Assembly (NCBI GenBank): GCA_041618195.1
Contig: JBFJNL010000001.1
Location: forward strand, 1-50,892
Length of the DNA stretch: 50,892 nt
Reading direction: 5' to 3'
Origin: Thermoplasmatota archaeon
GTDB taxonomy: Archaea; Thermoplasmatota; E2; JACPAO01; JAHFTW01
Shown here: piece after piece, positions 1 through 50,892 of the stretch
How the letters are laid out: every line of letters starts with the position of its first letter
How positions within the stretch are numbered: the first letter of the stretch is position 1
Program-made: the position numbers and the translations under genes
The notes under the pieces: model-generated
The model's input: the letters and a program-made list of their open reading frames with translations, nothing else
The model's database searches: none
Told to the model about the DNA's origin: nothing

Positions 1-706
1 GCACGACGGTACGCTCCAAGCTGGTGTTGAACCAGGCGTCGACGCTGACATGGAAGCCGACATCGTTGACCTGCGGGTCTAGGTGGCCGTCGGTGCCGGC
101 CAGCCTGGCCCCTGCCTCGATGACCCAGATGCCCGAACCGTGGGCGGCGATGGTCGCCGCGTCCTGCAGACTCAGTGTTTCGTCGCCCCCGGCCCCCTGA
201 TCGTCGATGGTGGTGAAGGCGTCGTTCGAGACGGCGTCAACAACGGCCATGGAGAGGTCCGGGCCCAGTGGGCCGACGTCGTCGGGCGATAGGCTGATAC
301 GCAGAGCGCTGGCCCCGCTGGGCACGGTGATCTCGACTTGGGTGGTGTGGGCGCGGTTGACCATCGACGGGTCGGTGTGGTCGAAGGTCAACTTGCCGCG
401 GGTCTCGTTGTGATATGGGGCCTCGCCGCCGATGAACGCCATGCCTGGAGCGGCGCTGATGTCGATCTCGAGTGTCATCTGCGACAGCTCGCCGCGCCAG
501 GTGTTGACGATGCGCGGTTCGAGCAGGGTCTCGGACCCGAAGACCGCGGCACCGGGGTCGACGGCGAACGCCGGTCGCATGGCGGGGTTCCATTTGCCCG
601 GCGCGTGGCAATCCCAGCACCGGGTGGAGCTCGCCTCCTGGTAGCCGCCCTCCTGCGCGGCCGCCAAGCTGGCGATGATCAACAATGCGGCGACGAACAA
701 TCGCAT
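1..706 (-). CDS. Secreted CXXCH (heme c motif) protein, N-terminal 235 codons only (3' end beyond window); paralog of the 761..2287 product
   Basis: Hand-translated open frame from ATG 706 to the window edge (open-ended, so absent from the ORF track). It starts with the signal peptide MRLFVAALLIIASLAAAQ, then TRCWDCHAPGKWNPAM (CXXCH at 605..619). It is collinear with the neighbouring gene (VNTWR and DAWFN blocks). Confidence 0.6.
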   Translation of the reverse strand, partial: MRLFVAALLIIASLAAAQEGGYQEASSTRCWDCHAPGKWNPAMRPAFAVDPGAAVFGSETLLEPRIVNTWRGELSQMTLEIDISAAPGMAFIGGEAPYHNETRGKLTFDHTDPSMVNRAHTTQVEITVPSGASALRISLSPDDVGPLGPDLSMAVVDAVSNDAFTTIDDQGAGGDETLSLQDAATIAAHGSGIWVIEAGARLAGTDGHLDPQVNDVGFHVSVDAWFNTSLERTVV

Positions 707-730
707 GGTCGATACCCCTCTTCGTGACTA

Positions 731-737
731 CTTAAAC
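731..737 (-). promoter_or_regulatory. TATA-like box (GTTTAAG on minus strand) about 28 nt upstream of ATG 706
   Basis: This is the only AT-rich element in the 54-nt spacer. Its spacing matches the other first-gene starts in this window. Confidence 0.3.
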
Positions 738-760
738 AGACAGTCCGGCCCGTCGAATCG

Positions 761-2287
761 TCAACGGCCTTGGCTGGCCGGGGTCAACGGGTCGCTGTAG
801 TTGAGGAACTCCTGGACGAAGCCGAAGTTCTGCCCATCCAGCAGCATGTGCACCACGGTGAACAGGATGGCGGCCAGGCTGAGGGTGAAGTGGGTCCAGC
901 GCCAGGTGGCGTAGTTCCACTTGCGGATCATCGGCACCTGCACAGCGCCGGTGACACCAAGCGCCAGCATGCACAGGATGCCAAGGCCACCCCAGATCAA
1001 CCCCAATTGCCACGGGTAGTTCGGCTCGATGGTGTCCCACACGAAGATGACCATGTGGGCGATGGCGGCGGCGATGATGCCGTAGCTGAGGAAGTTATGG
1101 AACGCGACGCGGCGCCGGGCGCTGCCGAAGATGACGTTCATCTGACGACGGCTGCCCTTGCCGAAGATGCCGCCGGTCCAGACACTGGCGATGAGCAGGA
1201 ACGCCGAGGCGTAACCGACCGCCTCGCTGATGGCGGCCATGCTGACACCGATGACGCCGACGGCGTTGACGATGATGTCCGCCGGCTCCAGCCCCATCTT
1301 CAGTGTCCCATCGGGGAGCTGCATGAAGGGGGCGGTCCGGTTGATGGTCATGTTGTCCCAGTCCTCCTCGGGTGGCGTCGGCGGCTCGTGTTCGTAGTAC
1401 AGCGTCGCGTTGGCGATGACGTTGATGCGCTGCGGGGCGGTCGGTGCGTCAAGGACGATGACGCGCCAGGTGAACACGGCCTTCGTGCCCTTCGCGGTGG
1501 GTCCCGCGGAGGTCTTGACCTGTTGGACTTCCTGGGTCGCGTTGAACCAGGCATCCATGGTGATGGTGAAATCGACGTCGCCGTACTGCGGGTCGAGCTG
1601 GGCGGTGGCCGGATTGGTCGGCGTCAGTTCGATGGGCGTGACTTCGGCCTCGATGGTCCAGTTGCCGAAGCCGTGGCTGGCGACCTTCGATGCGCCGTCG
1701 AGGTGCAGGACTTCGCTGGCGCCCTTGCCGGCTTCATCGATGGTCAACGATGGCGGGGCATCGCTGGCCGTGCGACTGTCAAAGACGCGCATGGTCAGGT
1801 CTGGGCCGCGGTTGGCGTCGTTGTTGGTCGGCGCCATGACCAGCTTGACGGCGGTCGCGCCGACCGGGATGTCCACGAGGACGCCCGCCCGCTGCGGCGT
1901 CGTGAGGAAAGGTTGGGTCGGCTGGTTCGGTACCGCCGCCTCGATGACGATGGTGCCGTCGTAGACGGCGTTGTCCGGGTCTTGGGTGCCCACGAAACGC
2001 AAGGAGGGCGCCTCGGAGATGTCCAAGGTGACGAACATGCCCTGGGTCTCGGCCCGCCATGTGTTGACGAGTTCGGCGCGGTAATCGAACTCCTCGCCGA
2101 CGACGGGGTTGGCCAACAGCGGCAAGACGTCAAACGCCGGCGTCATGGCCGGATTCCATTTGCCGGGCGCGTGGCAGTCCCAGCAACGCGTCTGGTCGTT
2201 AGGCTTGTACTCCGAGCGGTCCTGGGCGCTGACCGTGGCGGCCAGGACAAGGAGAGCGACGACTGACAGGAGGCGCCATGCCTTCAC
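761..2287 (-). CDS. Membrane protein: signal peptide, CXXCH motif, beta-rich ectodomain, C-terminal di-heme-b-like (ferric-reductase-like) 4-TM module
   Basis: Track ORF 761..2584, trimmed to GTG 2287, which gives MKAWRLLSVVALLVLAATVSAQ (alternative GTG 2305). CWDCH lies at 2171..2185. The C-terminal helices FHNFLSYGIIAAAIAH and THFTLSLAAILFTVVH each carry an H-x13-H pair (His codons from 1097..1099 down to 848..850). Confidence 0.65.
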   Translation of the reverse strand: MKAWRLLSVVALLVLAATVSAQDRSEYKPNDQTRCWDCHAPGKWNPAMTPAFDVLPLLANPVVGEEFDYRAELVNTWRAETQGMFVTLDISEAPSLRFVGTQDPDNAVYDGTIVIEAAVPNQPTQPFLTTPQRAGVLVDIPVGATAVKLVMAPTNNDANRGPDLTMRVFDSRTASDAPPSLTIDEAGKGASEVLHLDGASKVASHGFGNWTIEAEVTPIELTPTNPATAQLDPQYGDVDFTITMDAWFNATQEVQQVKTSAGPTAKGTKAVFTWRVIVLDAPTAPQRINVIANATLYYEHEPPTPPEEDWDNMTINRTAPFMQLPDGTLKMGLEPADIIVNAVGVIGVSMAAISEAVGYASAFLLIASVWTGGIFGKGSRRQMNVIFGSARRRVAFHNFLSYGIIAAAIAHMVIFVWDTIEPNYPWQLGLIWGGLGILCMLALGVTGAVQVPMIRKWNYATWRWTHFTLSLAAILFTVVHMLLDGQNFGFVQEFLNYSDPLTPASQGR

Positions 2288-2376
2288 AGGCGACCATGCT
2301 GACACCGGGTTCTTGAATGCTCGGTTCGCATCCTCGAACCCTCGGGGCTTTTCTTCGGGGCCTCGGTCGCCGCTGC

Positions 2377-3063
2377 ATGGACGCTGAATCTCTGAAGCGA
2401 CAGGCTGGCGAGGCGGCCGCCGCCGTCGTCGAGAACGGCATGGTCGTCGGGCTCGGCACGGGCTCCACGGTGAAGTACACCATCCTCGAGCTCGCTCGCC
2501 GGGTCCGCGAGGAAGGACTCGACATGGTCGGCATCCCGACCAGCGACGCGTCAGAGAAGCTGGCCTTGGACGGCGGCATCGCATTGACCACGTTGGATGA
2601 ACATCCGATCATCGACGTCACCATCGACGGTGCCGACGAGATCGATGTCCATTTCCACCTCATCAAAGGCGGCGGCGGTGCCCTGACCCGCGAGAAGATC
2701 GTCGCCCGGGCCAGCAAACGCATGGTCGTGGTGGCCGACGATCGCAAGGAGGTCGAACTCCTCGGCAGCACCTTCGCACTCCCCGTCGAGGTCATCCGCC
2801 TGGGCCTGACGCCCGTGCAGCGGCTTCTTGAGGCCCTCGGCGCCACTGTCACGGTGCGCCAGCAGGGCGGCGGACTCTACCTGACCGACAACGGCAACCC
2901 GATCCTCGACGCCAAGTGGGACCACATCGCCGACCCCGCCGGTCTGGAGCAGACGCTCAACATGTACCCGGGCGTCGTCGAATGCGGTCTGTTCCTAGGC
3001 CTCTGCGACACTGCCTTCATTGCCCGAGCTGATGGCGTTCACATGCGACGCCTTGACGGGTAG
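2377..3063 (+). CDS. rpiA: Ribose-5-phosphate isomerase A
   Basis: Motifs GLGTGST, DGADE and KGGGGALTREKIV. ATG 2377 was chosen inside track ORF 2317..3063. Confidence 0.9.
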   Translation: MDAESLKRQAGEAAAAVVENGMVVGLGTGSTVKYTILELARRVREEGLDMVGIPTSDASEKLALDGGIALTTLDEHPIIDVTIDGADEIDVHFHLIKGGGGALTREKIVARASKRMVVVADDRKEVELLGSTFALPVEVIRLGLTPVQRLLEALGATVTVRQQGGGLYLTDNGNPILDAKWDHIADPAGLEQTLNMYPGVVECGLFLGLCDTAFIARADGVHMRRLDG

Positions 3064-3411
3064 TCGCTGGGCCAGGTCAGCCAGCGCTCTTTGGTACGCC
3101 TTGATCTGCTCCTCGGCTGCGCCGGCGTAGAACGAGTAGATGGCCTTGGGGGTCACGTCCAGATGATAGCTATGCATCGGTCGACCCTTGCCCTCGCGCG
3201 GAATCGGCGATGACGAGATCCAACCCCGCTCGCGCAACGTCCGCATGCCCACCGAGACCTCGGGCTGACGCAGCCCGGTGCGCGACAGGATATCGCTGGT
3301 CGGCAGCGGACTCCGGTCCATCAGGCAAGCGACGAGTTCGGCCTCGACGCGCGCCGTCCCCAGTCGCATCAGGCAATCAGCCAGCGGCGCCGTGCGCATT
3401 CCTTCTTTCAT
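2995..3411 (-). CDS. Winged-helix (ArsR/TrmB-like) transcriptional regulator
   Basis: MKEGMRTAPL...TSDILSRTGLRQPEVSVGMRTLRERGWI...GKGRPMHSYHL has a wHTH pattern. AGGAGG lies directly upstream of ATG 3411. The 3' end overlaps the rpiA 3' end. Confidence 0.7.
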   Translation of the reverse strand: MKEGMRTAPLADCLMRLGTARVEAELVACLMDRSPLPTSDILSRTGLRQPEVSVGMRTLRERGWISSSPIPREGKGRPMHSYHLDVTPKAIYSFYAGAAEEQIKAYQRALADLAQRLPVKASHVNAISSGNEGSVAEA

Positions 3412-3543
3412 CGTCCTCCTAAAATGATTGGTGGCCGAAGTATAAGGCATGCAGGCTGAGGGGCACAGGCCCGAGCTGGCGGGCGAACGGCGGGGCCCTG
3501 AACGGCGCCCGCGCGGGGCGGTTGCGGGGGCGTCGCGGCCGGC

Positions 3544-3550
3544 TTTATTA
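3544..3550 (+). promoter_or_regulatory. TATA-like box (TTTATTA) about 26 nt upstream of csl4 ATG
   Basis: AT-rich heptamer in an otherwise GC-rich spacer. The spacing fits a leaderless transcript. Confidence 0.35.
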
Positions 3551-3572
3551 GGGAGCTGGGGCTGGCGCGGCC

Positions 3573-4136
3573 ATGACCAAAAGGATCGTCGGCCCAGGCA
3601 CCCCCCTGGCATACTCGGAGGAACTCTTGCCTGGCGAGGGCACCTACGATGACGGTGAGCACATCCGCGCCGCCGTCTACGGCACCGAGAACGTCAACAG
3701 CGACACGATGGCCGTTTCCATCGAACCCGTCGGCCGTGGCGTCACCATGATCGAGAAGGACGACATCGTGGTAGGCCGCGTCGGCTTCGTCAAGGAACAG
3801 CTGGCCAGTGTGCAGATCCTCGCCATCCGCGGCAAGGAAGGCAGCCTCCTCCAGCGCGTCGAAGGCACGCTCCACGTCTCCAAGATCGACAACCGGTTCA
3901 TCAAGGACGTCGCCGAGGAATTCCAGGTCGGCGACATCATCCGCGCCAAGGTCATCGGCCTCAAGGGCGGACCGCAGCTCGTGACCGACAAGCCCGAATT
4001 CGGTGTCATCAAGGCGTTCAGCCGCAACGATCCGACCCAGATGTTGGTCCGCAAGGGCTCGGTTCTGGAAGACTCCGAGGACGGTCACCGCGAGAAGCGC
4101 AAGATCGCCGAAGACTACGGCAGCGGCACCATCTAG
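3573..4136 (+). CDS. csl4: Exosome complex RNA-binding protein Csl4 (S1 domain; C-terminal zinc-ribbon region without cysteines)
   Basis: Shows the N-terminal LPGE..Y motif, S1-like VGRVGFVKEQLASVQI...HVSKI...F.VGDIIRAKV, and the conserved archaeal neighbourhood with rpoL. Confidence 0.85.
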   Translation: MTKRIVGPGTPLAYSEELLPGEGTYDDGEHIRAAVYGTENVNSDTMAVSIEPVGRGVTMIEKDDIVVGRVGFVKEQLASVQILAIRGKEGSLLQRVEGTLHVSKIDNRFIKDVAEEFQVGDIIRAKVIGLKGGPQLVTDKPEFGVIKAFSRNDPTQMLVRKGSVLEDSEDGHREKRKIAEDYGSGTI

Positions 4137-4271
4137 GCCACTGCACCAGGCTCCATCGCGTCCCTCCAGCGGATGCGCCCCTTGGCGACACCCCCGCCTC
4201 ACGCCACTTCTGGGGCCGCGCCAAACGGCGTGATCGGCCGGCCGCGGACCGTGCGACTCGCCCAACAACGG

Positions 4272-4278
4272 TTAATAA
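4272..4278 (+). promoter_or_regulatory. TATA-like box (TTAATAA) about 31 nt upstream of rpoL ATG
   Basis: Isolated AT-rich element in the csl4-rpoL spacer. Confidence 0.35.
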
Positions 4279-4305
4279 GGCCCCTCATGTCGGCGCGCCC
4301 GTACC

Positions 4306-4590
4306 ATGGAACTGCGCATCTTGAGCCAGGAGAAGAACGAGCTCGAAGTCGAGGTCCTCGGCGAGAACGAGACCCTGCTCAACCCCGTCAAGCAAGCCCT
4401 GCTTGCCGACAAGGACGTCGATTTCGCGGAGTACATCATCGAGCACCCTCAGCTCAGTGTCCCCAAGATCTTCTTGCGGACCAAGGGCAACACGAAGCCC
4501 GAGACCGTGCTCAAGCGCACGATCAAGAGCCTCATCGCGGAGTTCGACGCTTTCGAAGACGCTTTCGTCACCGCCCTGAAGAAGGCGTAG
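4306..4590 (+). CDS. rpoL: DNA-directed RNA polymerase subunit L (Rpo11)
   Basis: 94 aa. MELRILSQEKNELEVEVLGENETLLNPVKQALL...HPQL has the typical RpoL/Rpb11 fold signature. Confidence 0.85.
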   Translation: MELRILSQEKNELEVEVLGENETLLNPVKQALLADKDVDFAEYIIEHPQLSVPKIFLRTKGNTKPETVLKRTIKSLIAEFDAFEDAFVTALKKA

Positions 4591-4596
4591 GGCTCC

Positions 4597-5877
4597 ATGC
4601 CCGACCCGCCCGCGGCCGAACAAGCCCTCGGCCTGGGTGCCTACCTGACGAGCCAGCCCGGCATCGGTGGTAAGCTGCGCACCGAGGCGGAAGACTTCCA
4701 AGTCATCGAGCTCGGCCCCGGCCCCAAACAGGCCGACGACGGGCGCTTTGCGGCGGCCCGCGTCCGCCTGCGCAACTGGGAGACCAACCGCTTCGTCGGC
4801 AAGGCCGCCCAGCGCCTGCGCATCAAACGCCAACAGGTCGGCTTCGCCGGCATGAAGGACAAACGCGCCGTCACCGAGCAATGGTTCACCTTCCAGATGC
4901 GGGGCGACTTCTGCCACGAACTGGAAGACCTGCAAGACGTGCAGGTCCTCGAGACCCGCCGCACCGCAACCCGGCAGTTCGCCGGCGCCCACGACGGCAA
5001 CCGGTTCGTCCTGCGCATCCGCGACCACACAGCCGAGCCCGGCCAGGTCGAAGGCATCATCGAAGGCATCCGCCGCGAGGGGGGCGTCCCGCACTACTTC
5101 GGCCCGCAACGCTTCGGCAGCGGGGTCCGACCCACCACCCACCTCATGGGCAAGGCCCTGGTCGCCGGCGACCTGGAAGAGGCCGTCCGGCTGTACTGTG
5201 GCCACCCCACCGACGGAGAACGGGACGACACCTACCATGCGCGGATGATCTACGAGACCACTCGTGACGCCGCGGCCACCCTGGAGTTCCTTCCCCATCA
5301 ACTGGACCTCGAACACGGCATCCTCGAGCGCTTGGTCCGCGAACCTGGCAATTGGGTCTACGCGCTCAACTCCATGCCCGCCAACCTGCTGACGCTGTTC
5401 GTCCATAGCTGGCAGAGTTTCATCTTCAACCACATCGTCACCGCGCGCCTCGCGGCGGGCCTCGGCCTGAACACCGCCCACATCGGCGACCGCGTCATGG
5501 CGTTCGAGGACGACGGCCTGCGCACCCATCTGGTGACGCCGGCCAACCAGCAACGCATCCAGGCAGAGATCGATGCCGGTCGGGCCAGCCCCACCGTCAT
5601 CTTGCCCGGCATGAACGTCGACCTGGCCGAGGGCAAGCCTGGTGAGATCGAGCGCGCCGTGCTGGAGAAGTACGATGTCCATCCCCGTGAGTTCCGGGCC
5701 TACGCCATGCCGAGCCTCGCTTCCGCTGGCCGCCGCCGCTGCGCTTTGCAGCGCGTCGAGGACCTGACGCTTGAATGGATCGACGGCGACCCGGTCATCG
5801 GGTTCAGTCTCGGCCGCGGCAGTTATGCCACGGTCGTGATGCGTGAGGTCATGAAGGCCTCCCTCGACGACTACTGA
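4597..5877 (+). CDS. truD: tRNA pseudouridine(13) synthase TruD
   Basis: Contains GGKLR..EDFQV.E and the catalytic GFAGMKDKRAVT motif. 426 aa. Confidence 0.9.
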   Translation: MPDPPAAEQALGLGAYLTSQPGIGGKLRTEAEDFQVIELGPGPKQADDGRFAAARVRLRNWETNRFVGKAAQRLRIKRQQVGFAGMKDKRAVTEQWFTFQMRGDFCHELEDLQDVQVLETRRTATRQFAGAHDGNRFVLRIRDHTAEPGQVEGIIEGIRREGGVPHYFGPQRFGSGVRPTTHLMGKALVAGDLEEAVRLYCGHPTDGERDDTYHARMIYETTRDAAATLEFLPHQLDLEHGILERLVREPGNWVYALNSMPANLLTLFVHSWQSFIFNHIVTARLAAGLGLNTAHIGDRVMAFEDDGLRTHLVTPANQQRIQAEIDAGRASPTVILPGMNVDLAEGKPGEIERAVLEKYDVHPREFRAYAMPSLASAGRRRCALQRVEDLTLEWIDGDPVIGFSLGRGSYATVVMREVMKASLDDY

Positions 5878-5940
5878 TTGAGCGGCACCGCGAGCGCAGC
5901 TTTTTCCCCGTGCTGGGGGTGTGAAGCCTGGACCCGGTCC

Positions 5941-6651
5941 ATGGCCCCCGACGATTCCCCCTCCCTACAACGCCCGTTCCGGCTTCTGGCTGCGCTGCTC
6001 GCCGTCGGCCTCGTCATCGCGGCCATGCTCGCGGCACTCGGGGTCAATGGTCCCGGCTTGCTGACGCTGGAGCAGGCGGTCTTCGGGTTGGGTGTCGCGA
6101 TGGCCATCACGGCCATCATCATCGTCGTCGTGCTGCTGCGCCTTGGTCGCGTGCTCGAGGAACTGCGCAAGGTGCGCGCCGAGAACCGCGACATCCGCAC
6201 GCAGCTGTCTGCCTCTGAGCAGAAGCAGCACGTCATCCTGCTCGAAGGCATCGGCGACACCTACGCCGCCCGCCTCAATCAGGTCGGCATCATCACGGTC
6301 CCCCAGCTCATCCGCGCCGACGCCGGCTACGTGGGCCAACAGATCAATGTCAGCGCCAACATCGTGCGCGGCTGGCAGGCCATGGGTCAACTGACGCAGA
6401 TCAAAGGCATCGGCCCCCAATACGCCGAGCTGCTCGTCAAGTCCGGCATCACCACTGTCGCGGAACTGGCCCGCGTCAACCCGGCCGCCTTGATGGCGAC
6501 CATCGAGACCGTCCAGGACACGCGCAAGGTCGCGATCCAGAAGGGCGAGATCGGTCAAGGTCATGTCGAGCGCTGGGTCCATGCCGCATCCGAGCACCTC
6601 AACAACGCCGTCACCGGCAGCCGCCGCGCGGCCCCTGCCCAACGCAAGTAA
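5941..6651 (+). CDS. Membrane protein with two N-terminal TM helices, a coiled coil and a DUF4332-like helix-hairpin-helix domain
   Basis: EGIGDTYAARLNQVGI...IKGIGPQYAELLVKSGITTVAELA contains two HhH motifs. ATG 5941 was preferred over TTG 5878. Confidence 0.7.
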   Translation: MAPDDSPSLQRPFRLLAALLAVGLVIAAMLAALGVNGPGLLTLEQAVFGLGVAMAITAIIIVVVLLRLGRVLEELRKVRAENRDIRTQLSASEQKQHVILLEGIGDTYAARLNQVGIITVPQLIRADAGYVGQQINVSANIVRGWQAMGQLTQIKGIGPQYAELLVKSGITTVAELARVNPAALMATIETVQDTRKVAIQKGEIGQGHVERWVHAASEHLNNAVTGSRRAAPAQRK

Positions 6652-6695
6652 GCGCCGGCCCAGGGACCGGGGTCTGCTGGTGGCTGGCTGCTCGA

Positions 6696-7145
6696 TCAGG
6701 TCTCGCCGCGATCAAGGCGCCAGAGGAACGAGCCGGCAGGCTCGGAGGCCATGACCACGTCCGCGGTGACCTTTTGGCCCTGATTGAGGAGACAGTCGGC
6801 GGCCGGTCCGACGATGCACAGGCGCTCGCCGTGGCCCCAGGCCACGCCCAGCGGCCGCTGCAGCGCTTTGGTCTCCACGTCCCAGACCTCATCATCCACC
6901 GTCAACACGATGCGGACGCCGTCTGTCATCACAGGGACGCCCTGGTTCGTGAGGTGTAGACTGTCTGGGCGGGTGTCCGCCCGCACGGGGTGCCCCATCG
7001 TTCCGACCGTGTCGCCGGTGTCACCCAACAACGAGGCCGCGAAGCCGATACCCGCTGCCGACACGACGGCCAGCATGAGCAGCACAGGGATGGGTGAGAC
7101 GGCCACCTGTTGGAGCAGGCGGCCACATCCTTGAACCGCGCGCAA
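6696..7145 (-). CDS. Archaeal type IV pilin-like protein (class III signal peptide, DUF1628-like)
   Basis: The N-terminus ..QQVAVSPIPVLLMLAVVSAAGIGFAASLLG resembles the archaeal pilin AVSPVIGVILMVAITV consensus. The start is TTG 7145, and the exact start is uncertain. Confidence 0.55.
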   Translation of the reverse strand: MRAVQGCGRLLQQVAVSPIPVLLMLAVVSAAGIGFAASLLGDTGDTVGTMGHPVRADTRPDSLHLTNQGVPVMTDGVRIVLTVDDEVWDVETKALQRPLGVAWGHGERLCIVGPAADCLLNQGQKVTADVVMASEPAGSFLWRLDRGET

Positions 7146-7165
7146 GTTCCCCGGGCCCTTTGGCC

Positions 7166-8119
7166 CTATTTGTGGCCGGCCAGGACGAAGTGGGCAAGCA
7201 GCGCTTCGATCTGGATGCGCTCATTGCTGCCTTCGACGAGTCGGAACTCGATCTCGCCCACCTTGTCGATGAGGTGGACCTTCTTGATGTCCGGGATGGT
7301 GAGATCAAAGACGCTGCGGTGGATCTGTCTGATGACATCCTCGCCGCTCAGCCCGTAGTCGATCAACAGGCCGTCGAGGCGGTTGCGGGCGGCCATGAAG
7401 TCGCCATCCAAGGCGGTCTCGATGAGTGCCTTGACCTCGTCGGGGCGGGCGGTGCTGGTCGTCTTGTAGATGGCGTCTGCATCGACGGTGCCACCGAGCG
7501 TCGCCGCGACCTGCAGCGTGTTGACGGTCTTACGCAGGTCGCCCTTGGCGACGAACACAAGCGCTTCGACACCATCGGCGGTGATCTCGACGCTTTCGTC
7601 CTTGGCGATCTTGCGGATGTATTTCTTGATCTGATCCGTCTGCAAGGGGCGGAAGCGGAACACCGCGCACCGGCTCTGGATCGGATCGATGATCTTGGAG
7701 GAGTAGTTGCAGCTCAGCACGAAGCGCGTCGTGTGGGTGTAGCGCTCCATGGTGCGGCGCAGGGCCGATTGGGCGTCGTGGGTCAAGGCATCGGCTTCGT
7801 CCAAGAAGACGATCTTGAATCCGGTGCGGTCCGTGGTGCTGACGCGGGCGAATTCCTTGATCTTGCCGCGCACTACGCCGATACCACGCTCGTCCGAGGC
7901 GTTGAGTTCCAAGAAGCGGCCCTTCCAGTCGTCGCCCCACAGGTCCTTGGCGAGCGCGATGGCGCTGGTCGTCTTGCCGGTGCCGGGCGGGCCGGCGAAC
8001 ATCATGTGGGGGATGCTGTTGTTCTGGACGTACGCCTTGAGGCGTTCCACCGTGTCCTCTTGGCCGACGACGTCGTCCAGGGTCTGGGGCCGGTACTTCT
8101 CTACCCACACGTCCTTCAT
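7166..8119 (-). CDS. rfcS: Replication factor C small subunit
   Basis: MKDVWVEKYRPQTLDDVVGQ, Walker A GPPGTGKTT, DEAD and SRC motifs. 317 aa, no intein. Confidence 0.95.
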   Translation of the reverse strand: MKDVWVEKYRPQTLDDVVGQEDTVERLKAYVQNNSIPHMMFAGPPGTGKTTSAIALAKDLWGDDWKGRFLELNASDERGIGVVRGKIKEFARVSTTDRTGFKIVFLDEADALTHDAQSALRRTMERYTHTTRFVLSCNYSSKIIDPIQSRCAVFRFRPLQTDQIKKYIRKIAKDESVEITADGVEALVFVAKGDLRKTVNTLQVAATLGGTVDADAIYKTTSTARPDEVKALIETALDGDFMAARNRLDGLLIDYGLSGEDVIRQIHRSVFDLTIPDIKKVHLIDKVGEIEFRLVEGSNERIQIEALLAHFVLAGHK

Positions 8120-8169
8120 TACGCCGGCCAGCGGGATGGGGTTGATGAATGGTCTGATGCCGAGTGGAC

Positions 8170-8928
8170 CTACTGCAGTGCGGCGACGACGCCGTCGAGG
8201 CGGGCGAGCGGCACGATGGCGACCACGCTGCCCGCATCACGGAGTCGATTGGCCATGTGGGCTTCTCGGGCCGCCTCGACCACGCGGAGGCTCGGGATCT
8301 TGGTCTGCATGGCATCGAAAGCGCGCACCAGTGCGGCGGCATCGGTCGCGTCGTCGAAGGCCGCTTTCATCAGCTTGGGTTGGAGCCGGCTGTTGCGCAG
8401 CACATCCCACATACGGTTGGAGCGCACGAACACCTCGGCATGCGCCTCGTCGTCCAGGTCGAGGGCTTCGACCGGGACCCCGTGGGCGCTGGCCCAGCGG
8501 AACGCCGCTTCCAGGTCGGGGCTCGGGAGTCGGACGTCGCCGAAGCGCTCCAGCAGATGGAGGAGTCGTGCTTGTAGGGGGTCCAGGGAGGCGAAGCCCT
8601 CGTCGTCGTCCTCGGTCTCCAAGTCGCCCATGTGGTGGATGCCCTCAAGGCCCGGGGCGCCAGCGCCGGTCTCGTATCTGGGCGCGGCGGCGGCCGGGAT
8701 GAGGCTGGCGGGGTCGTCGCTCTCGGCGAGGATCTGCAGGGCCGCCATGTCCTCTGGGGGGATGCCCAGGGCGATACGGGTCGGGCGGATGTCGTCGAGC
8801 AGTGCTTGGACCGCTTGGCCATCCGCCACGAAGCCGGGGATGCTGCCCACGAGGTGCACCTTGTGCCCGCCGAGGGTCAGTTCGTGATGTTCCACAGGTG
8901 GCGCAGGCGGCCGGGGGCCATGAACCAT
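8170..8928 (-). CDS. TraB/GumN-like family protein, apparently degenerate
   Basis: VHLVGSIPG...IRPTRIALGIPPED and C-terminal REAHMANRLRDAGSVVAIVPLARLDGV align by eye to the TraB pattern (GTAHV..PD.VAVEL; ERD.YMA..L..VVAVVGAGH), but the signature His residues are replaced. Confidence 0.55.
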   Translation of the reverse strand: MVHGPRPPAPPVEHHELTLGGHKVHLVGSIPGFVADGQAVQALLDDIRPTRIALGIPPEDMAALQILAESDDPASLIPAAAAPRYETGAGAPGLEGIHHMGDLETEDDDEGFASLDPLQARLLHLLERFGDVRLPSPDLEAAFRWASAHGVPVEALDLDDEAHAEVFVRSNRMWDVLRNSRLQPKLMKAAFDDATDAAALVRAFDAMQTKIPSLRVVEAAREAHMANRLRDAGSVVAIVPLARLDGVVAALQ

Positions 8929-8949
8929 CTGGCTGCCCGGGCCGCACGC

Positions 8950-8956
8950 TTAAAAT
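8950..8956 (-). promoter_or_regulatory. TATA-like box (ATTTTAA on minus strand) about 25 nt upstream of ATG 8928
   Basis: This is the only AT-rich element in the 63-nt divergent spacer. It lies about 39 nt from the plus-strand ATG 8992, so it could serve either gene. Confidence 0.35.
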
Positions 8957-8991
8957 CCCACAAAGCTACACGCAATCGCACAGGGCTCCAC

Positions 8992-9378
8992 ATGAAGATC
9001 GACATCGGCACGGAAGGCAAGATTCTCGGCACCAAGCGCGTGAGCCCCAACGGGCAGGTCAGCGGCCTGAGCGAATATGCGGGCGAAGAGGTCCTCATCA
9101 TCTACCCAGGGCCCCGCGAGCCGCGCATCAAGATGGAGGCCAAGGACTACCTGCACGAGGTCGAGAAGGCCGTGCACAACCAGATGAAGACCGCCTTCGG
9201 TCAGTACAAGGGTCTCAAGGAGCGCTACAAGGACGAGACCGAAGCGACACGAGCCTTCATCAAAGAGAAGTCGCCCAAGACGTTCCAGGGCCTGATCGAG
9301 AACGTCGACTCGTGGGTCGGCGGCCAGGTCAAGCGGGCCGAGACGAAGGTCGCTCGCAAACTGGGCGACGAAGAATAG
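8992..9378 (+). CDS. Hypothetical protein; weak DUF2080/AbrB-like N-terminal hairpin and a Lys/Glu-rich helical C-terminus
   Basis: ATG 8992 inside track ORF 8632..9378. MKIDIGTEGKILGTKRVSPNGQVSGLSEYAGEEVLIIYPG. Coding-like GC3. Confidence 0.6.
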   Translation: MKIDIGTEGKILGTKRVSPNGQVSGLSEYAGEEVLIIYPGPREPRIKMEAKDYLHEVEKAVHNQMKTAFGQYKGLKERYKDETEATRAFIKEKSPKTFQGLIENVDSWVGGQVKRAETKVARKLGDEE

Positions 9379-9400
9379 CCGACTCGTCGGATCGAGGTGC

Positions 9401-10261
9401 TTACGCCTTCATCCATTCGATGCACTCAGCGAGCGACGCCTGCATCTGGGCCGCCGACAAGGTGGCCGGGGCGCCGTGGCCTGGCAGCACCCGCGTGAAT
9501 CGCACCTCGCGCAAACGGGCCATGGATTCGATCTGCGTGTCCCAACTGAACCAGCATGCGTCACGGAACGCCGTCAGGCGTTCGGCGCCTGTTGACCACG
9601 ACAGGTGGTCGCCTGTGAACAGTGTCTCGCCGACCAGATAGCAGATGCTGCCGCGGGTGTGTCCGGGCACCGGGATGGCTGTGATGCCTGGAAGGATCTC
9701 CTTCGGCGCGTCCAGTTCGAAGACGATCTCCGCGTCCGGGACGGCGCTGGCGTCGGCCTTATGGATCATACGTTGGCAGCCGAAGTGCCGGGCGAAGCGA
9801 GCGTGGTCTGCCACGTCGTCGCGGTGGGTGAACAGGATGGCCTGCACGCCGCCCATTTCGTCAAGGCGCTTGACCAGCGGCTCGTTGAAGCGCGGGCAAT
9901 CGATCATGATGTTGCCGGCGGCCGTCGCCACCAAGTAGCTGGCGGCGCCGTAACTGCTGCGTGCGTGCGAACCCAGGTGCCAGATGCGGTCGACCACTGG
10001 GTCGGGGAAGCTGTCGCGGGCCCGTTTGATCTCCGCCACGGTACCGCCGCCGATGCTGGCGGTCGGGCATGCTACCGATGCTTGCAGGGCGCGGCGGCGC
10101 ACGCCGTCGTGGTCGGGCTGACTGTGGACCGCGCTCATGCCGCCGGCGTCGGCGAATACGGCTGGTGCCATCCACATGCATGTACCGCAGTCGATGCATG
10201 AATCGTCGACGAAGAACTCGCCCACGACATTCTCTGCTCGCCGGCGTGCGGCGTTGGCCAT
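9401..10261 (-). CDS. Ferredoxin-domain / MBL-fold metallo-hydrolase fusion protein
   Basis: The N-terminal CIDCGTCMWMAP....ACP is a single Fe-S cluster motif. It is followed by the beta-lactamase-fold THRDDVADH (HxHxDH-like) motif and GHTRGS. Confidence 0.8.
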   Translation of the reverse strand: MANAARRRAENVVGEFFVDDSCIDCGTCMWMAPAVFADAGGMSAVHSQPDHDGVRRRALQASVACPTASIGGGTVAEIKRARDSFPDPVVDRIWHLGSHARSSYGAASYLVATAAGNIMIDCPRFNEPLVKRLDEMGGVQAILFTHRDDVADHARFARHFGCQRMIHKADASAVPDAEIVFELDAPKEILPGITAIPVPGHTRGSICYLVGETLFTGDHLSWSTGAERLTAFRDACWFSWDTQIESMARLREVRFTRVLPGHGAPATLSAAQMQASLAECIEWMKA

Positions 10262-10311
10262 GCCCTGCCACTCGACTGGGTGGCCTTGGCCGTTGCCCTA
10301 CGGACCCTCGC

Positions 10312-11394
10312 TTATGCTTCGGGATTGGGGTGTAGGTGCCGGGCGGCTTCTTCCTCGGCGCTCTGACCACTCTGCGCTGCGAGGCGATCGAGTTCCTTGG
10401 CCAGTTTGGCCGAGTCGGGCACCTCGCCGATGAGGTCCTTGACCTTGCCCAGCAGCTTCTCCAGCCCGGCGAGGTCGTTGGCCACGTAAGGGGTCACGTC
10501 GGCACTGGCGCCGAGGGCCTGGGCCCCGCCGCGTAGCAGGCTGGTGATCTCGAAGGGGACCACGATCTTCGTGGCCTTCCCGTCGGCGAGTTTGCCCAGC
10601 GCCTCGAAGCCGAGCACGGCGAGGGCCTTCTGGTCGAGGGGTGCCGCACCCATGCTCAGGACGTGCAGCGCTTGGGCCTGGCCCTGAGCGCGTAGGATCT
10701 GCGCCTTGCGTTCACCGTCGGCTTCCAGGATGCGGCTCTGGCGGTTGCCTTCCGACTTCAGGATGGCGCCGCGCTTCTGGCCTTCCGCTTCCAGGATCGC
10801 GGCCTGACGTTGGCCGTCGGCGCGTAAGATGGCGGCACGGCGTTCACGCTCGGCGGACGTCTGCTCTTCCATCGCGGACTTGACACGGGGCACCGGGTCC
10901 ACTTCGCGGATCTCCACGCCTTCCACGCGGACACCCCAGGCATCGGTGGATTTGTCGAGGATGTCCTGCAGGCGGCCGTTGATCTTTTCGCGCTGGTTCA
11001 GCACGTCGTCCAGGTTCATGTCGCCGATGACGCTACGCAGGGTCGTCTGCGCCAGGGCGACAGTGGCGATCTTGAAGTTGCTGACCTCGAAGTAGGAGCG
11101 CTCCGGGTCGACGACGCGGATGTAGATGATGGCGTCGACGTTGGTGGGCGAGTTGTCCTTGGTGATGACCTCTTGGCGAGGGACATCCATGACCTGCGTA
11201 CGCATGTCGAGGCGGACGACGCGGCTGCCGAAGGGGATGACGAAATTCAGGCCGGTGTTCAGTTTTCCTCGATATTTTCCAAGGAAGATGTAGAGGCCTT
11301 GCTCGTACGGTTGGACGATGCGCACTCCGCTCACCAAGAACAGGACGATGAGGGCGATCGCGATACCGGCGAGGACGAATGTGAGGGCTGCCAT
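10312..11394 (-). CDS. SPFH/band 7 (stomatin-like) protein
   Basis: Has an N-terminal TM helix. VRIVQPYEQGLYIFLGKY...VMDVPRQEVITKDN matches the family, and Ala/Gln/Glu-rich 11-residue repeats are present. ATG 11394 was chosen. Confidence 0.9.
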   Translation of the reverse strand: MAALTFVLAGIAIALIVLFLVSGVRIVQPYEQGLYIFLGKYRGKLNTGLNFVIPFGSRVVRLDMRTQVMDVPRQEVITKDNSPTNVDAIIYIRVVDPERSYFEVSNFKIATVALAQTTLRSVIGDMNLDDVLNQREKINGRLQDILDKSTDAWGVRVEGVEIREVDPVPRVKSAMEEQTSAERERRAAILRADGQRQAAILEAEGQKRGAILKSEGNRQSRILEADGERKAQILRAQGQAQALHVLSMGAAPLDQKALAVLGFEALGKLADGKATKIVVPFEITSLLRGGAQALGASADVTPYVANDLAGLEKLLGKVKDLIGEVPDSAKLAKELDRLAAQSGQSAEEEAARHLHPNPEA

Positions 11395-11395
11395 G

Positions 11396-11851
11396 TTACT
11401 TGCTCCGTACGTTGAGGGTGAGGCCGTCGACGCTCTCGACGACGATGGGGGTGCCGACCGGCAGGGCCGCATCGGCCATGTCGGCGGTAGCGTGCCAGCG
11501 CTGTCCCGAGACGCGCACTTCACCAGTGCCGCCTACGGGGATGGCTTGCTCGACCTTGCCTTCAAGGCCAGGGAGGCTGTCTTTGCTGAGCGTGACCGGC
11601 TTGTCCCCGGGCGGTGCCCACTTCTTGTAACCCCAGATGGTTCCGGCCGAGGCGATGATGGCGATGCCGACCGTGAGCAAGGCGCCCCAGGGTTGCAAGA
11701 CCGCCTCGCCCATGATGAGGACGAGGGCTCCCATGATGATCATCACGGTGCCGACGACGGCGATGAAGATGCCCGGATTGAGGATCTCCAAGAAAATGAG
11801 GAGCATGCCCCCCAGGATGAGGCCGAGGCCGATCCATGTTGTCGGTTCCAT
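11396..11851 (-). CDS. NfeD family membrane protein
   Basis: Has N-terminal TM helices plus the C-terminal OB-like GKVEQAIPVGGTGEVRVSGQRWHA. Its stop lies 1 nt from the SPFH start, the classic nfeD-SPFH operon arrangement. Confidence 0.85.
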   Translation of the reverse strand: MEPTTWIGLGLILGGMLLIFLEILNPGIFIAVVGTVMIIMGALVLIMGEAVLQPWGALLTVGIAIIASAGTIWGYKKWAPPGDKPVTLSKDSLPGLEGKVEQAIPVGGTGEVRVSGQRWHATADMADAALPVGTPIVVESVDGLTLNVRSK

Positions 11852-11948
11852 TGAAGCCACGCTACAGTGAATCCAACGGAGAGACCGTTCATAAGTGCAT
11901 GCTGCAGGGCTTGCGGTCGAGGTCGCGCAGCGGCCGGCGTGACGTTGT

Positions 11949-13727
11949 TCAGGCGAGGTGTGCCGGGAGCTCGGCGATGGGGACGCGCTGTTGCTCCGTG
12001 GTGTCGCGGTCGCGGACCGTGACGGCGTGGTCCGCCAAGGACTCGGGGTCCACGGTGATGCAGAACGCGGTACCGACCTCGTCCTGGCGCGCGTAGCGAC
12101 GGCCGATGTTCCCGGATTCGTCATAGTCGGTCATCAGGCCGGCAGCGCGCAGGTCCCGCTCAATCTGCTGGGCCAGCTCGGGCAAGCCGTCCTTGGTGGT
12201 GAGCGGTAGCACTGCGGCGAGGACCGGAGCGACGGCAGGCGACAGGTGCATGACCACGTACGGCTCGCCGTTCTTCTCGCCCTTCTCGTAAGCGTGTTCC
12301 CACAAGGCGTACAGGATGCGGTCGACGCCGAAGCTGGGCTCGATGACGCGGGGGATGACCTTGCGGCCGGAGATGCGCCATTCGCCGTCGATGCTCTGGT
12401 AGCCTTCGGCAGGGATCTCGATCATCTGGCCGCCCACGTCGAGCTCGAGGGGGCCATCGCCGGGGGCCGTCTCCTTCGGGCCCTGGATGACCAGTTCATC
12501 GCCGAGCCACGCGGCATCGAACTTCTCGTGTTCGCGCAGGGTCGCGATCTGGTCGTCGAAGACGGCTTCGAGGGCCGCCGCGATCTTCTTGGCTTCGGCC
12601 TTGAAGGTGCGGCCAAGGATGCCCATGACCGGGATCAGCTTGCGCGCGTTGAACGTGTAGGGGGTGTCGAAGTCGACGGTGACCTGGAAGTCGCCGGCCT
12701 TGGCGGTGGCCAGGGCGTGCTGCGTCAGGTCGTAGCTACCGCGGTCGGCGATGCCGACGCACTCGACCCAACCGTAGCGCTCGCTGTGGAACTCGGCGTC
12801 CCAGCAGTCGTTGGCGTAGTGGGCCATCTCGTCCGACTCGTGTTGGCGCAGGCGCATCTTGGACGCGTCCATGCCGGCCTTGATGAGGAAGTCGTAGGTG
12901 ACCGCGAGGAAGTAGCCAAGGGGCTCGTTGCCGACGATGCCCTGGGCGACCGCTTCGCGGAACGTCATGCGGTGTTCGTTGTGCTCACCATCGACGAACG
13001 TCGCTTCGACGCCGCAGCGGCCGTCGGTACCGAAAGGCGCGAACGGCAGGCTGGTGTCGAGGAAGAACACCTCGGCCTCCATCATATGGAATTCGCGCAG
13101 CCGCAGCATCCCTTGGCGGGGGCTGATCTCGTTGCGGTTGCTGCCACCCAGTTGGACGGCACCGAACGGCAACTTGCCGCGGAAGTGGCGCAGCAGGTGC
13201 GGGAAGTCGGTGAAGATGCCCTGCGCCGTCTCGGGGCGCATATACGCGATCCGGCCGCTGCCGGGCCCGACCTCGGTGTTGAACATGAGGTTCATCGGCG
13301 CCGCTTCCGTGAAGTCGGCGTCCCCGCACACGGGGCACTTGGCACCCAGGGCGGCGATCTCGGTGTCGATCTGCTCGGCGGTCAGGGCGTCCGCGGTCGT
13401 GGTGCCCTCGTAGCCGGCGCCTTCGATCAAGTGGTCTGCGCGGCTCGGGTGGCCGTTGGCGCATTTGACGACCAGGTCCGTGAATTCGTCCACGTGGCCG
13501 GATGCCTTGAGGACCTCGTGCATGGTGACGCGAGGGCACTTGACCTCGGCCATCGGAACGGCGCTGCCCATGAAGGTCTGGCGCCACAGGTCTTCGAAGC
13601 GGCGCTTCATGGCGGCGCCCATCGGTCCGTAGTCGTAGAAGCCGGCCATGCCGCCGTAGAGCTCGAAGCTGGGGTAGAGGAACCCGCGGCGCTTGGCCAG
13701 GTCCATCACGGCGTCGGTCTTGTCCAT
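11949..13727 (-). CDS. glyS: Glycine--tRNA ligase (archaeal/eukaryotic alpha2 type)
   Basis: MDKTDAVMDLAKRRGFLYPSFELYGGMAGFYDYGPMG plus class II motifs. ATG 13727 was chosen from the conserved N-terminus and the upstream TATA-like box. Confidence 0.9.
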   Translation of the reverse strand: MDKTDAVMDLAKRRGFLYPSFELYGGMAGFYDYGPMGAAMKRRFEDLWRQTFMGSAVPMAEVKCPRVTMHEVLKASGHVDEFTDLVVKCANGHPSRADHLIEGAGYEGTTTADALTAEQIDTEIAALGAKCPVCGDADFTEAAPMNLMFNTEVGPGSGRIAYMRPETAQGIFTDFPHLLRHFRGKLPFGAVQLGGSNRNEISPRQGMLRLREFHMMEAEVFFLDTSLPFAPFGTDGRCGVEATFVDGEHNEHRMTFREAVAQGIVGNEPLGYFLAVTYDFLIKAGMDASKMRLRQHESDEMAHYANDCWDAEFHSERYGWVECVGIADRGSYDLTQHALATAKAGDFQVTVDFDTPYTFNARKLIPVMGILGRTFKAEAKKIAAALEAVFDDQIATLREHEKFDAAWLGDELVIQGPKETAPGDGPLELDVGGQMIEIPAEGYQSIDGEWRISGRKVIPRVIEPSFGVDRILYALWEHAYEKGEKNGEPYVVMHLSPAVAPVLAAVLPLTTKDGLPELAQQIERDLRAAGLMTDYDESGNIGRRYARQDEVGTAFCITVDPESLADHAVTVRDRDTTEQQRVPIAELPAHLA

Positions 13728-13750
13728 GGCGTCGGCGACTCGGCGGCGCT

Positions 13751-13757
13751 TGATAAT
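13751..13757 (-). promoter_or_regulatory. TATA-like box (ATTATCA on minus strand) about 27 nt upstream of glyS ATG
   Basis: It lies immediately after the upstream gene's stop codon. It resembles the element upstream of serA (TATCAAAGCGC versus TATCAAGCGC). Confidence 0.35.
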
Positions 13758-13761
13758 GGCT

Positions 13762-14394
13762 TCAGGCGGCTTCGGCACCGGCCGCATCGTCGTCGCCGCG
13801 GTACGGCGGGTCCTCGCTGAAGCGCACGCCCAGTTCGATCTCCACGGGGGCGAACACGGCCTCCAGTTCGGCCAGCAGATTCTCGACGGCGTCGGCGTAG
13901 GCGTCCCGGTCGCGGTTGACGGCCGGTGCGTCCTCGTCGTCGGGCAGGAACTCCGGGGCATAGACGCTGGCGAGCGTCGGGATGCCGGGTGCCCATTGCA
14001 CCAGTTCGCCGCGGTGGCCGCCTCGGCTGTAGCCTTCGTCGTCCAGTTTTGTCAGGTACTCGTAAAGTGGGTGGGACAGGATGATGTCCTCAAGATCCGG
14101 GCACGCCACGTGGCGGTTCATCCAGCCGGCCACGACGTCGTCAGGGGCCAGCCATCCGTCTCCGTCCGGGTCGTCGATGATCAACAGCCGTTCTTCCTCG
14201 GTGCTGGCCAGGTGTTCCTTGCGGAAGCCCTGGTCGGGGATGAGGCGTAGGATGCTGCCCCCCTCGGCGATGATGAATGGCAGCATGGTCTCGTCGTAGA
14301 AGTCGTCGTCGGCGAGCAACTGGATGGCGCCCGCGCCGTAGCACTCGGGGTGTCGCAGCAAGCCGGCCACTGCGTGCCAGGCGGCCCGGCTCAT
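13762..14394 (-). CDS. Hypothetical acidic protein
   Basis: 210-aa ORF with coding GC3. Its ATG overlaps the amidohydrolase stop (ATGA at 14391..14394). No family recognised. Confidence 0.7.
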   Translation of the reverse strand: MSRAAWHAVAGLLRHPECYGAGAIQLLADDDFYDETMLPFIIAEGGSILRLIPDQGFRKEHLASTEEERLLIIDDPDGDGWLAPDDVVAGWMNRHVACPDLEDIILSHPLYEYLTKLDDEGYSRGGHRGELVQWAPGIPTLASVYAPEFLPDDEDAPAVNRDRDAYADAVENLLAELEAVFAPVEIELGVRFSEDPPYRGDDDAAGAEAA

Positions 14395-15419
14395 CGCCAG
14401 GCCTCGGGGTCCATGTTGGGTTCGAAGCCCGGCTTCTGGCGCAGTGGTTGTGGGATGCCGGGCAGGACCACCCAGTCAGCGACCGCGCCGCTTTCCAGAA
14501 GGGGGTCGGCCAGGCCGGCGATGTCTCGACCGTGGTAGCTCATGATGCGCATCAGGTCGACGTCGCCGATGCCGGGCGTCGTCTGGCGGACCTGTGCCGC
14601 TTCGCGCGACAGGTCGCCGTCCTGCAGCATGCCGTTGTCGGTGCCGAGGGCCACCGTGCAGCCCGCCTCCAGCATCTGGGCCACGGGAGCGGTCATGCCG
14701 AACCAGGCGTTGCTGCGTGGACAAGCGACGATGGGGATGCGGGCCTCGGCCAGTTCTTCGAAATCCGCGGCGCGGCCTTGTGTCATGTGCACGACGTACG
14801 AGGGTGCGAGGCTGACGATCTCATCGATGTCGTCGCGCTTGTCCTCGCTCGCGTGGAATGCGAACGGCTTGCCGGCGTCACGGCACGCTTCGGCCCAGCC
14901 TTCCAGCACCTTGCGTGGCATGTCGCGCAGGCCGCTCAGGCCGAGGCCGTCCATGCCGGCCAGCAATGGGCCGGCGTCGGCTTCGATGTAGGCAGGTTTC
15001 GCGGGCCGGCCGTGGATGATGGCTTCGGCGTCGAGCTCGAGGCCGCGCAACCACTGGGCGCCGGGCAGGCCGCCTTCCCGGAAGTCGACGAAGGCGCTGG
15101 TGCCCGTGGCGGCCATCTGCGCTGCGTGGGCGACGACTGCGGCGCGCTGCTTGACAGGGTCTGCGGTGGCCAAGAACTGGTGCTTCCAGCCATGGGGGCC
15201 GACGAGCTCTTTGACGGAGCGTGGTTTGCCCGGCTCGTCGCGCAGGAACGAGTCCGCGACGTGGGTGTGGGCGTTCACCAGGCCGGGGACGATCCAACCG
15301 TGCGCCACGGCGTCGTCGTGGTCCCCTTTGCCCCAGCGCCGGACCTTGCCGGCTTCGACATCGATCCAACCTTCGATGACATCGCGGCGGCGGACAATCT
15401 GGCCGGCAAAGATGGGCAC
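14391..15419 (-). CDS. Amidohydrolase family protein (chlorohydrolase/deaminase-like)
   Basis: Metal-binding GLVNAHTHV, HASE and ALGTDNG motifs. Start is set at GTG 15419; the alternative GTG 15488 would overlap the divergent glpK start. Confidence 0.8.
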   Translation of the reverse strand: MPIFAGQIVRRRDVIEGWIDVEAGKVRRWGKGDHDDAVAHGWIVPGLVNAHTHVADSFLRDEPGKPRSVKELVGPHGWKHQFLATADPVKQRAAVVAHAAQMAATGTSAFVDFREGGLPGAQWLRGLELDAEAIIHGRPAKPAYIEADAGPLLAGMDGLGLSGLRDMPRKVLEGWAEACRDAGKPFAFHASEDKRDDIDEIVSLAPSYVVHMTQGRAADFEELAEARIPIVACPRSNAWFGMTAPVAQMLEAGCTVALGTDNGMLQDGDLSREAAQVRQTTPGIGDVDLMRIMSYHGRDIAGLADPLLESGAVADWVVLPGIPQPLRQKPGFEPNMDPEAWR

Positions 15420-15476
15420 GACCCTGGGACAGGGCGCTGCGTCAAAGCCTTGAGCCTTGGGTGCGGTGCCCGGTCG

Positions 15477-16931
15477 TTGTCTTCCCACGTCCTCGCCATC
15501 GACGCCGGCACGACCGGCGTCACCGCCATCCTGTTCGACGCCAGACGCCAGATCATGGGGCGAGCCTACTCAGAGTTCGCGCAGCACTACCCGCACCCAG
15601 GCTGGGTCGAACACGATGCTGTGGAGATCCTGGCCACGGCCGAGCGCGTCGCGGTCCAGGCGTTGACCTCTGCCGGTGTGCAGCCGTCCGACGTGGCCAT
15701 CGGCATCACGAACCAGCGCGAGACGACGGTGGTCTGGGACGCCGCCGGCCAGCCTGTCCACCGCGCCATCGTATGGCAGGACCGGCGAACGGCCGACCGC
15801 TGCCGAACCTTGGCGGATGAGGCGCCCGCCATCCGCGCCAAGACGGGGCTGGTGACCGACCCGTACTTCTGCGCCACCAAACTGGAGTGGATCCTGCAGA
15901 ACGTCGAGGGCGCAGGCGCCGAAGGGCAGCGCTTTGGGACCATCGATTCCTGGCTTGCCTGGCGCTGGACCGGCCGCCACGTGACCGACCCCACCAATGC
16001 CAGTCGCACCATGCTGTGGGACATCCACCAGAGTAGCTGGGACGCCGACCTACTGGCCCTGTTCGGGGTGCCCCGTCACATGCTGCCTGAGGTCGTGCCG
16101 AGCAGCCATCCCATCGGCCCGGTGCGCAACGGGCCGCTGGCCGGCGCCACGCTGCACGCTCTGGTCGGCGACCAGCAAGCGGCATTGTACGGCCAAGGCT
16201 GCACGGGACCCGGCCAGGCCAAGAACACCTACGGCACCGGATGCTTCCTGCTACAGCACACCGGTCCAGACGCGGTCGCATCCCAGCATGGATTGCTCAC
16301 CACCCGCGCCGCCAGCCTTGACGAGACACCCCAATACGCACTGGAAGGCAGCGTGTTCGTCGGCGGTGCCGCCGTCCAGTGGCTGCGCGACGGGCTCAAG
16401 ATCATCGATTCAAGTCCCGGCATCAACGACCGGGCCCGCGAGGGCGACGACAACGGCGGCATCGTGGTCGTGCCGGCGTTCTCCGGGCTCGGCGCGCCGT
16501 ACTGGGATCCGGACGCTCGGGGGGCCATCCTGGGTCTGAGTCGTGGCACCAGCCGGCGGCACATCGCCCGGGCGACGCTTGAGGCCATCGCGCACGAATG
16601 CCATGATGTCCTGGAAGCGATGGCTCGAGACTCCGGCCGCCCGTTGCCGGCACTACGCGTCGATGGCGGGGCGGCCGCCAGTGATGTCCTGATGCAGGCG
16701 CAGGCCGACCTGCTGCAGTGCCCGGTGGAACGGCCGGCCAACCTCGAGACCACCGCGCTGGGTGCGGCCCGCCTCGCTGCACGCAGTGCTGGCTTGTCGT
16801 GGGAACACGTGGGCGATGCGGTCACCCGGTTCGAACCCGACATGGCCGTGGAGGAAGTCGCCCGCCGTGTACAACGCTGGCGCTCCGCCGTCGCGGCGGT
16901 GCGGTCTTTTGCTCACTCGGCCGCGCACTGA
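15477..16931 (+). CDS. glpK: Glycerol kinase
   Basis: LAIDAGTTG, HPHPGWVEHD, GITNQRETTVVWD and GTGCF motifs. A TTG 15477 start is inferred (alternative TTG 15450). Confidence 0.9.
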   Translation: MSSHVLAIDAGTTGVTAILFDARRQIMGRAYSEFAQHYPHPGWVEHDAVEILATAERVAVQALTSAGVQPSDVAIGITNQRETTVVWDAAGQPVHRAIVWQDRRTADRCRTLADEAPAIRAKTGLVTDPYFCATKLEWILQNVEGAGAEGQRFGTIDSWLAWRWTGRHVTDPTNASRTMLWDIHQSSWDADLLALFGVPRHMLPEVVPSSHPIGPVRNGPLAGATLHALVGDQQAALYGQGCTGPGQAKNTYGTGCFLLQHTGPDAVASQHGLLTTRAASLDETPQYALEGSVFVGGAAVQWLRDGLKIIDSSPGINDRAREGDDNGGIVVVPAFSGLGAPYWDPDARGAILGLSRGTSRRHIARATLEAIAHECHDVLEAMARDSGRPLPALRVDGGAAASDVLMQAQADLLQCPVERPANLETTALGAARLAARSAGLSWEHVGDAVTRFEPDMAVEEVARRVQRWRSAVAAVRSFAHSAAH

Positions 16932-17140
16932 GCGGACCGTGGCCCAGGACTCCCCATGATAGCGACCCGCGCCATTCACAGGCCCTAGCGGCAGGGCCCC
17001 GATCAACGCCAATTGCCGCAGCTGAGGCGGAGCCCGAAGGGCCGTCGATCGTCAGCGTCAGCGCCAGCACCCGCGCCTTCTCGGCGTCGACGGTCACCGA
17101 GGCTACCGCTAGGCTGTCGCATCGAGCCCGGGGGTTCGCT

Positions 17141-18490
17141 TCAGGCCTTGAGGCGGCGCAGGGACTCGCCCAGCACGTCCATGGCGCCGTTGATCTGGTC
17201 TGCGTTGATGTTCAACGGCGGGATGAAGCGCAGGCTGCTCTTGCCGCAGCCGAGCGTGATGAGGCCGTGCTTCCACAGGTCGGTCTCCATGGCATTGCGC
17301 AGCTTGGGGTTCTGGGAGCCGTCCGGGTTGGCGAACTCGATGGCGCGCATCAGGCCGAGGCCGCGGGCATCGTGGATGCTCTCGTGGTCGTCACGGAACT
17401 CGGCGAAGCGGCGACCCATCAACTCGCCCATCTTGGCGGCGTTGTTGACCAGGTCCTCTTCCTCCAGCACGTCGAGCGTGGCCAGACTGCTGGCGCAGGC
17501 GACGAGGTTGCCGCCGTACGTGTTGCTGTGGCTACCCTTCTCGCCGAAGTCCAGGTCGGGGCGGATGACCGTGGCACCGATCGGGATGCCACTGCCCATC
17601 GCCTTGGCGATGCTGATGATGTCGGCCTTGACGTCGAAGTGCTCGGCGCCGAACCACTTGCCGGTGCGCCCGAAGCCCGTCTGGACCTCGTCGGCCACCA
17701 GCAGGATGCCATGGTCGTCGCACAGCTTGCGCAGCATCTTGGGGAACGGCTTGGGGGGGACGACGTAGCCGCCCTCGCCTTGGATGGGCTCCCAGAACAA
17801 TGCGGCCACGTCTTCCGGTGGCAGGTTCCAGCTGAACAGGGCCTCGATGTGCTCGATGGCGCGGTTGGCCAGTTCCTGGGGCTCGTCGTAGCCGTTGACG
17901 CCCCAGATGTTGCGCAGCGGGTGCGGGAAATGGGTGTGCGTCACGCCCGGCATGCTGGGGAAGAAACCCTCCTTCTGGATGTACTTGGAAGCGGTCAGGC
18001 TCAGAGCACCCATGGTGCGGCCGTGGAACGCGCCCAGGAACGAAATGAACTGGTGGCGGCCGGTCGCTTTCTTGGCGATCTTGATGGCGGCCTCGTTGGC
18101 CTCGGCGCCACTGTTGCAGTAGAACGTCTTGTGGTCCTTGCCGGTGACGGGCACGATGGCGGACAGGCGCTTGGCGAGTTCAGCCTGGGGCGCGTAGTAG
18201 AAGTCGGTGCCGGCGAAGTGCATCAGCTCGGCGGCCTGCTTCTGGACGGCCGCCACGATCTTGGGGTGGCAGTGTCCGACGTTGAGCACGCCGATGCCGG
18301 CTGCGAAATCCAGCAAGATGTTGCCGTCGACGTCCTCGACCACGACGCCGCGTCCGGTCTTGGCCGCGACCGGGGCGGTCTTGGTGGTGGTCACGAGGAA
18401 TTTGTCGTCCATCTTGACGATCTTCTTGGCCTCGGGGCCGGGGATGCTGTGCTTGATGACTGGCTTGGTTTCCTTGCCGGTGATGGTCAT
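17141..18490 (-). CDS. Class III pyridoxal-phosphate aminotransferase (4-aminobutyrate / acetylornithine aminotransferase-like)
   Basis: Motifs GVLNVGHCHP, FYCNSGAEANE, LVADEVQTGFGRTG and a Lys-containing SIAKAMG motif. ATG 18490. Confidence 0.9.
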   Translation of the reverse strand: MTITGKETKPVIKHSIPGPEAKKIVKMDDKFLVTTTKTAPVAAKTGRGVVVEDVDGNILLDFAAGIGVLNVGHCHPKIVAAVQKQAAELMHFAGTDFYYAPQAELAKRLSAIVPVTGKDHKTFYCNSGAEANEAAIKIAKKATGRHQFISFLGAFHGRTMGALSLTASKYIQKEGFFPSMPGVTHTHFPHPLRNIWGVNGYDEPQELANRAIEHIEALFSWNLPPEDVAALFWEPIQGEGGYVVPPKPFPKMLRKLCDDHGILLVADEVQTGFGRTGKWFGAEHFDVKADIISIAKAMGSGIPIGATVIRPDLDFGEKGSHSNTYGGNLVACASSLATLDVLEEEDLVNNAAKMGELMGRRFAEFRDDHESIHDARGLGLMRAIEFANPDGSQNPKLRNAMETDLWKHGLITLGCGKSSLRFIPPLNINADQINGAMDVLGESLRRLKA

Positions 18491-18505
18491 TTGATCGCCT
18501 CTACG

Positions 18506-18516
18506 ATATATGCATA
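18506..18516 (-). promoter_or_regulatory. AT-rich TATA-like element (TATGCATATAT on minus strand) about 20-25 nt upstream of ATG 18490
   Basis: This is the strongest AT-rich patch in the divergent spacer 18491..18643. Confidence 0.35.
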
Positions 18517-18615
18517 CAGGAAATGAATGACGGTTTAGCGGTGCCGGTCGTCGGCGCTTTTCGGGCCGGTGTGGTGGTGGATGGTCCTTGATGCGAAATT
18601 CGTAGCCCAATGCCC

Positions 18616-18620
18616 AAATA
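18616..18620 (+). promoter_or_regulatory. TATA-like element (CCAAATAGG) about 26 nt upstream of ATG 18644
   Basis: Assigned from its spacing to the MarC-family start codon. The motif is weak. Confidence 0.25.
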
Positions 18621-18643
18621 GGGGTGCCAAGTCGCCGGCCGCC

Positions 18644-19276
18644 ATGGACCTATCCGGGTTGCTACTCCTACTCATTCCGTTGCTGGTGGTCGTCGATCCA
18701 CCGGCGAGCCTGGGCCTGTTCCTGGGGCTCACTGAAGGCCGCACCCGTGCCCAGCGGATCCGCGTCGCCATCAAGGCCACGTCCTTCGCCGCAGCGGTGC
18801 TGGTGGTGTTCGCAGCCGGCGGCAAGGTCATCCTCGCCTACCTGGGCATCGAGATCTACTCGTTGCAGGTGGCCGGTGGCCTGCTGCTGGTGATGATCGG
18901 TCTGCGGATGCTGCGCGAAGGCCGCGAGATCCCCCGCCGCGAGATCCGCGAGATCCACCTGCCGACGGGTGGAGCTCAGCATCTGGACGACGATCAAGGC
19001 GACCCAAGTTTCGTGCCGCTGGGCCTGCCCATGCTGGCGGGCCCCGGCGCCATCAGCCTGGTCATCGTGCAGACCACTGATTTCGGCGTCAGCATGGTCG
19101 CGGCCGGCATCCTGGGTGTCATGGCCCTGACGTTGTTGACCTTGATCGGCGCCGCTCGCTTGCAGGGACTCATCGGTGAGACCGGGTCCCGGGTCATCAC
19201 GCGCATCATGGGCATCTTGACGGTCGCGTTCGCGGTCCAGTACATCCTGAACGGCATCGACGGCTGGCTGGCTTAG
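18644..19276 (+). CDS. MarC family (UPF0056) integral membrane protein
   Basis: LLIPLLVVVDPPASLGLFLGLT and a six-TM pattern typical of MarC. ATG 18644. Confidence 0.8.
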   Translation: MDLSGLLLLLIPLLVVVDPPASLGLFLGLTEGRTRAQRIRVAIKATSFAAAVLVVFAAGGKVILAYLGIEIYSLQVAGGLLLVMIGLRMLREGREIPRREIREIHLPTGGAQHLDDDQGDPSFVPLGLPMLAGPGAISLVIVQTTDFGVSMVAAGILGVMALTLLTLIGAARLQGLIGETGSRVITRIMGILTVAFAVQYILNGIDGWLA

Positions 19277-19653
19277 AGAGTCGGGAGCTCGGCGGCCGGC
19301 AGCGGTGGCACCGGCGGCAACGCCGGCAGGGTCGCTGGCTCGGGGGCGGGGGACTCCTCGGCCTCGCTGTCATCGGCGCTCGACGTGCCGCCCGCGTCGG
19401 GCCCGGCGGTGGGTTCACTTGACCCGGCCGGAGCGCTTTGTCCACTCGAACCGGTGCCCGTGGTCGCTGGTTCATCCGGTGGTGCGGCGCTGGCGTCGCC
19501 GGGTCGGGACGCCTCTGGCCCGTCCGCGGCGGCTGCGTAGGCGGGCTGGACGTCGCCTTCGGTCTCGTAGGTCTGCTCCTCCGGCGGCTTGTCGTCCCCG
19601 CATCCTGCGAGTGACACGGCAACGACGGCCAACAGGGCCCACATCCAGCGCAT
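19273..19653 (-). CDS. Low-complexity secreted lipoprotein (Pro/Ala/Ser/Glu-rich)
   Basis: MRWMWALLAVVAVSLAGC lipobox followed by a disordered acidic/proline-rich sequence. ATG 19653 lies inside track ORF 19273..19833. Confidence 0.55.
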   Translation of the reverse strand: MRWMWALLAVVAVSLAGCGDDKPPEEQTYETEGDVQPAYAAAADGPEASRPGDASAAPPDEPATTGTGSSGQSAPAGSSEPTAGPDAGGTSSADDSEAEESPAPEPATLPALPPVPPLPAAELPTL

Positions 19654-19712
19654 GCCCCCGACGATTCCGGCCCGGTATTGGAGCTTGATGCAAAGTGCGC
19701 AGGCCTTCGGGC

Positions 19713-19886
19713 CTAACGGAAACCGAGCTTGGGGAGGTTGGCGTACAGGCCGCGCCGCCACAGGTCGGCCAATGTGAGCTCGGCGTTCTCTGGCCGCAGG
19801 GGGCACAGCACGCATTCGGGCTCCGAGGCGCAACAGGCCTCGGCACGCAGCGCCGGGGTCTCGCTCCGGCCGTCGGGCACGGTCAT
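19713..19886 (-). CDS. Cys-rich micro-protein B (57 aa), CC-x5-C-x2-CP-x-RPENA motif
   Basis: Hand-translated (below the track cut-off): MTVPDGRSETPALRAEACCASEPECVLCPLRPENAELTLADLWRRGLYANLPKLGFR. GC3 is high, and it is a paralog of the ORF immediately upstream. Confidence 0.45.
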   Translation of the reverse strand: MTVPDGRSETPALRAEACCASEPECVLCPLRPENAELTLADLWRRGLYANLPKLGFR

Positions 19887-20047
19887 TCTTCGCCCAGCAA
19901 CTGTTCGCGCAGCAGGTCCTGCAGATTACGGCTGGCGTTCTCCGGTCTGAACGGACAGTAACTGCATTGCTGCGGGGAATCGCAGCACACCTGTAGCCGC
20001 CGGACCTCGTCCCCGGTCTGCGGTGGGCGGCCCAGCCAACGGTTCAA
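19883..20047 (-). CDS. Cys-rich micro-protein A (54 aa from TTG), CC-x5-C-x2-CP-x-RPENA motif
   Basis: Hand-translated: (L)NRWLGRPPQTGDEVRRLQVCCDSPQQCSYCPFRPENASRNLQDLLREQLLGEE. The stop overlaps the ATG of ORF B (ATGA). TTG 20047 is the first possible start in the frame; an alternative is GTG 19990. Confidence 0.4.
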   Translation of the reverse strand: MNRWLGRPPQTGDEVRRLQVCCDSPQQCSYCPFRPENASRNLQDLLREQLLGEE

Positions 20048-20114
20048 GCAACGCCCCCGTAGCCGCGCCCGAGGGCAGCAACCCCGCCCCCTGGAGAGCG
20101 ATTGGCGGCCAGCA

Positions 20115-20522
20115 TCAGTATTCCTTGAGGATCAACCGGCTGGTCGTGGCCTCGGTACCCTCGATGTCGCGGATGCGGTCGATCAAGTCGTTGAGCTTCC
20201 CGGGGTCGTGGCAATCGGCGACGACGACGATGTCATGGTCGCCAGTGACCTCCCAAGCCGCTTCGACGCTCTCCCAGCCAGCGATCTCCTTCGTCACCGT
20301 GCTGGTATTGGTGTTGTTGGTGACGCGGACCTCGATGAGCGCCTTGACGTTGCGCCCGGCTGTGCGGATCGTGAACTTGCGGATGATGCCCTCGTCGGTG
20401 AGCCGCTTGACGCGGGCACGCACGGTGCCTTCGCTGGTCCCGACGGCTTTGGCGAGGGCGGTGAAGGACTCGCGACCATTGTCTCGCAAGAGCAGCATCA
20501 ATTGGCGGTCGACTTCATCCAT
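20115..20522 (-). CDS. Lrp/AsnC family transcriptional regulator
   Basis: 135 aa. MDEVDRQLMLLLRDNGRESFTALAKAVGTSEGTVRARVKRL is the HTH, followed by a C-terminal RAM/ACT-like domain. Confidence 0.9.
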   Translation of the reverse strand: MDEVDRQLMLLLRDNGRESFTALAKAVGTSEGTVRARVKRLTDEGIIRKFTIRTAGRNVKALIEVRVTNNTNTSTVTKEIAGWESVEAAWEVTGDHDIVVVADCHDPGKLNDLIDRIRDIEGTEATTSRLILKEY

Positions 20523-20543
20523 ACACTACGGACTTCGTGGCCA

Positions 20544-20550
20544 GATTTAG
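20544..20550 (-). promoter_or_regulatory. TATA-like element (CTAAATC on minus strand) about 25 nt upstream of the Lrp/AsnC-family regulator ATG
   Basis: AT-rich patch in the divergent spacer, at a leaderless-type spacing. Confidence 0.3.
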
Positions 20551-20657
20551 GGATATCGTGGGGTCTGGGGTCGCTGGCCGTTCCATGCGACGGGCGCACG
20601 ACAGGGGTCGCACCCTGCGACAGAACGCCTTTCTACGCAGCCCACGTCGAACCCGGC

Positions 20658-22136
20658 ATGCGCGCATGGATGTGGATTCCCGTGACGATGATGGCCTTCG
20701 CAGGCTGCCTCAGTGACGACCCGACGACCCCCAACGGCCAACCCGCCGAGTGCGGCCCGACGGCGTTCGAGACCGATGACATCCGCTTCCTCAACACCAC
20801 CGACGACCCCTTCGCCCTGGTCAACGTCACGGCCGACGCCTTCGACTTCCAGACCTACAACCTGCGCACCTGCAGCCTCGCGGCCATCGGTCACACACCC
20901 CTGCGGTTCAACCAAGACGGCACCGGCGCGCCCCACCGTTACATCGGTGAGATCGACATGCGAGGCGACCTGGGGGCCGTGGCGGTCCTCGGCAACGGCG
21001 AGACCCCGACCGTCTACATCCTTGACACCACGGACCGCGCCGCGCCCGTCGTGTTGAGCACCATCGCGCAGGTGGGCACGTACATCACCGACGTCAAGAT
21101 CAGCGACACCGGCCGCTACCTGTTCACCGCCAGCCAAGGCAGCAGCGGTCAAGGCGAACTCGCGGAATTCCCGGAACTCACCGCCAACGCGGGCTTCTCC
21201 GCCTACGACATCTCCAACCCGGCCGCCCCCGTCTACCTGGCGACCTACGACAACAGCCCCGGCGGTTGCCACATGCTCAGCAGCGAGCGCATCGGCGACA
21301 CAGAGGTCGTGGTCTGCATCAGTGACGTCGTGCGAGTCTGGGGCCTTGAAGAAGTGGCGCCCGGGCAACTGGTCCCCCTCGGCTACGTGCCGTACATCCC
21401 CGACGACGGCGTCGGTTGCGCGGTGCCCCTCCCGGTCCCCTGCGTCGGCGTCCAAGGCCCCCACGACGCCACGGTCCAGGTCGACCCCGTCACCGACCAG
21501 CGCTTGATGATCGTCAGCCACTGGGACTCGGGCCTGCGCGTCGTCGACCTCAGTGACGCCCCGCAAGCCACCGAGATCGGCAAGTGGACCGGTGAAGGTG
21601 CGACGCACTACAGCGGCCATGTCCACAGCGCCATGATGGTGTATGCCAACGGCACCCGGTACATCCTCGCCACGCCAGAATACACTGGCAGCGGCGGTGC
21701 CGACACCGTGCCCAGCATCTGGGTCCTCGACGCCACCGATCTGTCGGCGCCCAAGCTCGTCGCCGAATGGTTCCACCCGGGCGGACACCCGTCCCAGGGG
21801 CTGTTCCTGACGACGCACCAATGGCAGGTCGCCCCCAGCGGCCCCGAGGTGGCCATCGATGATGTGCGCATCTACCTCACCATGAACCACGCGGGTCTGT
21901 GGGTGCTGAGCCTTGCCGACATCCTCAATGGCGACAACCTCGGTGCCATCGAAGGCTTCCATCTGGGTCGCACGCCGCTCGACCCCGAGACGGCGGTCGG
22001 TAACGCCATCCTGAGCACCTGGGACGTCAACGTCGTCGACGGCTACATCTACGGCAGCGACCGCGCCACCGGCCTCTGGGTCTTCCACTATGAAGGCGAC
22101 GCCCTCGGGGACACGACCCGCACCGGCTTCGCCTGA
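20658..22136 (+). CDS. Secreted lipoprotein with LVIVD-type beta-propeller repeats
   Basis: MRAWMWIPVTMMAFAGC lipobox. Repeats occur such as LFTASQG, LMIVSHWDSGLRVVDL, IYLTMNHAGLWVL and YIYGSDRATGLWVF. ATG 20658 lies inside track ORF 20208..22136. Confidence 0.75.
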   Translation: MRAWMWIPVTMMAFAGCLSDDPTTPNGQPAECGPTAFETDDIRFLNTTDDPFALVNVTADAFDFQTYNLRTCSLAAIGHTPLRFNQDGTGAPHRYIGEIDMRGDLGAVAVLGNGETPTVYILDTTDRAAPVVLSTIAQVGTYITDVKISDTGRYLFTASQGSSGQGELAEFPELTANAGFSAYDISNPAAPVYLATYDNSPGGCHMLSSERIGDTEVVVCISDVVRVWGLEEVAPGQLVPLGYVPYIPDDGVGCAVPLPVPCVGVQGPHDATVQVDPVTDQRLMIVSHWDSGLRVVDLSDAPQATEIGKWTGEGATHYSGHVHSAMMVYANGTRYILATPEYTGSGGADTVPSIWVLDATDLSAPKLVAEWFHPGGHPSQGLFLTTHQWQVAPSGPEVAIDDVRIYLTMNHAGLWVLSLADILNGDNLGAIEGFHLGRTPLDPETAVGNAILSTWDVNVVDGYIYGSDRATGLWVFHYEGDALGDTTRTGFA

Positions 22137-22223
22137 TCCCGTCGCTATCACAGCCTACGCTCTCCTGATAATCCCGGTATCTGACGGCTGAGGGTGGGGA
22201 AAACCCCGACAATGCGCCGGCCG

Positions 22224-22228
22224 TTATA
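22224..22228 (+). promoter_or_regulatory. TATA-like box (GTTATAGT) about 27 nt upstream of ATG 22253
   Basis: Supports ATG 22253 (MSRIAAIVVLLLL signal peptide) as a leaderless start rather than GTG 22229. Confidence 0.35.
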
Positions 22229-22252
22229 GTGCATCAGGGCGCATGTCCGAGT

Positions 22253-24256
22253 ATGTCTCGCATCGCGGCCATCGTCGTCCTACTCTTGCTTCCCCTAGCC
22301 GGAGCAACGCATCCCGAACCATCACCCCCGCAAGGCAGCGTCTGGACTGTCTACACGACCGTCGATGCCGAGATCATCGACAACTACGCCACGGTCTCCA
22401 TCATTGCCGACATCGGCAACCGCGGACCCGACCCGGAATTCCCGTTCCAAGTGCGCGTCCCCGCTGATGCCTACGTGATTGGATTCTCCATTGAACGAGA
22501 CGGCACATTGTGGGAAGGTCGCATCGAAGACCGCGACAAGGCCCGACAAGAATACGACGAGCAGAAGGCCAACGAGAACACCGCAGGCCTCATCGAGAAG
22601 AAGCGCGGCACGCAGATCTACGCCTTCTTGGTCAACGTCGCCGAGTTCGAATCCGTGCGCGCCATCCTGACCTACGAAGTCTACCTGAGCGCCGACCAGG
22701 ACGTCTACAGCCTCGGCCTCGAAGCGCCGGTCAGCGGCTTCGGCGAAGACCTCGGTGCACGTTTTGACGTACGCGTCTGCCACGAGGCCGGCGTCACCAG
22801 TCTCACCACCGACCCGCCAGCGTCCGCCAAACACGTCGACGGCTGCCGCAGCGCTTCGCACAGCGTCGGCCCCCGCCACAACGAACAAGCCACGCCATTC
22901 TCGCTGCACTACGCCATCCCGCCGACCGCCGAGGAAGGCAACCTGCAAGCTGTCGTGGTCGACGGCGTCGGATACTTCGCCCATCCGTTCAGGGCCCCTG
23001 CGAACGCAGCGCAACTGCCCCTCGATCTTGTGCTCGTTCTCGACACCAGCGGCTCCATGGGCGCCGAACACAAACTGGCCCAGATGCAGGACGCCGCCAC
23101 GCAGGTGATCGGCATGCTCGACGAGGCCGACCGATTGGCCATTGTGGAATTCAACAGCGGCACATTCACCTCGATGGGTTCTCTGGAAGCCGCCGGCGGG
23201 GACCGCGTCGCGGCAGGTCGCCGGCTGGTCCAGGAGTTCTTCGCAGGCGGCTCGACCAACATCGAAGCCGGCCTGCGAGACGGCTTCGGGGCCTACGACG
23301 GCACCTCTGCCTGCGATTCGCTCACCTCGGCCGTCACGCCCTGCCTCGAGCCTCGCAGTCGCATCCTGGTCTTCCTCACCGACGGCCAAGCCACAGTCGG
23401 CATCACTGGCCGCGACGCGCTACGCACCATGGCCCTCGACGAGAACCCCGGCGACGTCCGATTGTTCGCGCTCGCCTTCGGCACCGGCGCCGACTACCGC
23501 CTCGTCTCGGGCCTCGCCAAAGACAACGGTGGCTCGGCGTTGCTGGTCCCCCAAGGCGACGGAGCCGAAGTCGACCTGCGTCGATTCATGGCCGCCCTCG
23601 CCACGCCGGTGCTGGAGAATGTCGTCATCGACTACGACGGCGAAGTCCAAGCCTTCCGCAACAGCGCGCCCGTCCTGTTCCAAGGCAGCGAACTGCTGGT
23701 CGTCGGCACCTTCGACGCCTCCATGAAACGCATCACCGGCACCGTCACCGGCGACGCCGCCAACGGTCCGCAGACCTACACGTTCGACCAAGCCGTCGGG
23801 CCGGGCAACAGCAAGCTGCCGCGCATCGTCGCCTACGCCCAGATCCAACACTACCAGGGCCTCATCGACGCCGAAGGGGAACAAGCAGCCTGGGTCGCCG
23901 CCATCAAGGAGATCGCCCTCGAGTGGGGCTTCGTGACCGAGTACACCAGCCTCGTCATCAGCACCGCGCTCGATGACCCTGTCCGCACCTTCGACCCCGA
24001 AAGCCGCCACGAGGGCGCGGCCGATGGCGCCTCCGGTGGCGCGACCAGCACCGGCACCTCGACGTCCTCCCACACTGGCTCGCAGGCCCCGTCGACGACC
24101 GGCGGACAGGCCAACGACAGCGACAGCACCCCGGGCGGTCAGCCCCCTGCCGAGAAAAGCGAGCCGGAGGATGGCGCCAACACCCCCGGACTCGGCCTGC
24201 CGCTGGCTCTCGCCGCCCTGGCCGCCGTGGCCGTGGCCCTGCGCCGGCGCCGCTAG
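22253..24256 (+). CDS. Surface protein: VIT domain + von Willebrand factor A domain + Ser/Thr-rich linker + PGF-CTERM-like anchor
   Basis: Has a signal peptide and the vWA MIDAS motif LVLDTSGSM. The C-terminus is ...TSTSSHTGSQAPSTTGG...ANTPGLGLPLALAALAAVAVALRRRR. Confidence 0.85.
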   Translation: MSRIAAIVVLLLLPLAGATHPEPSPPQGSVWTVYTTVDAEIIDNYATVSIIADIGNRGPDPEFPFQVRVPADAYVIGFSIERDGTLWEGRIEDRDKARQEYDEQKANENTAGLIEKKRGTQIYAFLVNVAEFESVRAILTYEVYLSADQDVYSLGLEAPVSGFGEDLGARFDVRVCHEAGVTSLTTDPPASAKHVDGCRSASHSVGPRHNEQATPFSLHYAIPPTAEEGNLQAVVVDGVGYFAHPFRAPANAAQLPLDLVLVLDTSGSMGAEHKLAQMQDAATQVIGMLDEADRLAIVEFNSGTFTSMGSLEAAGGDRVAAGRRLVQEFFAGGSTNIEAGLRDGFGAYDGTSACDSLTSAVTPCLEPRSRILVFLTDGQATVGITGRDALRTMALDENPGDVRLFALAFGTGADYRLVSGLAKDNGGSALLVPQGDGAEVDLRRFMAALATPVLENVVIDYDGEVQAFRNSAPVLFQGSELLVVGTFDASMKRITGTVTGDAANGPQTYTFDQAVGPGNSKLPRIVAYAQIQHYQGLIDAEGEQAAWVAAIKEIALEWGFVTEYTSLVISTALDDPVRTFDPESRHEGAADGASGGATSTGTSTSSHTGSQAPSTTGGQANDSDSTPGGQPPAEKSEPEDGANTPGLGLPLALAALAAVAVALRRRR

Positions 24257-24374
24257 CTCGGGTGACCTCGCCAGGGACGCCACCCGCCTCCTCCTTTCGC
24301 CCCACCCCTACGGGGTGTGGCCGCGAAGCCCCGGCGGAAGGGTTTAGGCAAAGACCCATCGTCGGCCGGCCTCA

Positions 24375-27008
24375 GTGACCCGCCTCGTCATCGTGGAATC
24401 GCCTGCCAAGGTCAAGAAAATCCAACAATTCTTGGGCGACGGCTACGAGGTGGACTCCTGCGTGGGCCACATCCGTGACCTGCCCAGCAACAAAGCCGAG
24501 ATCCCCGAGGCCATCAAAGGCAAGCCCTGGGCGGACTTCGGCATCGACATCGAGAACGGCTTCAAACCGTACTACGTGACGATCCGCGGCAAGGGCAAGG
24601 TCATCACCCAACTCAAGAAGAAGCTCAAGGACTGCGACTCCCTGTACCTGGCGACTGACGAGGACCGCGAAGGGGAGAGCATCTCGTGGCACTTGGTCGA
24701 GGCCCTGAACCCCAAGGTCCCGGTCAAGCGCATGGTGTTCAACGAGATCACCAAGAAGGCCGTCCTCGCCGCGGTGGAGAATCCTCGCGACATGGACCTG
24801 AACCTCGTGCAGGCCCAAGAGACGCGCCGTATCCTTGACAGGTTGTACGGCTACGCGCTCAGCCCGTTGCTATGGAAGAAGGTCGGCGGCAACCTCAGCG
24901 CAGGCCGCGTCCAATCCCCCGCGGTCCGACTCGTCGTCATGCGCGAACGCGAACGCATGGCCTTCACCGCCGCCAGCTACTGGGACCTGTTGGCCCGTCT
25001 TGACAATGGCGGCCACTTCGAAGCCCGCCTGCAAGCGGTCGCCGACAAGCGCGTCGCCAGTGGCAAGGACTTCGGCGACGACGGACAGCTCATCGCCGGC
25101 CGCGACGTCACCGTGCTAGACCAAGGCGACGCGGAAGCCCTGCGCGACCGGCTGCAACGCGCCACGTGGAACGTCAGCGACGTCGACCAGAGTGAGAAGC
25201 AATCCCGGCCCAAGCCCCCGTTCATCACCAGCACCATGCAGCAGGAGGCGAACAACCGCCTCAACATGAGTGCCAAGGACGCCATGCGCACCGCCCAGCG
25301 ATTGTACGAAGGTGGACTGATCACCTACATGCGTACGGATTCGGTCGCCCTCAGCCAAGAAGCGATCGAAGGTGCCCGCGTGGCCATCAAGGTCGAGTTC
25401 GGCGACGCATACGTCCCCAACGAGGCCCGCCACTACAAGGGCAAGAAGGACAGCAACGCGCAGGAGGCTCACGAGGCCATCCGGCCAGCGGGCAGCGAGT
25501 TCGTCCACCCCGACCGCAGCGGCCTCGCCGGCGCGGAGAAGCAACTCTACCGTCTCATCTGGCAACGCACCCTGGCGTGCCAGATGGAGAACGAACGCTA
25601 CACCCAGACCACGGTCACCATCCAAGCCGACGACGCGCGCTTCGGCGCCAGCGGCAAGGTCGTCGACTTCCCAGGCTGGCGCGCGGTCTACCCGAGCCGC
25701 GGCGACGACGGTGCAGAACTGCCCCCCATCGCCGCCGGCGACCAGCCCCGCTGCGTCGAGGTCGTCGCTGACGGCCACGAGACCAAGGCCCCGGCCCGCT
25801 TCACAGAAGCCAGCCTTGTCCAGGCCCTCGAAGCCGAAGCCATCGGCCGGCCGTCCACCTACGCCAGCATCCTAGACACGGTCCAGAACCGCGGCTACGT
25901 CGTCAAGAAAGGCAAGGCGCTCATCCCCAGCTTCACCGCATTCGCCGTGACGGGCTTGCTCGAGCAGCACTTCCCCGAACTGGTCGACCTGAAGTTCACC
26001 GCCAAGATGGAACAGGCCCTCGATGACATCGCAGCCGGCAGCGCCGACTGGGTGCCGTTCCTGTCCGAGTTCTTCCTTGGGCCAGACGGCCTCCGGGCGC
26101 ACATCGATCAACGCCTGGAGACCATCGACCCCGAGCAGGCCCGCGCCATCGACCTCGGTCCCACGTTCGCCGACGCCGACTTCACCGTACGCATCGGCCG
26201 CTTCGGCCCGTACGTCGAAGCCATGCGTGACGGCGAGAAGGTCAACGCAAGCCTGCCCGATGAGCTGACCCCCGACGAACTCACCGCCGAGCGCGTCGAA
26301 GAACTGCTGCTCGCTCGCCTCGAAGGCCCCAAGGCCATCGGCAAGTTCCCCGAGACCGGCGAACCCATCTACGTCCTTGATGGCCGCTTCGGTCCCTACT
26401 ACCAACTCGGCGACGTCGAGGAAGGCAGCAAGAAGAAGCCCAAGCGTGCCAGCCTGCCCAAGGGCAAGTCCACCGCCGACGCCAACCTGCTCGACGCCAT
26501 CTTCCTGCTGAGCCTGCCCCGCGAAGTCGGCAAGCATCCCGAAGGCGGCCTCGTGCTCGCCAACCTGGGACGCTTTGGGCCCTACATCGCCCACGACAAA
26601 GGCGATGGCAGCAAGCCGGAGTTCCGCAGCCTGAAGGACCCCGAACAGATGCAACACATCGGCATCGATGAGGCGCTGGAGATCCTGGCCAAACCCAAGG
26701 CCGGTCGCCGGGGGCCGGCTGTCATCAAGGAGATGGGCAACCATCCCGCCGACGGCAAGCCTATCCAACTCCTCGAAGGCCGCTACGGTCCCTACGTCAA
26801 GCACGAAGACACCAACGCCAGCCTCGCCAAAGGCGTCGACCCGGCCACCTTCACGCTCGAACAGGCCGTCGAACTCATCGCTGAAAAGATCGCCAAAGGC
26901 CCGGCGAAGAAGAAGCGCGCCCCGGCCAAGAAGACGGGTGGCAAAAAGGCCCCTGCAAAGAAGGCCGCCGCCAAGAAGGCGCCAGCCAAGAAGACCGCCA
27001 AGAAGTGA
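24375..27008 (+). CDS. topA: DNA topoisomerase I (type IA, bacterial TopA-like) with four GR(F/Y)GPY C-terminal repeats and a Lys/Ala-rich tail
   Basis: Toprim LVIVESPAKVKKI and DEDREGE are present, with the active-site region GLITYMRTDS. There are no Cys4 zinc fingers. GTG 24375 start. Confidence 0.95.
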   Translation: MTRLVIVESPAKVKKIQQFLGDGYEVDSCVGHIRDLPSNKAEIPEAIKGKPWADFGIDIENGFKPYYVTIRGKGKVITQLKKKLKDCDSLYLATDEDREGESISWHLVEALNPKVPVKRMVFNEITKKAVLAAVENPRDMDLNLVQAQETRRILDRLYGYALSPLLWKKVGGNLSAGRVQSPAVRLVVMRERERMAFTAASYWDLLARLDNGGHFEARLQAVADKRVASGKDFGDDGQLIAGRDVTVLDQGDAEALRDRLQRATWNVSDVDQSEKQSRPKPPFITSTMQQEANNRLNMSAKDAMRTAQRLYEGGLITYMRTDSVALSQEAIEGARVAIKVEFGDAYVPNEARHYKGKKDSNAQEAHEAIRPAGSEFVHPDRSGLAGAEKQLYRLIWQRTLACQMENERYTQTTVTIQADDARFGASGKVVDFPGWRAVYPSRGDDGAELPPIAAGDQPRCVEVVADGHETKAPARFTEASLVQALEAEAIGRPSTYASILDTVQNRGYVVKKGKALIPSFTAFAVTGLLEQHFPELVDLKFTAKMEQALDDIAAGSADWVPFLSEFFLGPDGLRAHIDQRLETIDPEQARAIDLGPTFADADFTVRIGRFGPYVEAMRDGEKVNASLPDELTPDELTAERVEELLLARLEGPKAIGKFPETGEPIYVLDGRFGPYYQLGDVEEGSKKKPKRASLPKGKSTADANLLDAIFLLSLPREVGKHPEGGLVLANLGRFGPYIAHDKGDGSKPEFRSLKDPEQMQHIGIDEALEILAKPKAGRRGPAVIKEMGNHPADGKPIQLLEGRYGPYVKHEDTNASLAKGVDPATFTLEQAVELIAEKIAKGPAKKKRAPAKKTGGKKAPAKKAAAKKAPAKKTAKK

Positions 27009-27064
27009 CCGGCTCGCACGGACCGACCAATCTGACTAAAGCCACGGGCCCTGTGTAGCGCCTT

Positions 27065-28129
27065 GTGGCCCTGTCGAAGCGCCGGTTGAGCCCTTGGTTC
27101 CTCTTCGGACTCCTGCTGGTGCTGGGGGCCGTCTCCCTGCGCATCGTCGGCGTCTTCCTTGACTACGTGCTCGTCGCGTTGTTCTTGGCGTACCTGACCT
27201 ATCCGGCGTTCCCATGGCTGCGCCAACGTCTACGCAACCGGCAATTGGCCGCGTTCGTGCTCTTGGTGCTGATCCTTGGCGCCGTGCTGGTGCCGCTTGG
27301 CTTCATCGTCGCAGAATTGGCCAAAGAACTACAGACCGTCAGCCAAGCGGTCAACCAGGGCGGCCTGGACAACGTCACGGCGGATCTGCGCGACGACGTC
27401 AGCCGGTTGTTCGGCCGCGAAGGCGCCGACCCGACCAACGACTTCGTCTTCGAGCGGCTCGAGGCCAACGTGGAAGGGCTGGTCAGCGCACTCGCCAGCA
27501 ACCTGTTCAGCGCCTTGGCGGAAGCGGCGATCGGGATCTTTATCCTAATCTACGTCATGTATTACGTCTACCTGGACGGGCCACGACTCGTCCTGTTCGT
27601 GCAAGAGATCCTGCCGATGCAGGAGGCTCACCGGGACCTGATGTTCCATGAGGTCGCTCTCGTCATCAAGGCGGTCATGTACGGCCAAGTGCTCACGGCC
27701 GCCATCCAGGCCCTCATCGGCGGCATCGGTTTCTGGATCTTTGGGGTCCCCAACGTCATTTTCTGGAGCGTCCTGATGTTCATCCTGGCCTTGCTGCCCA
27801 TCGTCGGCCCGCCGCTCGTGTGGGTGCCGGCCGTCCTGTTCTTGTGGGTCGTCCAAGGCGATATCTTCAACGCCATCGGGCTCGCCATCTACAGCGCCAT
27901 CCTCGTCAGCACCGTGGACAACATCATCCGCCCCAAACTCATCGGCTCCAAGGCCCACGTCCACCCCGTCGTGGTGCTGCTCGGTGTGCTGGGCGGCATC
28001 GCGGTGTTCGGGTTCAGTGGCCTGATCCTTGGCCCCCTGGTGCTGTCGATCTTTGTGACGGTGCTCAACGTGTACCGCAAGGAATTCGGCATGAAAGGCG
28101 ACGACGCGCCGACGACGTACCAGCTCTGA
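27065..28129 (+). CDS. AI-2E family transporter (PerM/UPF0118)
   Basis: Eight-TM pattern with the conserved C-terminal block LLPIVGPPLVWVPA...VDNIIRPKLIG...HPVVVLLGVLGG. GTG 27065 start. Confidence 0.85.
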   Translation: MALSKRRLSPWFLFGLLLVLGAVSLRIVGVFLDYVLVALFLAYLTYPAFPWLRQRLRNRQLAAFVLLVLILGAVLVPLGFIVAELAKELQTVSQAVNQGGLDNVTADLRDDVSRLFGREGADPTNDFVFERLEANVEGLVSALASNLFSALAEAAIGIFILIYVMYYVYLDGPRLVLFVQEILPMQEAHRDLMFHEVALVIKAVMYGQVLTAAIQALIGGIGFWIFGVPNVIFWSVLMFILALLPIVGPPLVWVPAVLFLWVVQGDIFNAIGLAIYSAILVSTVDNIIRPKLIGSKAHVHPVVVLLGVLGGIAVFGFSGLILGPLVLSIFVTVLNVYRKEFGMKGDDAPTTYQL

Positions 28130-28154
28130 GCTTCGCGGGCCGCCCGATGGTCGA

Positions 28155-28197
28155 GGTCAGCTTGTCCAGTGCGCTCGCAGGTCAAACGAGTTTGGCC
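28155..28197. repeat. Intergenic imperfect direct repeat, copy 1 (43 bp)
   Basis: GGTCAGCTTGTCCAGTGCGCTCGCAGGTCAAACGAGTTTGGCC matches copy 2 at 36 of 43 positions. The period is 84 bp. Confidence 0.6.
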
Positions 28198-28238
28198 GGC
28201 TCAGCGCTGCAAAACCTCGCTCGTCGCTGACGCTCCGC

Positions 28239-28281
28239 GGTCAGCTTGCCAAATGCGCTCGCAGGTCGAATGGGTCTGGCC
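28239..28281. repeat. Intergenic imperfect direct repeat, copy 2 (43 bp)
   Basis: GGTCAGCTTGCCAAATGCGCTCGCAGGTCGAATGGGTCTGGCC shares the 13-nt core GCGCTCGCAGGTC with copy 1. Confidence 0.6.
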
Positions 28282-28292
28282 TGTTCGGCGTT

Positions 28293-28313
28293 GGAGTGAC
28301 CGTCGGTCACTCC
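28293..28313. other. Perfect 9-bp stem / 3-nt loop hairpin between the repeats and the tRNA 3' end
   Basis: GGAGTGACC-GTC-GGTCACTCC. No flanking T-run, so a terminator role is unproven. Confidence 0.3.
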
Positions 28314-28332
28314 GTTGCCGCCTCTACTCTAA

Positions 28333-28403
28333 TGCAGGATACGGGATTTGAACCCGTGTTGACGGCTTGGAAGGCCGAAGTCATACCACTAGACCAATCC
28401 TGC
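28333..28403 (-). tRNA. tRNA-Gly (anticodon UCC), 71 nt, no encoded CCA
   Basis: Minus-strand sequence GCAGGATTGGTCTAGTGGTATGACTTCGGCCTTCCAAGCCGTCAACACGGGTTCAAATCCCGTATCCTGCA. The 7-bp acceptor stem, GGTTCAAATCC T-arm and anticodon loop CUUCCAA are all present. Confidence 0.85.
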
Positions 28404-28512
28404 GAGATGTGACCAGCGATAGCGAGAAGCAACTCGCAGGACGAGCATGCGCGTAAGCGCGTGCGAGTCCCTTTCCACCGGTGGTCAATCGTCGCCGACC
28501 CGACCCCGTTTC

Positions 28513-29559
28513 TTAACCCATGCCCTTCTCGTACGCCGCCACTTTGAACGCATGGCCCATGCCCGTCGGCAGCAGCATCTGGCGCAGGCGCAGGTACAGA
28601 CTGGTGCCTTCCTGGGTCGTGCGGTCGGCGGCGTTGATGGCCTCGAGCACGCCATGGCGCAACAGGAACGCCTCTTGCGTCTCGAAGAAGGATTCGGCCA
28701 GGCCGTTGGCGGCCGCCCATTGCCTGCATTGGGTGAAGTCGATGCTGGCCGTGATGTCCTTGTCACCCGCGTCTTCGAGGGGGCTGCCGCCGTCTTGGTG
28801 GGCGCGGAACGTCCGTAGCGTACCCCACACGGCGTCGCGACCCCACAGACGGTGGCCTTCATCGCCGTAGTCGACGACCAAGACCCGGCCGGCCGTGAGG
28901 CGGGTGCCGATGTCTTTGAACCAGGCCTTTGCCGCGGCGTTGGCGACCACACGGTGGCCCTCGGGGACCTCGACCGCTGGCGCCGCGTCGTTACCGGCCT
29001 TGGTCGGCATGCCGGTCATCAGTTCTCCGTCTGCGCCGACGATCATCTCGGCCCAGTGCCCCATGCGACGCTCAATGAGGTGCACTGGCAGCGCGTCCAG
29101 GAACTCGTGGGCGATGACCATGCCCATGAAGCGATCCGGTGCCGGCGTGGCCGCGTCGCCGTCCGCCTGGGCGGCCCGATGGTCGGGACTGATCTCTTCG
29201 TGGTGCCATGTCGGCGTCCAACCGTGGCTGGCGGCGAGGTATGCGCTGGCATCGCGGGCCAGGTCGCCGAGGCCGCCACCATACTCGAGGACCGTGAACT
29301 CCGCCGGCGAGCCCAGTGCGACGAACGTGGCATGGATCTCCTGAGCGACGCAGTGGGCGAAGAACGGGTGCAGCGTCGGGCTGGTCGCAAAGTCGGCATC
29401 ATCGCCGGCCCCCGTGCGCGGCGTGTCGCGGCGGCGGGTGTAATAGCCCTCGGCCTCGTCGTACAGGCAGCCCTCCATCCAATCATGGAACGAGATCGGT
29501 GCGCGCTGGAGGAGGCGTTCTTGCAGGGTCAACAGCCCATCGAGGCACGCTTTGGACAA
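28513..29559 (-). CDS. MidA / NDUFAF7-like SAM-dependent methyltransferase (DUF185)
   Basis: ISFHDWMEGCLYDEAEGYY...DFATSP.LHPFFA...VLEYGGGLGDLA is the typical MidA N-terminus plus SAM motif I. TTG 29559 start. Confidence 0.8.
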   Translation of the reverse strand: MSKACLDGLLTLQERLLQRAPISFHDWMEGCLYDEAEGYYTRRRDTPRTGAGDDADFATSPTLHPFFAHCVAQEIHATFVALGSPAEFTVLEYGGGLGDLARDASAYLAASHGWTPTWHHEEISPDHRAAQADGDAATPAPDRFMGMVIAHEFLDALPVHLIERRMGHWAEMIVGADGELMTGMPTKAGNDAAPAVEVPEGHRVVANAAAKAWFKDIGTRLTAGRVLVVDYGDEGHRLWGRDAVWGTLRTFRAHQDGGSPLEDAGDKDITASIDFTQCRQWAAANGLAESFFETQEAFLLRHGVLEAINAADRTTQEGTSLYLRLRQMLLPTGMGHAFKVAAYEKGMG

Positions 29560-29634
29560 GATGGCATCGAAGCCGCGCCATGGGAATACTCATAAGGGGG
29601 CCGGGATTGGGCCGTTTTGACCTGGGGTTTATAT

Positions 29635-30009
29635 ATGGTCTCCGTGGCGTTAGAATATCTTCCCCTGGCCATCCTTGGGGTGGTCGCTTTCCTATTGGTC
29701 TTCGTTACTCTCCTGGGTAACAAGTTCATGGGCCCAAAGCGTGCAAGCGTCACAAAACTGACGCCCTACGAGTGCGGCGAGAAACAATCTCCCGGCGCTC
29801 GCGGCCCTATCGATGTCCAGTATTACATGTACATCCTGACCTTCCTCATCTTCGATGTTGAAGTGATGTTCCTGATCCCGTTCGCGCTCCGCTTCAAGGA
29901 GCTCTCGGCCGGGCCGATCATCGCTGTCACCGTCTTCGTTGGGTTGATCCTGGTCGGCTACGCCTACGAGCTGCGTAAGAAGCTGCTCACCTGGAGGACC
30001 ATCGCTTGA
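29635..30009 (+). CDS. nuoA: NADH-quinone oxidoreductase-like complex subunit A
   Basis: LEYLPLAIL...LTPYECGE motif with 3 TM helices. ATG 29635 lies inside track ORF 29617..30009. Confidence 0.9.
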
Positions 30010-30587
30010 GCGAAGAACCCGCGGCGCAACCCGCCGCCCCCGCAGACATCGAGGCTTACGATCCCGCCACGGACGCGCCTACGACCATGAAGATCCCCAT
30101 CGTCGTGGAAGAGCAGAAGGACGGCCTCGTGCTGACCGTGCTCTCCAAGGCCATCAACTGGGGCCGCAGCAACTCGCTCTGGCCTTTCGGTTTCGGACTC
30201 GCTTGCTGCGCCATCGAGATGATCTCGACCGTCGCCAGCCCCAACCATGACATGAGCCGCTTCGGCAGTGAAGTCATGCGCGCCAGTCCCCGCCAGTGCG
30301 ACTTGATGATCGTGCCCGGCACCGTCACGAAGAAGATGGCGCCCCGCATCAAGAACCTGTACGAGCAGATGGCCGAGCCCAAGTACGTCATCGCCATGGG
30401 TGCCTGCGCCATCAACGGCGGCCCGTACCAGGAATCCTACTACGTCGTCAAGGGCGTGGACAAGATCATCCCGGTCGACGTCTACGTGCCTGGCTGCCCG
30501 CCGCGCCCCGAGGCCCTCCTCGACGGCCTGCAGAAGCTGCAGCAGAAGATCCGCGACCAGAACCACACCCTGGAGCTTGGTTTCTGA
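30006..30587 (+). CDS. nuoB: Complex I subunit B (N2 Fe-S subunit)
   Basis: [26 protein letters not shown] and GCPPRPEA motifs. The TTG 30006 start overlaps the nuoA stop; an alternative start is ATG 30087. Confidence 0.9.
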
Positions 30588-31141
30588 TGGCTGAAGAAGT
30601 CACCATCCAACCCGCCGGCGACCACGCCAAACTCGCCGCCAAGCTCGGCGAAGGCGCCGTCGGCATCGGTGTCCTGGCAGACGGCCAGCAGATCACCGAC
30701 GTCGCGCCCGACGCCATCTTCCAGGCCGCCACCGTGGCCAAGAAGCTCGGCTACCCGCTGCTGTCCTGCCTGTCGGCCTACGACGGCAAGACCGAGCTCG
30801 GCGTGTTCTACAGCTTCATCAAGCTCGCCCAGACGCCGGCCGAGTTCGGCGAACTGTGCATGCGTGTCCGCCTGCCCCGCCCCGACGGCGCCGGCAAGGA
30901 ATGGATTCCCGAGGTCCAGAGCCTCTGCGACCTCATGCCTGCCGCCAACTGGCAAGAACGCGAGATGTACGACCTGTTCGGCATCCGCTTCGACGGCCAC
31001 CCGGACATGCGTCGCATCTTCCTGCCCGAAGACTGGATCGGCTTCCCGGGTCGCAAAGACTACTCCGAAGCCGAACAGTTCGTGGCGATGCGCGACGGTG
31101 AAGACATCACTCTCCAAACTCAGGAGGAAGGCTCATGGTAG
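30587..31141 (+). CDS. nuoC: Complex I subunit C (30 kDa)
   Basis: ANWQEREMYDLFGIRFDGHPDMRRIF motif. The ATG overlaps the nuoB stop (TGATG). Confidence 0.9.
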   Translation: MAEEVTIQPAGDHAKLAAKLGEGAVGIGVLADGQQITDVAPDAIFQAATVAKKLGYPLLSCLSAYDGKTELGVFYSFIKLAQTPAEFGELCMRVRLPRPDGAGKEWIPEVQSLCDLMPAANWQEREMYDLFGIRFDGHPDMRRIFLPEDWIGFPGRKDYSEAEQFVAMRDGEDITLQTQEEGSW

Positions 31142-32346
31142 ACCGCGCCGACATCCTTGCCAGCCTGCCGCCCGCTTACGACGGCAGCGCCTCGATCAGC
31201 CCGATCGCCGGCAGCAAGCACCTGATGAAGCTCAACATGGGCCCCCAGCACCCGTCCACCCACGGTGTGTTGCGCCTCAAGCTGACCCTCGATGGCGAGA
31301 TCGTCCACGACGTCGAACCCGTCATCGGCTACCTGCACCGCGGCTCAGAGAAGCTCGCGGAGAACATGAACTGGGTCAAGTTCATCCCCCTCACCGACCG
31401 CATGGACTACCTTGCGGCCATGCTCAACAACCACGGCTACGTCCTGGCTGTCGAGAAACTCCTCGGTGGCCCCGAAGAGCAGCTTGTCTCCGAGCGCGCC
31501 GAATACCTGCGTGTCTTCTCCAGTGAGATGAGCCGCCTGGCCAGCCACTTGTTGTGGATGGGGACGTTCATCATGGATCTGGGCGCCATCACGCCCATCT
31601 TCTACGCCCTGCGCGAGCGCGAGACCATCCTCAACTTCCTTGAGGAACTGTGCGGCGCCCGCCTGACCTTCAACTACATGCGATTTGGCGGCGTCAAATA
31701 CGACCTGCCCGAGGACCCCACATACCTGGACCGTGTCGAGGAGTTCATCTCCAGCATGCCAGCCCAGGTCATGGAGTACCAGCGCCTGCTGAAGAAGAAC
31801 GACATCCTGGTCGCCCGCCTGAACGGCACCGGCCCGCTGAGCCGCGAGGACGCCCTCGCTTACGGCGTCACCGGCCCCATGCTGCGCGCCACCGGCGTCG
31901 CGCACGACCTGCGCAAGGTCGCGCCGTACAGCGTCTACGACCGCCTCAACTTCGAGGTGCCCACCAACACCCAGAGCGACTGCTACGGTCGCCTGCAACT
32001 GCGGTGGCAAGAAATGATCCAGACGTGCCGCATCCTCGAGCAGGTCATCGACAAGCTGCGCGATGGCAACCTCGACGGTCTGCACATCAACCCCGCCTAC
32101 GCGGGCGGCAAGATGCTCCGCATCAAGGCCAAGGGCGAAGCCTACGCCCGCATCGAACACAGCAAGGGTGAGTACGGCGTCCACGTCATCGGCGACGGCA
32201 AACTCCAACCCAGCCGTGTCCACGTGCGCGCCCCGAGCTTCGCCAACCTGCAAGTCCTGCCGCTCATGGCGCGCGGACAGAAGATCGCGGACCTCGTCGC
32301 CACGTTGGGGTCCATTGACATCGTCCTAGGGGACGTGGACCGTTAG
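31135..32346 (+). CDS. nuoD: Complex I subunit D (49 kDa)
   Basis: MGPQHPSTHGVLRL, GYLHRGSEK and C-terminal IVLGDVDR. AGGAGG Shine-Dalgarno motif upstream. Confidence 0.95.
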   Translation: MVDRADILASLPPAYDGSASISPIAGSKHLMKLNMGPQHPSTHGVLRLKLTLDGEIVHDVEPVIGYLHRGSEKLAENMNWVKFIPLTDRMDYLAAMLNNHGYVLAVEKLLGGPEEQLVSERAEYLRVFSSEMSRLASHLLWMGTFIMDLGAITPIFYALRERETILNFLEELCGARLTFNYMRFGGVKYDLPEDPTYLDRVEEFISSMPAQVMEYQRLLKKNDILVARLNGTGPLSREDALAYGVTGPMLRATGVAHDLRKVAPYSVYDRLNFEVPTNTQSDCYGRLQLRWQEMIQTCRILEQVIDKLRDGNLDGLHINPAYAGGKMLRIKAKGEAYARIEHSKGEYGVHVIGDGKLQPSRVHVRAPSFANLQVLPLMARGQKIADLVATLGSIDIVLGDVDR

Positions 32347-32358
32347 GGAGGCCTGACT

Positions 32359-33399
32359 ATGGGAGCACTCATCGACCTCATCGACAGCACGATTCCGGGA
32401 ACGCCGCACTGGCTCGACCTGACCATCGCTTCCATCATCGGCAGCGTCCTGGTCTTCACGGTCGTCCTGGCCACTGGTGGCATCTTCACGTTCACGTTCC
32501 GCCGCATCTTCGCCCGCATGGGCACCCGCCGTGGACCGAACCGTGTCGGCCCCAGCGGCATCTTCCAGTTCTTGGCAGACGGTATCAAACTGATCTCCAA
32601 GGAAGACATCCGTCCCGCCAAAGTGGACAAGATCGCGTGGGGGGCGGCCGTCTACGTCGCCGTCATCTTCACCGTCATCGCCTGGAGCCCCATGCCTTGG
32701 GGCAAGGGCTTGTTCTTCACGAACATCAGCACCGGCATCCTGTTCATCCTCGCCGCCAGCGCCATCGCGCCCCTGGCTGAGATGATGGCCGGCTGGGGCA
32801 GCAACAACAAGTACAGCCTGTACGGCGGCATCCGCGCCGCTGCCATGGACGTCTCGTACGAGATCCCCATGCTGTTCGCCATCGGTAGCATCATCCTGAT
32901 GACCGGCACGCTCAGCACGCAGGGCATCGTCGAAGCCCAGCACGCTGTCTGGTTCATCGTGCCGCAGATCGTCGGCTTCGTGATCTTCTTCATCACTGCA
33001 TTGGCGAAGGCCGGTCTGGCACCCACTGACCTGGCCGAATCCGAATCGGAACTCGTCGCCGGCTTCACCACCGAATACTCCGGCATGCGTTTCGGCATGT
33101 TCTTCGTGGTGCTGTTCAGCAACGTGTTCTTCATCAGCGCACTCATGACGATGCTCTACCTCGGTGGATGGCAAGCGCCCTTCATCGACTACATCCCGGC
33201 CCTCGCCGTGATCCCGGGCGTTTTCTGGTTCGCCGCCAAGTCCCTTCTTCTTAGCTTCGTGGTCTTCTGGGTGTGGACCTCGATCCCTCGTGTGCGTGTC
33301 GACACTTACCTCGGCGCGGCCTGGAAAGTCATGCTTCCCGTGTCCCTTTTGAATTTCGTCGGAACTGCGATCGCTGTCAAGATGGGGGTCCTCGGATGA
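32359..33399 (+). CDS. nuoH: Complex I subunit H
   Basis: [19 protein letters not shown] and [18 protein letters not shown] motifs. GGGAGG Shine-Dalgarno motif upstream. Confidence 0.95.
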
Positions 33400-33461
33400 T
33401 TCTCAGCGAAGCGCTCGGAGCCGTCTCCAGCATGAAACCCGTCAAGGAGATCGTCCAATGA
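33396..33461 (+). other. 21-codon bridging mini-ORF between nuoH and nuoI (ATGA overlap at both ends)
   Basis: It encodes [21 protein letters not shown]. Its ATG 33396 overlaps the nuoH TGA (33397..33399). Its TGA (33459..33461) overlaps the nuoI ATG (33458). Confidence 0.25.
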
Positions 33462-33886
33462 CAACGCCTCTCGTCCCCATCCTGCAAGGCATGGGCGTCA
33501 CGCTACAGAACTTCTTCAAGAAGCCGGTGACGGTGCAATACCCCGAAGAGAAGCGCCCGGTCTCCGACCGCTTCCGCGGCCGCATCTACCTCAAACTGGA
33601 GACCTGCATCGGCTGCACCTTGTGCGCCCAGGCATGCCCCAACGGCTCGTGCTACATGGTCGATTACGACCCTGGCTTCGAGACGCCGCAGAACAAGCGC
33701 CACAAGTTCCCGGCCGTCGAGATCAGCAAGTGCATGTACTGCTCGCTGTGCGAAGAGGCCTGCCCGACGGACAGCATCCGCATGGGCAAGGAATACGAGA
33801 CCGGCGCGTACGTGCGCGACTTCGACTACAAGCCTGACCGCTTGAGCCAGAATGAAGCCGCTCTTGGACGGGGGCCGTACAAGTGA
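33458..33886 (+). CDS. nuoI: Complex I subunit I (2x[4Fe-4S])
   Basis: [12 protein letters not shown] and [12 protein letters not shown] motifs. Confidence 0.95.
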
Positions 33887-34536
33887 TCGGAGAACAGATC
33901 TTCTTCGTCATCGTGTCCGCGACGGTGCTTGGCGGCGGCCTATGGGCCGCCTTCGCCAAGCGCACCTTCCACGCGGCGCTCGGGCTCGGCATCACCCTCA
34001 TCGGCGTCGCCGGCATCTACATTCTCCTGAACGCCCCGCTGATCGGCATCCTCCAGGTGCTCGTCTACGTGGGCGGCATCCTGACCATCCTCGTCTTCGC
34101 CGTCATGTTCGTCGCCGGCGACGAAGAGGAAGAGAAGTTACCCAGCCGCGAGCGCGTCTGGGCACGCCGGGTCGGCATCGCTGTCCCCATCGTCCTCTTC
34201 TCGGCGCTCGCCGCCGCCGTCCTCGCTGCCGAACCCTGGGGGCTTGACCCCGTGGGCGGTGCCGAAGATATCGACGCCATCGCCACCGACCTGTTCCGCG
34301 AACACGTGGTCGCCTTCGAAGTGCTCGGTATCCTGCTGACCGCCGCCATGATCGGTTCCCTGGTCATCGCCCGGCCACTGGTCGCCGGCATGGACCGGGA
34401 CGTCTACCCGACGGCCGACAAGGCGGGCCTCGCCAAGAGCCAGGCCAGCAGCGAGCTCGGGGCGTTGTTCCCGCTCCAATCGATGGATCGCAGCCTCGCT
34501 GAACACGAAGACACGTTTGGAGGTGAGGAAGAATGA
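33883..34536 (+). CDS. nuoJ: Complex I subunit J
   Basis: [22 protein letters not shown] motif. GTG 33883 overlaps the nuoI stop. Confidence 0.9.
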
Positions 34537-34835
34537 TCCCGACCACCTGGGCCGTCATGCTCAGCGCCGCTCTGCTGGTCGTCGGTGTCCTGGGCATCAT
34601 GCTCAACCGCAGCGCCCTGCGCATCCTCATCAGCATCGAGCTGGTGCTGAACGCCTCGAACATCAACTTCGTCGCCTTCGCACAACACTGGGGTCAGAGC
34701 GATGGCCTCACCTACACTCTCTTCAGCATCGCATTGGCCGCAGCGGAAGCCGCGGTCGGCCTCGCGATCCTGATCCACCTGTACCGACACATGCAGACCG
34801 TGGACGCAGACGCCGCCACGGCCCTGAGGTGGTAA
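34533..34835 (+). CDS. nuoK: Complex I subunit K
   Basis: 100 aa, 3 TM helices, SIELVLNASNINFVAF motif. ATGA overlap with nuoJ. Confidence 0.9.
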   Translation: MIPTTWAVMLSAALLVVGVLGIMLNRSALRILISIELVLNASNINFVAFAQHWGQSDGLTYTLFSIALAAAEAAVGLAILIHLYRHMQTVDADAATALRW

Positions 34836-34836
34836 C

Positions 34837-36858
34837 ATGGCTGAACTCCACGCATCGGAACTCCTGGCTGCAAGCAGCATCGAACTCACGGCCGCCATGG
34901 TCGTGCTCCTCGCCCCCATCCTCGCCAGCCTGGCGGTCTTCCTGTACGGCAAGACCCACTGGCGCGGCGGCGCGGCCACAGTCGTCACGGCGGTCGGCTT
35001 CAGCGTCGTCGCGATGCTGTACCTGTTCTACCAACACGTCATCATGGGTGCAGACCCGACGGGCTGGTCGATCACTTGGTTCAGCGTCGGCGAATACCAC
35101 TTCGAGTTCGGTTTCCTACTCGACAACCTGAGTATCTGGCTGGCCACGCTGGTCAGCATCCTGTCGTTCCTCATCGTCGTCTTCTCGACGCACTACATGC
35201 ACGAGGAGCCCAACGGCAAACTGCGCCGCTACTACGCGGTCAAGGCGCTGTTCATCGGTGGCATGCTGGGCACCGTCCTCATGGACAACTACCTCCTGAT
35301 GTTCGTCTTCTGGGAGATTATGGGTCTGTGCAGCTACCTGCTCATCGGCTACTGGTTCCACAAGGACTCCGCCGCCATCGCGGCCAAGAAGGCGTTCTTG
35401 ACGACGCGCCTTGGAGACATCCTGCTCATGGTCGGCATCATCATCCTGTTGGTGACCTTCAAGACCGTGAGCTACCGCGAACTGTTCCACCACCCCGAAC
35501 TCGAACAGCACAAGGCCATCGTGTATGCTGCCTCGCTGTTGATCTTCGGCGGTGCCGTCGGTAAGTCTGCCCAGTTCCCCCTCGACCTGTGGTTGCCCGA
35601 CGCCATGGAAGGCCCCACCACGGTCTCCGCATTGATCCACGCCGCGACGATGGTCAAGGCCGGTGTCTTCCTGGTCGCCCGCAGCTTCCCGCTGTTCTTG
35701 CTCAACCCTGATACCTTCATCCTTGTCGGTATCATCGGTGGCATCACGGCGCTCTACGCCGCCAGCATGGCACTCGTGGCGATGGACATCAAGAAGGTCC
35801 TCGCCTTCTCGACGCTGAGTCAACTCGGCTACATGTTCCTCGCACTCGGTGCCGGCGGCGTCTACTACGCCAGCACTTTGGCGGAGGGCCATCCTGACGG
35901 CATCGGCTTCACCGCCGCCATGCTGCACCTGCAGAACCACGCATTCTTCAAGGCGCTCTTGTTCCTTGGAAGCGCCAGCGTCATCCTCGGGATGCACCAC
36001 CATCAGGACATGCGCGACATGGGTGGCCTTCGCAAGAAGATGCCCAAGACGTACTGGACCATGATGGTCGGTACGCTCGCCATCGCGGGCATCATCCCCT
36101 TCAGTGGCTTCTGGAGCAAGGATGAGGTGCTCGCCACCGCGTTCAAGGCCGGTAGCATCGAACCCGTGTTCACCATCCTGTGGCTCATGGGCATGCTGAC
36201 CGCGCTCATGACGGCATTCTACATGTTCCGCATGATGTTCCTGACCTTCCACTCGGAACCCCGCACGGAACACGCTGATCACGCCCACGAAAGCCCCGGC
36301 GTCATGACCGGCCCGCTCGTCGTGCTGGCGGTGTTCGCCGCCCTGGCCGGTCTGTGGCTCGTCGTGCCCCTCGCCGGTGGCTTCGAGAACGTCATCACGT
36401 ACCCGTACAGCCACGACCTGGGCGCGCACCACGCGCTGGCCCCCAGTGAGATCCTCATGGGCATCTTGCTGAACCCGCTGACCTACGCGTCTCTGGGCCT
36501 GGCAGTCCTCGGTATCATCCTGGCACGCAAGTACACCAAGGGTGTCCCGGCCAATGAGGTCGAGACCCCCACCAGTGGCGTGCGCGGCTTGCTGTACAAC
36601 CGCTACTACGTGACACAGGCGATCTACGAACCCATCGGGAACGTCTTCGCCCTCGGCATCGCCAAGCTCAGCAACCTCTTCGACCGCAAAGGTATCGACG
36701 GCGTCGTCAACGCGACGGCCCGAGGCGCCCAGGCTGAAGGCGCGTTCCTGCGCAAATGGCAAGATGGTCGCATCACGACCTACCTCAGTAGCATCGCCAT
36801 CGGGGCCACGGTCCTGTTGGCGCTCGCGATCGCTCTCCTTCCCCTCATCCGGTGGTGA
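34837..36858 (+). CDS. nuoL: Complex I subunit L (antiporter-like)
   Basis: FWEIMGLCSYLLIGYWF and GKSAQFPLDLWLPDAMEGPTTVSALIHAATMV motifs. Confidence 0.95.
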   Translation: MAELHASELLAASSIELTAAMVVLLAPILASLAVFLYGKTHWRGGAATVVTAVGFSVVAMLYLFYQHVIMGADPTGWSITWFSVGEYHFEFGFLLDNLSIWLATLVSILSFLIVVFSTHYMHEEPNGKLRRYYAVKALFIGGMLGTVLMDNYLLMFVFWEIMGLCSYLLIGYWFHKDSAAIAAKKAFLTTRLGDILLMVGIIILLVTFKTVSYRELFHHPELEQHKAIVYAASLLIFGGAVGKSAQFPLDLWLPDAMEGPTTVSALIHAATMVKAGVFLVARSFPLFLLNPDTFILVGIIGGITALYAASMALVAMDIKKVLAFSTLSQLGYMFLALGAGGVYYASTLAEGHPDGIGFTAAMLHLQNHAFFKALLFLGSASVILGMHHHQDMRDMGGLRKKMPKTYWTMMVGTLAIAGIIPFSGFWSKDEVLATAFKAGSIEPVFTILWLMGMLTALMTAFYMFRMMFLTFHSEPRTEHADHAHESPGVMTGPLVVLAVFAALAGLWLVVPLAGGFENVITYPYSHDLGAHHALAPSEILMGILLNPLTYASLGLAVLGIILARKYTKGVPANEVETPTSGVRGLLYNRYYVTQAIYEPIGNVFALGIAKLSNLFDRKGIDGVVNATARGAQAEGAFLRKWQDGRITTYLSSIAIGATVLLALAIALLPLIRW

Positions 36859-38369
36859 ATCAGTTGAACGTCCTCGATATCCTGGAAGCCAACACGCTGG
36901 GTCTGATCCCGGTCACCCTGCTGCTCACCCTGGTCGGCGCCCTCGCCACCTACACGAGTTCCGACAAGAACGCCCGACGCGTCGCATTGATCTTCACGGT
37001 CCCCGCCTTCGTCGTGATGACGCTCATCTTCCTGCAAGTGGGCATCGGTAGCGGCGGCGAATACCGGTTCACGACCAACTGGCCGTGGGTCGAGAGCCTC
37101 GGTATCACGCTGAGCTTCGGCGTGGACGGCCTCAGCGCGTCCCTCGCCTGGCTCACCAGCCTGCTGACGCCCCTCGTCATCATCTACAGCTGGAACGAAG
37201 CGAAGAAGCCCCGGCTTTTCTTCACCATGCTCGTCCTCTTGAACGTCAGCGTCATCGGTGTCTTCACCGCGCTTGATCTGTTCCTGTTCTACATCTTCTG
37301 GGAATTCGTCCTGATTCCGATGTACTTCCTCATCGCGATCTGGGGCGGGCCGAACCGCAAGTATGCGAGCTACAAGTTCTTCGTCTACACCGGCGGCGCA
37401 TCCCTGGTGATGCTGCTCGGCTTCATGGCGGTCTACTTCGGTGCCGGCCTTGGGACCTGGCACATCCCGACCCTGACCGAACGCGCCGCCGCGGCGGGCT
37501 TCGCGCACGGCTTTGGGCTGCTCGCCTTCAGCCTCCTGGCCCTTGGCTTCCTTGTCAAGATGCCCAGCGTGCCTTTCCACACCTGGCTGCCCGACGCTCA
37601 CGTGCAAGCCCCCACTGCGGGCTCCGTGATGCTGGCCGGCGTCCTGTTGAAGATGGGTAGCTACGGCTTGATGCGCATCGCTTTCCCGCTCCTGCCTGAC
37701 GCTGCCATGTACTTCCAGTGGCCGTTGTTCATCCTCGGTACGATCAGTGTCCTGTACGGCGCTTTCCTGTGTCTTGCCCAGGACGACCTGAAGAGCCTCA
37801 TCGCCTACTCGTCCGTGAGCCACATGGGTATGGTCACCATCGCGCTGGCCACCTTCAATGACCTCGGCTGGGCCGGTGCCGCCTACATGAACGTCGCCCA
37901 CGGTGTCATCAGTGCGGGCATGTTCATGGCCGCCGGCAGCCTGCAACACAGCACCGGCACCCGCCTCATCAGCAAGCTCGGTGGCGTCGCCACCAAGGTG
38001 CCGATGCTGGCCGGCCTCACCGCTGCCCTGTTCCTGGCCAGCCTGGGCTTGCCCGGCATGATGGGCTTCATCGCAGAGTTCGCCATCTTCGCCGCGGTCT
38101 GGCAGGCCTTCGGATGGTGGATCATGATCCCCATCTGGAGCGTCCTCATCACAGCAGGCTACTTCCTGTGGGCCTTGCAGCGCGCGTTCTACGGCGCCGA
38201 CCGCGCCACCGTCGACCCGAGCCACATCCACGATGTGGTGCCCGTCGAACGCTGGACCATGGTCGTCCTCGTCGTCCTCGCCATCATCTTCGGTATCCTT
38301 CCGGCGCTCTTGCTCGGACAGATGAACGATTGGACGCACACCGTGATGCACGTCATGGGGGTCGCTTAG
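36852..38369 (+). CDS. nuoM: Complex I subunit M (antiporter-like)
   Basis: FYIFWEFVLIPMYFLI and KMPSVPFHTWLPDAHVQAPTAGSVMLAGVLLK motifs. GTG 36852 overlaps the nuoL stop. Confidence 0.95.
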   Translation: MVNQLNVLDILEANTLGLIPVTLLLTLVGALATYTSSDKNARRVALIFTVPAFVVMTLIFLQVGIGSGGEYRFTTNWPWVESLGITLSFGVDGLSASLAWLTSLLTPLVIIYSWNEAKKPRLFFTMLVLLNVSVIGVFTALDLFLFYIFWEFVLIPMYFLIAIWGGPNRKYASYKFFVYTGGASLVMLLGFMAVYFGAGLGTWHIPTLTERAAAAGFAHGFGLLAFSLLALGFLVKMPSVPFHTWLPDAHVQAPTAGSVMLAGVLLKMGSYGLMRIAFPLLPDAAMYFQWPLFILGTISVLYGAFLCLAQDDLKSLIAYSSVSHMGMVTIALATFNDLGWAGAAYMNVAHGVISAGMFMAAGSLQHSTGTRLISKLGGVATKVPMLAGLTAALFLASLGLPGMMGFIAEFAIFAAVWQAFGWWIMIPIWSVLITAGYFLWALQRAFYGADRATVDPSHIHDVVPVERWTMVVLVVLAIIFGILPALLLGQMNDWTHTVMHVMGVA

Positions 38370-39986
38370 ATGGGAATCGCAGAAATCCTCAGCGGACTGT
38401 TCAACCAGCCGCTCTACTGGCAGATCTGGACCGCAGAACTCATCCTCTTGGTCTTCGCCCTGTTGATCCCGCTCGCCGGCGCCAAGCTGCCGGACCGCCT
38501 CGGCATGCGCCAGTTCGCCATGATCGGCCTCGGCGGTGCTTTCCTTGTCACCCTTGGTACGTTGTTCCAATGGCGCCTGGACATCCCCGGCACCACCATC
38601 GACTTCACCTTCGCCTATATCGAGGCGTGCACGACCGCTATCGCCAACAACCTGTACAGCCCCTGTGAGGTCTACGCCATCACGCCGGCCACGCAGCTGT
38701 TCAAGCTAGTGTTCCTCGGCACGGCGTTCCTCGCCGTTCTCGGCAGCGGCCGCGAGATGAGCGGCAAGGCCGAAGAAGACTATGGCGAACTCTACAGCCT
38801 CATCATCTTCGCCACGCTCGGCATGATGGTCGTCGCCTCGGCGCGCGACCTTATCGTCCTGCTACTCGGCATCGAGATCGCATCCATGAGCAGCTACCTG
38901 CTCGCCGGCATGCGCCGCGACGCCATCGGCGCCGAGGCCTCGATGAAGTACTTCCTGTTCGGCGCCGTCAGCAGCGGCCTGACGCTTTACGCGATCAGCC
39001 TGCTCTACGGTGTCGCAGGTAGCACCAACATCTACGTCATCGGTGACGCACTCACCACCGGCGGAGCGTTCGACGCCATCAGCATGGTCGCCATCGTCTT
39101 CCTGCTCGGCGGCCTCGGCTTCAAGATCAGCAGCGCACCGTTCCACCAGTGGGCTCCGGACGTCTACCACGGCGCCCCGGCTCCGGTGGCGGGCATGCTC
39201 GCCGCCGGCAGCAAGGCCATGGGCTTCGCAGCCGTCATCAGTGTCTTCCTCGTCGCCCTCCTGGGTGTCGCTGAGAACTGGCAACTCGCCATGGCCGCCA
39301 TCGCCGTGGCCAGCATGTTCGTCGGCAACCTGGTGGCCCTCAAGCAGAACAGCCTGCGCCGCATGCTCGCCTACAGCAGCATCGCCCAGGCCGGCTACCT
39401 GCTCATCGCCATCGTCGTGGTCGGCGCCGCTGCAGGTACCAACTCGTTCGCCACCCACGCCACCTGGGCGCTCGGCGGCGGTATCCTGCACCTGATGGTC
39501 AACGCGGCCATGAAGCTCGGCGCGTTCCTCGTCGTCGGGGCCCTGCTCCTGGCAGGCGTCCCCGATCGCGTGGAGAGCTACAAGGGCCTCAGCAAGCGCA
39601 ACGCCTTCCTGGCCTTCGCCTTCACGCTGTTCCTGCTCAGCATGGCCGGCATCCCGCCGCTGGGCGGTTTCACGAGCAAGTTCGTCCTGTTCGGCAGCGC
39701 CGTCGACGTCGCCGTGAACCACCAACTCGGTTGGCTCCTGTGGCTCGCCATCTTCGCCGTGCTCAACAGCGCCATCAGCCTGTACTACTACGTGCGCATC
39801 ATCCGCGCCATGTACGTGGACGAAGGCGACGAAGTGGCCGGTCACAAGATCAACATCGAGCGCGGTGCCATGATCGCCATCGGCGTCTGCATGGCGCTCG
39901 TGGTGCTCGTCGGCATCTGGCCCGCCTGGTTCGTCGACGTCAGCTTCGAGGCCGCTACCAGCCTCGTCGCAGCCGTCGTACCGTAG
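38370..39986 (+). CDS. nuoN: Complex I subunit N (antiporter-like)
   Basis: GIEIASMSSYLLAG and FKISSAPFHQWAPDVYHGAPAPVAG motifs. It starts immediately after the nuoM stop. Confidence 0.95.
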   Translation: MGIAEILSGLFNQPLYWQIWTAELILLVFALLIPLAGAKLPDRLGMRQFAMIGLGGAFLVTLGTLFQWRLDIPGTTIDFTFAYIEACTTAIANNLYSPCEVYAITPATQLFKLVFLGTAFLAVLGSGREMSGKAEEDYGELYSLIIFATLGMMVVASARDLIVLLLGIEIASMSSYLLAGMRRDAIGAEASMKYFLFGAVSSGLTLYAISLLYGVAGSTNIYVIGDALTTGGAFDAISMVAIVFLLGGLGFKISSAPFHQWAPDVYHGAPAPVAGMLAAGSKAMGFAAVISVFLVALLGVAENWQLAMAAIAVASMFVGNLVALKQNSLRRMLAYSSIAQAGYLLIAIVVVGAAAGTNSFATHATWALGGGILHLMVNAAMKLGAFLVVGALLLAGVPDRVESYKGLSKRNAFLAFAFTLFLLSMAGIPPLGGFTSKFVLFGSAVDVAVNHQLGWLLWLAIFAVLNSAISLYYYVRIIRAMYVDEGDEVAGHKINIERGAMIAIGVCMALVVLVGIWPAWFVDVSFEAATSLVAAVVP

Positions 39987-40061
39987 GACGATCACCGCCG
40001 GCACCGGCAGCAACCATGAGCCTAGCTGCGGCCGCTGATCGGCCTGGGGCGCTGCCTGCGC

Positions 40062-40148
40062 TCAACCAAACCGGATTTGGCAGGTCGGGCAGTGGTACGC
40101 ACCCTGGACTTTGTCCACTTCATCAGCGTGGCACACGGGACAGATCAT
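40062..40148 (-). CDS. 28-aa zinc-ribbon micro-protein (CPxC...CPxC)
   Basis: MICPVCHADEVDKVQGAYHCPTCQIRFG. ATG 40148 lies inside track ORF 40062..40271 and sits 26 nt downstream of a TATA-like box. Confidence 0.4.
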   Translation of the reverse strand: MICPVCHADEVDKVQGAYHCPTCQIRFG

Positions 40149-40170
40149 AGCCCAGACGTGTGTCGTGGAC

Positions 40171-40177
40171 AATATTA
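40171..40177 (-). promoter_or_regulatory. TATA-like box (TAATATT on minus strand) about 26 nt upstream of ATG 40148
   Basis: The clearest AT-rich heptamer in the spacer between nuoN and the NifU-like gene. Confidence 0.35.
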
Positions 40178-40304
40178 GGCCCACTGGGACAGTCTTGGTG
40201 CCGCCCGGCCGTACGAGGCCTGGGGACGGCGGCCTGCCGTTGGGGCTTGAGCGCATCGGCCTATGCCCCAATGCTTAAGCCGAGTTCCCACTGAAACAGA
40301 GTTC

Positions 40305-40583
40305 ATGAGCGCGACCCTCCAGACCGTCGAAGAGCGCATCCTTGCTGCCATCGACGAGATTCGCCCTGCCCTTCACTTCGACGGCGGCGATCTGGAATTC
40401 CTAGGATTCAGCCCGGACACCGGCGTCGTCCAGGTGCAGATGGTCGGTTCCTGCCACGGCTGCAGCATGAGCGAGGTCACCCTGATCTCGGGCGTCGAAC
40501 GCATCGTCAAGGAGCGCGTCCCCGAAGTCCGTGCGCTGGTCAACATCCCGCCGGACTACGCGCCGACCAACCCCAAGTACTGA
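40305..40583 (+). CDS. NifU-like (Nfu C-terminal domain) Fe-S cluster protein
   Basis: IRPALHFDGGDLEFLGF...VQVQMVGSCHGCSMS..TL contains the CxxC motif. ATG 40305. Confidence 0.85.
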   Translation: MSATLQTVEERILAAIDEIRPALHFDGGDLEFLGFSPDTGVVQVQMVGSCHGCSMSEVTLISGVERIVKERVPEVRALVNIPPDYAPTNPKY

Positions 40584-40683
40584 TCCGGGGGCCGCCCCCG
40601 GAAGCGCGCGCGACGGGTCGTCGTGTGACGGGTCGGGGATGCTGCAAGCAAACCTCCAAACAGCGTGGGCTCCATGTCTCAGC

Positions 40684-41223
40684 ATGGAATGGGACGCGAC
40701 GCGCGAGGCACCCGGCACGCAGAGCTCGGGCGGGCTCCCCCGATATCGCGACCTGGTCGTCACCCTCTTGCTGGCGATCTTCACGTTCGGCGTGTACACC
40801 CTGTACTGGTTGTACGTCACCTACAGGGACACCCACCAACACCTTGGCCGCGCGCACCAAGCGAAGACCGCCCTGGTGCTGGCTATCATCGGCTACGTCC
40901 TGATGTGGTTCGTCATGGCGCTGTACCTGGTCTTTACCCTCGGGTTCGCAGCCACCCAACGGGAGCCCTCCGTGGCCTTGTTCAGCGGCATGATCGGCAT
41001 GTTCGCGGTCCTGCTCATCGCTTCACTCGCTGTCACCGCCGTGCAGGTATGGATGATGTGGGGTGCTGCGCGGGGTGCCGAACTGGTGCTGCAGCGCTAC
41101 GGCCGCACCCCCACCATGCCGCCCCTCGTCCATGCGCTCGTGCCCATCGTGCTGAACCTCTGGGTCTACGTCGCCATCGGGCTGGTCCAGAGCGACCTCA
41201 ACAAGCTGCACCCACAGTCCTGA
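40684..41223 (+). CDS. DUF4234-like membrane protein
   Basis: RDLVVTLLLAIFTFGVYTLYWLYVTYRD is the DUF4234 signature. ATG 40684; an alternative start is 40639. Confidence 0.65.
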   Translation: MEWDATREAPGTQSSGGLPRYRDLVVTLLLAIFTFGVYTLYWLYVTYRDTHQHLGRAHQAKTALVLAIIGYVLMWFVMALYLVFTLGFAATQREPSVALFSGMIGMFAVLLIASLAVTAVQVWMMWGAARGAELVLQRYGRTPTMPPLVHALVPIVLNLWVYVAIGLVQSDLNKLHPQS

Positions 41224-41248
41224 TGTAGGGCCCCGGGGTCGCAATGGT

Positions 41249-42499
41249 ATGCACGCGGCGAAGGCCCACGCTCGCACCAGCCTCGTCAGCCTCGCTGTCG
41301 GACTCGTGCTCCTCGTCGCAGGCCTCCTCGGCGTCCAATCCGACTGGGCCTGGTTCGCCGCCCATGGCATCGTCCTGATGCTCGGCAGCGTCATGGCAGG
41401 CCTGGCCGGGCTGCATGCCTACACGCTCCCGGCGTTGGCCCGTACCACCTTCCCCGAGCGGCCTGTGGCCATCTCGGCCGCGCTATGGCTGGCTGGCGTC
41501 ATGGCCATCGGCTTCGCGGTGCTGCTGCCGTGGAGTTGGACCGCCTACGTTGGCTGGCTCGGCACGGCCGTGTTCGCGGCCGGCGCCACCATTTGGTCCG
41601 TCCAGGTCATGAAACACGCCCCCAAGAAAGGGCTCGTGGACATGGAGACGGACAAACTCACCAAGGGCGACGATGCCTGCCTCAAGCACGTGCACTTCTC
41701 CCACCGTTTCCTTCCCATCGGCGCCCTGCTGATCTTGCCGGCCCTCATCGTGGGCGGCGTGTGGGGTGGTCGCATCTACGACGCCGCCATCCACATCATC
41801 GTCGTCGGTTACGGCCTGCTCTCCATCTACGGCCTCAGCCACTTCTGGGTCCCTCGCCTCAGCGGCATCCCCGCCATCGCGGCCGGTGCCATCAAGGGCG
41901 AACTGCACACTACGCTCTTGGGCATCGTCGGTGTCACCACCGGCTTCATCATCGGCGTCGACACGGCTGTGGGACAAGGCTTCCTGGTGGGCCTTGGGCC
42001 CATGGTCTTCCTTGGCTTCTTCGTGTGGATGGGCGTGCTCGGCGCCAACATCATGAAGAACAAGTCGCCCACCAACTCGGTGCGCCCAGAATTCGTCTAC
42101 ATCCCCTGGACCTTCAGCGCGGTTTTCTGGCTCGTCGCCGCTGTCCTGATGGGCATCTTCCTCAACGTCCTCCCCGAGATCATGACGGACCTGTACCCGG
42201 CCCTGCGCTTCGCCCACCTCCACGTCGGCCTCCTAGGCGGCGCCGTCCAGTTGTTGCTCGGCTTGATGACGCGCCTCATCCCGATGCACGGCGGCCGCGC
42301 CCCACCCCGCTTCGGATCGGCCATGAAGGGCAGCTTCTACATGCTGAACCTGGGCCTGGCGTTCGCCGTCTTCGGCCGCTTCGGCGGCATCGACGACCTG
42401 TGGCTGCTCATCGGCCTCGCCGTCATCACCATCTCTCTAGGCATGTACGCCGTCGCCATGGCACCATTTTTCAGCCGCCGCAAGGTTGTCGCTGCATGA
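41249..42499 (+). CDS. 12-TM His-rich membrane protein, NnrS / heme-copper-oxidase-subunit-I-like (recall-based)
   Basis: About 12 predicted helices. The motif FAHLHVGLLGGAVQLLLGLMTRLIPMHGGR resembles the NnrS H..t.G.iG.m...m.R...GHTGR block. Related motifs occur in helices 2 and 6. Confidence 0.7.
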   Translation: MHAAKAHARTSLVSLAVGLVLLVAGLLGVQSDWAWFAAHGIVLMLGSVMAGLAGLHAYTLPALARTTFPERPVAISAALWLAGVMAIGFAVLLPWSWTAYVGWLGTAVFAAGATIWSVQVMKHAPKKGLVDMETDKLTKGDDACLKHVHFSHRFLPIGALLILPALIVGGVWGGRIYDAAIHIIVVGYGLLSIYGLSHFWVPRLSGIPAIAAGAIKGELHTTLLGIVGVTTGFIIGVDTAVGQGFLVGLGPMVFLGFFVWMGVLGANIMKNKSPTNSVRPEFVYIPWTFSAVFWLVAAVLMGIFLNVLPEIMTDLYPALRFAHLHVGLLGGAVQLLLGLMTRLIPMHGGRAPPRFGSAMKGSFYMLNLGLAFAVFGRFGGIDDLWLLIGLAVITISLGMYAVAMAPFFSRRKVVAA

Positions 42500-43059
42500 G
42501 CCTGACCTGGACCACCATCGACACCCGGCTCGGGCGCTTCACGGTCGTGGCCCACGACGGCCACGTGGTCAAGGTCCAACTGCCCGGCAGCCCTGATGAC
42601 TGGCAGCCGCAGGTGGCGCGCTGGTTCCCCGACGAGGCCCCCGTCCAAGCCGACGACCCCATCCTCGAAGTGGCCCGCAGGCAGATCGAAGAGTACGCGG
42701 ACGGTCGTCGCCGGCACTTCGACCTGCCCATGAAACCCATGGGCACGCCGTTCCAACAAGATGTCTGGGCGGCGCTCAGCACAATCCCCTACGGCGAGAC
42801 CCGCAGCTACGCAGACCTGGCCGCCATGGTCGGCAAACCCGGCGCGGCGCGCGCCGTCGGCCAAGCCAACGCCCGCAACCCCATCCCGCTGGTGCAACCT
42901 TGCCACCGGGTCCTGCAAGCGGACGGCAGCCTGGGCGGCTGGATGGGTGCCACGGCTGACGACACCAGCCTCAAGCGCACCCTGCTGAACCTTGAAGCGG
43001 GTCCCGCCGACGGACTCAAGCCGCTGGGGCCAGATTCGGCCCACGGCCTGCGGCTCTGA
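42496..43059 (+). CDS. ogt: Methylated-DNA--protein-cysteine methyltransferase
   Basis: TPFQQDVWAALSTIPYGETRSYADLA and active site IPLVQPCHRV. ATGA overlap with the upstream membrane protein. Confidence 0.9.
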   Translation: MSLTWTTIDTRLGRFTVVAHDGHVVKVQLPGSPDDWQPQVARWFPDEAPVQADDPILEVARRQIEEYADGRRRHFDLPMKPMGTPFQQDVWAALSTIPYGETRSYADLAAMVGKPGAARAVGQANARNPIPLVQPCHRVLQADGSLGGWMGATADDTSLKRTLLNLEAGPADGLKPLGPDSAHGLRL

Positions 43060-43120
43060 GGCGCGCCTGACGCAGACGGAGGCGTGGTGCCCGCGCCGAC
43101 CTGCACACGGGCTTGCAGTG

Positions 43121-43474
43121 TCAGCCGGAGGTCTGGATCTCTCGCATGACCTCGACGAACAGGATCGCGAGGATGCCGGCCGTCAAGACGAAGAAGCCCG
43201 AGCCCAGGATCGACGTGATGAGTGCGCTGACCTGGCCGGGGATCGTCGCCGGCACGATGTCGCCGTAGCCGACCGTCGTCACGGTCTGCGCCGACCAATA
43301 TACCGTCGACCAGAACGTCGGGAACATGGGCGACCCACCTTCGGCAAGGTACATCGCCGCCGCAGCACCGGGGGTCACGGCTGCTGCCACGCCGCCAACG
43401 GCCGTGAGTTCCACGTGATGGCGGCGGATGGCGTGACCGTAACTGCGAAGGAACCGGGCGTAAGGGCCCAACAT
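43121..43474 (-). CDS. Small pore-only (2-TM) potassium channel
   Basis: Selectivity filter TVTTVGYGD flanked by two hydrophobic helices. 117 aa. Confidence 0.8.
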   Translation of the reverse strand: MLGPYARFLRSYGHAIRRHHVELTAVGGVAAAVTPGAAAAMYLAEGGSPMFPTFWSTVYWSAQTVTTVGYGDIVPATIPGQVSALITSILGSGFFVLTAGILAILFVEVMREIQTSG

Positions 43475-43475
43475 G

Positions 43476-44729
43476 TCAGGCGACGATGCCTCGCAGTTCC
43501 ACGGCCTCCGCCACTCGGGCGACGGCGACCATGTAGGCGGCCATGCGCATGTCGCACTTGGCCCGCTTGTGGCGGTCGAAGACGGCGCTGTATGCAGCGG
43601 TCATCTTCTCGTCCAGTTCGCGGTGGACCTTGTCTTCCTTCCAGTAGTAATTGTAGGTGTTCTGGACCCACTCGAAGTAGGAGACCGTGACGCCGCCGGC
43701 GTTGGCCAGGAAGTCGGGGATGACGTGGATGCCGGCCTTGTGCAGGATGGCGTCGGCTCCGGGGGTCGTGGGGCCGTTGGCCAGTTCGAGCACGATCTTC
43801 GCCTTGACCTTGTCCGCGTTCTTGGTGGTGATGGCGTTCTCGATGCCGGCGGGGATCAGGATGTCCACGTTGAGCTTCAGCAACGCATCGTTGGTGATGT
43901 TCTTGGTGCCCTTGAGGCCCTGGACGGTGCCGCTCTTGGACTTCTCTGCCAGCGCATCCTTGAACTTGATGCCCTTGGCGTCGTGGATGGCGCCTCGGCT
44001 GTCGCTGATGGCGACGACCTTGGCGCCGAACATCTCTTCGACGAGGCGGTGGGCATGCTGGCCGGCGTTGCCGAAGCCCTGGATGGCCACCGTGGCCTTC
44101 GAGAGGTCGATGCCGAGCTTGGCGGCCGCCTCGCGGAGACAGAACATACCGCCGCGGGCCGTGGCGTCGCCGCGGCCGGCGCTGCCGCCGAGGGGCAGGG
44201 GCTTGCCGGTGATGAATCCGGGGGTGTTGTAGCCGCGGATGACGCTGAGTTCATCGGTCATCCAGGCCATGATCTGGGGCGTCGTGTAGACGTCGGGGGC
44301 GGGGATGTCCTTCTCGGGGCCGACGATCTGCGCGACGGCGCGCACCCAGCCGCGGCTGAGTCGCTCCAGTTCCCCCTTGCTGAGTTTCTTGGGGTCGCAG
44401 ATGACGCCGCCCTTGCCCCCGCCGAGCGGGATGTCCACGACACTGGTCTTCCAGGTCATCCACGCCGCCAGTGCCTTGACCGTGTCCTCCGTCTCTTCCG
44501 GGTGGAAGCGGATGCCGCCCTTGGTCGGGCCACGGGCGTCGTTGTACTGGCAGCGGAACCCGGTGAAGGTCTGCGTGCTGCCGTTGTCCATCTTGACCGG
44601 GATGCGGACCTGCAGGAAGCGTTGGGGCTCGCGCAGGTACTCGTGCATGCTCTTGTTGAGCCGCATCTTCTTCGCCGCCGCATCGAGCTGGCTCTGAGCG
44701 ATCTTGAACGGGTTCAGTTCTTCAGCCAT
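43476..44729 (-). CDS. gdhA: Glutamate dehydrogenase
   Basis: [23 protein letters not shown] and GFGNAG motifs. ATG 44729 has a GGTGGA Shine-Dalgarno motif and lies inside track ORF 43476..45110. Confidence 0.95.
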
Positions 44730-44765
44730 CAATCCACCAATGGAGGCGGACGCGGCTTTCGGGTC

Positions 44766-45008
44766 ATGAACGCTTTGCTCTCGCCCGGCCTGCGGCGGTG
44801 TGCGCGAGCCGCCTGGATTCATGGCGGGGAGCGTGTGGTCTGGGTGGGTCGCGGCGTGTGGTCGTCGTCGGTGGTGGCCGCCGGTCTCGAGGCCACCGTT
44901 GCCGGTCTCGGCGTCAGCGTCGCGCTGCTCGTCATCGGGCTGTATTCCTTCTTCCAGGTCAGCAACGCTGCGGCGAACGTGATCTCCATGTTCGGCAATA
45001 TGTTCTGA
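44766..45008 (+). CDS. Possible small single-TM protein
   Basis: This is the only coding-like frame in the 389-nt gap. It ends ...[36 protein letters not shown]. The start is uncertain (ATG 44766 or internal GTG). Confidence 0.3.
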
Positions 45009-45118
45009 GAACCACGCGCCCTTGACGCTCCAAGAAGGTCGGTGCCTGGCCTCTGGCCCCATTTTGGGACTGGGCCGCTTGCGCCGGGGTTTAGTGAGTG
45101 GTCCGGGCATGCCAACGC

Positions 45119-45379
45119 ATGGGCTTGGTCGACTACTTCATCGGGCAACCGAAGGACCTGAAGACCGCACGCCAAGGCGTCGTCGTCATGGTGACGCTGT
45201 GGGTGGTGTCGCTCGTCTTGATCGCCGTCGCCGTCACCGGCACCCTGCTTGGTGCCGACACATCCAGCTTGATCATCGAGATGATCCTCCTGAACGGGCT
45301 GGCGACCATCGGCATCGGCGTGTCGCGTGAAGCGTACTACCGGTTGGGTGGGGCGGCTCCCGGCGTCAAAGGCGGCTGA
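45119..45379 (+). CDS. Small 2-TM membrane protein, hypothetical
   Basis: [34 protein letters not shown]...[20 protein letters not shown]3 is coding-like. Confidence 0.5.
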
Positions 45380-46310
45380 ACAGATCGCCCACCATGAGTG
45401 GGAGAAGCACGGTGGCGTCGCCCTCGACGGTCTGCCACAGGGCGTCTTCCTTGACCTTGCCCCAGCTGACCGCTTCTTTGACCCGGGCACCACTCAGGCT
45501 GCCGTCCCATTCGGCGGCGCTCGTGATGTACACCACGGTGTCAAGGCCGTCGCGGAACTGACTCCACCAGATGACGTGGTGTTTGCTGATGCCGCCGCCG
45601 ATCATCAGAGCACCCATGCGCTCTGACTCGTACATCAGGTCACTGAGCTCCTGCTCGTCCTGTAGGAGGTTGAAACGCAGGTCGCGGTGTTTCTGGTAGA
45701 CCATCCAGACCTGGGCGCCGACGCTGCCGTCGGTGGGGCCCGGGATGTAGATCGGGATGTCGTTCTTCCAGGCCCAGTACAGCAAGGATTCCTCGCGGTT
45801 CTCCGATTCGCCGGCCCACTCGCCCAGCTTGGCGCACAATTCGCGGGTCGACCAGTCCTTGGTCTCCTCCGCCCACGCTTCGAGCTTGGGCTTCAGCCGC
45901 GCTTCGAGCACTTCGCCGTAGCACTCGTTGGGGACAAGCACATTGCCGAGGCGGTTGATGCCGTGCTGGTGCAGTTCCCGGTCGTCGAGATCGAAGCGAC
46001 CCGCGAAATAGTCCTCCCACAGGCGGGCCAGATCGTGGTCCAACGTGCCGCACGTGGTGATGACGGCATCGACGAGCTTGTGTTTCAGGAGGTCCTTGAT
46101 GACGCCGCGGGTGCCGGTGGCACAGATGCAGGCGGGGAAACTGAGGATGACCTTCTGTCCTTCGTCGGTGACCATGCGGTGCAGCAGGTCGCTGGCGACG
46201 GCTAGTTTCTTGGCCGTGAATCCGCCGGCGTTCTGCCATTGTTGCATGATGTCTGCAAGCCCCTTCGTGACGTCGAGGTCCTGCACGACGGGAAGGTCGT
46301 CGTAATCCAT
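45366..46310 (-). CDS. dys: Deoxyhypusine synthase
   Basis: GGFTAKKLA, ITTCGTLDHD, GNVLVPNE and IGGGISKHH motifs. 314 aa. Confidence 0.95.
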   Translation of the reverse strand: MDYDDLPVVQDLDVTKGLADIMQQWQNAGGFTAKKLAVASDLLHRMVTDEGQKVILSFPACICATGTRGVIKDLLKHKLVDAVITTCGTLDHDLARLWEDYFAGRFDLDDRELHQHGINRLGNVLVPNECYGEVLEARLKPKLEAWAEETKDWSTRELCAKLGEWAGESENREESLLYWAWKNDIPIYIPGPTDGSVGAQVWMVYQKHRDLRFNLLQDEQELSDLMYESERMGALMIGGGISKHHVIWWSQFRDGLDTVVYITSAAEWDGSLSGARVKEAVSWGKVKEDALWQTVEGDATVLLPLMVGDLFSRL

Positions 46311-46512
46311 GGACTTGGCCGACGGGCGCCGGCGACTTGAGGGTTTGTCCTGTGGGGGCTTGCGGAATGCCCGGCCGGCGCGTGGAAACGCCCATGGGAA
46401 GCGCTGTTTCTGGTGAAATCCTAAGTCACTGTTTCCCTATCATCGAGTTAGCTTATTCAATGCGTGTAGGTGACTCACGCTGGCCATCTGTGAAGGTGGC
46501 AGGTGTAACAAC

Positions 46513-48243
46513 ATGCGTGCAATGATGATCCTTATGCTGCTCGTGATCACGGGCCTCGCCTCGGCCATGCCGGCCGACCAGACCCCTGCGACGACCCTCG
46601 GCGTCGTCGGTGACGCCAAGGAGGCCCTGGAGGCCGCAGACCTCGGCGTCATCGACGAACCGGGTCAGTACATCGTCGGCCTCAACGTCCTAGACCGAGC
46701 GACCGAGGAGGCAGAGTCGTTCCATGGCGCGCAGATCCTCGGCGCCAACCATGCTGTCAAGTTCCTCGTCCTCTACATCGAAGACCCGGCCGACTTCCGG
46801 CAGAAGGCCGCCCAGGATGACAACATCCGCTACGTCCAAGCGGACACATCCGACTTCGTCGGGTCGTTCGTACCCAGCGAGGCGTACTACGGGTGCTGCC
46901 AATGGGGTATCCAGGACATCGGTGTCGAGACCGCCTGGGACACCAGCCTCGGCTCCACGGGCGTCGTCCTCGCCGTCCTGGACACTGGGCTCAGGAAGAC
47001 CCACGAGGACATCGGCAACTACCTGCAGGGCTGGGATTTCATCTACAACGACAACGACCCCAATGATGCCAATGGCCACGGAACCCACGTGGCGAGCACC
47101 GCAGCAGGTCTGACCGACAACGGCCTCGGCGTCGCTGGCGTCGCCCAGGCGACCATCCTGCCCGTGCGCGTCCTCAACGCCCAGGGCACCGGCAGCCACT
47201 CGCAGATCGCCAACGGCATCACGTACGCCGCAGACCAAGGCGCTGACATCATCAGCATGAGTCTTGGCGCACCCTCGGGCAGCCAGACACTGCTGGATGC
47301 GGTCAACTACGCATGGAGTGCCGGCGCATTGGTCATTGCCGCGACAGGCAACGACAACAGCGTCGTCGGCTACCCGGCAAAGTACAGCAACGCCATCGCC
47401 GTCGGCGCGTATGACCAAGCCCAAGCCCGTGCCAGCTTCAGCAACTACGGTCCCGAGATGGAGATCAGTGCCCCCGGCGTGCAGATCGCCGCGGCCCACC
47501 ACACCAGCAACAGTGCCTACGTGTACATGGACGGCACCAGCATGGCGACGCCCGTGGTGAGCGGCGCGGCCGCCCTCGCCTTGGCGGTCGATCCGACGCT
47601 GACCAACACCGAGTTGCGCCAGATGCTGCGCGACACCGCCCGGGACTTCGGGTCGGCAGGCTGGGACCAGTTCTTCGGCTACGGGGCCATCGATGCCGAC
47701 GCCCTCGTGGCCGCGGCCGCCGCCGGGGGTGGCGGTGGTGGCGGGACGCCCGTCACTGTCTACGCCGACGATTTTGAAGGAACCACGAGCTTCGTCAAGA
47801 GCAGTGGCTCCGGGGACCTGTGGCATGTCGGTAGCGGATGCCTCGGTGGCAATCCCGGGACCAGCCTGCAGTTCAACGACGCCAGCTGTGACTACAGCAC
47901 CGGTGCCCAGGTCACCGGCTGGGCCCGCGTCGAGGTCGACCTGAGTGCGGCCGCCGTGGCGACCTGGACGTTCGATCACAAGTGGGAGACCGAAAGCTAC
48001 AGTGGTGGCGCCTACGACATCATGCGCGTCCAGATCAGCGCGGACAACAGTGCCTGGACGACCTTGGAGCAGTGGGACAGCCGCGATGCCAACCAACTTG
48101 CCTGGGGTGGTGCCACGTACGACATCAGCGCCTGGGCCGGCGACAGCACCGTCTACTTGCGGTACTTCTTCGACAGTCTAGATGGGTCGTACAACACGTT
48201 CGACGGCTGGGCCATCGACAACGTCCTCGTGACAAAATTGTAG
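46513..48243 (+). CDS. Secreted subtilisin-like serine protease (S8) with I9-like propeptide and a C-terminal beta-sandwich domain
   Basis: Has a signal peptide MRAMMILMLLVITGLASA. The catalytic triad motifs are VLDTGL, HGTHVAS and GTSMATPVVSG. A Gly7 linker precedes the C-terminal domain. Confidence 0.9.
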   Translation: MRAMMILMLLVITGLASAMPADQTPATTLGVVGDAKEALEAADLGVIDEPGQYIVGLNVLDRATEEAESFHGAQILGANHAVKFLVLYIEDPADFRQKAAQDDNIRYVQADTSDFVGSFVPSEAYYGCCQWGIQDIGVETAWDTSLGSTGVVLAVLDTGLRKTHEDIGNYLQGWDFIYNDNDPNDANGHGTHVASTAAGLTDNGLGVAGVAQATILPVRVLNAQGTGSHSQIANGITYAADQGADIISMSLGAPSGSQTLLDAVNYAWSAGALVIAATGNDNSVVGYPAKYSNAIAVGAYDQAQARASFSNYGPEMEISAPGVQIAAAHHTSNSAYVYMDGTSMATPVVSGAAALALAVDPTLTNTELRQMLRDTARDFGSAGWDQFFGYGAIDADALVAAAAAGGGGGGGTPVTVYADDFEGTTSFVKSSGSGDLWHVGSGCLGGNPGTSLQFNDASCDYSTGAQVTGWARVEVDLSAAAVATWTFDHKWETESYSGGAYDIMRVQISADNSAWTTLEQWDSRDANQLAWGGATYDISAWAGDSTVYLRYFFDSLDGSYNTFDGWAIDNVLVTKL

Positions 48244-48315
48244 GCCGCCTTGGCCCCCTTCCCCGCCTCTTTCCATTTCCTAAGCTTTTATTACCTTGAT
48301 TTCAGATGGAACCTC

Positions 48316-48507
48316 GTGGGTCGCCTACCAGCCGTCTCCCCCGCGGAGGCCCGCCTTGGTGCCGTTGCGATGATCTGTCTGGCTGCGATGGCGCTCGGCA
48401 CCGGCGCTGCGGTCTACGCCACAGGCGAGTCCAGGATGGCTTTGCTCTTCGTCATGCTCGGCGCCGTCGGCGCCTGGCAAGCGTCTCACTACTGGCGGCA
48501 CAAGTAG
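48316..48507 (+). CDS. Small 2-TM protein, hypothetical (paralog-like of the next ORF)
   Basis: A GTG 48316 start is inferred inside track ORF 48250..48507. ...AVAMICLAAMALGTGAAVYATGESRMALLFVMLGAVGAWQASHYWRHK. Confidence 0.4.
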   Translation: MGRLPAVSPAEARLGAVAMICLAAMALGTGAAVYATGESRMALLFVMLGAVGAWQASHYWRHK

Positions 48508-48705
48508 ATGGAATGGCTACACACCCTCTTGTGGGTCCTCGGCGCACTGGCAGCCGCCAGCCTACTCGGCGCAGTGTATCTCTACGACGTGGTTGGTCAC
48601 ACCGGGGCGGCAGGATTGCTGGCGCTGCTGGGGCTCGTCCTGGGCGGGCAGGTCCTCCGCGTCCGCCGCTGGCTGCGACGAATGGACCGCGCCAAATCAG
48701 AGTAG
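48508..48705 (+). CDS. Small 2-TM protein, hypothetical
   Basis: MEWLHTLLWVLGALAAASLLGAVYLYDVVGHTGAAGLLALLGLVLGGQVLRVRRWLRR. The ATG directly follows the stop of the preceding ORF. Confidence 0.45.
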   Translation: MEWLHTLLWVLGALAAASLLGAVYLYDVVGHTGAAGLLALLGLVLGGQVLRVRRWLRRMDRAKSE

Positions 48706-50250
48706 GCGCACGCGGTGCGCTTCTCGGATGACGTCGACGTCGCGCAGCGCATCGCGCGCCTGCTTGGGGATGCTGCCGTCGATCTTGAACACGGCGACCG
48801 CGGTGTCATCGCGGCGGGCCAGACTGACGCTGGCGACGTTGACCTTCGCGTCGGCAAGGATGCCGGTGATGCGTGCCAGCACGCCCGGCACGTCGTTGTG
48901 GCGGGTGAACAAGAATCGACCGTCCGGGCGGAACTCGACATCATAACCGTCGAGCATGGTGACCCGCCCGCCGTAATGCGGCGTATGGGCGCCCTCGATG
49001 ACCAGGGTCTGGTCGTCGGTGGCCAACTCGAGACGGATGAAGGCGGGGCCTTCGTCGAGCAGCGTGCGGTGGGCCACGGTCCAGCCGCGCTCCGCTGCTA
49101 GCCCGGGTGCGTTGATGGCGTTGACCGGGATGTCCAGGTTGACGCGCAGCGCGCCGACCAGGGCATGGACTGCGAGCGGTGCTGCGTCGATGCCTTCGGT
49201 GGCGGCGACGGTGACCTGCTTGACGGGTTTGCGCAAGCATTGCACCGCGAATCCGGCTAGGGATTCGGTGAGTGTGGCCCATGGCCTGAGTGCATCGGGC
49301 ACGGTGGCTTGGACGTTGAGTGCAAGGCTGGCGTCACCGCTGTCAAGGAAATCGCAGACCCGCTCTACGGCCTGGGTGGCGGCCTTGATCTGCGCCTCGA
49401 CGGTGCTCGCGCCCAAGTGCGGGGCTGCGACGACGCGAGGATGTTTGGCCAGGGACCAATCCGTCGGCGGCTCGGTCTCCCAGACATCGAGGCCAGCGGC
49501 GCCGACCTTGCCCGACTCCAGGGCAGCGAGCAGCGCGGCTTCGTCGATGAGTCCGCCGCGCGCGGCATTGACGATGATGAGGCCGTCTTTGGCCAAGCCA
49601 AGGCGCCGAGCGTCGACCATGTCGCGGGTCTGGGGGGTCAGGGGCGTGTGGAGCGTGACCATGTGCGCGCGGGCGAAACCCTCGTCCAGACTGACCGCCT
49701 CGACGCCGAAGCTCTTGGCCGCCTCCGCCGTCACGAACGGGTCGTAGCCGAGCGTGATCATTTCGAAGGCCTGTGCACGCTTGGCCATCATGCGGCCGAT
49801 ACGACCCAGTCCGACGATGAAGATGGTCTTGCCTGCCAGCTCCGTGCCCTTGAGTTGCTTGCGCAGCCACTGCTCCTGCTTCATGCCGGCATCGGCGGCG
49901 GGCACGTGTCGTGCGGCGGCGAACAGCAAGGCCCAGGCCTGCTCGGCCGCGCTCGTGATGTTCCCCGTGGGTGAATTGAAAACCGCCACACCGGCGGCTG
50001 TCGCGGCCTTCTGGTCGACATTATCCACGCCGACACCGGCCCGCCCGACGGCACGCAACTTCGGCGCGGCAGCGAACTCGGCGGCGCCCAGTTGCGTACC
50101 GGAGCGAATGATCCAACCCTCGGCTTCGGCGACGATAGCGGCGCGCTCGGCCCCGTTGATCTTCGTGACGTCCAGCGGCTCGTGGCCGCGGTCACGCAGG
50201 AGTTGCAAGCCTTCTTCGGCGAGGGGGTCAGAGACCACGACCTTGGCCAT
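48697..50250 (-). CDS. serA: D-3-phosphoglycerate dehydrogenase (long form with ASB and ACT domains)
   Basis: GLGRIGRMMA NAD motif, NAARGGLIDE and HLGAST, with a C-terminal ACT domain. ATG 50250 (MAKVVVSDPL). Confidence 0.95.
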   Translation of the reverse strand: MAKVVVSDPLAEEGLQLLRDRGHEPLDVTKINGAERAAIVAEAEGWIIRSGTQLGAAEFAAAPKLRAVGRAGVGVDNVDQKAATAAGVAVFNSPTGNITSAAEQAWALLFAAARHVPAADAGMKQEQWLRKQLKGTELAGKTIFIVGLGRIGRMMAKRAQAFEMITLGYDPFVTAEAAKSFGVEAVSLDEGFARAHMVTLHTPLTPQTRDMVDARRLGLAKDGLIIVNAARGGLIDEAALLAALESGKVGAAGLDVWETEPPTDWSLAKHPRVVAAPHLGASTVEAQIKAATQAVERVCDFLDSGDASLALNVQATVPDALRPWATLTESLAGFAVQCLRKPVKQVTVAATEGIDAAPLAVHALVGALRVNLDIPVNAINAPGLAAERGWTVAHRTLLDEGPAFIRLELATDDQTLVIEGAHTPHYGGRVTMLDGYDVEFRPDGRFLFTRHNDVPGVLARITGILADAKVNVASVSLARRDDTAVAVFKIDGSIPKQARDALRDVDVIREAHRVRLL

Positions 50251-50272
50251 TGAGGCCGGGGACTGCCCGCGC

Positions 50273-50279
50273 TTTGATA
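50273..50279 (-). promoter_or_regulatory. TATA-like box (TATCAAA on minus strand) about 26 nt upstream of serA ATG
   Basis: Same spacing as the glyS element and a similar sequence. Confidence 0.35.
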
Positions 50280-50322
50280 GAGGCGACGGCATGGAAGCCA
50301 GTCCGGAGACGTCCGAGCAGTT

Positions 50323-50892
50323 ATGGCCACGCCCGTCGATGGCCTGGGCATGGCCTTGGAGGTGCGGCGTGCCGGGACCATCGCAGCCGCTGCGTTGCTG
50401 CCGGCATTGGTCGTCGTGTTCTGGGACCAGCTCGAGGGGATGTCGGGTGCCGTGGGCAGCTATGATGGCGGGCCCGCGGCACTTCTCGTGGTCGTCATCG
50501 TCTGGCTCGCCGCGTGGATCTTGTCGTCCGCTATCCTGTGGCGTTGGTCACGCCACGCGCAGACCGATGGACTGCTGGTCGGTCTGCTCGTCGCGGCGAC
50601 GGTGCTGGTCCGCGCGTTGCCCCTGGTGCGGGAATCCGGGCCCTTCGTCATGGTGGCCGTCCTGCTGTTCGCGTCCCTCGGCATGGGCCTGGCCGCCGCA
50701 AGCGGTGCCGTCGCCGCGGTGGCCCAGGGGCGACAACCATACCGCGCACTCGGCGGGCTCGTCATCGCGATGGCCGCGGTGCTTTTCCTGGCCGTGCTGC
50801 CTTTCCTGCGCCCTGCCCCGATGCTGGCCCTCGTCGTGGTCATGGTGCCCCTTGGCCTCGCGGCGTTGGGGGCATGGATCTATCGCCGCGGC
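50323..50892 (+). CDS. Multi-pass membrane protein, 5' part (3' end beyond window)
   Basis: Hand-translated open frame of 190 codons running to the window edge: MATPVDGLGMALEVRRAGTIAAAALLPALVVVFWD... It has several hydrophobic helices and high GC3. It is not in the track because it is open-ended. Confidence 0.5.
   Translation, partial: MATPVDGLGMALEVRRAGTIAAAALLPALVVVFWDQLEGMSGAVGSYDGGPAALLVVVIVWLAAWILSSAILWRWSRHAQTDGLLVGLLVAATVLVRALPLVRESGPFVMVAVLLFASLGMGLAAASGAVAAVAQGRQPYRALGGLVIAMAAVLFLAVLPFLRPAPMLALVVVMVPLGLAALGAWIYRRG

Follow-up and report, generated by a model that had tools for sequence, protein, structure and literature searches.

Genes A and B are tandem paralogs

The window analyzed here, namely the whole stretch of DNA of 50.9 kb (50,892 nucleotides), opens with two consecutive minus-strand genes, A and B, in RpiA/PEPCK surroundings. 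Gene A is complete (761..2287, minus strand) and comprises 508 codons plus a stop, with a GTG start at 2287 and a TGA stop at 761..763. Database comparison indicated that the 508-aa precursor is identical to the protein P0001. A longer gene A ORF extending up to 2584 was rejected, because the added Arg/Pro-rich stretch was common to no homolog. Gene B is represented by its 5′ part (1..706, minus strand), in which 235 open codons were read from the ATG before the frame runs off the window edge. The missing 3′ end of this cut copy was recovered through the database protein P0025 (474 aa), which is 100% identical to the B fragment and represents full-length B. P0025 contains C30-x-x-C33-H34, H277, and the pairs H368/H382 and H434/H448, and is thus like A in having the CXXCH motif, the ectodomain His, and two H-x13-H helices.

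Pairwise comparison of A and B gave 40% identity over 247 columns (E = 1e-50). In both proteins, the identical block TRCWDCHAPGKWNPAM directly follows the Sec-type signal peptide, and the VNTWR and DAWFN blocks are also common to the two. The CXXCH motif, which is a candidate covalent heme c site or metal site, lies at 2171..2185 in A (C35-W-D-C38-H39) and at 605..619 in B, both on the minus strand and in the reading frame. A first-pass annotation of this DNA had described two minus-strand paralogs with the same N-terminal layout, carrying the identical block and CXXCH in both copies; this description, including its coordinates, proved correct. It had also noted a TATA-like sequence ahead of the downstream copy. 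As observed, the 54-nt A-B intergenic spacer (707..760, minus strand) contains TTTAAG (731..736, minus strand) at −30 to −25 from the B ATG. This putative promoter element, placed 25–30 nt upstream of the start codon, could plausibly serve as an archaeal TATA box if the mRNA is leaderless. A and B represent a real, uncharacterized protein family.

The family is small, with 222 matches among 1.84 billion representatives. All named source records were Thermoplasmatota MAGs or mislabelled ones, and many of the MAGs originated from sand, soil, and groundwater samples. In an alignment of 40 homologs with 34–84% identity, C35, C38, H39, H397, H411, H466, and H480 (A numbering) were invariant; likewise, H300 was invariant in this alignment and in the ORFs of the related loci. 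CXXCH and the four membrane His were present in all 48–50 full-length family ORFs of 40 related loci, so that the expected conservation of these residues among homologs was borne out. CXXCH, His300, and all four membrane His were found together in 145 of 227 collected proteins, many of which are fragments. Wherever both helices were covered in the collected proteins, the membrane His read HHHH except in two sequences with Asn at one position. About 88% of members kept C-x-x-C-H, and a conserved subclade of 17–20 representatives with <50% mutual identity had CXXHH instead, including both copies of one tandem pair. Distant relatives that matched the family profile weakly (1e-38 to 1e-11) and had different ectodomains still kept CXXCH. 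The ectodomain and the heme module were always fused in family members. Existing annotation of the family was limited to the generic [quoted passage not shown], and JGI lists one homolog as a “thiosulfate reductase cytochrome b subunit”. A survey of the FRD superfamily never mentions a cytochrome c fusion (PMC3591440), which agrees with the initial view that this domain combination is not a described family.

The membrane module is a variant of the ferric reductase domain

The AlphaFold2 (AF2) model of A (mean pLDDT, 85.5) began with a signal helix, continued as a beta-rich region over roughly residues 50–330, and then formed four long helices. Thus, the signal peptide, beta-rich ectodomain of about 330 aa, and four C-terminal transmembrane (TM) helices recognized at first reading were reproduced by the AF2 model and hydropathy. 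TM helix 1 (residues 350–372; 1172..1240, minus strand) was predicted from AF2 and hydropathy and has an invariant E355 at its outer end. TM helix 2 (residues 390–416; 1040..1120, minus strand; AF2) carries H397 on the inner side and H411 on the outer side (codons 1097..1099 and 1055..1057), and the invariant R392-R393 lies ahead of it on the predicted cytoplasmic side. TM helix 3 (residues 427–448; 944..1009, minus strand; AF2 and hydropathy) is followed by a conserved W-R-W motif, again on the predicted cytoplasmic side and ahead of TM helix 4 (residues 459–484; 836..913, minus strand; AF2), which carries H466 inner and H480 outer (codons 890..892 and 848..850; all four His codons on the minus strand). 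Translation and codon positions verified that FHNFLSYGIIAAAIAH and THFTLSLAAILFTVVH each contain two His with 13 residues between them, as had been claimed for helices 2 and 4. A ends 24 residues past TM4 with a tail conserved in the homolog alignment (LDGxNF...DPL; 764..835, minus strand), which is predicted to be extracytoplasmic and in which D484, G485, F488, Q492, and P500 are invariant or nearly so among the 40 homologs. An out-in-out-in-out topology is suggested by helix prediction and the positive-inside rule; the ectodomain is placed outside because the K+R-rich loops TM1/2 and TM3/4 would face the cytoplasm and the outer segments are acidic.

Pfam PF01794 (Ferric_reduct) matched residues 387–476 of A, spanning the TM2 His pair, with 34.9 bits (E = 1.8e-8) against a gathering cut-off of 28 bits, indicating that the C-terminal helices belong to a heme family, as had been supposed. 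A precomputed PF01794 match was present in most of 103 homologs; the B ortholog in L001 (25.4 bits) and copy 1 of L002 (20.9 bits) were below the cut-off. The match in A starts at profile position 26 of 121, and the prediction gives A four TM helices past its ectodomain, not the six of the FRD canon. The truncated core was therefore filed as a variant and not as a canonical member. Pfam search detected no FAD or NAD domain in A, and PF01292 (HydC/FdnI/PhsC-type cytochrome b) gave no match even at E ≤ 1. Sequence and fold searches retrieved no FRD structure, with STEAP2 appearing at E = 1.6. The first canonical His (H397) is invariant, which makes A a four-His protein and sets it apart from YedZ/STEAP. 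In FRD and cytochrome b proteins, a pair of b hemes is held by bis-His ligation from two H-x13-H motifs on alternating helices (PMC3591440; PMC5566968). A membrane wire that would hold two b hemes is thus well supported by the ligand pattern and the Pfam match.

A type-C multicopper oxidase gene adjoins the family in most related loci

A gene for a type-C two-domain multicopper oxidase was located directly downstream and on the same strand in 20 of the 32 related loci that could be evaluated, where the A-like proteins show only 35–45% identity. This neighbor, which the first-pass annotation missed, is the main functional lead, although no multicopper oxidase is present at the window’s own A/B locus. 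The oxidase begins with a signal sequence that includes a lipobox-like motif, and its Pfam domains are Cu-oxidase_3, Cu-oxidase_2, and Cu-oxidase. Its domain 1 contains WYHCHVDxxHH and HxxHxHG, and its domain 2 contains HxxHxHGH. The best PDB matches were 3G5W (NcgA; 6.6e-56), the nearest to the oxidase that adjoins most family members, and 2ZWN (1.2e-48). Both are type-C two-domain multicopper oxidases, and the archaeal enzyme belongs to this group by its motifs and these nearest structures. It has an insertion of ~120 aa between the two domains, and half of the oxidases have HDQ at the expected T3 copper ligand HDH. NcgA, a Nitrosomonas oxidase of this type, is clustered with c-type cytochromes (PMC3603346). 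The adjacency sits in a broadly conserved syntenic block (Nop-fibrillarin-epimerase), and therefore part of the oxidase association may reflect inheritance, not function.

The oxidase also bears on the direction of electron flow. A and B could instead be quinone-reactive cytochrome b subunits of an inward redox loop, energy-conserving as in formate dehydrogenase-N, in which Fe(II), Mn(II), or some other substrate would be oxidized outside the cell and its electrons would pass to the ectodomain center, the two b hemes, and then quinone at the cytoplasmic face. Quinone-reactive cytochromes b have a similar arrangement of four helices and two hemes, consistent with the JGI label of one homolog, and in clusters of Fe(II) oxidizers a quinone-active role was proposed for FRD-like proteins of the inner membrane that carry two HX13H motifs (PMC5566968). 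The sand, soil, and groundwater origin of many MAGs fits this route as well. Complex I subunits are encoded in the window, and a membrane quinone-linked chain therefore exists in the organism, which presumably has quinones. However, the neighboring oxidase itself gives electrons to O2, and we infer from redox chemistry that its T1 copper, with its high potential, would be unable to reduce hemes of low potential. Moreover, the Pfam assignment is Ferric_reduct, not Ni_hydr_CYTB or Cytochrom_B, and no quinone-site motif was identified in these proteins. We consider inward electron flow improbable.

The predicted exported domain carries CXXCH and an invariant distant His

The predicted Sec-type signal peptide of A covers residues 1–21 (...AATVSA/QD; 2225..2287, minus strand) within a hydrophobic segment at 1–24. 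The AxA/Q cleavage pattern is typical of the family, with RR in only 62 of 187 members, and CXXCH follows 13–17 residues past the cleavage site. The extracytoplasmic ectodomain of A (residues 22–349; 1241..2224, minus strand) is beta-rich according to AF2 models and composition, acidic (43 D+E versus 21 K+R), and contains five N-x-S/T sequons. No Pfam family matched residues 22–349, and the DOMON, EB_dh, and PPC searches that had been suggested were accordingly negative, as was cupredoxin. The sole NCBIfam trace on the ectodomain was choice_anch_V (E = 0.05–0.11), far under its cut-off; the best hit of a PDB profile search was a phage decoration protein (E = 0.066); and Foldseek with an ectodomain-only model (pLDDT, 86) returned low-TM beta proteins with TM-scores ≤ 0.25. 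As modeled, the ectodomain corresponds to no solved fold.

Such results could be read as a non-redox surface domain with an adhesive or structural role, in which CxxC is a disulfide and the cytochrome b role is unrelated; the resemblance to generic beta-rich toxins and adhesins at very low TM-scores and the several glycosylation sequons are consistent with this. However, a disulfide needs neither an invariant His after the second Cys nor an invariant distant His, and would not tolerate a Cys-to-His change across a whole clade. Furthermore, the heme module and ectodomain are always fused. A purely structural domain is thus highly improbable.

The chance expectation for CXXCH, given the composition of A, is 0.0003 per protein, whereas both paralogs and nearly all full-length homologs have the motif. 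H300 (motif YYEH; codon 1388..1390, minus strand), which was overlooked at first reading, is the invariant ectodomain His and an obvious candidate for the second axial ligand. The maturation machinery for covalent heme gives a different picture. The window and about 600 kb of related loci yielded no Ccm gene or Ccm-type WWD motif, and neither contained a further ORF with CXXCH in the coding frame. Ccm is unreported in the literature for Thermoplasmatota (PMC4429474), and “no cytochrome c” was remarked beside complex III (PMC9038741). Additionally, the CXXHH substitution is unusual for thioether attachment. The membrane ligands and the Pfam match, set beside the doubt on maturation and the CXXHH clade, therefore leave the b-heme wire well supported and the covalent c heme something we infer. 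Thus, the earlier proposal of an outer c heme wired to a di-heme b module was partly supported: the two-b-heme wire stood, on Pfam and the invariant His, and the covalent heme stayed putative. On balance, we regard a c-type heme at CXXCH as somewhat likely.

The same membrane wire could alternatively end at a metal, most plausibly copper, bound by C-x-x-C/H-H and H300. Such a protein would act in the manner of Fre1 or STEAP, reducing cupric or ferric ions, or would serve the neighboring oxidase as a copper-thiolate relay or loader. In eukaryotes, the FRD proteins Fre1 and STEAP act as reductases of Cu(II) and Fe(III), and Fre1 of yeast partners the multicopper oxidase Fet3. A Cys-to-His change, as in the 17–20 CXXHH representatives, is a conservative substitution at a metal-binding position, though not at one that forms a thioether. 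Moreover, the conserved neighbor is a copper enzyme, the 600 kb of loci offered neither a Ccm motif nor another CXXCH ORF, and the phylum relies on blue copper proteins, cytochromes c not being known there (PMC9038741; PMC4429474). However, the exact C-x-x-C-H, kept by about 88% of members and also by very distant relatives, is a specific heme c signature, and the adjacent residues C38 and H39 would rarely ligate one metal ion. The ectodomain model is not cupredoxin-like, and no Ftr1/EfeU-type metal permease lies beside the genes. A metal site is possible, although we find it doubtful.

Proposed electron path

We favor, as the probable interpretation, that A and B are paralogous single-polypeptide transmembrane electron conduits. 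The four-helix bundle would be a minimal FRD-type (NOX/FRE-like) cytochrome b holding two stacked b hemes, with H397 and H466 as ligands of the inner heme and H411 and H480 as ligands of the outer heme. A third redox center, most likely a bis-His c-type heme, would be formed by C35-x-x-C38-H39 and H300 in the Sec-exported ectodomain. Electrons may enter at the cytoplasmic face, donated by quinol or by a soluble reductase that binds at the invariant loops rich in Arg and Trp, cross the membrane via the two b hemes, and exit via the ectodomain center to an extracytoplasmic acceptor. The complex I subunits encoded in the window supply a respiratory background for such a path. No cytoplasmic donor was identified, which counts against the conduit model. 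In most related loci, the acceptor is probably the downstream type-C two-domain multicopper oxidase, and the pair would deliver reducing power from the cell to extracellular O2 or an extracellular metal. A bolder version, which we hold to be unlikely, is that a three-center conduit was vertically inherited in Thermoplasmatota, that its ectodomain heme is covalently or unusually attached, and that together with the oxidase it forms a new cell-surface O2- or metal-reducing branch. If true, this reading implies undetected Ccm genes or new heme attachment chemistry, for example a single-Cys or His-linked heme in the CXXHH clade.

The A/B family looks like a previously undescribed electron conduit. 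If the model holds, it would provide the first candidate c-type cytochrome widespread in Thermoplasmatota and, among FRD/NOX-type transmembrane wires, the first case of fusion to an ectodomain with heme c (or a metal). Abundant uncultured archaea of soil, sand, and groundwater would gain a defined route by which electrons from inside the cell reach a copper oxidase at its surface, O2, or metals, with a bearing on archaeal respiration, metal cycling, and copper or iron acquisition. The presence or absence of Ccm in family genomes would be a sharp point for heme c biogenesis in archaea.

Relation to described redox systems

Several known systems share parts of this arrangement. Cytochrome f, like A, has a mostly beta ectodomain, CXXCH soon after the cleavage site, and a C-terminal membrane anchor; unlike A, it uses its N-terminal amino group as the sixth ligand and has a single TM helix, and Foldseek with models of A did not retrieve it. 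In the eukaryotic cytochrome b561-DOMON proteins (CYBDOM), a membrane module with two hemes is joined to an extracellular heme domain of beta-sandwich type in a three-heme chain, whereas the module of A is FRD, not b561, and its ectodomain has no DOMON match in Pfam or Foldseek. Geobacter CbcL-type proteins also combine a c-type heme ectodomain with a two-heme b domain in one polypeptide that sends electrons outward. CbcL is bacterial, with a nine-heme c domain and a b domain of the HydC/FdnI type (PF01292), a type in which the heme His are spread over TM1, TM2, and TM4; A differs in its lone CXXCH, its beta-rich ectodomain, and the FRD type of its b domain, with two His each on TM2 and TM4, and the families are not homologous. 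The conduit/oxidase pairing resembles yeast Fre1/Fet3 iron uptake, in which an FRD reductase works with an extracellular multicopper oxidase. However, the archaeal loci have no Ftr1-like permease nearby, and their oxidase is of the two-domain type and not the three-domain Fet3 type.

The ncgABC-nirK cluster of Nitrosomonas europaea likewise places a type-C two-domain oxidase beside c-type cytochromes, NcgB and NcgC, as it stands here beside c-type candidates (PMC3603346). Neither NcgB nor NcgC has a membrane b module, both being soluble class-I cytochromes, and that cluster includes NirK, which the archaeal loci lack. MsrQ-like PF01794 systems with extracytosolic flavinylated FMN-binding domains also use FRD as a plug-in wire, and assimilatory metal reduction is among the roles suggested for them (Méheust et al. 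2021, PMC8238504). Their outer cofactor is FMN attached by ApbE and often resides on a different protein, in contrast to the CXXCH and His on one archaeal chain described here; no ApbE or FMN_bind gene was found near the family genes.

The closest relation is to the FRD superfamily (NOX, FRE/FRO, bFRE, MsrQ/YedZ, and STEAP), with which A shares the PF01794 match above the cut-off and, by the role proposed here, the transfer of electrons from the cytoplasmic side across the membrane to an outside acceptor. Its two H-x13-H pairs on parallel helices are those of the four-His NOX/FRE-type members, whereas in the single-heme YedZ/MsrQ-STEAP type the first His, kept in A, is replaced by Arg (PMC3591440). 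The canonical six-helix proteins carry the heme His on TM3 and TM5, but A carries them on TM2 and TM4 of four helices; A also lacks the C-terminal FAD/NAD(P)H dehydrogenase domain of the NOX/FRE long form and adds an N-terminal CXXCH ectodomain of ~330 aa that is absent from the FRD survey (PMC3591440). This four-helix four-His core, as a minimal FRD, may be relevant to the origin of NOX/FRE from cytochrome b. That survey knew only four archaeal FRD members, all put down to horizontal gene transfer, whereas the present family is widespread in Thermoplasmatota MAGs; its spread contradicts the view of archaeal FRD genes as sporadic transfers only (PMC3591440).

Tandem paralogous genes A and B

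Judging by its gene content and the labels of its homologs, the window (GC ~65%) is archaeal. Gene A occupies positions 761..2287 on the minus strand and comprises 508 codons from a GTG start. A mechanical ORF list stretches it to 2584, and the added part is Arg/Pro-rich and absent from every homolog. The extension at 2288..2584 was rejected as coding sequence and regarded as an artefact of the 65% GC. Gene B (1..706, minus strand) shows 235 open codons from an ATG and then meets the window edge. The first-pass annotation had read the two genes as tandem paralogs carrying CXXCH and shared sequence blocks, and this was borne out: identity between the A and B products is 40% (E = 1e-50), and both contain the identical stretch TRCWDCHAPGKWNPAM as well as the VNTWR and DAWFN blocks. 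The CXXCH codons lie at 2171..2185 in A and 605..619 in B, and the His codons of the A membrane helices run from 1099 down to 848 (all minus strand), exactly as that annotation had located them. At this composition, only 0.0003 CXXCH motifs are expected by chance per protein.

Many long overlapping ORFs were also observed on both strands of positions 1..2852, such as 770..2266 (plus strand, 498 aa, antisense to A) and 2199..2852 (minus strand). These overlaps are a by-product of the 65% GC, with GC3 above 0.8; their GC does not vary over the codon positions in the way it does in true genes, and the long antisense ORFs were rejected as genes.

The 3′ end of B, which is missing from the window, was recovered through P0025, a database protein of 474 aa on a 2.3-kb public assembly contig that is 100% identical to the B fragment over the fragment's full 235 residues and is A-like in architecture throughout. 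Its ectodomain contains C30-x-x-C33-H34 and a YEH motif with H277, its first His-pair helix (HNFLSYGIIAAAIGH) carries H368 and H382, and its second (HFGVAIAAVVFTVIH) carries H434 and H448. These results, therefore, indicated that B is a complete, slightly shorter paralog and no remnant. For the B ortholog at the syntenic related locus L001 (L001:6637-8109), the public gene call (431 aa) starts at 6817, which is too late, and is devoid of the signal peptide and CXXCH. The true ORF starts near 6688 with MRIIVVALLGLAALAAAQESGYQEASSTVCWDCH, also given as MRIIVVALLGLAALAAAQ..., indicating that automated annotation conceals CXXCH in some family members.

Architecture and topology of the encoded protein

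[quoted passage not shown] By profile and ligand pattern (H397/H411 on TM2, H466/H480 on TM4), the membrane module is an FRD superfamily member, and the earlier reading of the C-terminal helices as a two-b-heme-type module was right. The AlphaFold2 model of A showed a mean pLDDT of 85.5 but a pTM of only 0.51, so that the relative domain placement is uncertain. In this model, a predicted signal helix is followed by a short helix bearing C35-H39, ~18 strands across residues 50-330, and four long helices (350-372, 390-416, 427-448, and 459-484).

The TM1-TM2 (GKGSRRQMNVIFGSARRR) and TM3-TM4 (IRKWNYATWRW) loops are basic, and the TM2-TM3 loop, the C-terminal tail, and the ectodomain are acidic. 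By the positive-inside rule, these charges place the ectodomain and the C-terminal tail outside. From helix prediction and charge distribution, we infer that the chain passes outwards in TM2 as well as in TM4, with H397/H466 at the inner level and H411/H480 at the outer level. The same inner and outer heme arrangement is found in NOX-type FRD proteins (PMC3591440).

The signal peptides of the family are Sec-like: the n-regions are short, and cleavage follows an AxA|Q pattern. Tat (twin-arginine) export, which would speak against a c-heme, was rejected on the grounds of this pattern and because just 62 of the 187 signal peptides contain an RR pair.

The ectodomain showed no match in Pfam, none by PDB sequence, and no credible fold. 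Foldseek searches of the PDB with the full-length model, and likewise with the ectodomain-only model, returned only hemolysin, leukocidin, and adhesin matches (TM <= 0.25, rmsd ~30 Å), leaving the ectodomain without a fold assignment. Sequence searches of the PDB with the family profile gave nothing significant, nor did those with the C-terminal 162 aa, for which STEAP2 appeared at E = 1.6.

Conservation and extent of the family

A word-indexed search recovered 103 homologs, all of 440-550 aa except truncated ones. They come mostly from Thermoplasmatota MAGs and are named just 'hypothetical' or 'ferric reductase-like transmembrane domain-containing protein'. Across 40 aligned homologs of 34-84% identity, the first-pass expectation that the CXXCH and the four membrane His are conserved held: C35, C38, H39, H397, H411, H466, and H480 are all invariant, as are H300, E355, R392, and R393. 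The family is small: when 1.84 billion representative proteins were searched exhaustively with its profile, only 222 matched at E <= 1e-3 and 100 at 1e-30. When 227 collected proteins, many of them fragments, were aligned to the family profile, CxxCH, H300, and all four TM His were present together in 145, the remainder being mostly fragments.

Distant relatives (400-445 aa) match the profile weakly (E ~1e-38 to 1e-11), often by the membrane module alone; they keep CXXCH, typically as CEECH, at residues 24-55 and retain the two H-x13-H helices. In another distant relative, the giant protein P0185 (1374 aa, L047:8001-12125), the CXXCH-ectodomain-4TM module is C-terminal. The N-terminal part of P0185 shows weak CARDB matches and an internal membrane segment of its own, and an upstream neighbour of 1008 aa has a faint CARDB match.

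Furthermore, a clade of 17-20 representatives carries C-x-x-H-H with H300 and the four TM His intact. It includes P0134, P0152, P0163, and the near-identical tandem pair at L045:3882-6957 and L046:5706-8781; both tandem copies at L045 are of the CFEHH type. This clade, the invariant H300, and the multicopper-oxidase neighbourhood were absent from the first-pass annotation.

Synteny, tandem copies, and the multicopper oxidase neighbour

A scan of GTDB with one genome per species found 37 loci, all in Thermoplasmatota MAGs (a few labelled 'Halobacteriales' or 'bacterium') from sand, soil, groundwater, and similar samples, with two separate family loci in several MAGs. Two synteny types were observed. 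Type I reads Nop56/58, fibrillarin, epimerase, one to four conduit genes, and multicopper oxidase (MCO); type II, that of the window, reads Csl4, TrmB-like, RpiA (this one on the opposite strand), then one or two conduit genes, then PEPCK. The L045/L046 locus joins both settings, lying between Nop-fibrillarin-epimerase and RpiA-RpoL-TruD, which suggests one ancestral locus and vertical inheritance. The SDR/epimerase gene of type-I loci lies upstream, often with a 4 bp overlap. As a cytoplasmic NAD(P)H donor it is unsupported, for it resembles an ordinary sugar-nucleotide epimerase within the conserved Nop-fibrillarin synteny.

The family genes form tandem sets of two to four at 9 of the 38 non-redundant related loci, at the CXXHH locus L045/L046, and in the window itself; in many genomes, one copy per locus suffices. 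Three to four copies lie upstream of the oxidase at L025:1769-6384, one of them split into ORFs 4863-5237 and 5041-6384, suggesting a frameshift or assembly error. In a rough neighbour-joining tree, A-type copies from the window's clade formed a sister clade to its B-type copies, and the first and second copies of MCO-linked loci grouped by position. These groupings indicate at least two old, retained tandem duplications, which are compatible with sub-functionalisation or hetero-oligomers.

An MCO of 430-455 aa is encoded directly downstream on the same strand in 20 of the 32 loci with enough downstream sequence (18 from a scripted count, plus L033 and L041, whose oxidase ORF overlaps the conduit ORF). 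It has a signal peptide with a lipobox-like LGGC and the Pfam domains Cu-oxidase_3, Cu-oxidase_2, and Cu-oxidase. Its best solved relatives are 3G5W of Nitrosomonas europaea (6.6e-56) and 2ZWN, mgLAC (1.2e-48), both type-C two-domain MCOs. The N-terminal domain carries the H-C-H motif, and an insertion of ~120 aa separates the two cupredoxin domains in all these oxidases. About half show HDQ (GLWMxHDQ; e.g., L002:11669-13033 and L006:11568-12926) in place of the HDH of 3G5W, a change that would take away one His ligand of the trinuclear centre; others are of the HDH type (GxWxxHDH; e.g., L031:11477-12886 and L015:4503-5801). For a type-C 2dMCO gene next to genes of c-type cytochromes, ncgABC-nirK provides a precedent (PMC3603346). 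Pfam scans of the window ORFs found no MCO, and MCO-less loci showed no alternative redox neighbour, only housekeeping or unannotated genes.

Heme c or metal at the proposed third centre

We lean towards heme c as the predicted occupant of the ectodomain centre, since family members and distant relatives alike keep the exact C-x-x-C-H signature, the motif directly follows a Sec signal peptide, and one invariant distal His (H300) is free to serve as second axial ligand. The c-heme idea of the first-pass annotation is thus reasonable but unproven. The CXXHH clade points instead to a metal (copper) site, because replacement of Cys by His under purifying selection is typically seen in metal ligands and is unlike a thioether-forming Cys; we consider such a site rather unlikely. 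Against the favoured heme c, a regex search of six-frame ORFs in the window and ~600 kb of related loci detected no cytochrome c maturation (Ccm) genes or CcmC/CcmF WWD motif, Pfam scans of 39 window ORFs found no Ccm genes, and none were reported for this phylum in full-text literature searches or the PMC9038741 supplements. With just 1-2% of each genome sampled, these Ccm negatives amount to no more than absence of evidence. Likewise against heme c, no further coding-frame CXXCH ORFs were found in the window or the ~600 kb of related loci. An archaeal survey listed cytochrome c in five orders plus two proteins of one Thermoplasmatales single-cell genome (PMC4429474), and complex III of soil Thermoplasmata has been described with plastocyanin-like proteins 'and no cytochrome c' (PMC9038741).

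Proposed electron path and comparison with known systems

The window also encodes a complex I (Nuo-type) operon on the plus strand (29596..39983, probably on to about 42496), with Oxidored_q4 (NuoA), Oxidored_q6 (NuoB), Complex1_49kDa (NuoD), NADHdh (NuoH), and three Proton_antipo_M subunits (NuoL, M, and N) by Pfam; the ORF at its end (41156..42496, 447 aa) had no Pfam match. A quinone-linked chain therefore exists. Elsewhere on the plus strand, a 724-aa ORF with a strong coding signal and no Pfam match (19962..22133) precedes a 694-aa protein with VIT and VWA domains (22172..24253).

Alongside the gene structure, paralogy, ligand conservation, FRD membership, and gene neighbourhood demonstrated here, we propose that two b hemes would span the membrane and that the third centre (C35-x-x-C38-H39 plus H300) would take electrons from the outer b heme. 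It may then hand them to an external acceptor, in most loci the MCO's T1 copper and, beyond it, O2. The near-invariant basic and aromatic residues of the predicted cytoplasmic loops suggest a docking or quinone site. Outward flow would be thermodynamically natural where bis-His hemes of low potential supply a copper centre of high potential, and it is what all characterised FRD proteins do (PMC3591440; PMC8238504).

The conduit proteins form a real, conserved, and uncharacterised family. Compared with the FRD superfamily, their module is a truncated four-helix core without the dehydrogenase domain, and it differs from the YedZ/STEAP type in keeping the first His. We take Geobacter CbcL to be the closest fused c/b cytochrome, but its b family is different, and the yeast Fre1/Fet3 pairing is a functional echo of FRD plus MCO. 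A survey of the FRD superfamily described six modular extensions, never mentioned cytochrome c, and ascribed the four archaeal members known to HGT (PMC3591440), in agreement with the first-pass annotation, which recognised no described family in this domain combination. In Fe(II) oxidisers, FRD-like membrane proteins with two HX13H occur beside periplasmic cytochromes (PMC5566968). Among prokaryotic systems, the one most similar in principle is the MsrQ-like module, which is coupled to extracytosolic flavinylated domains (PMC8238504).
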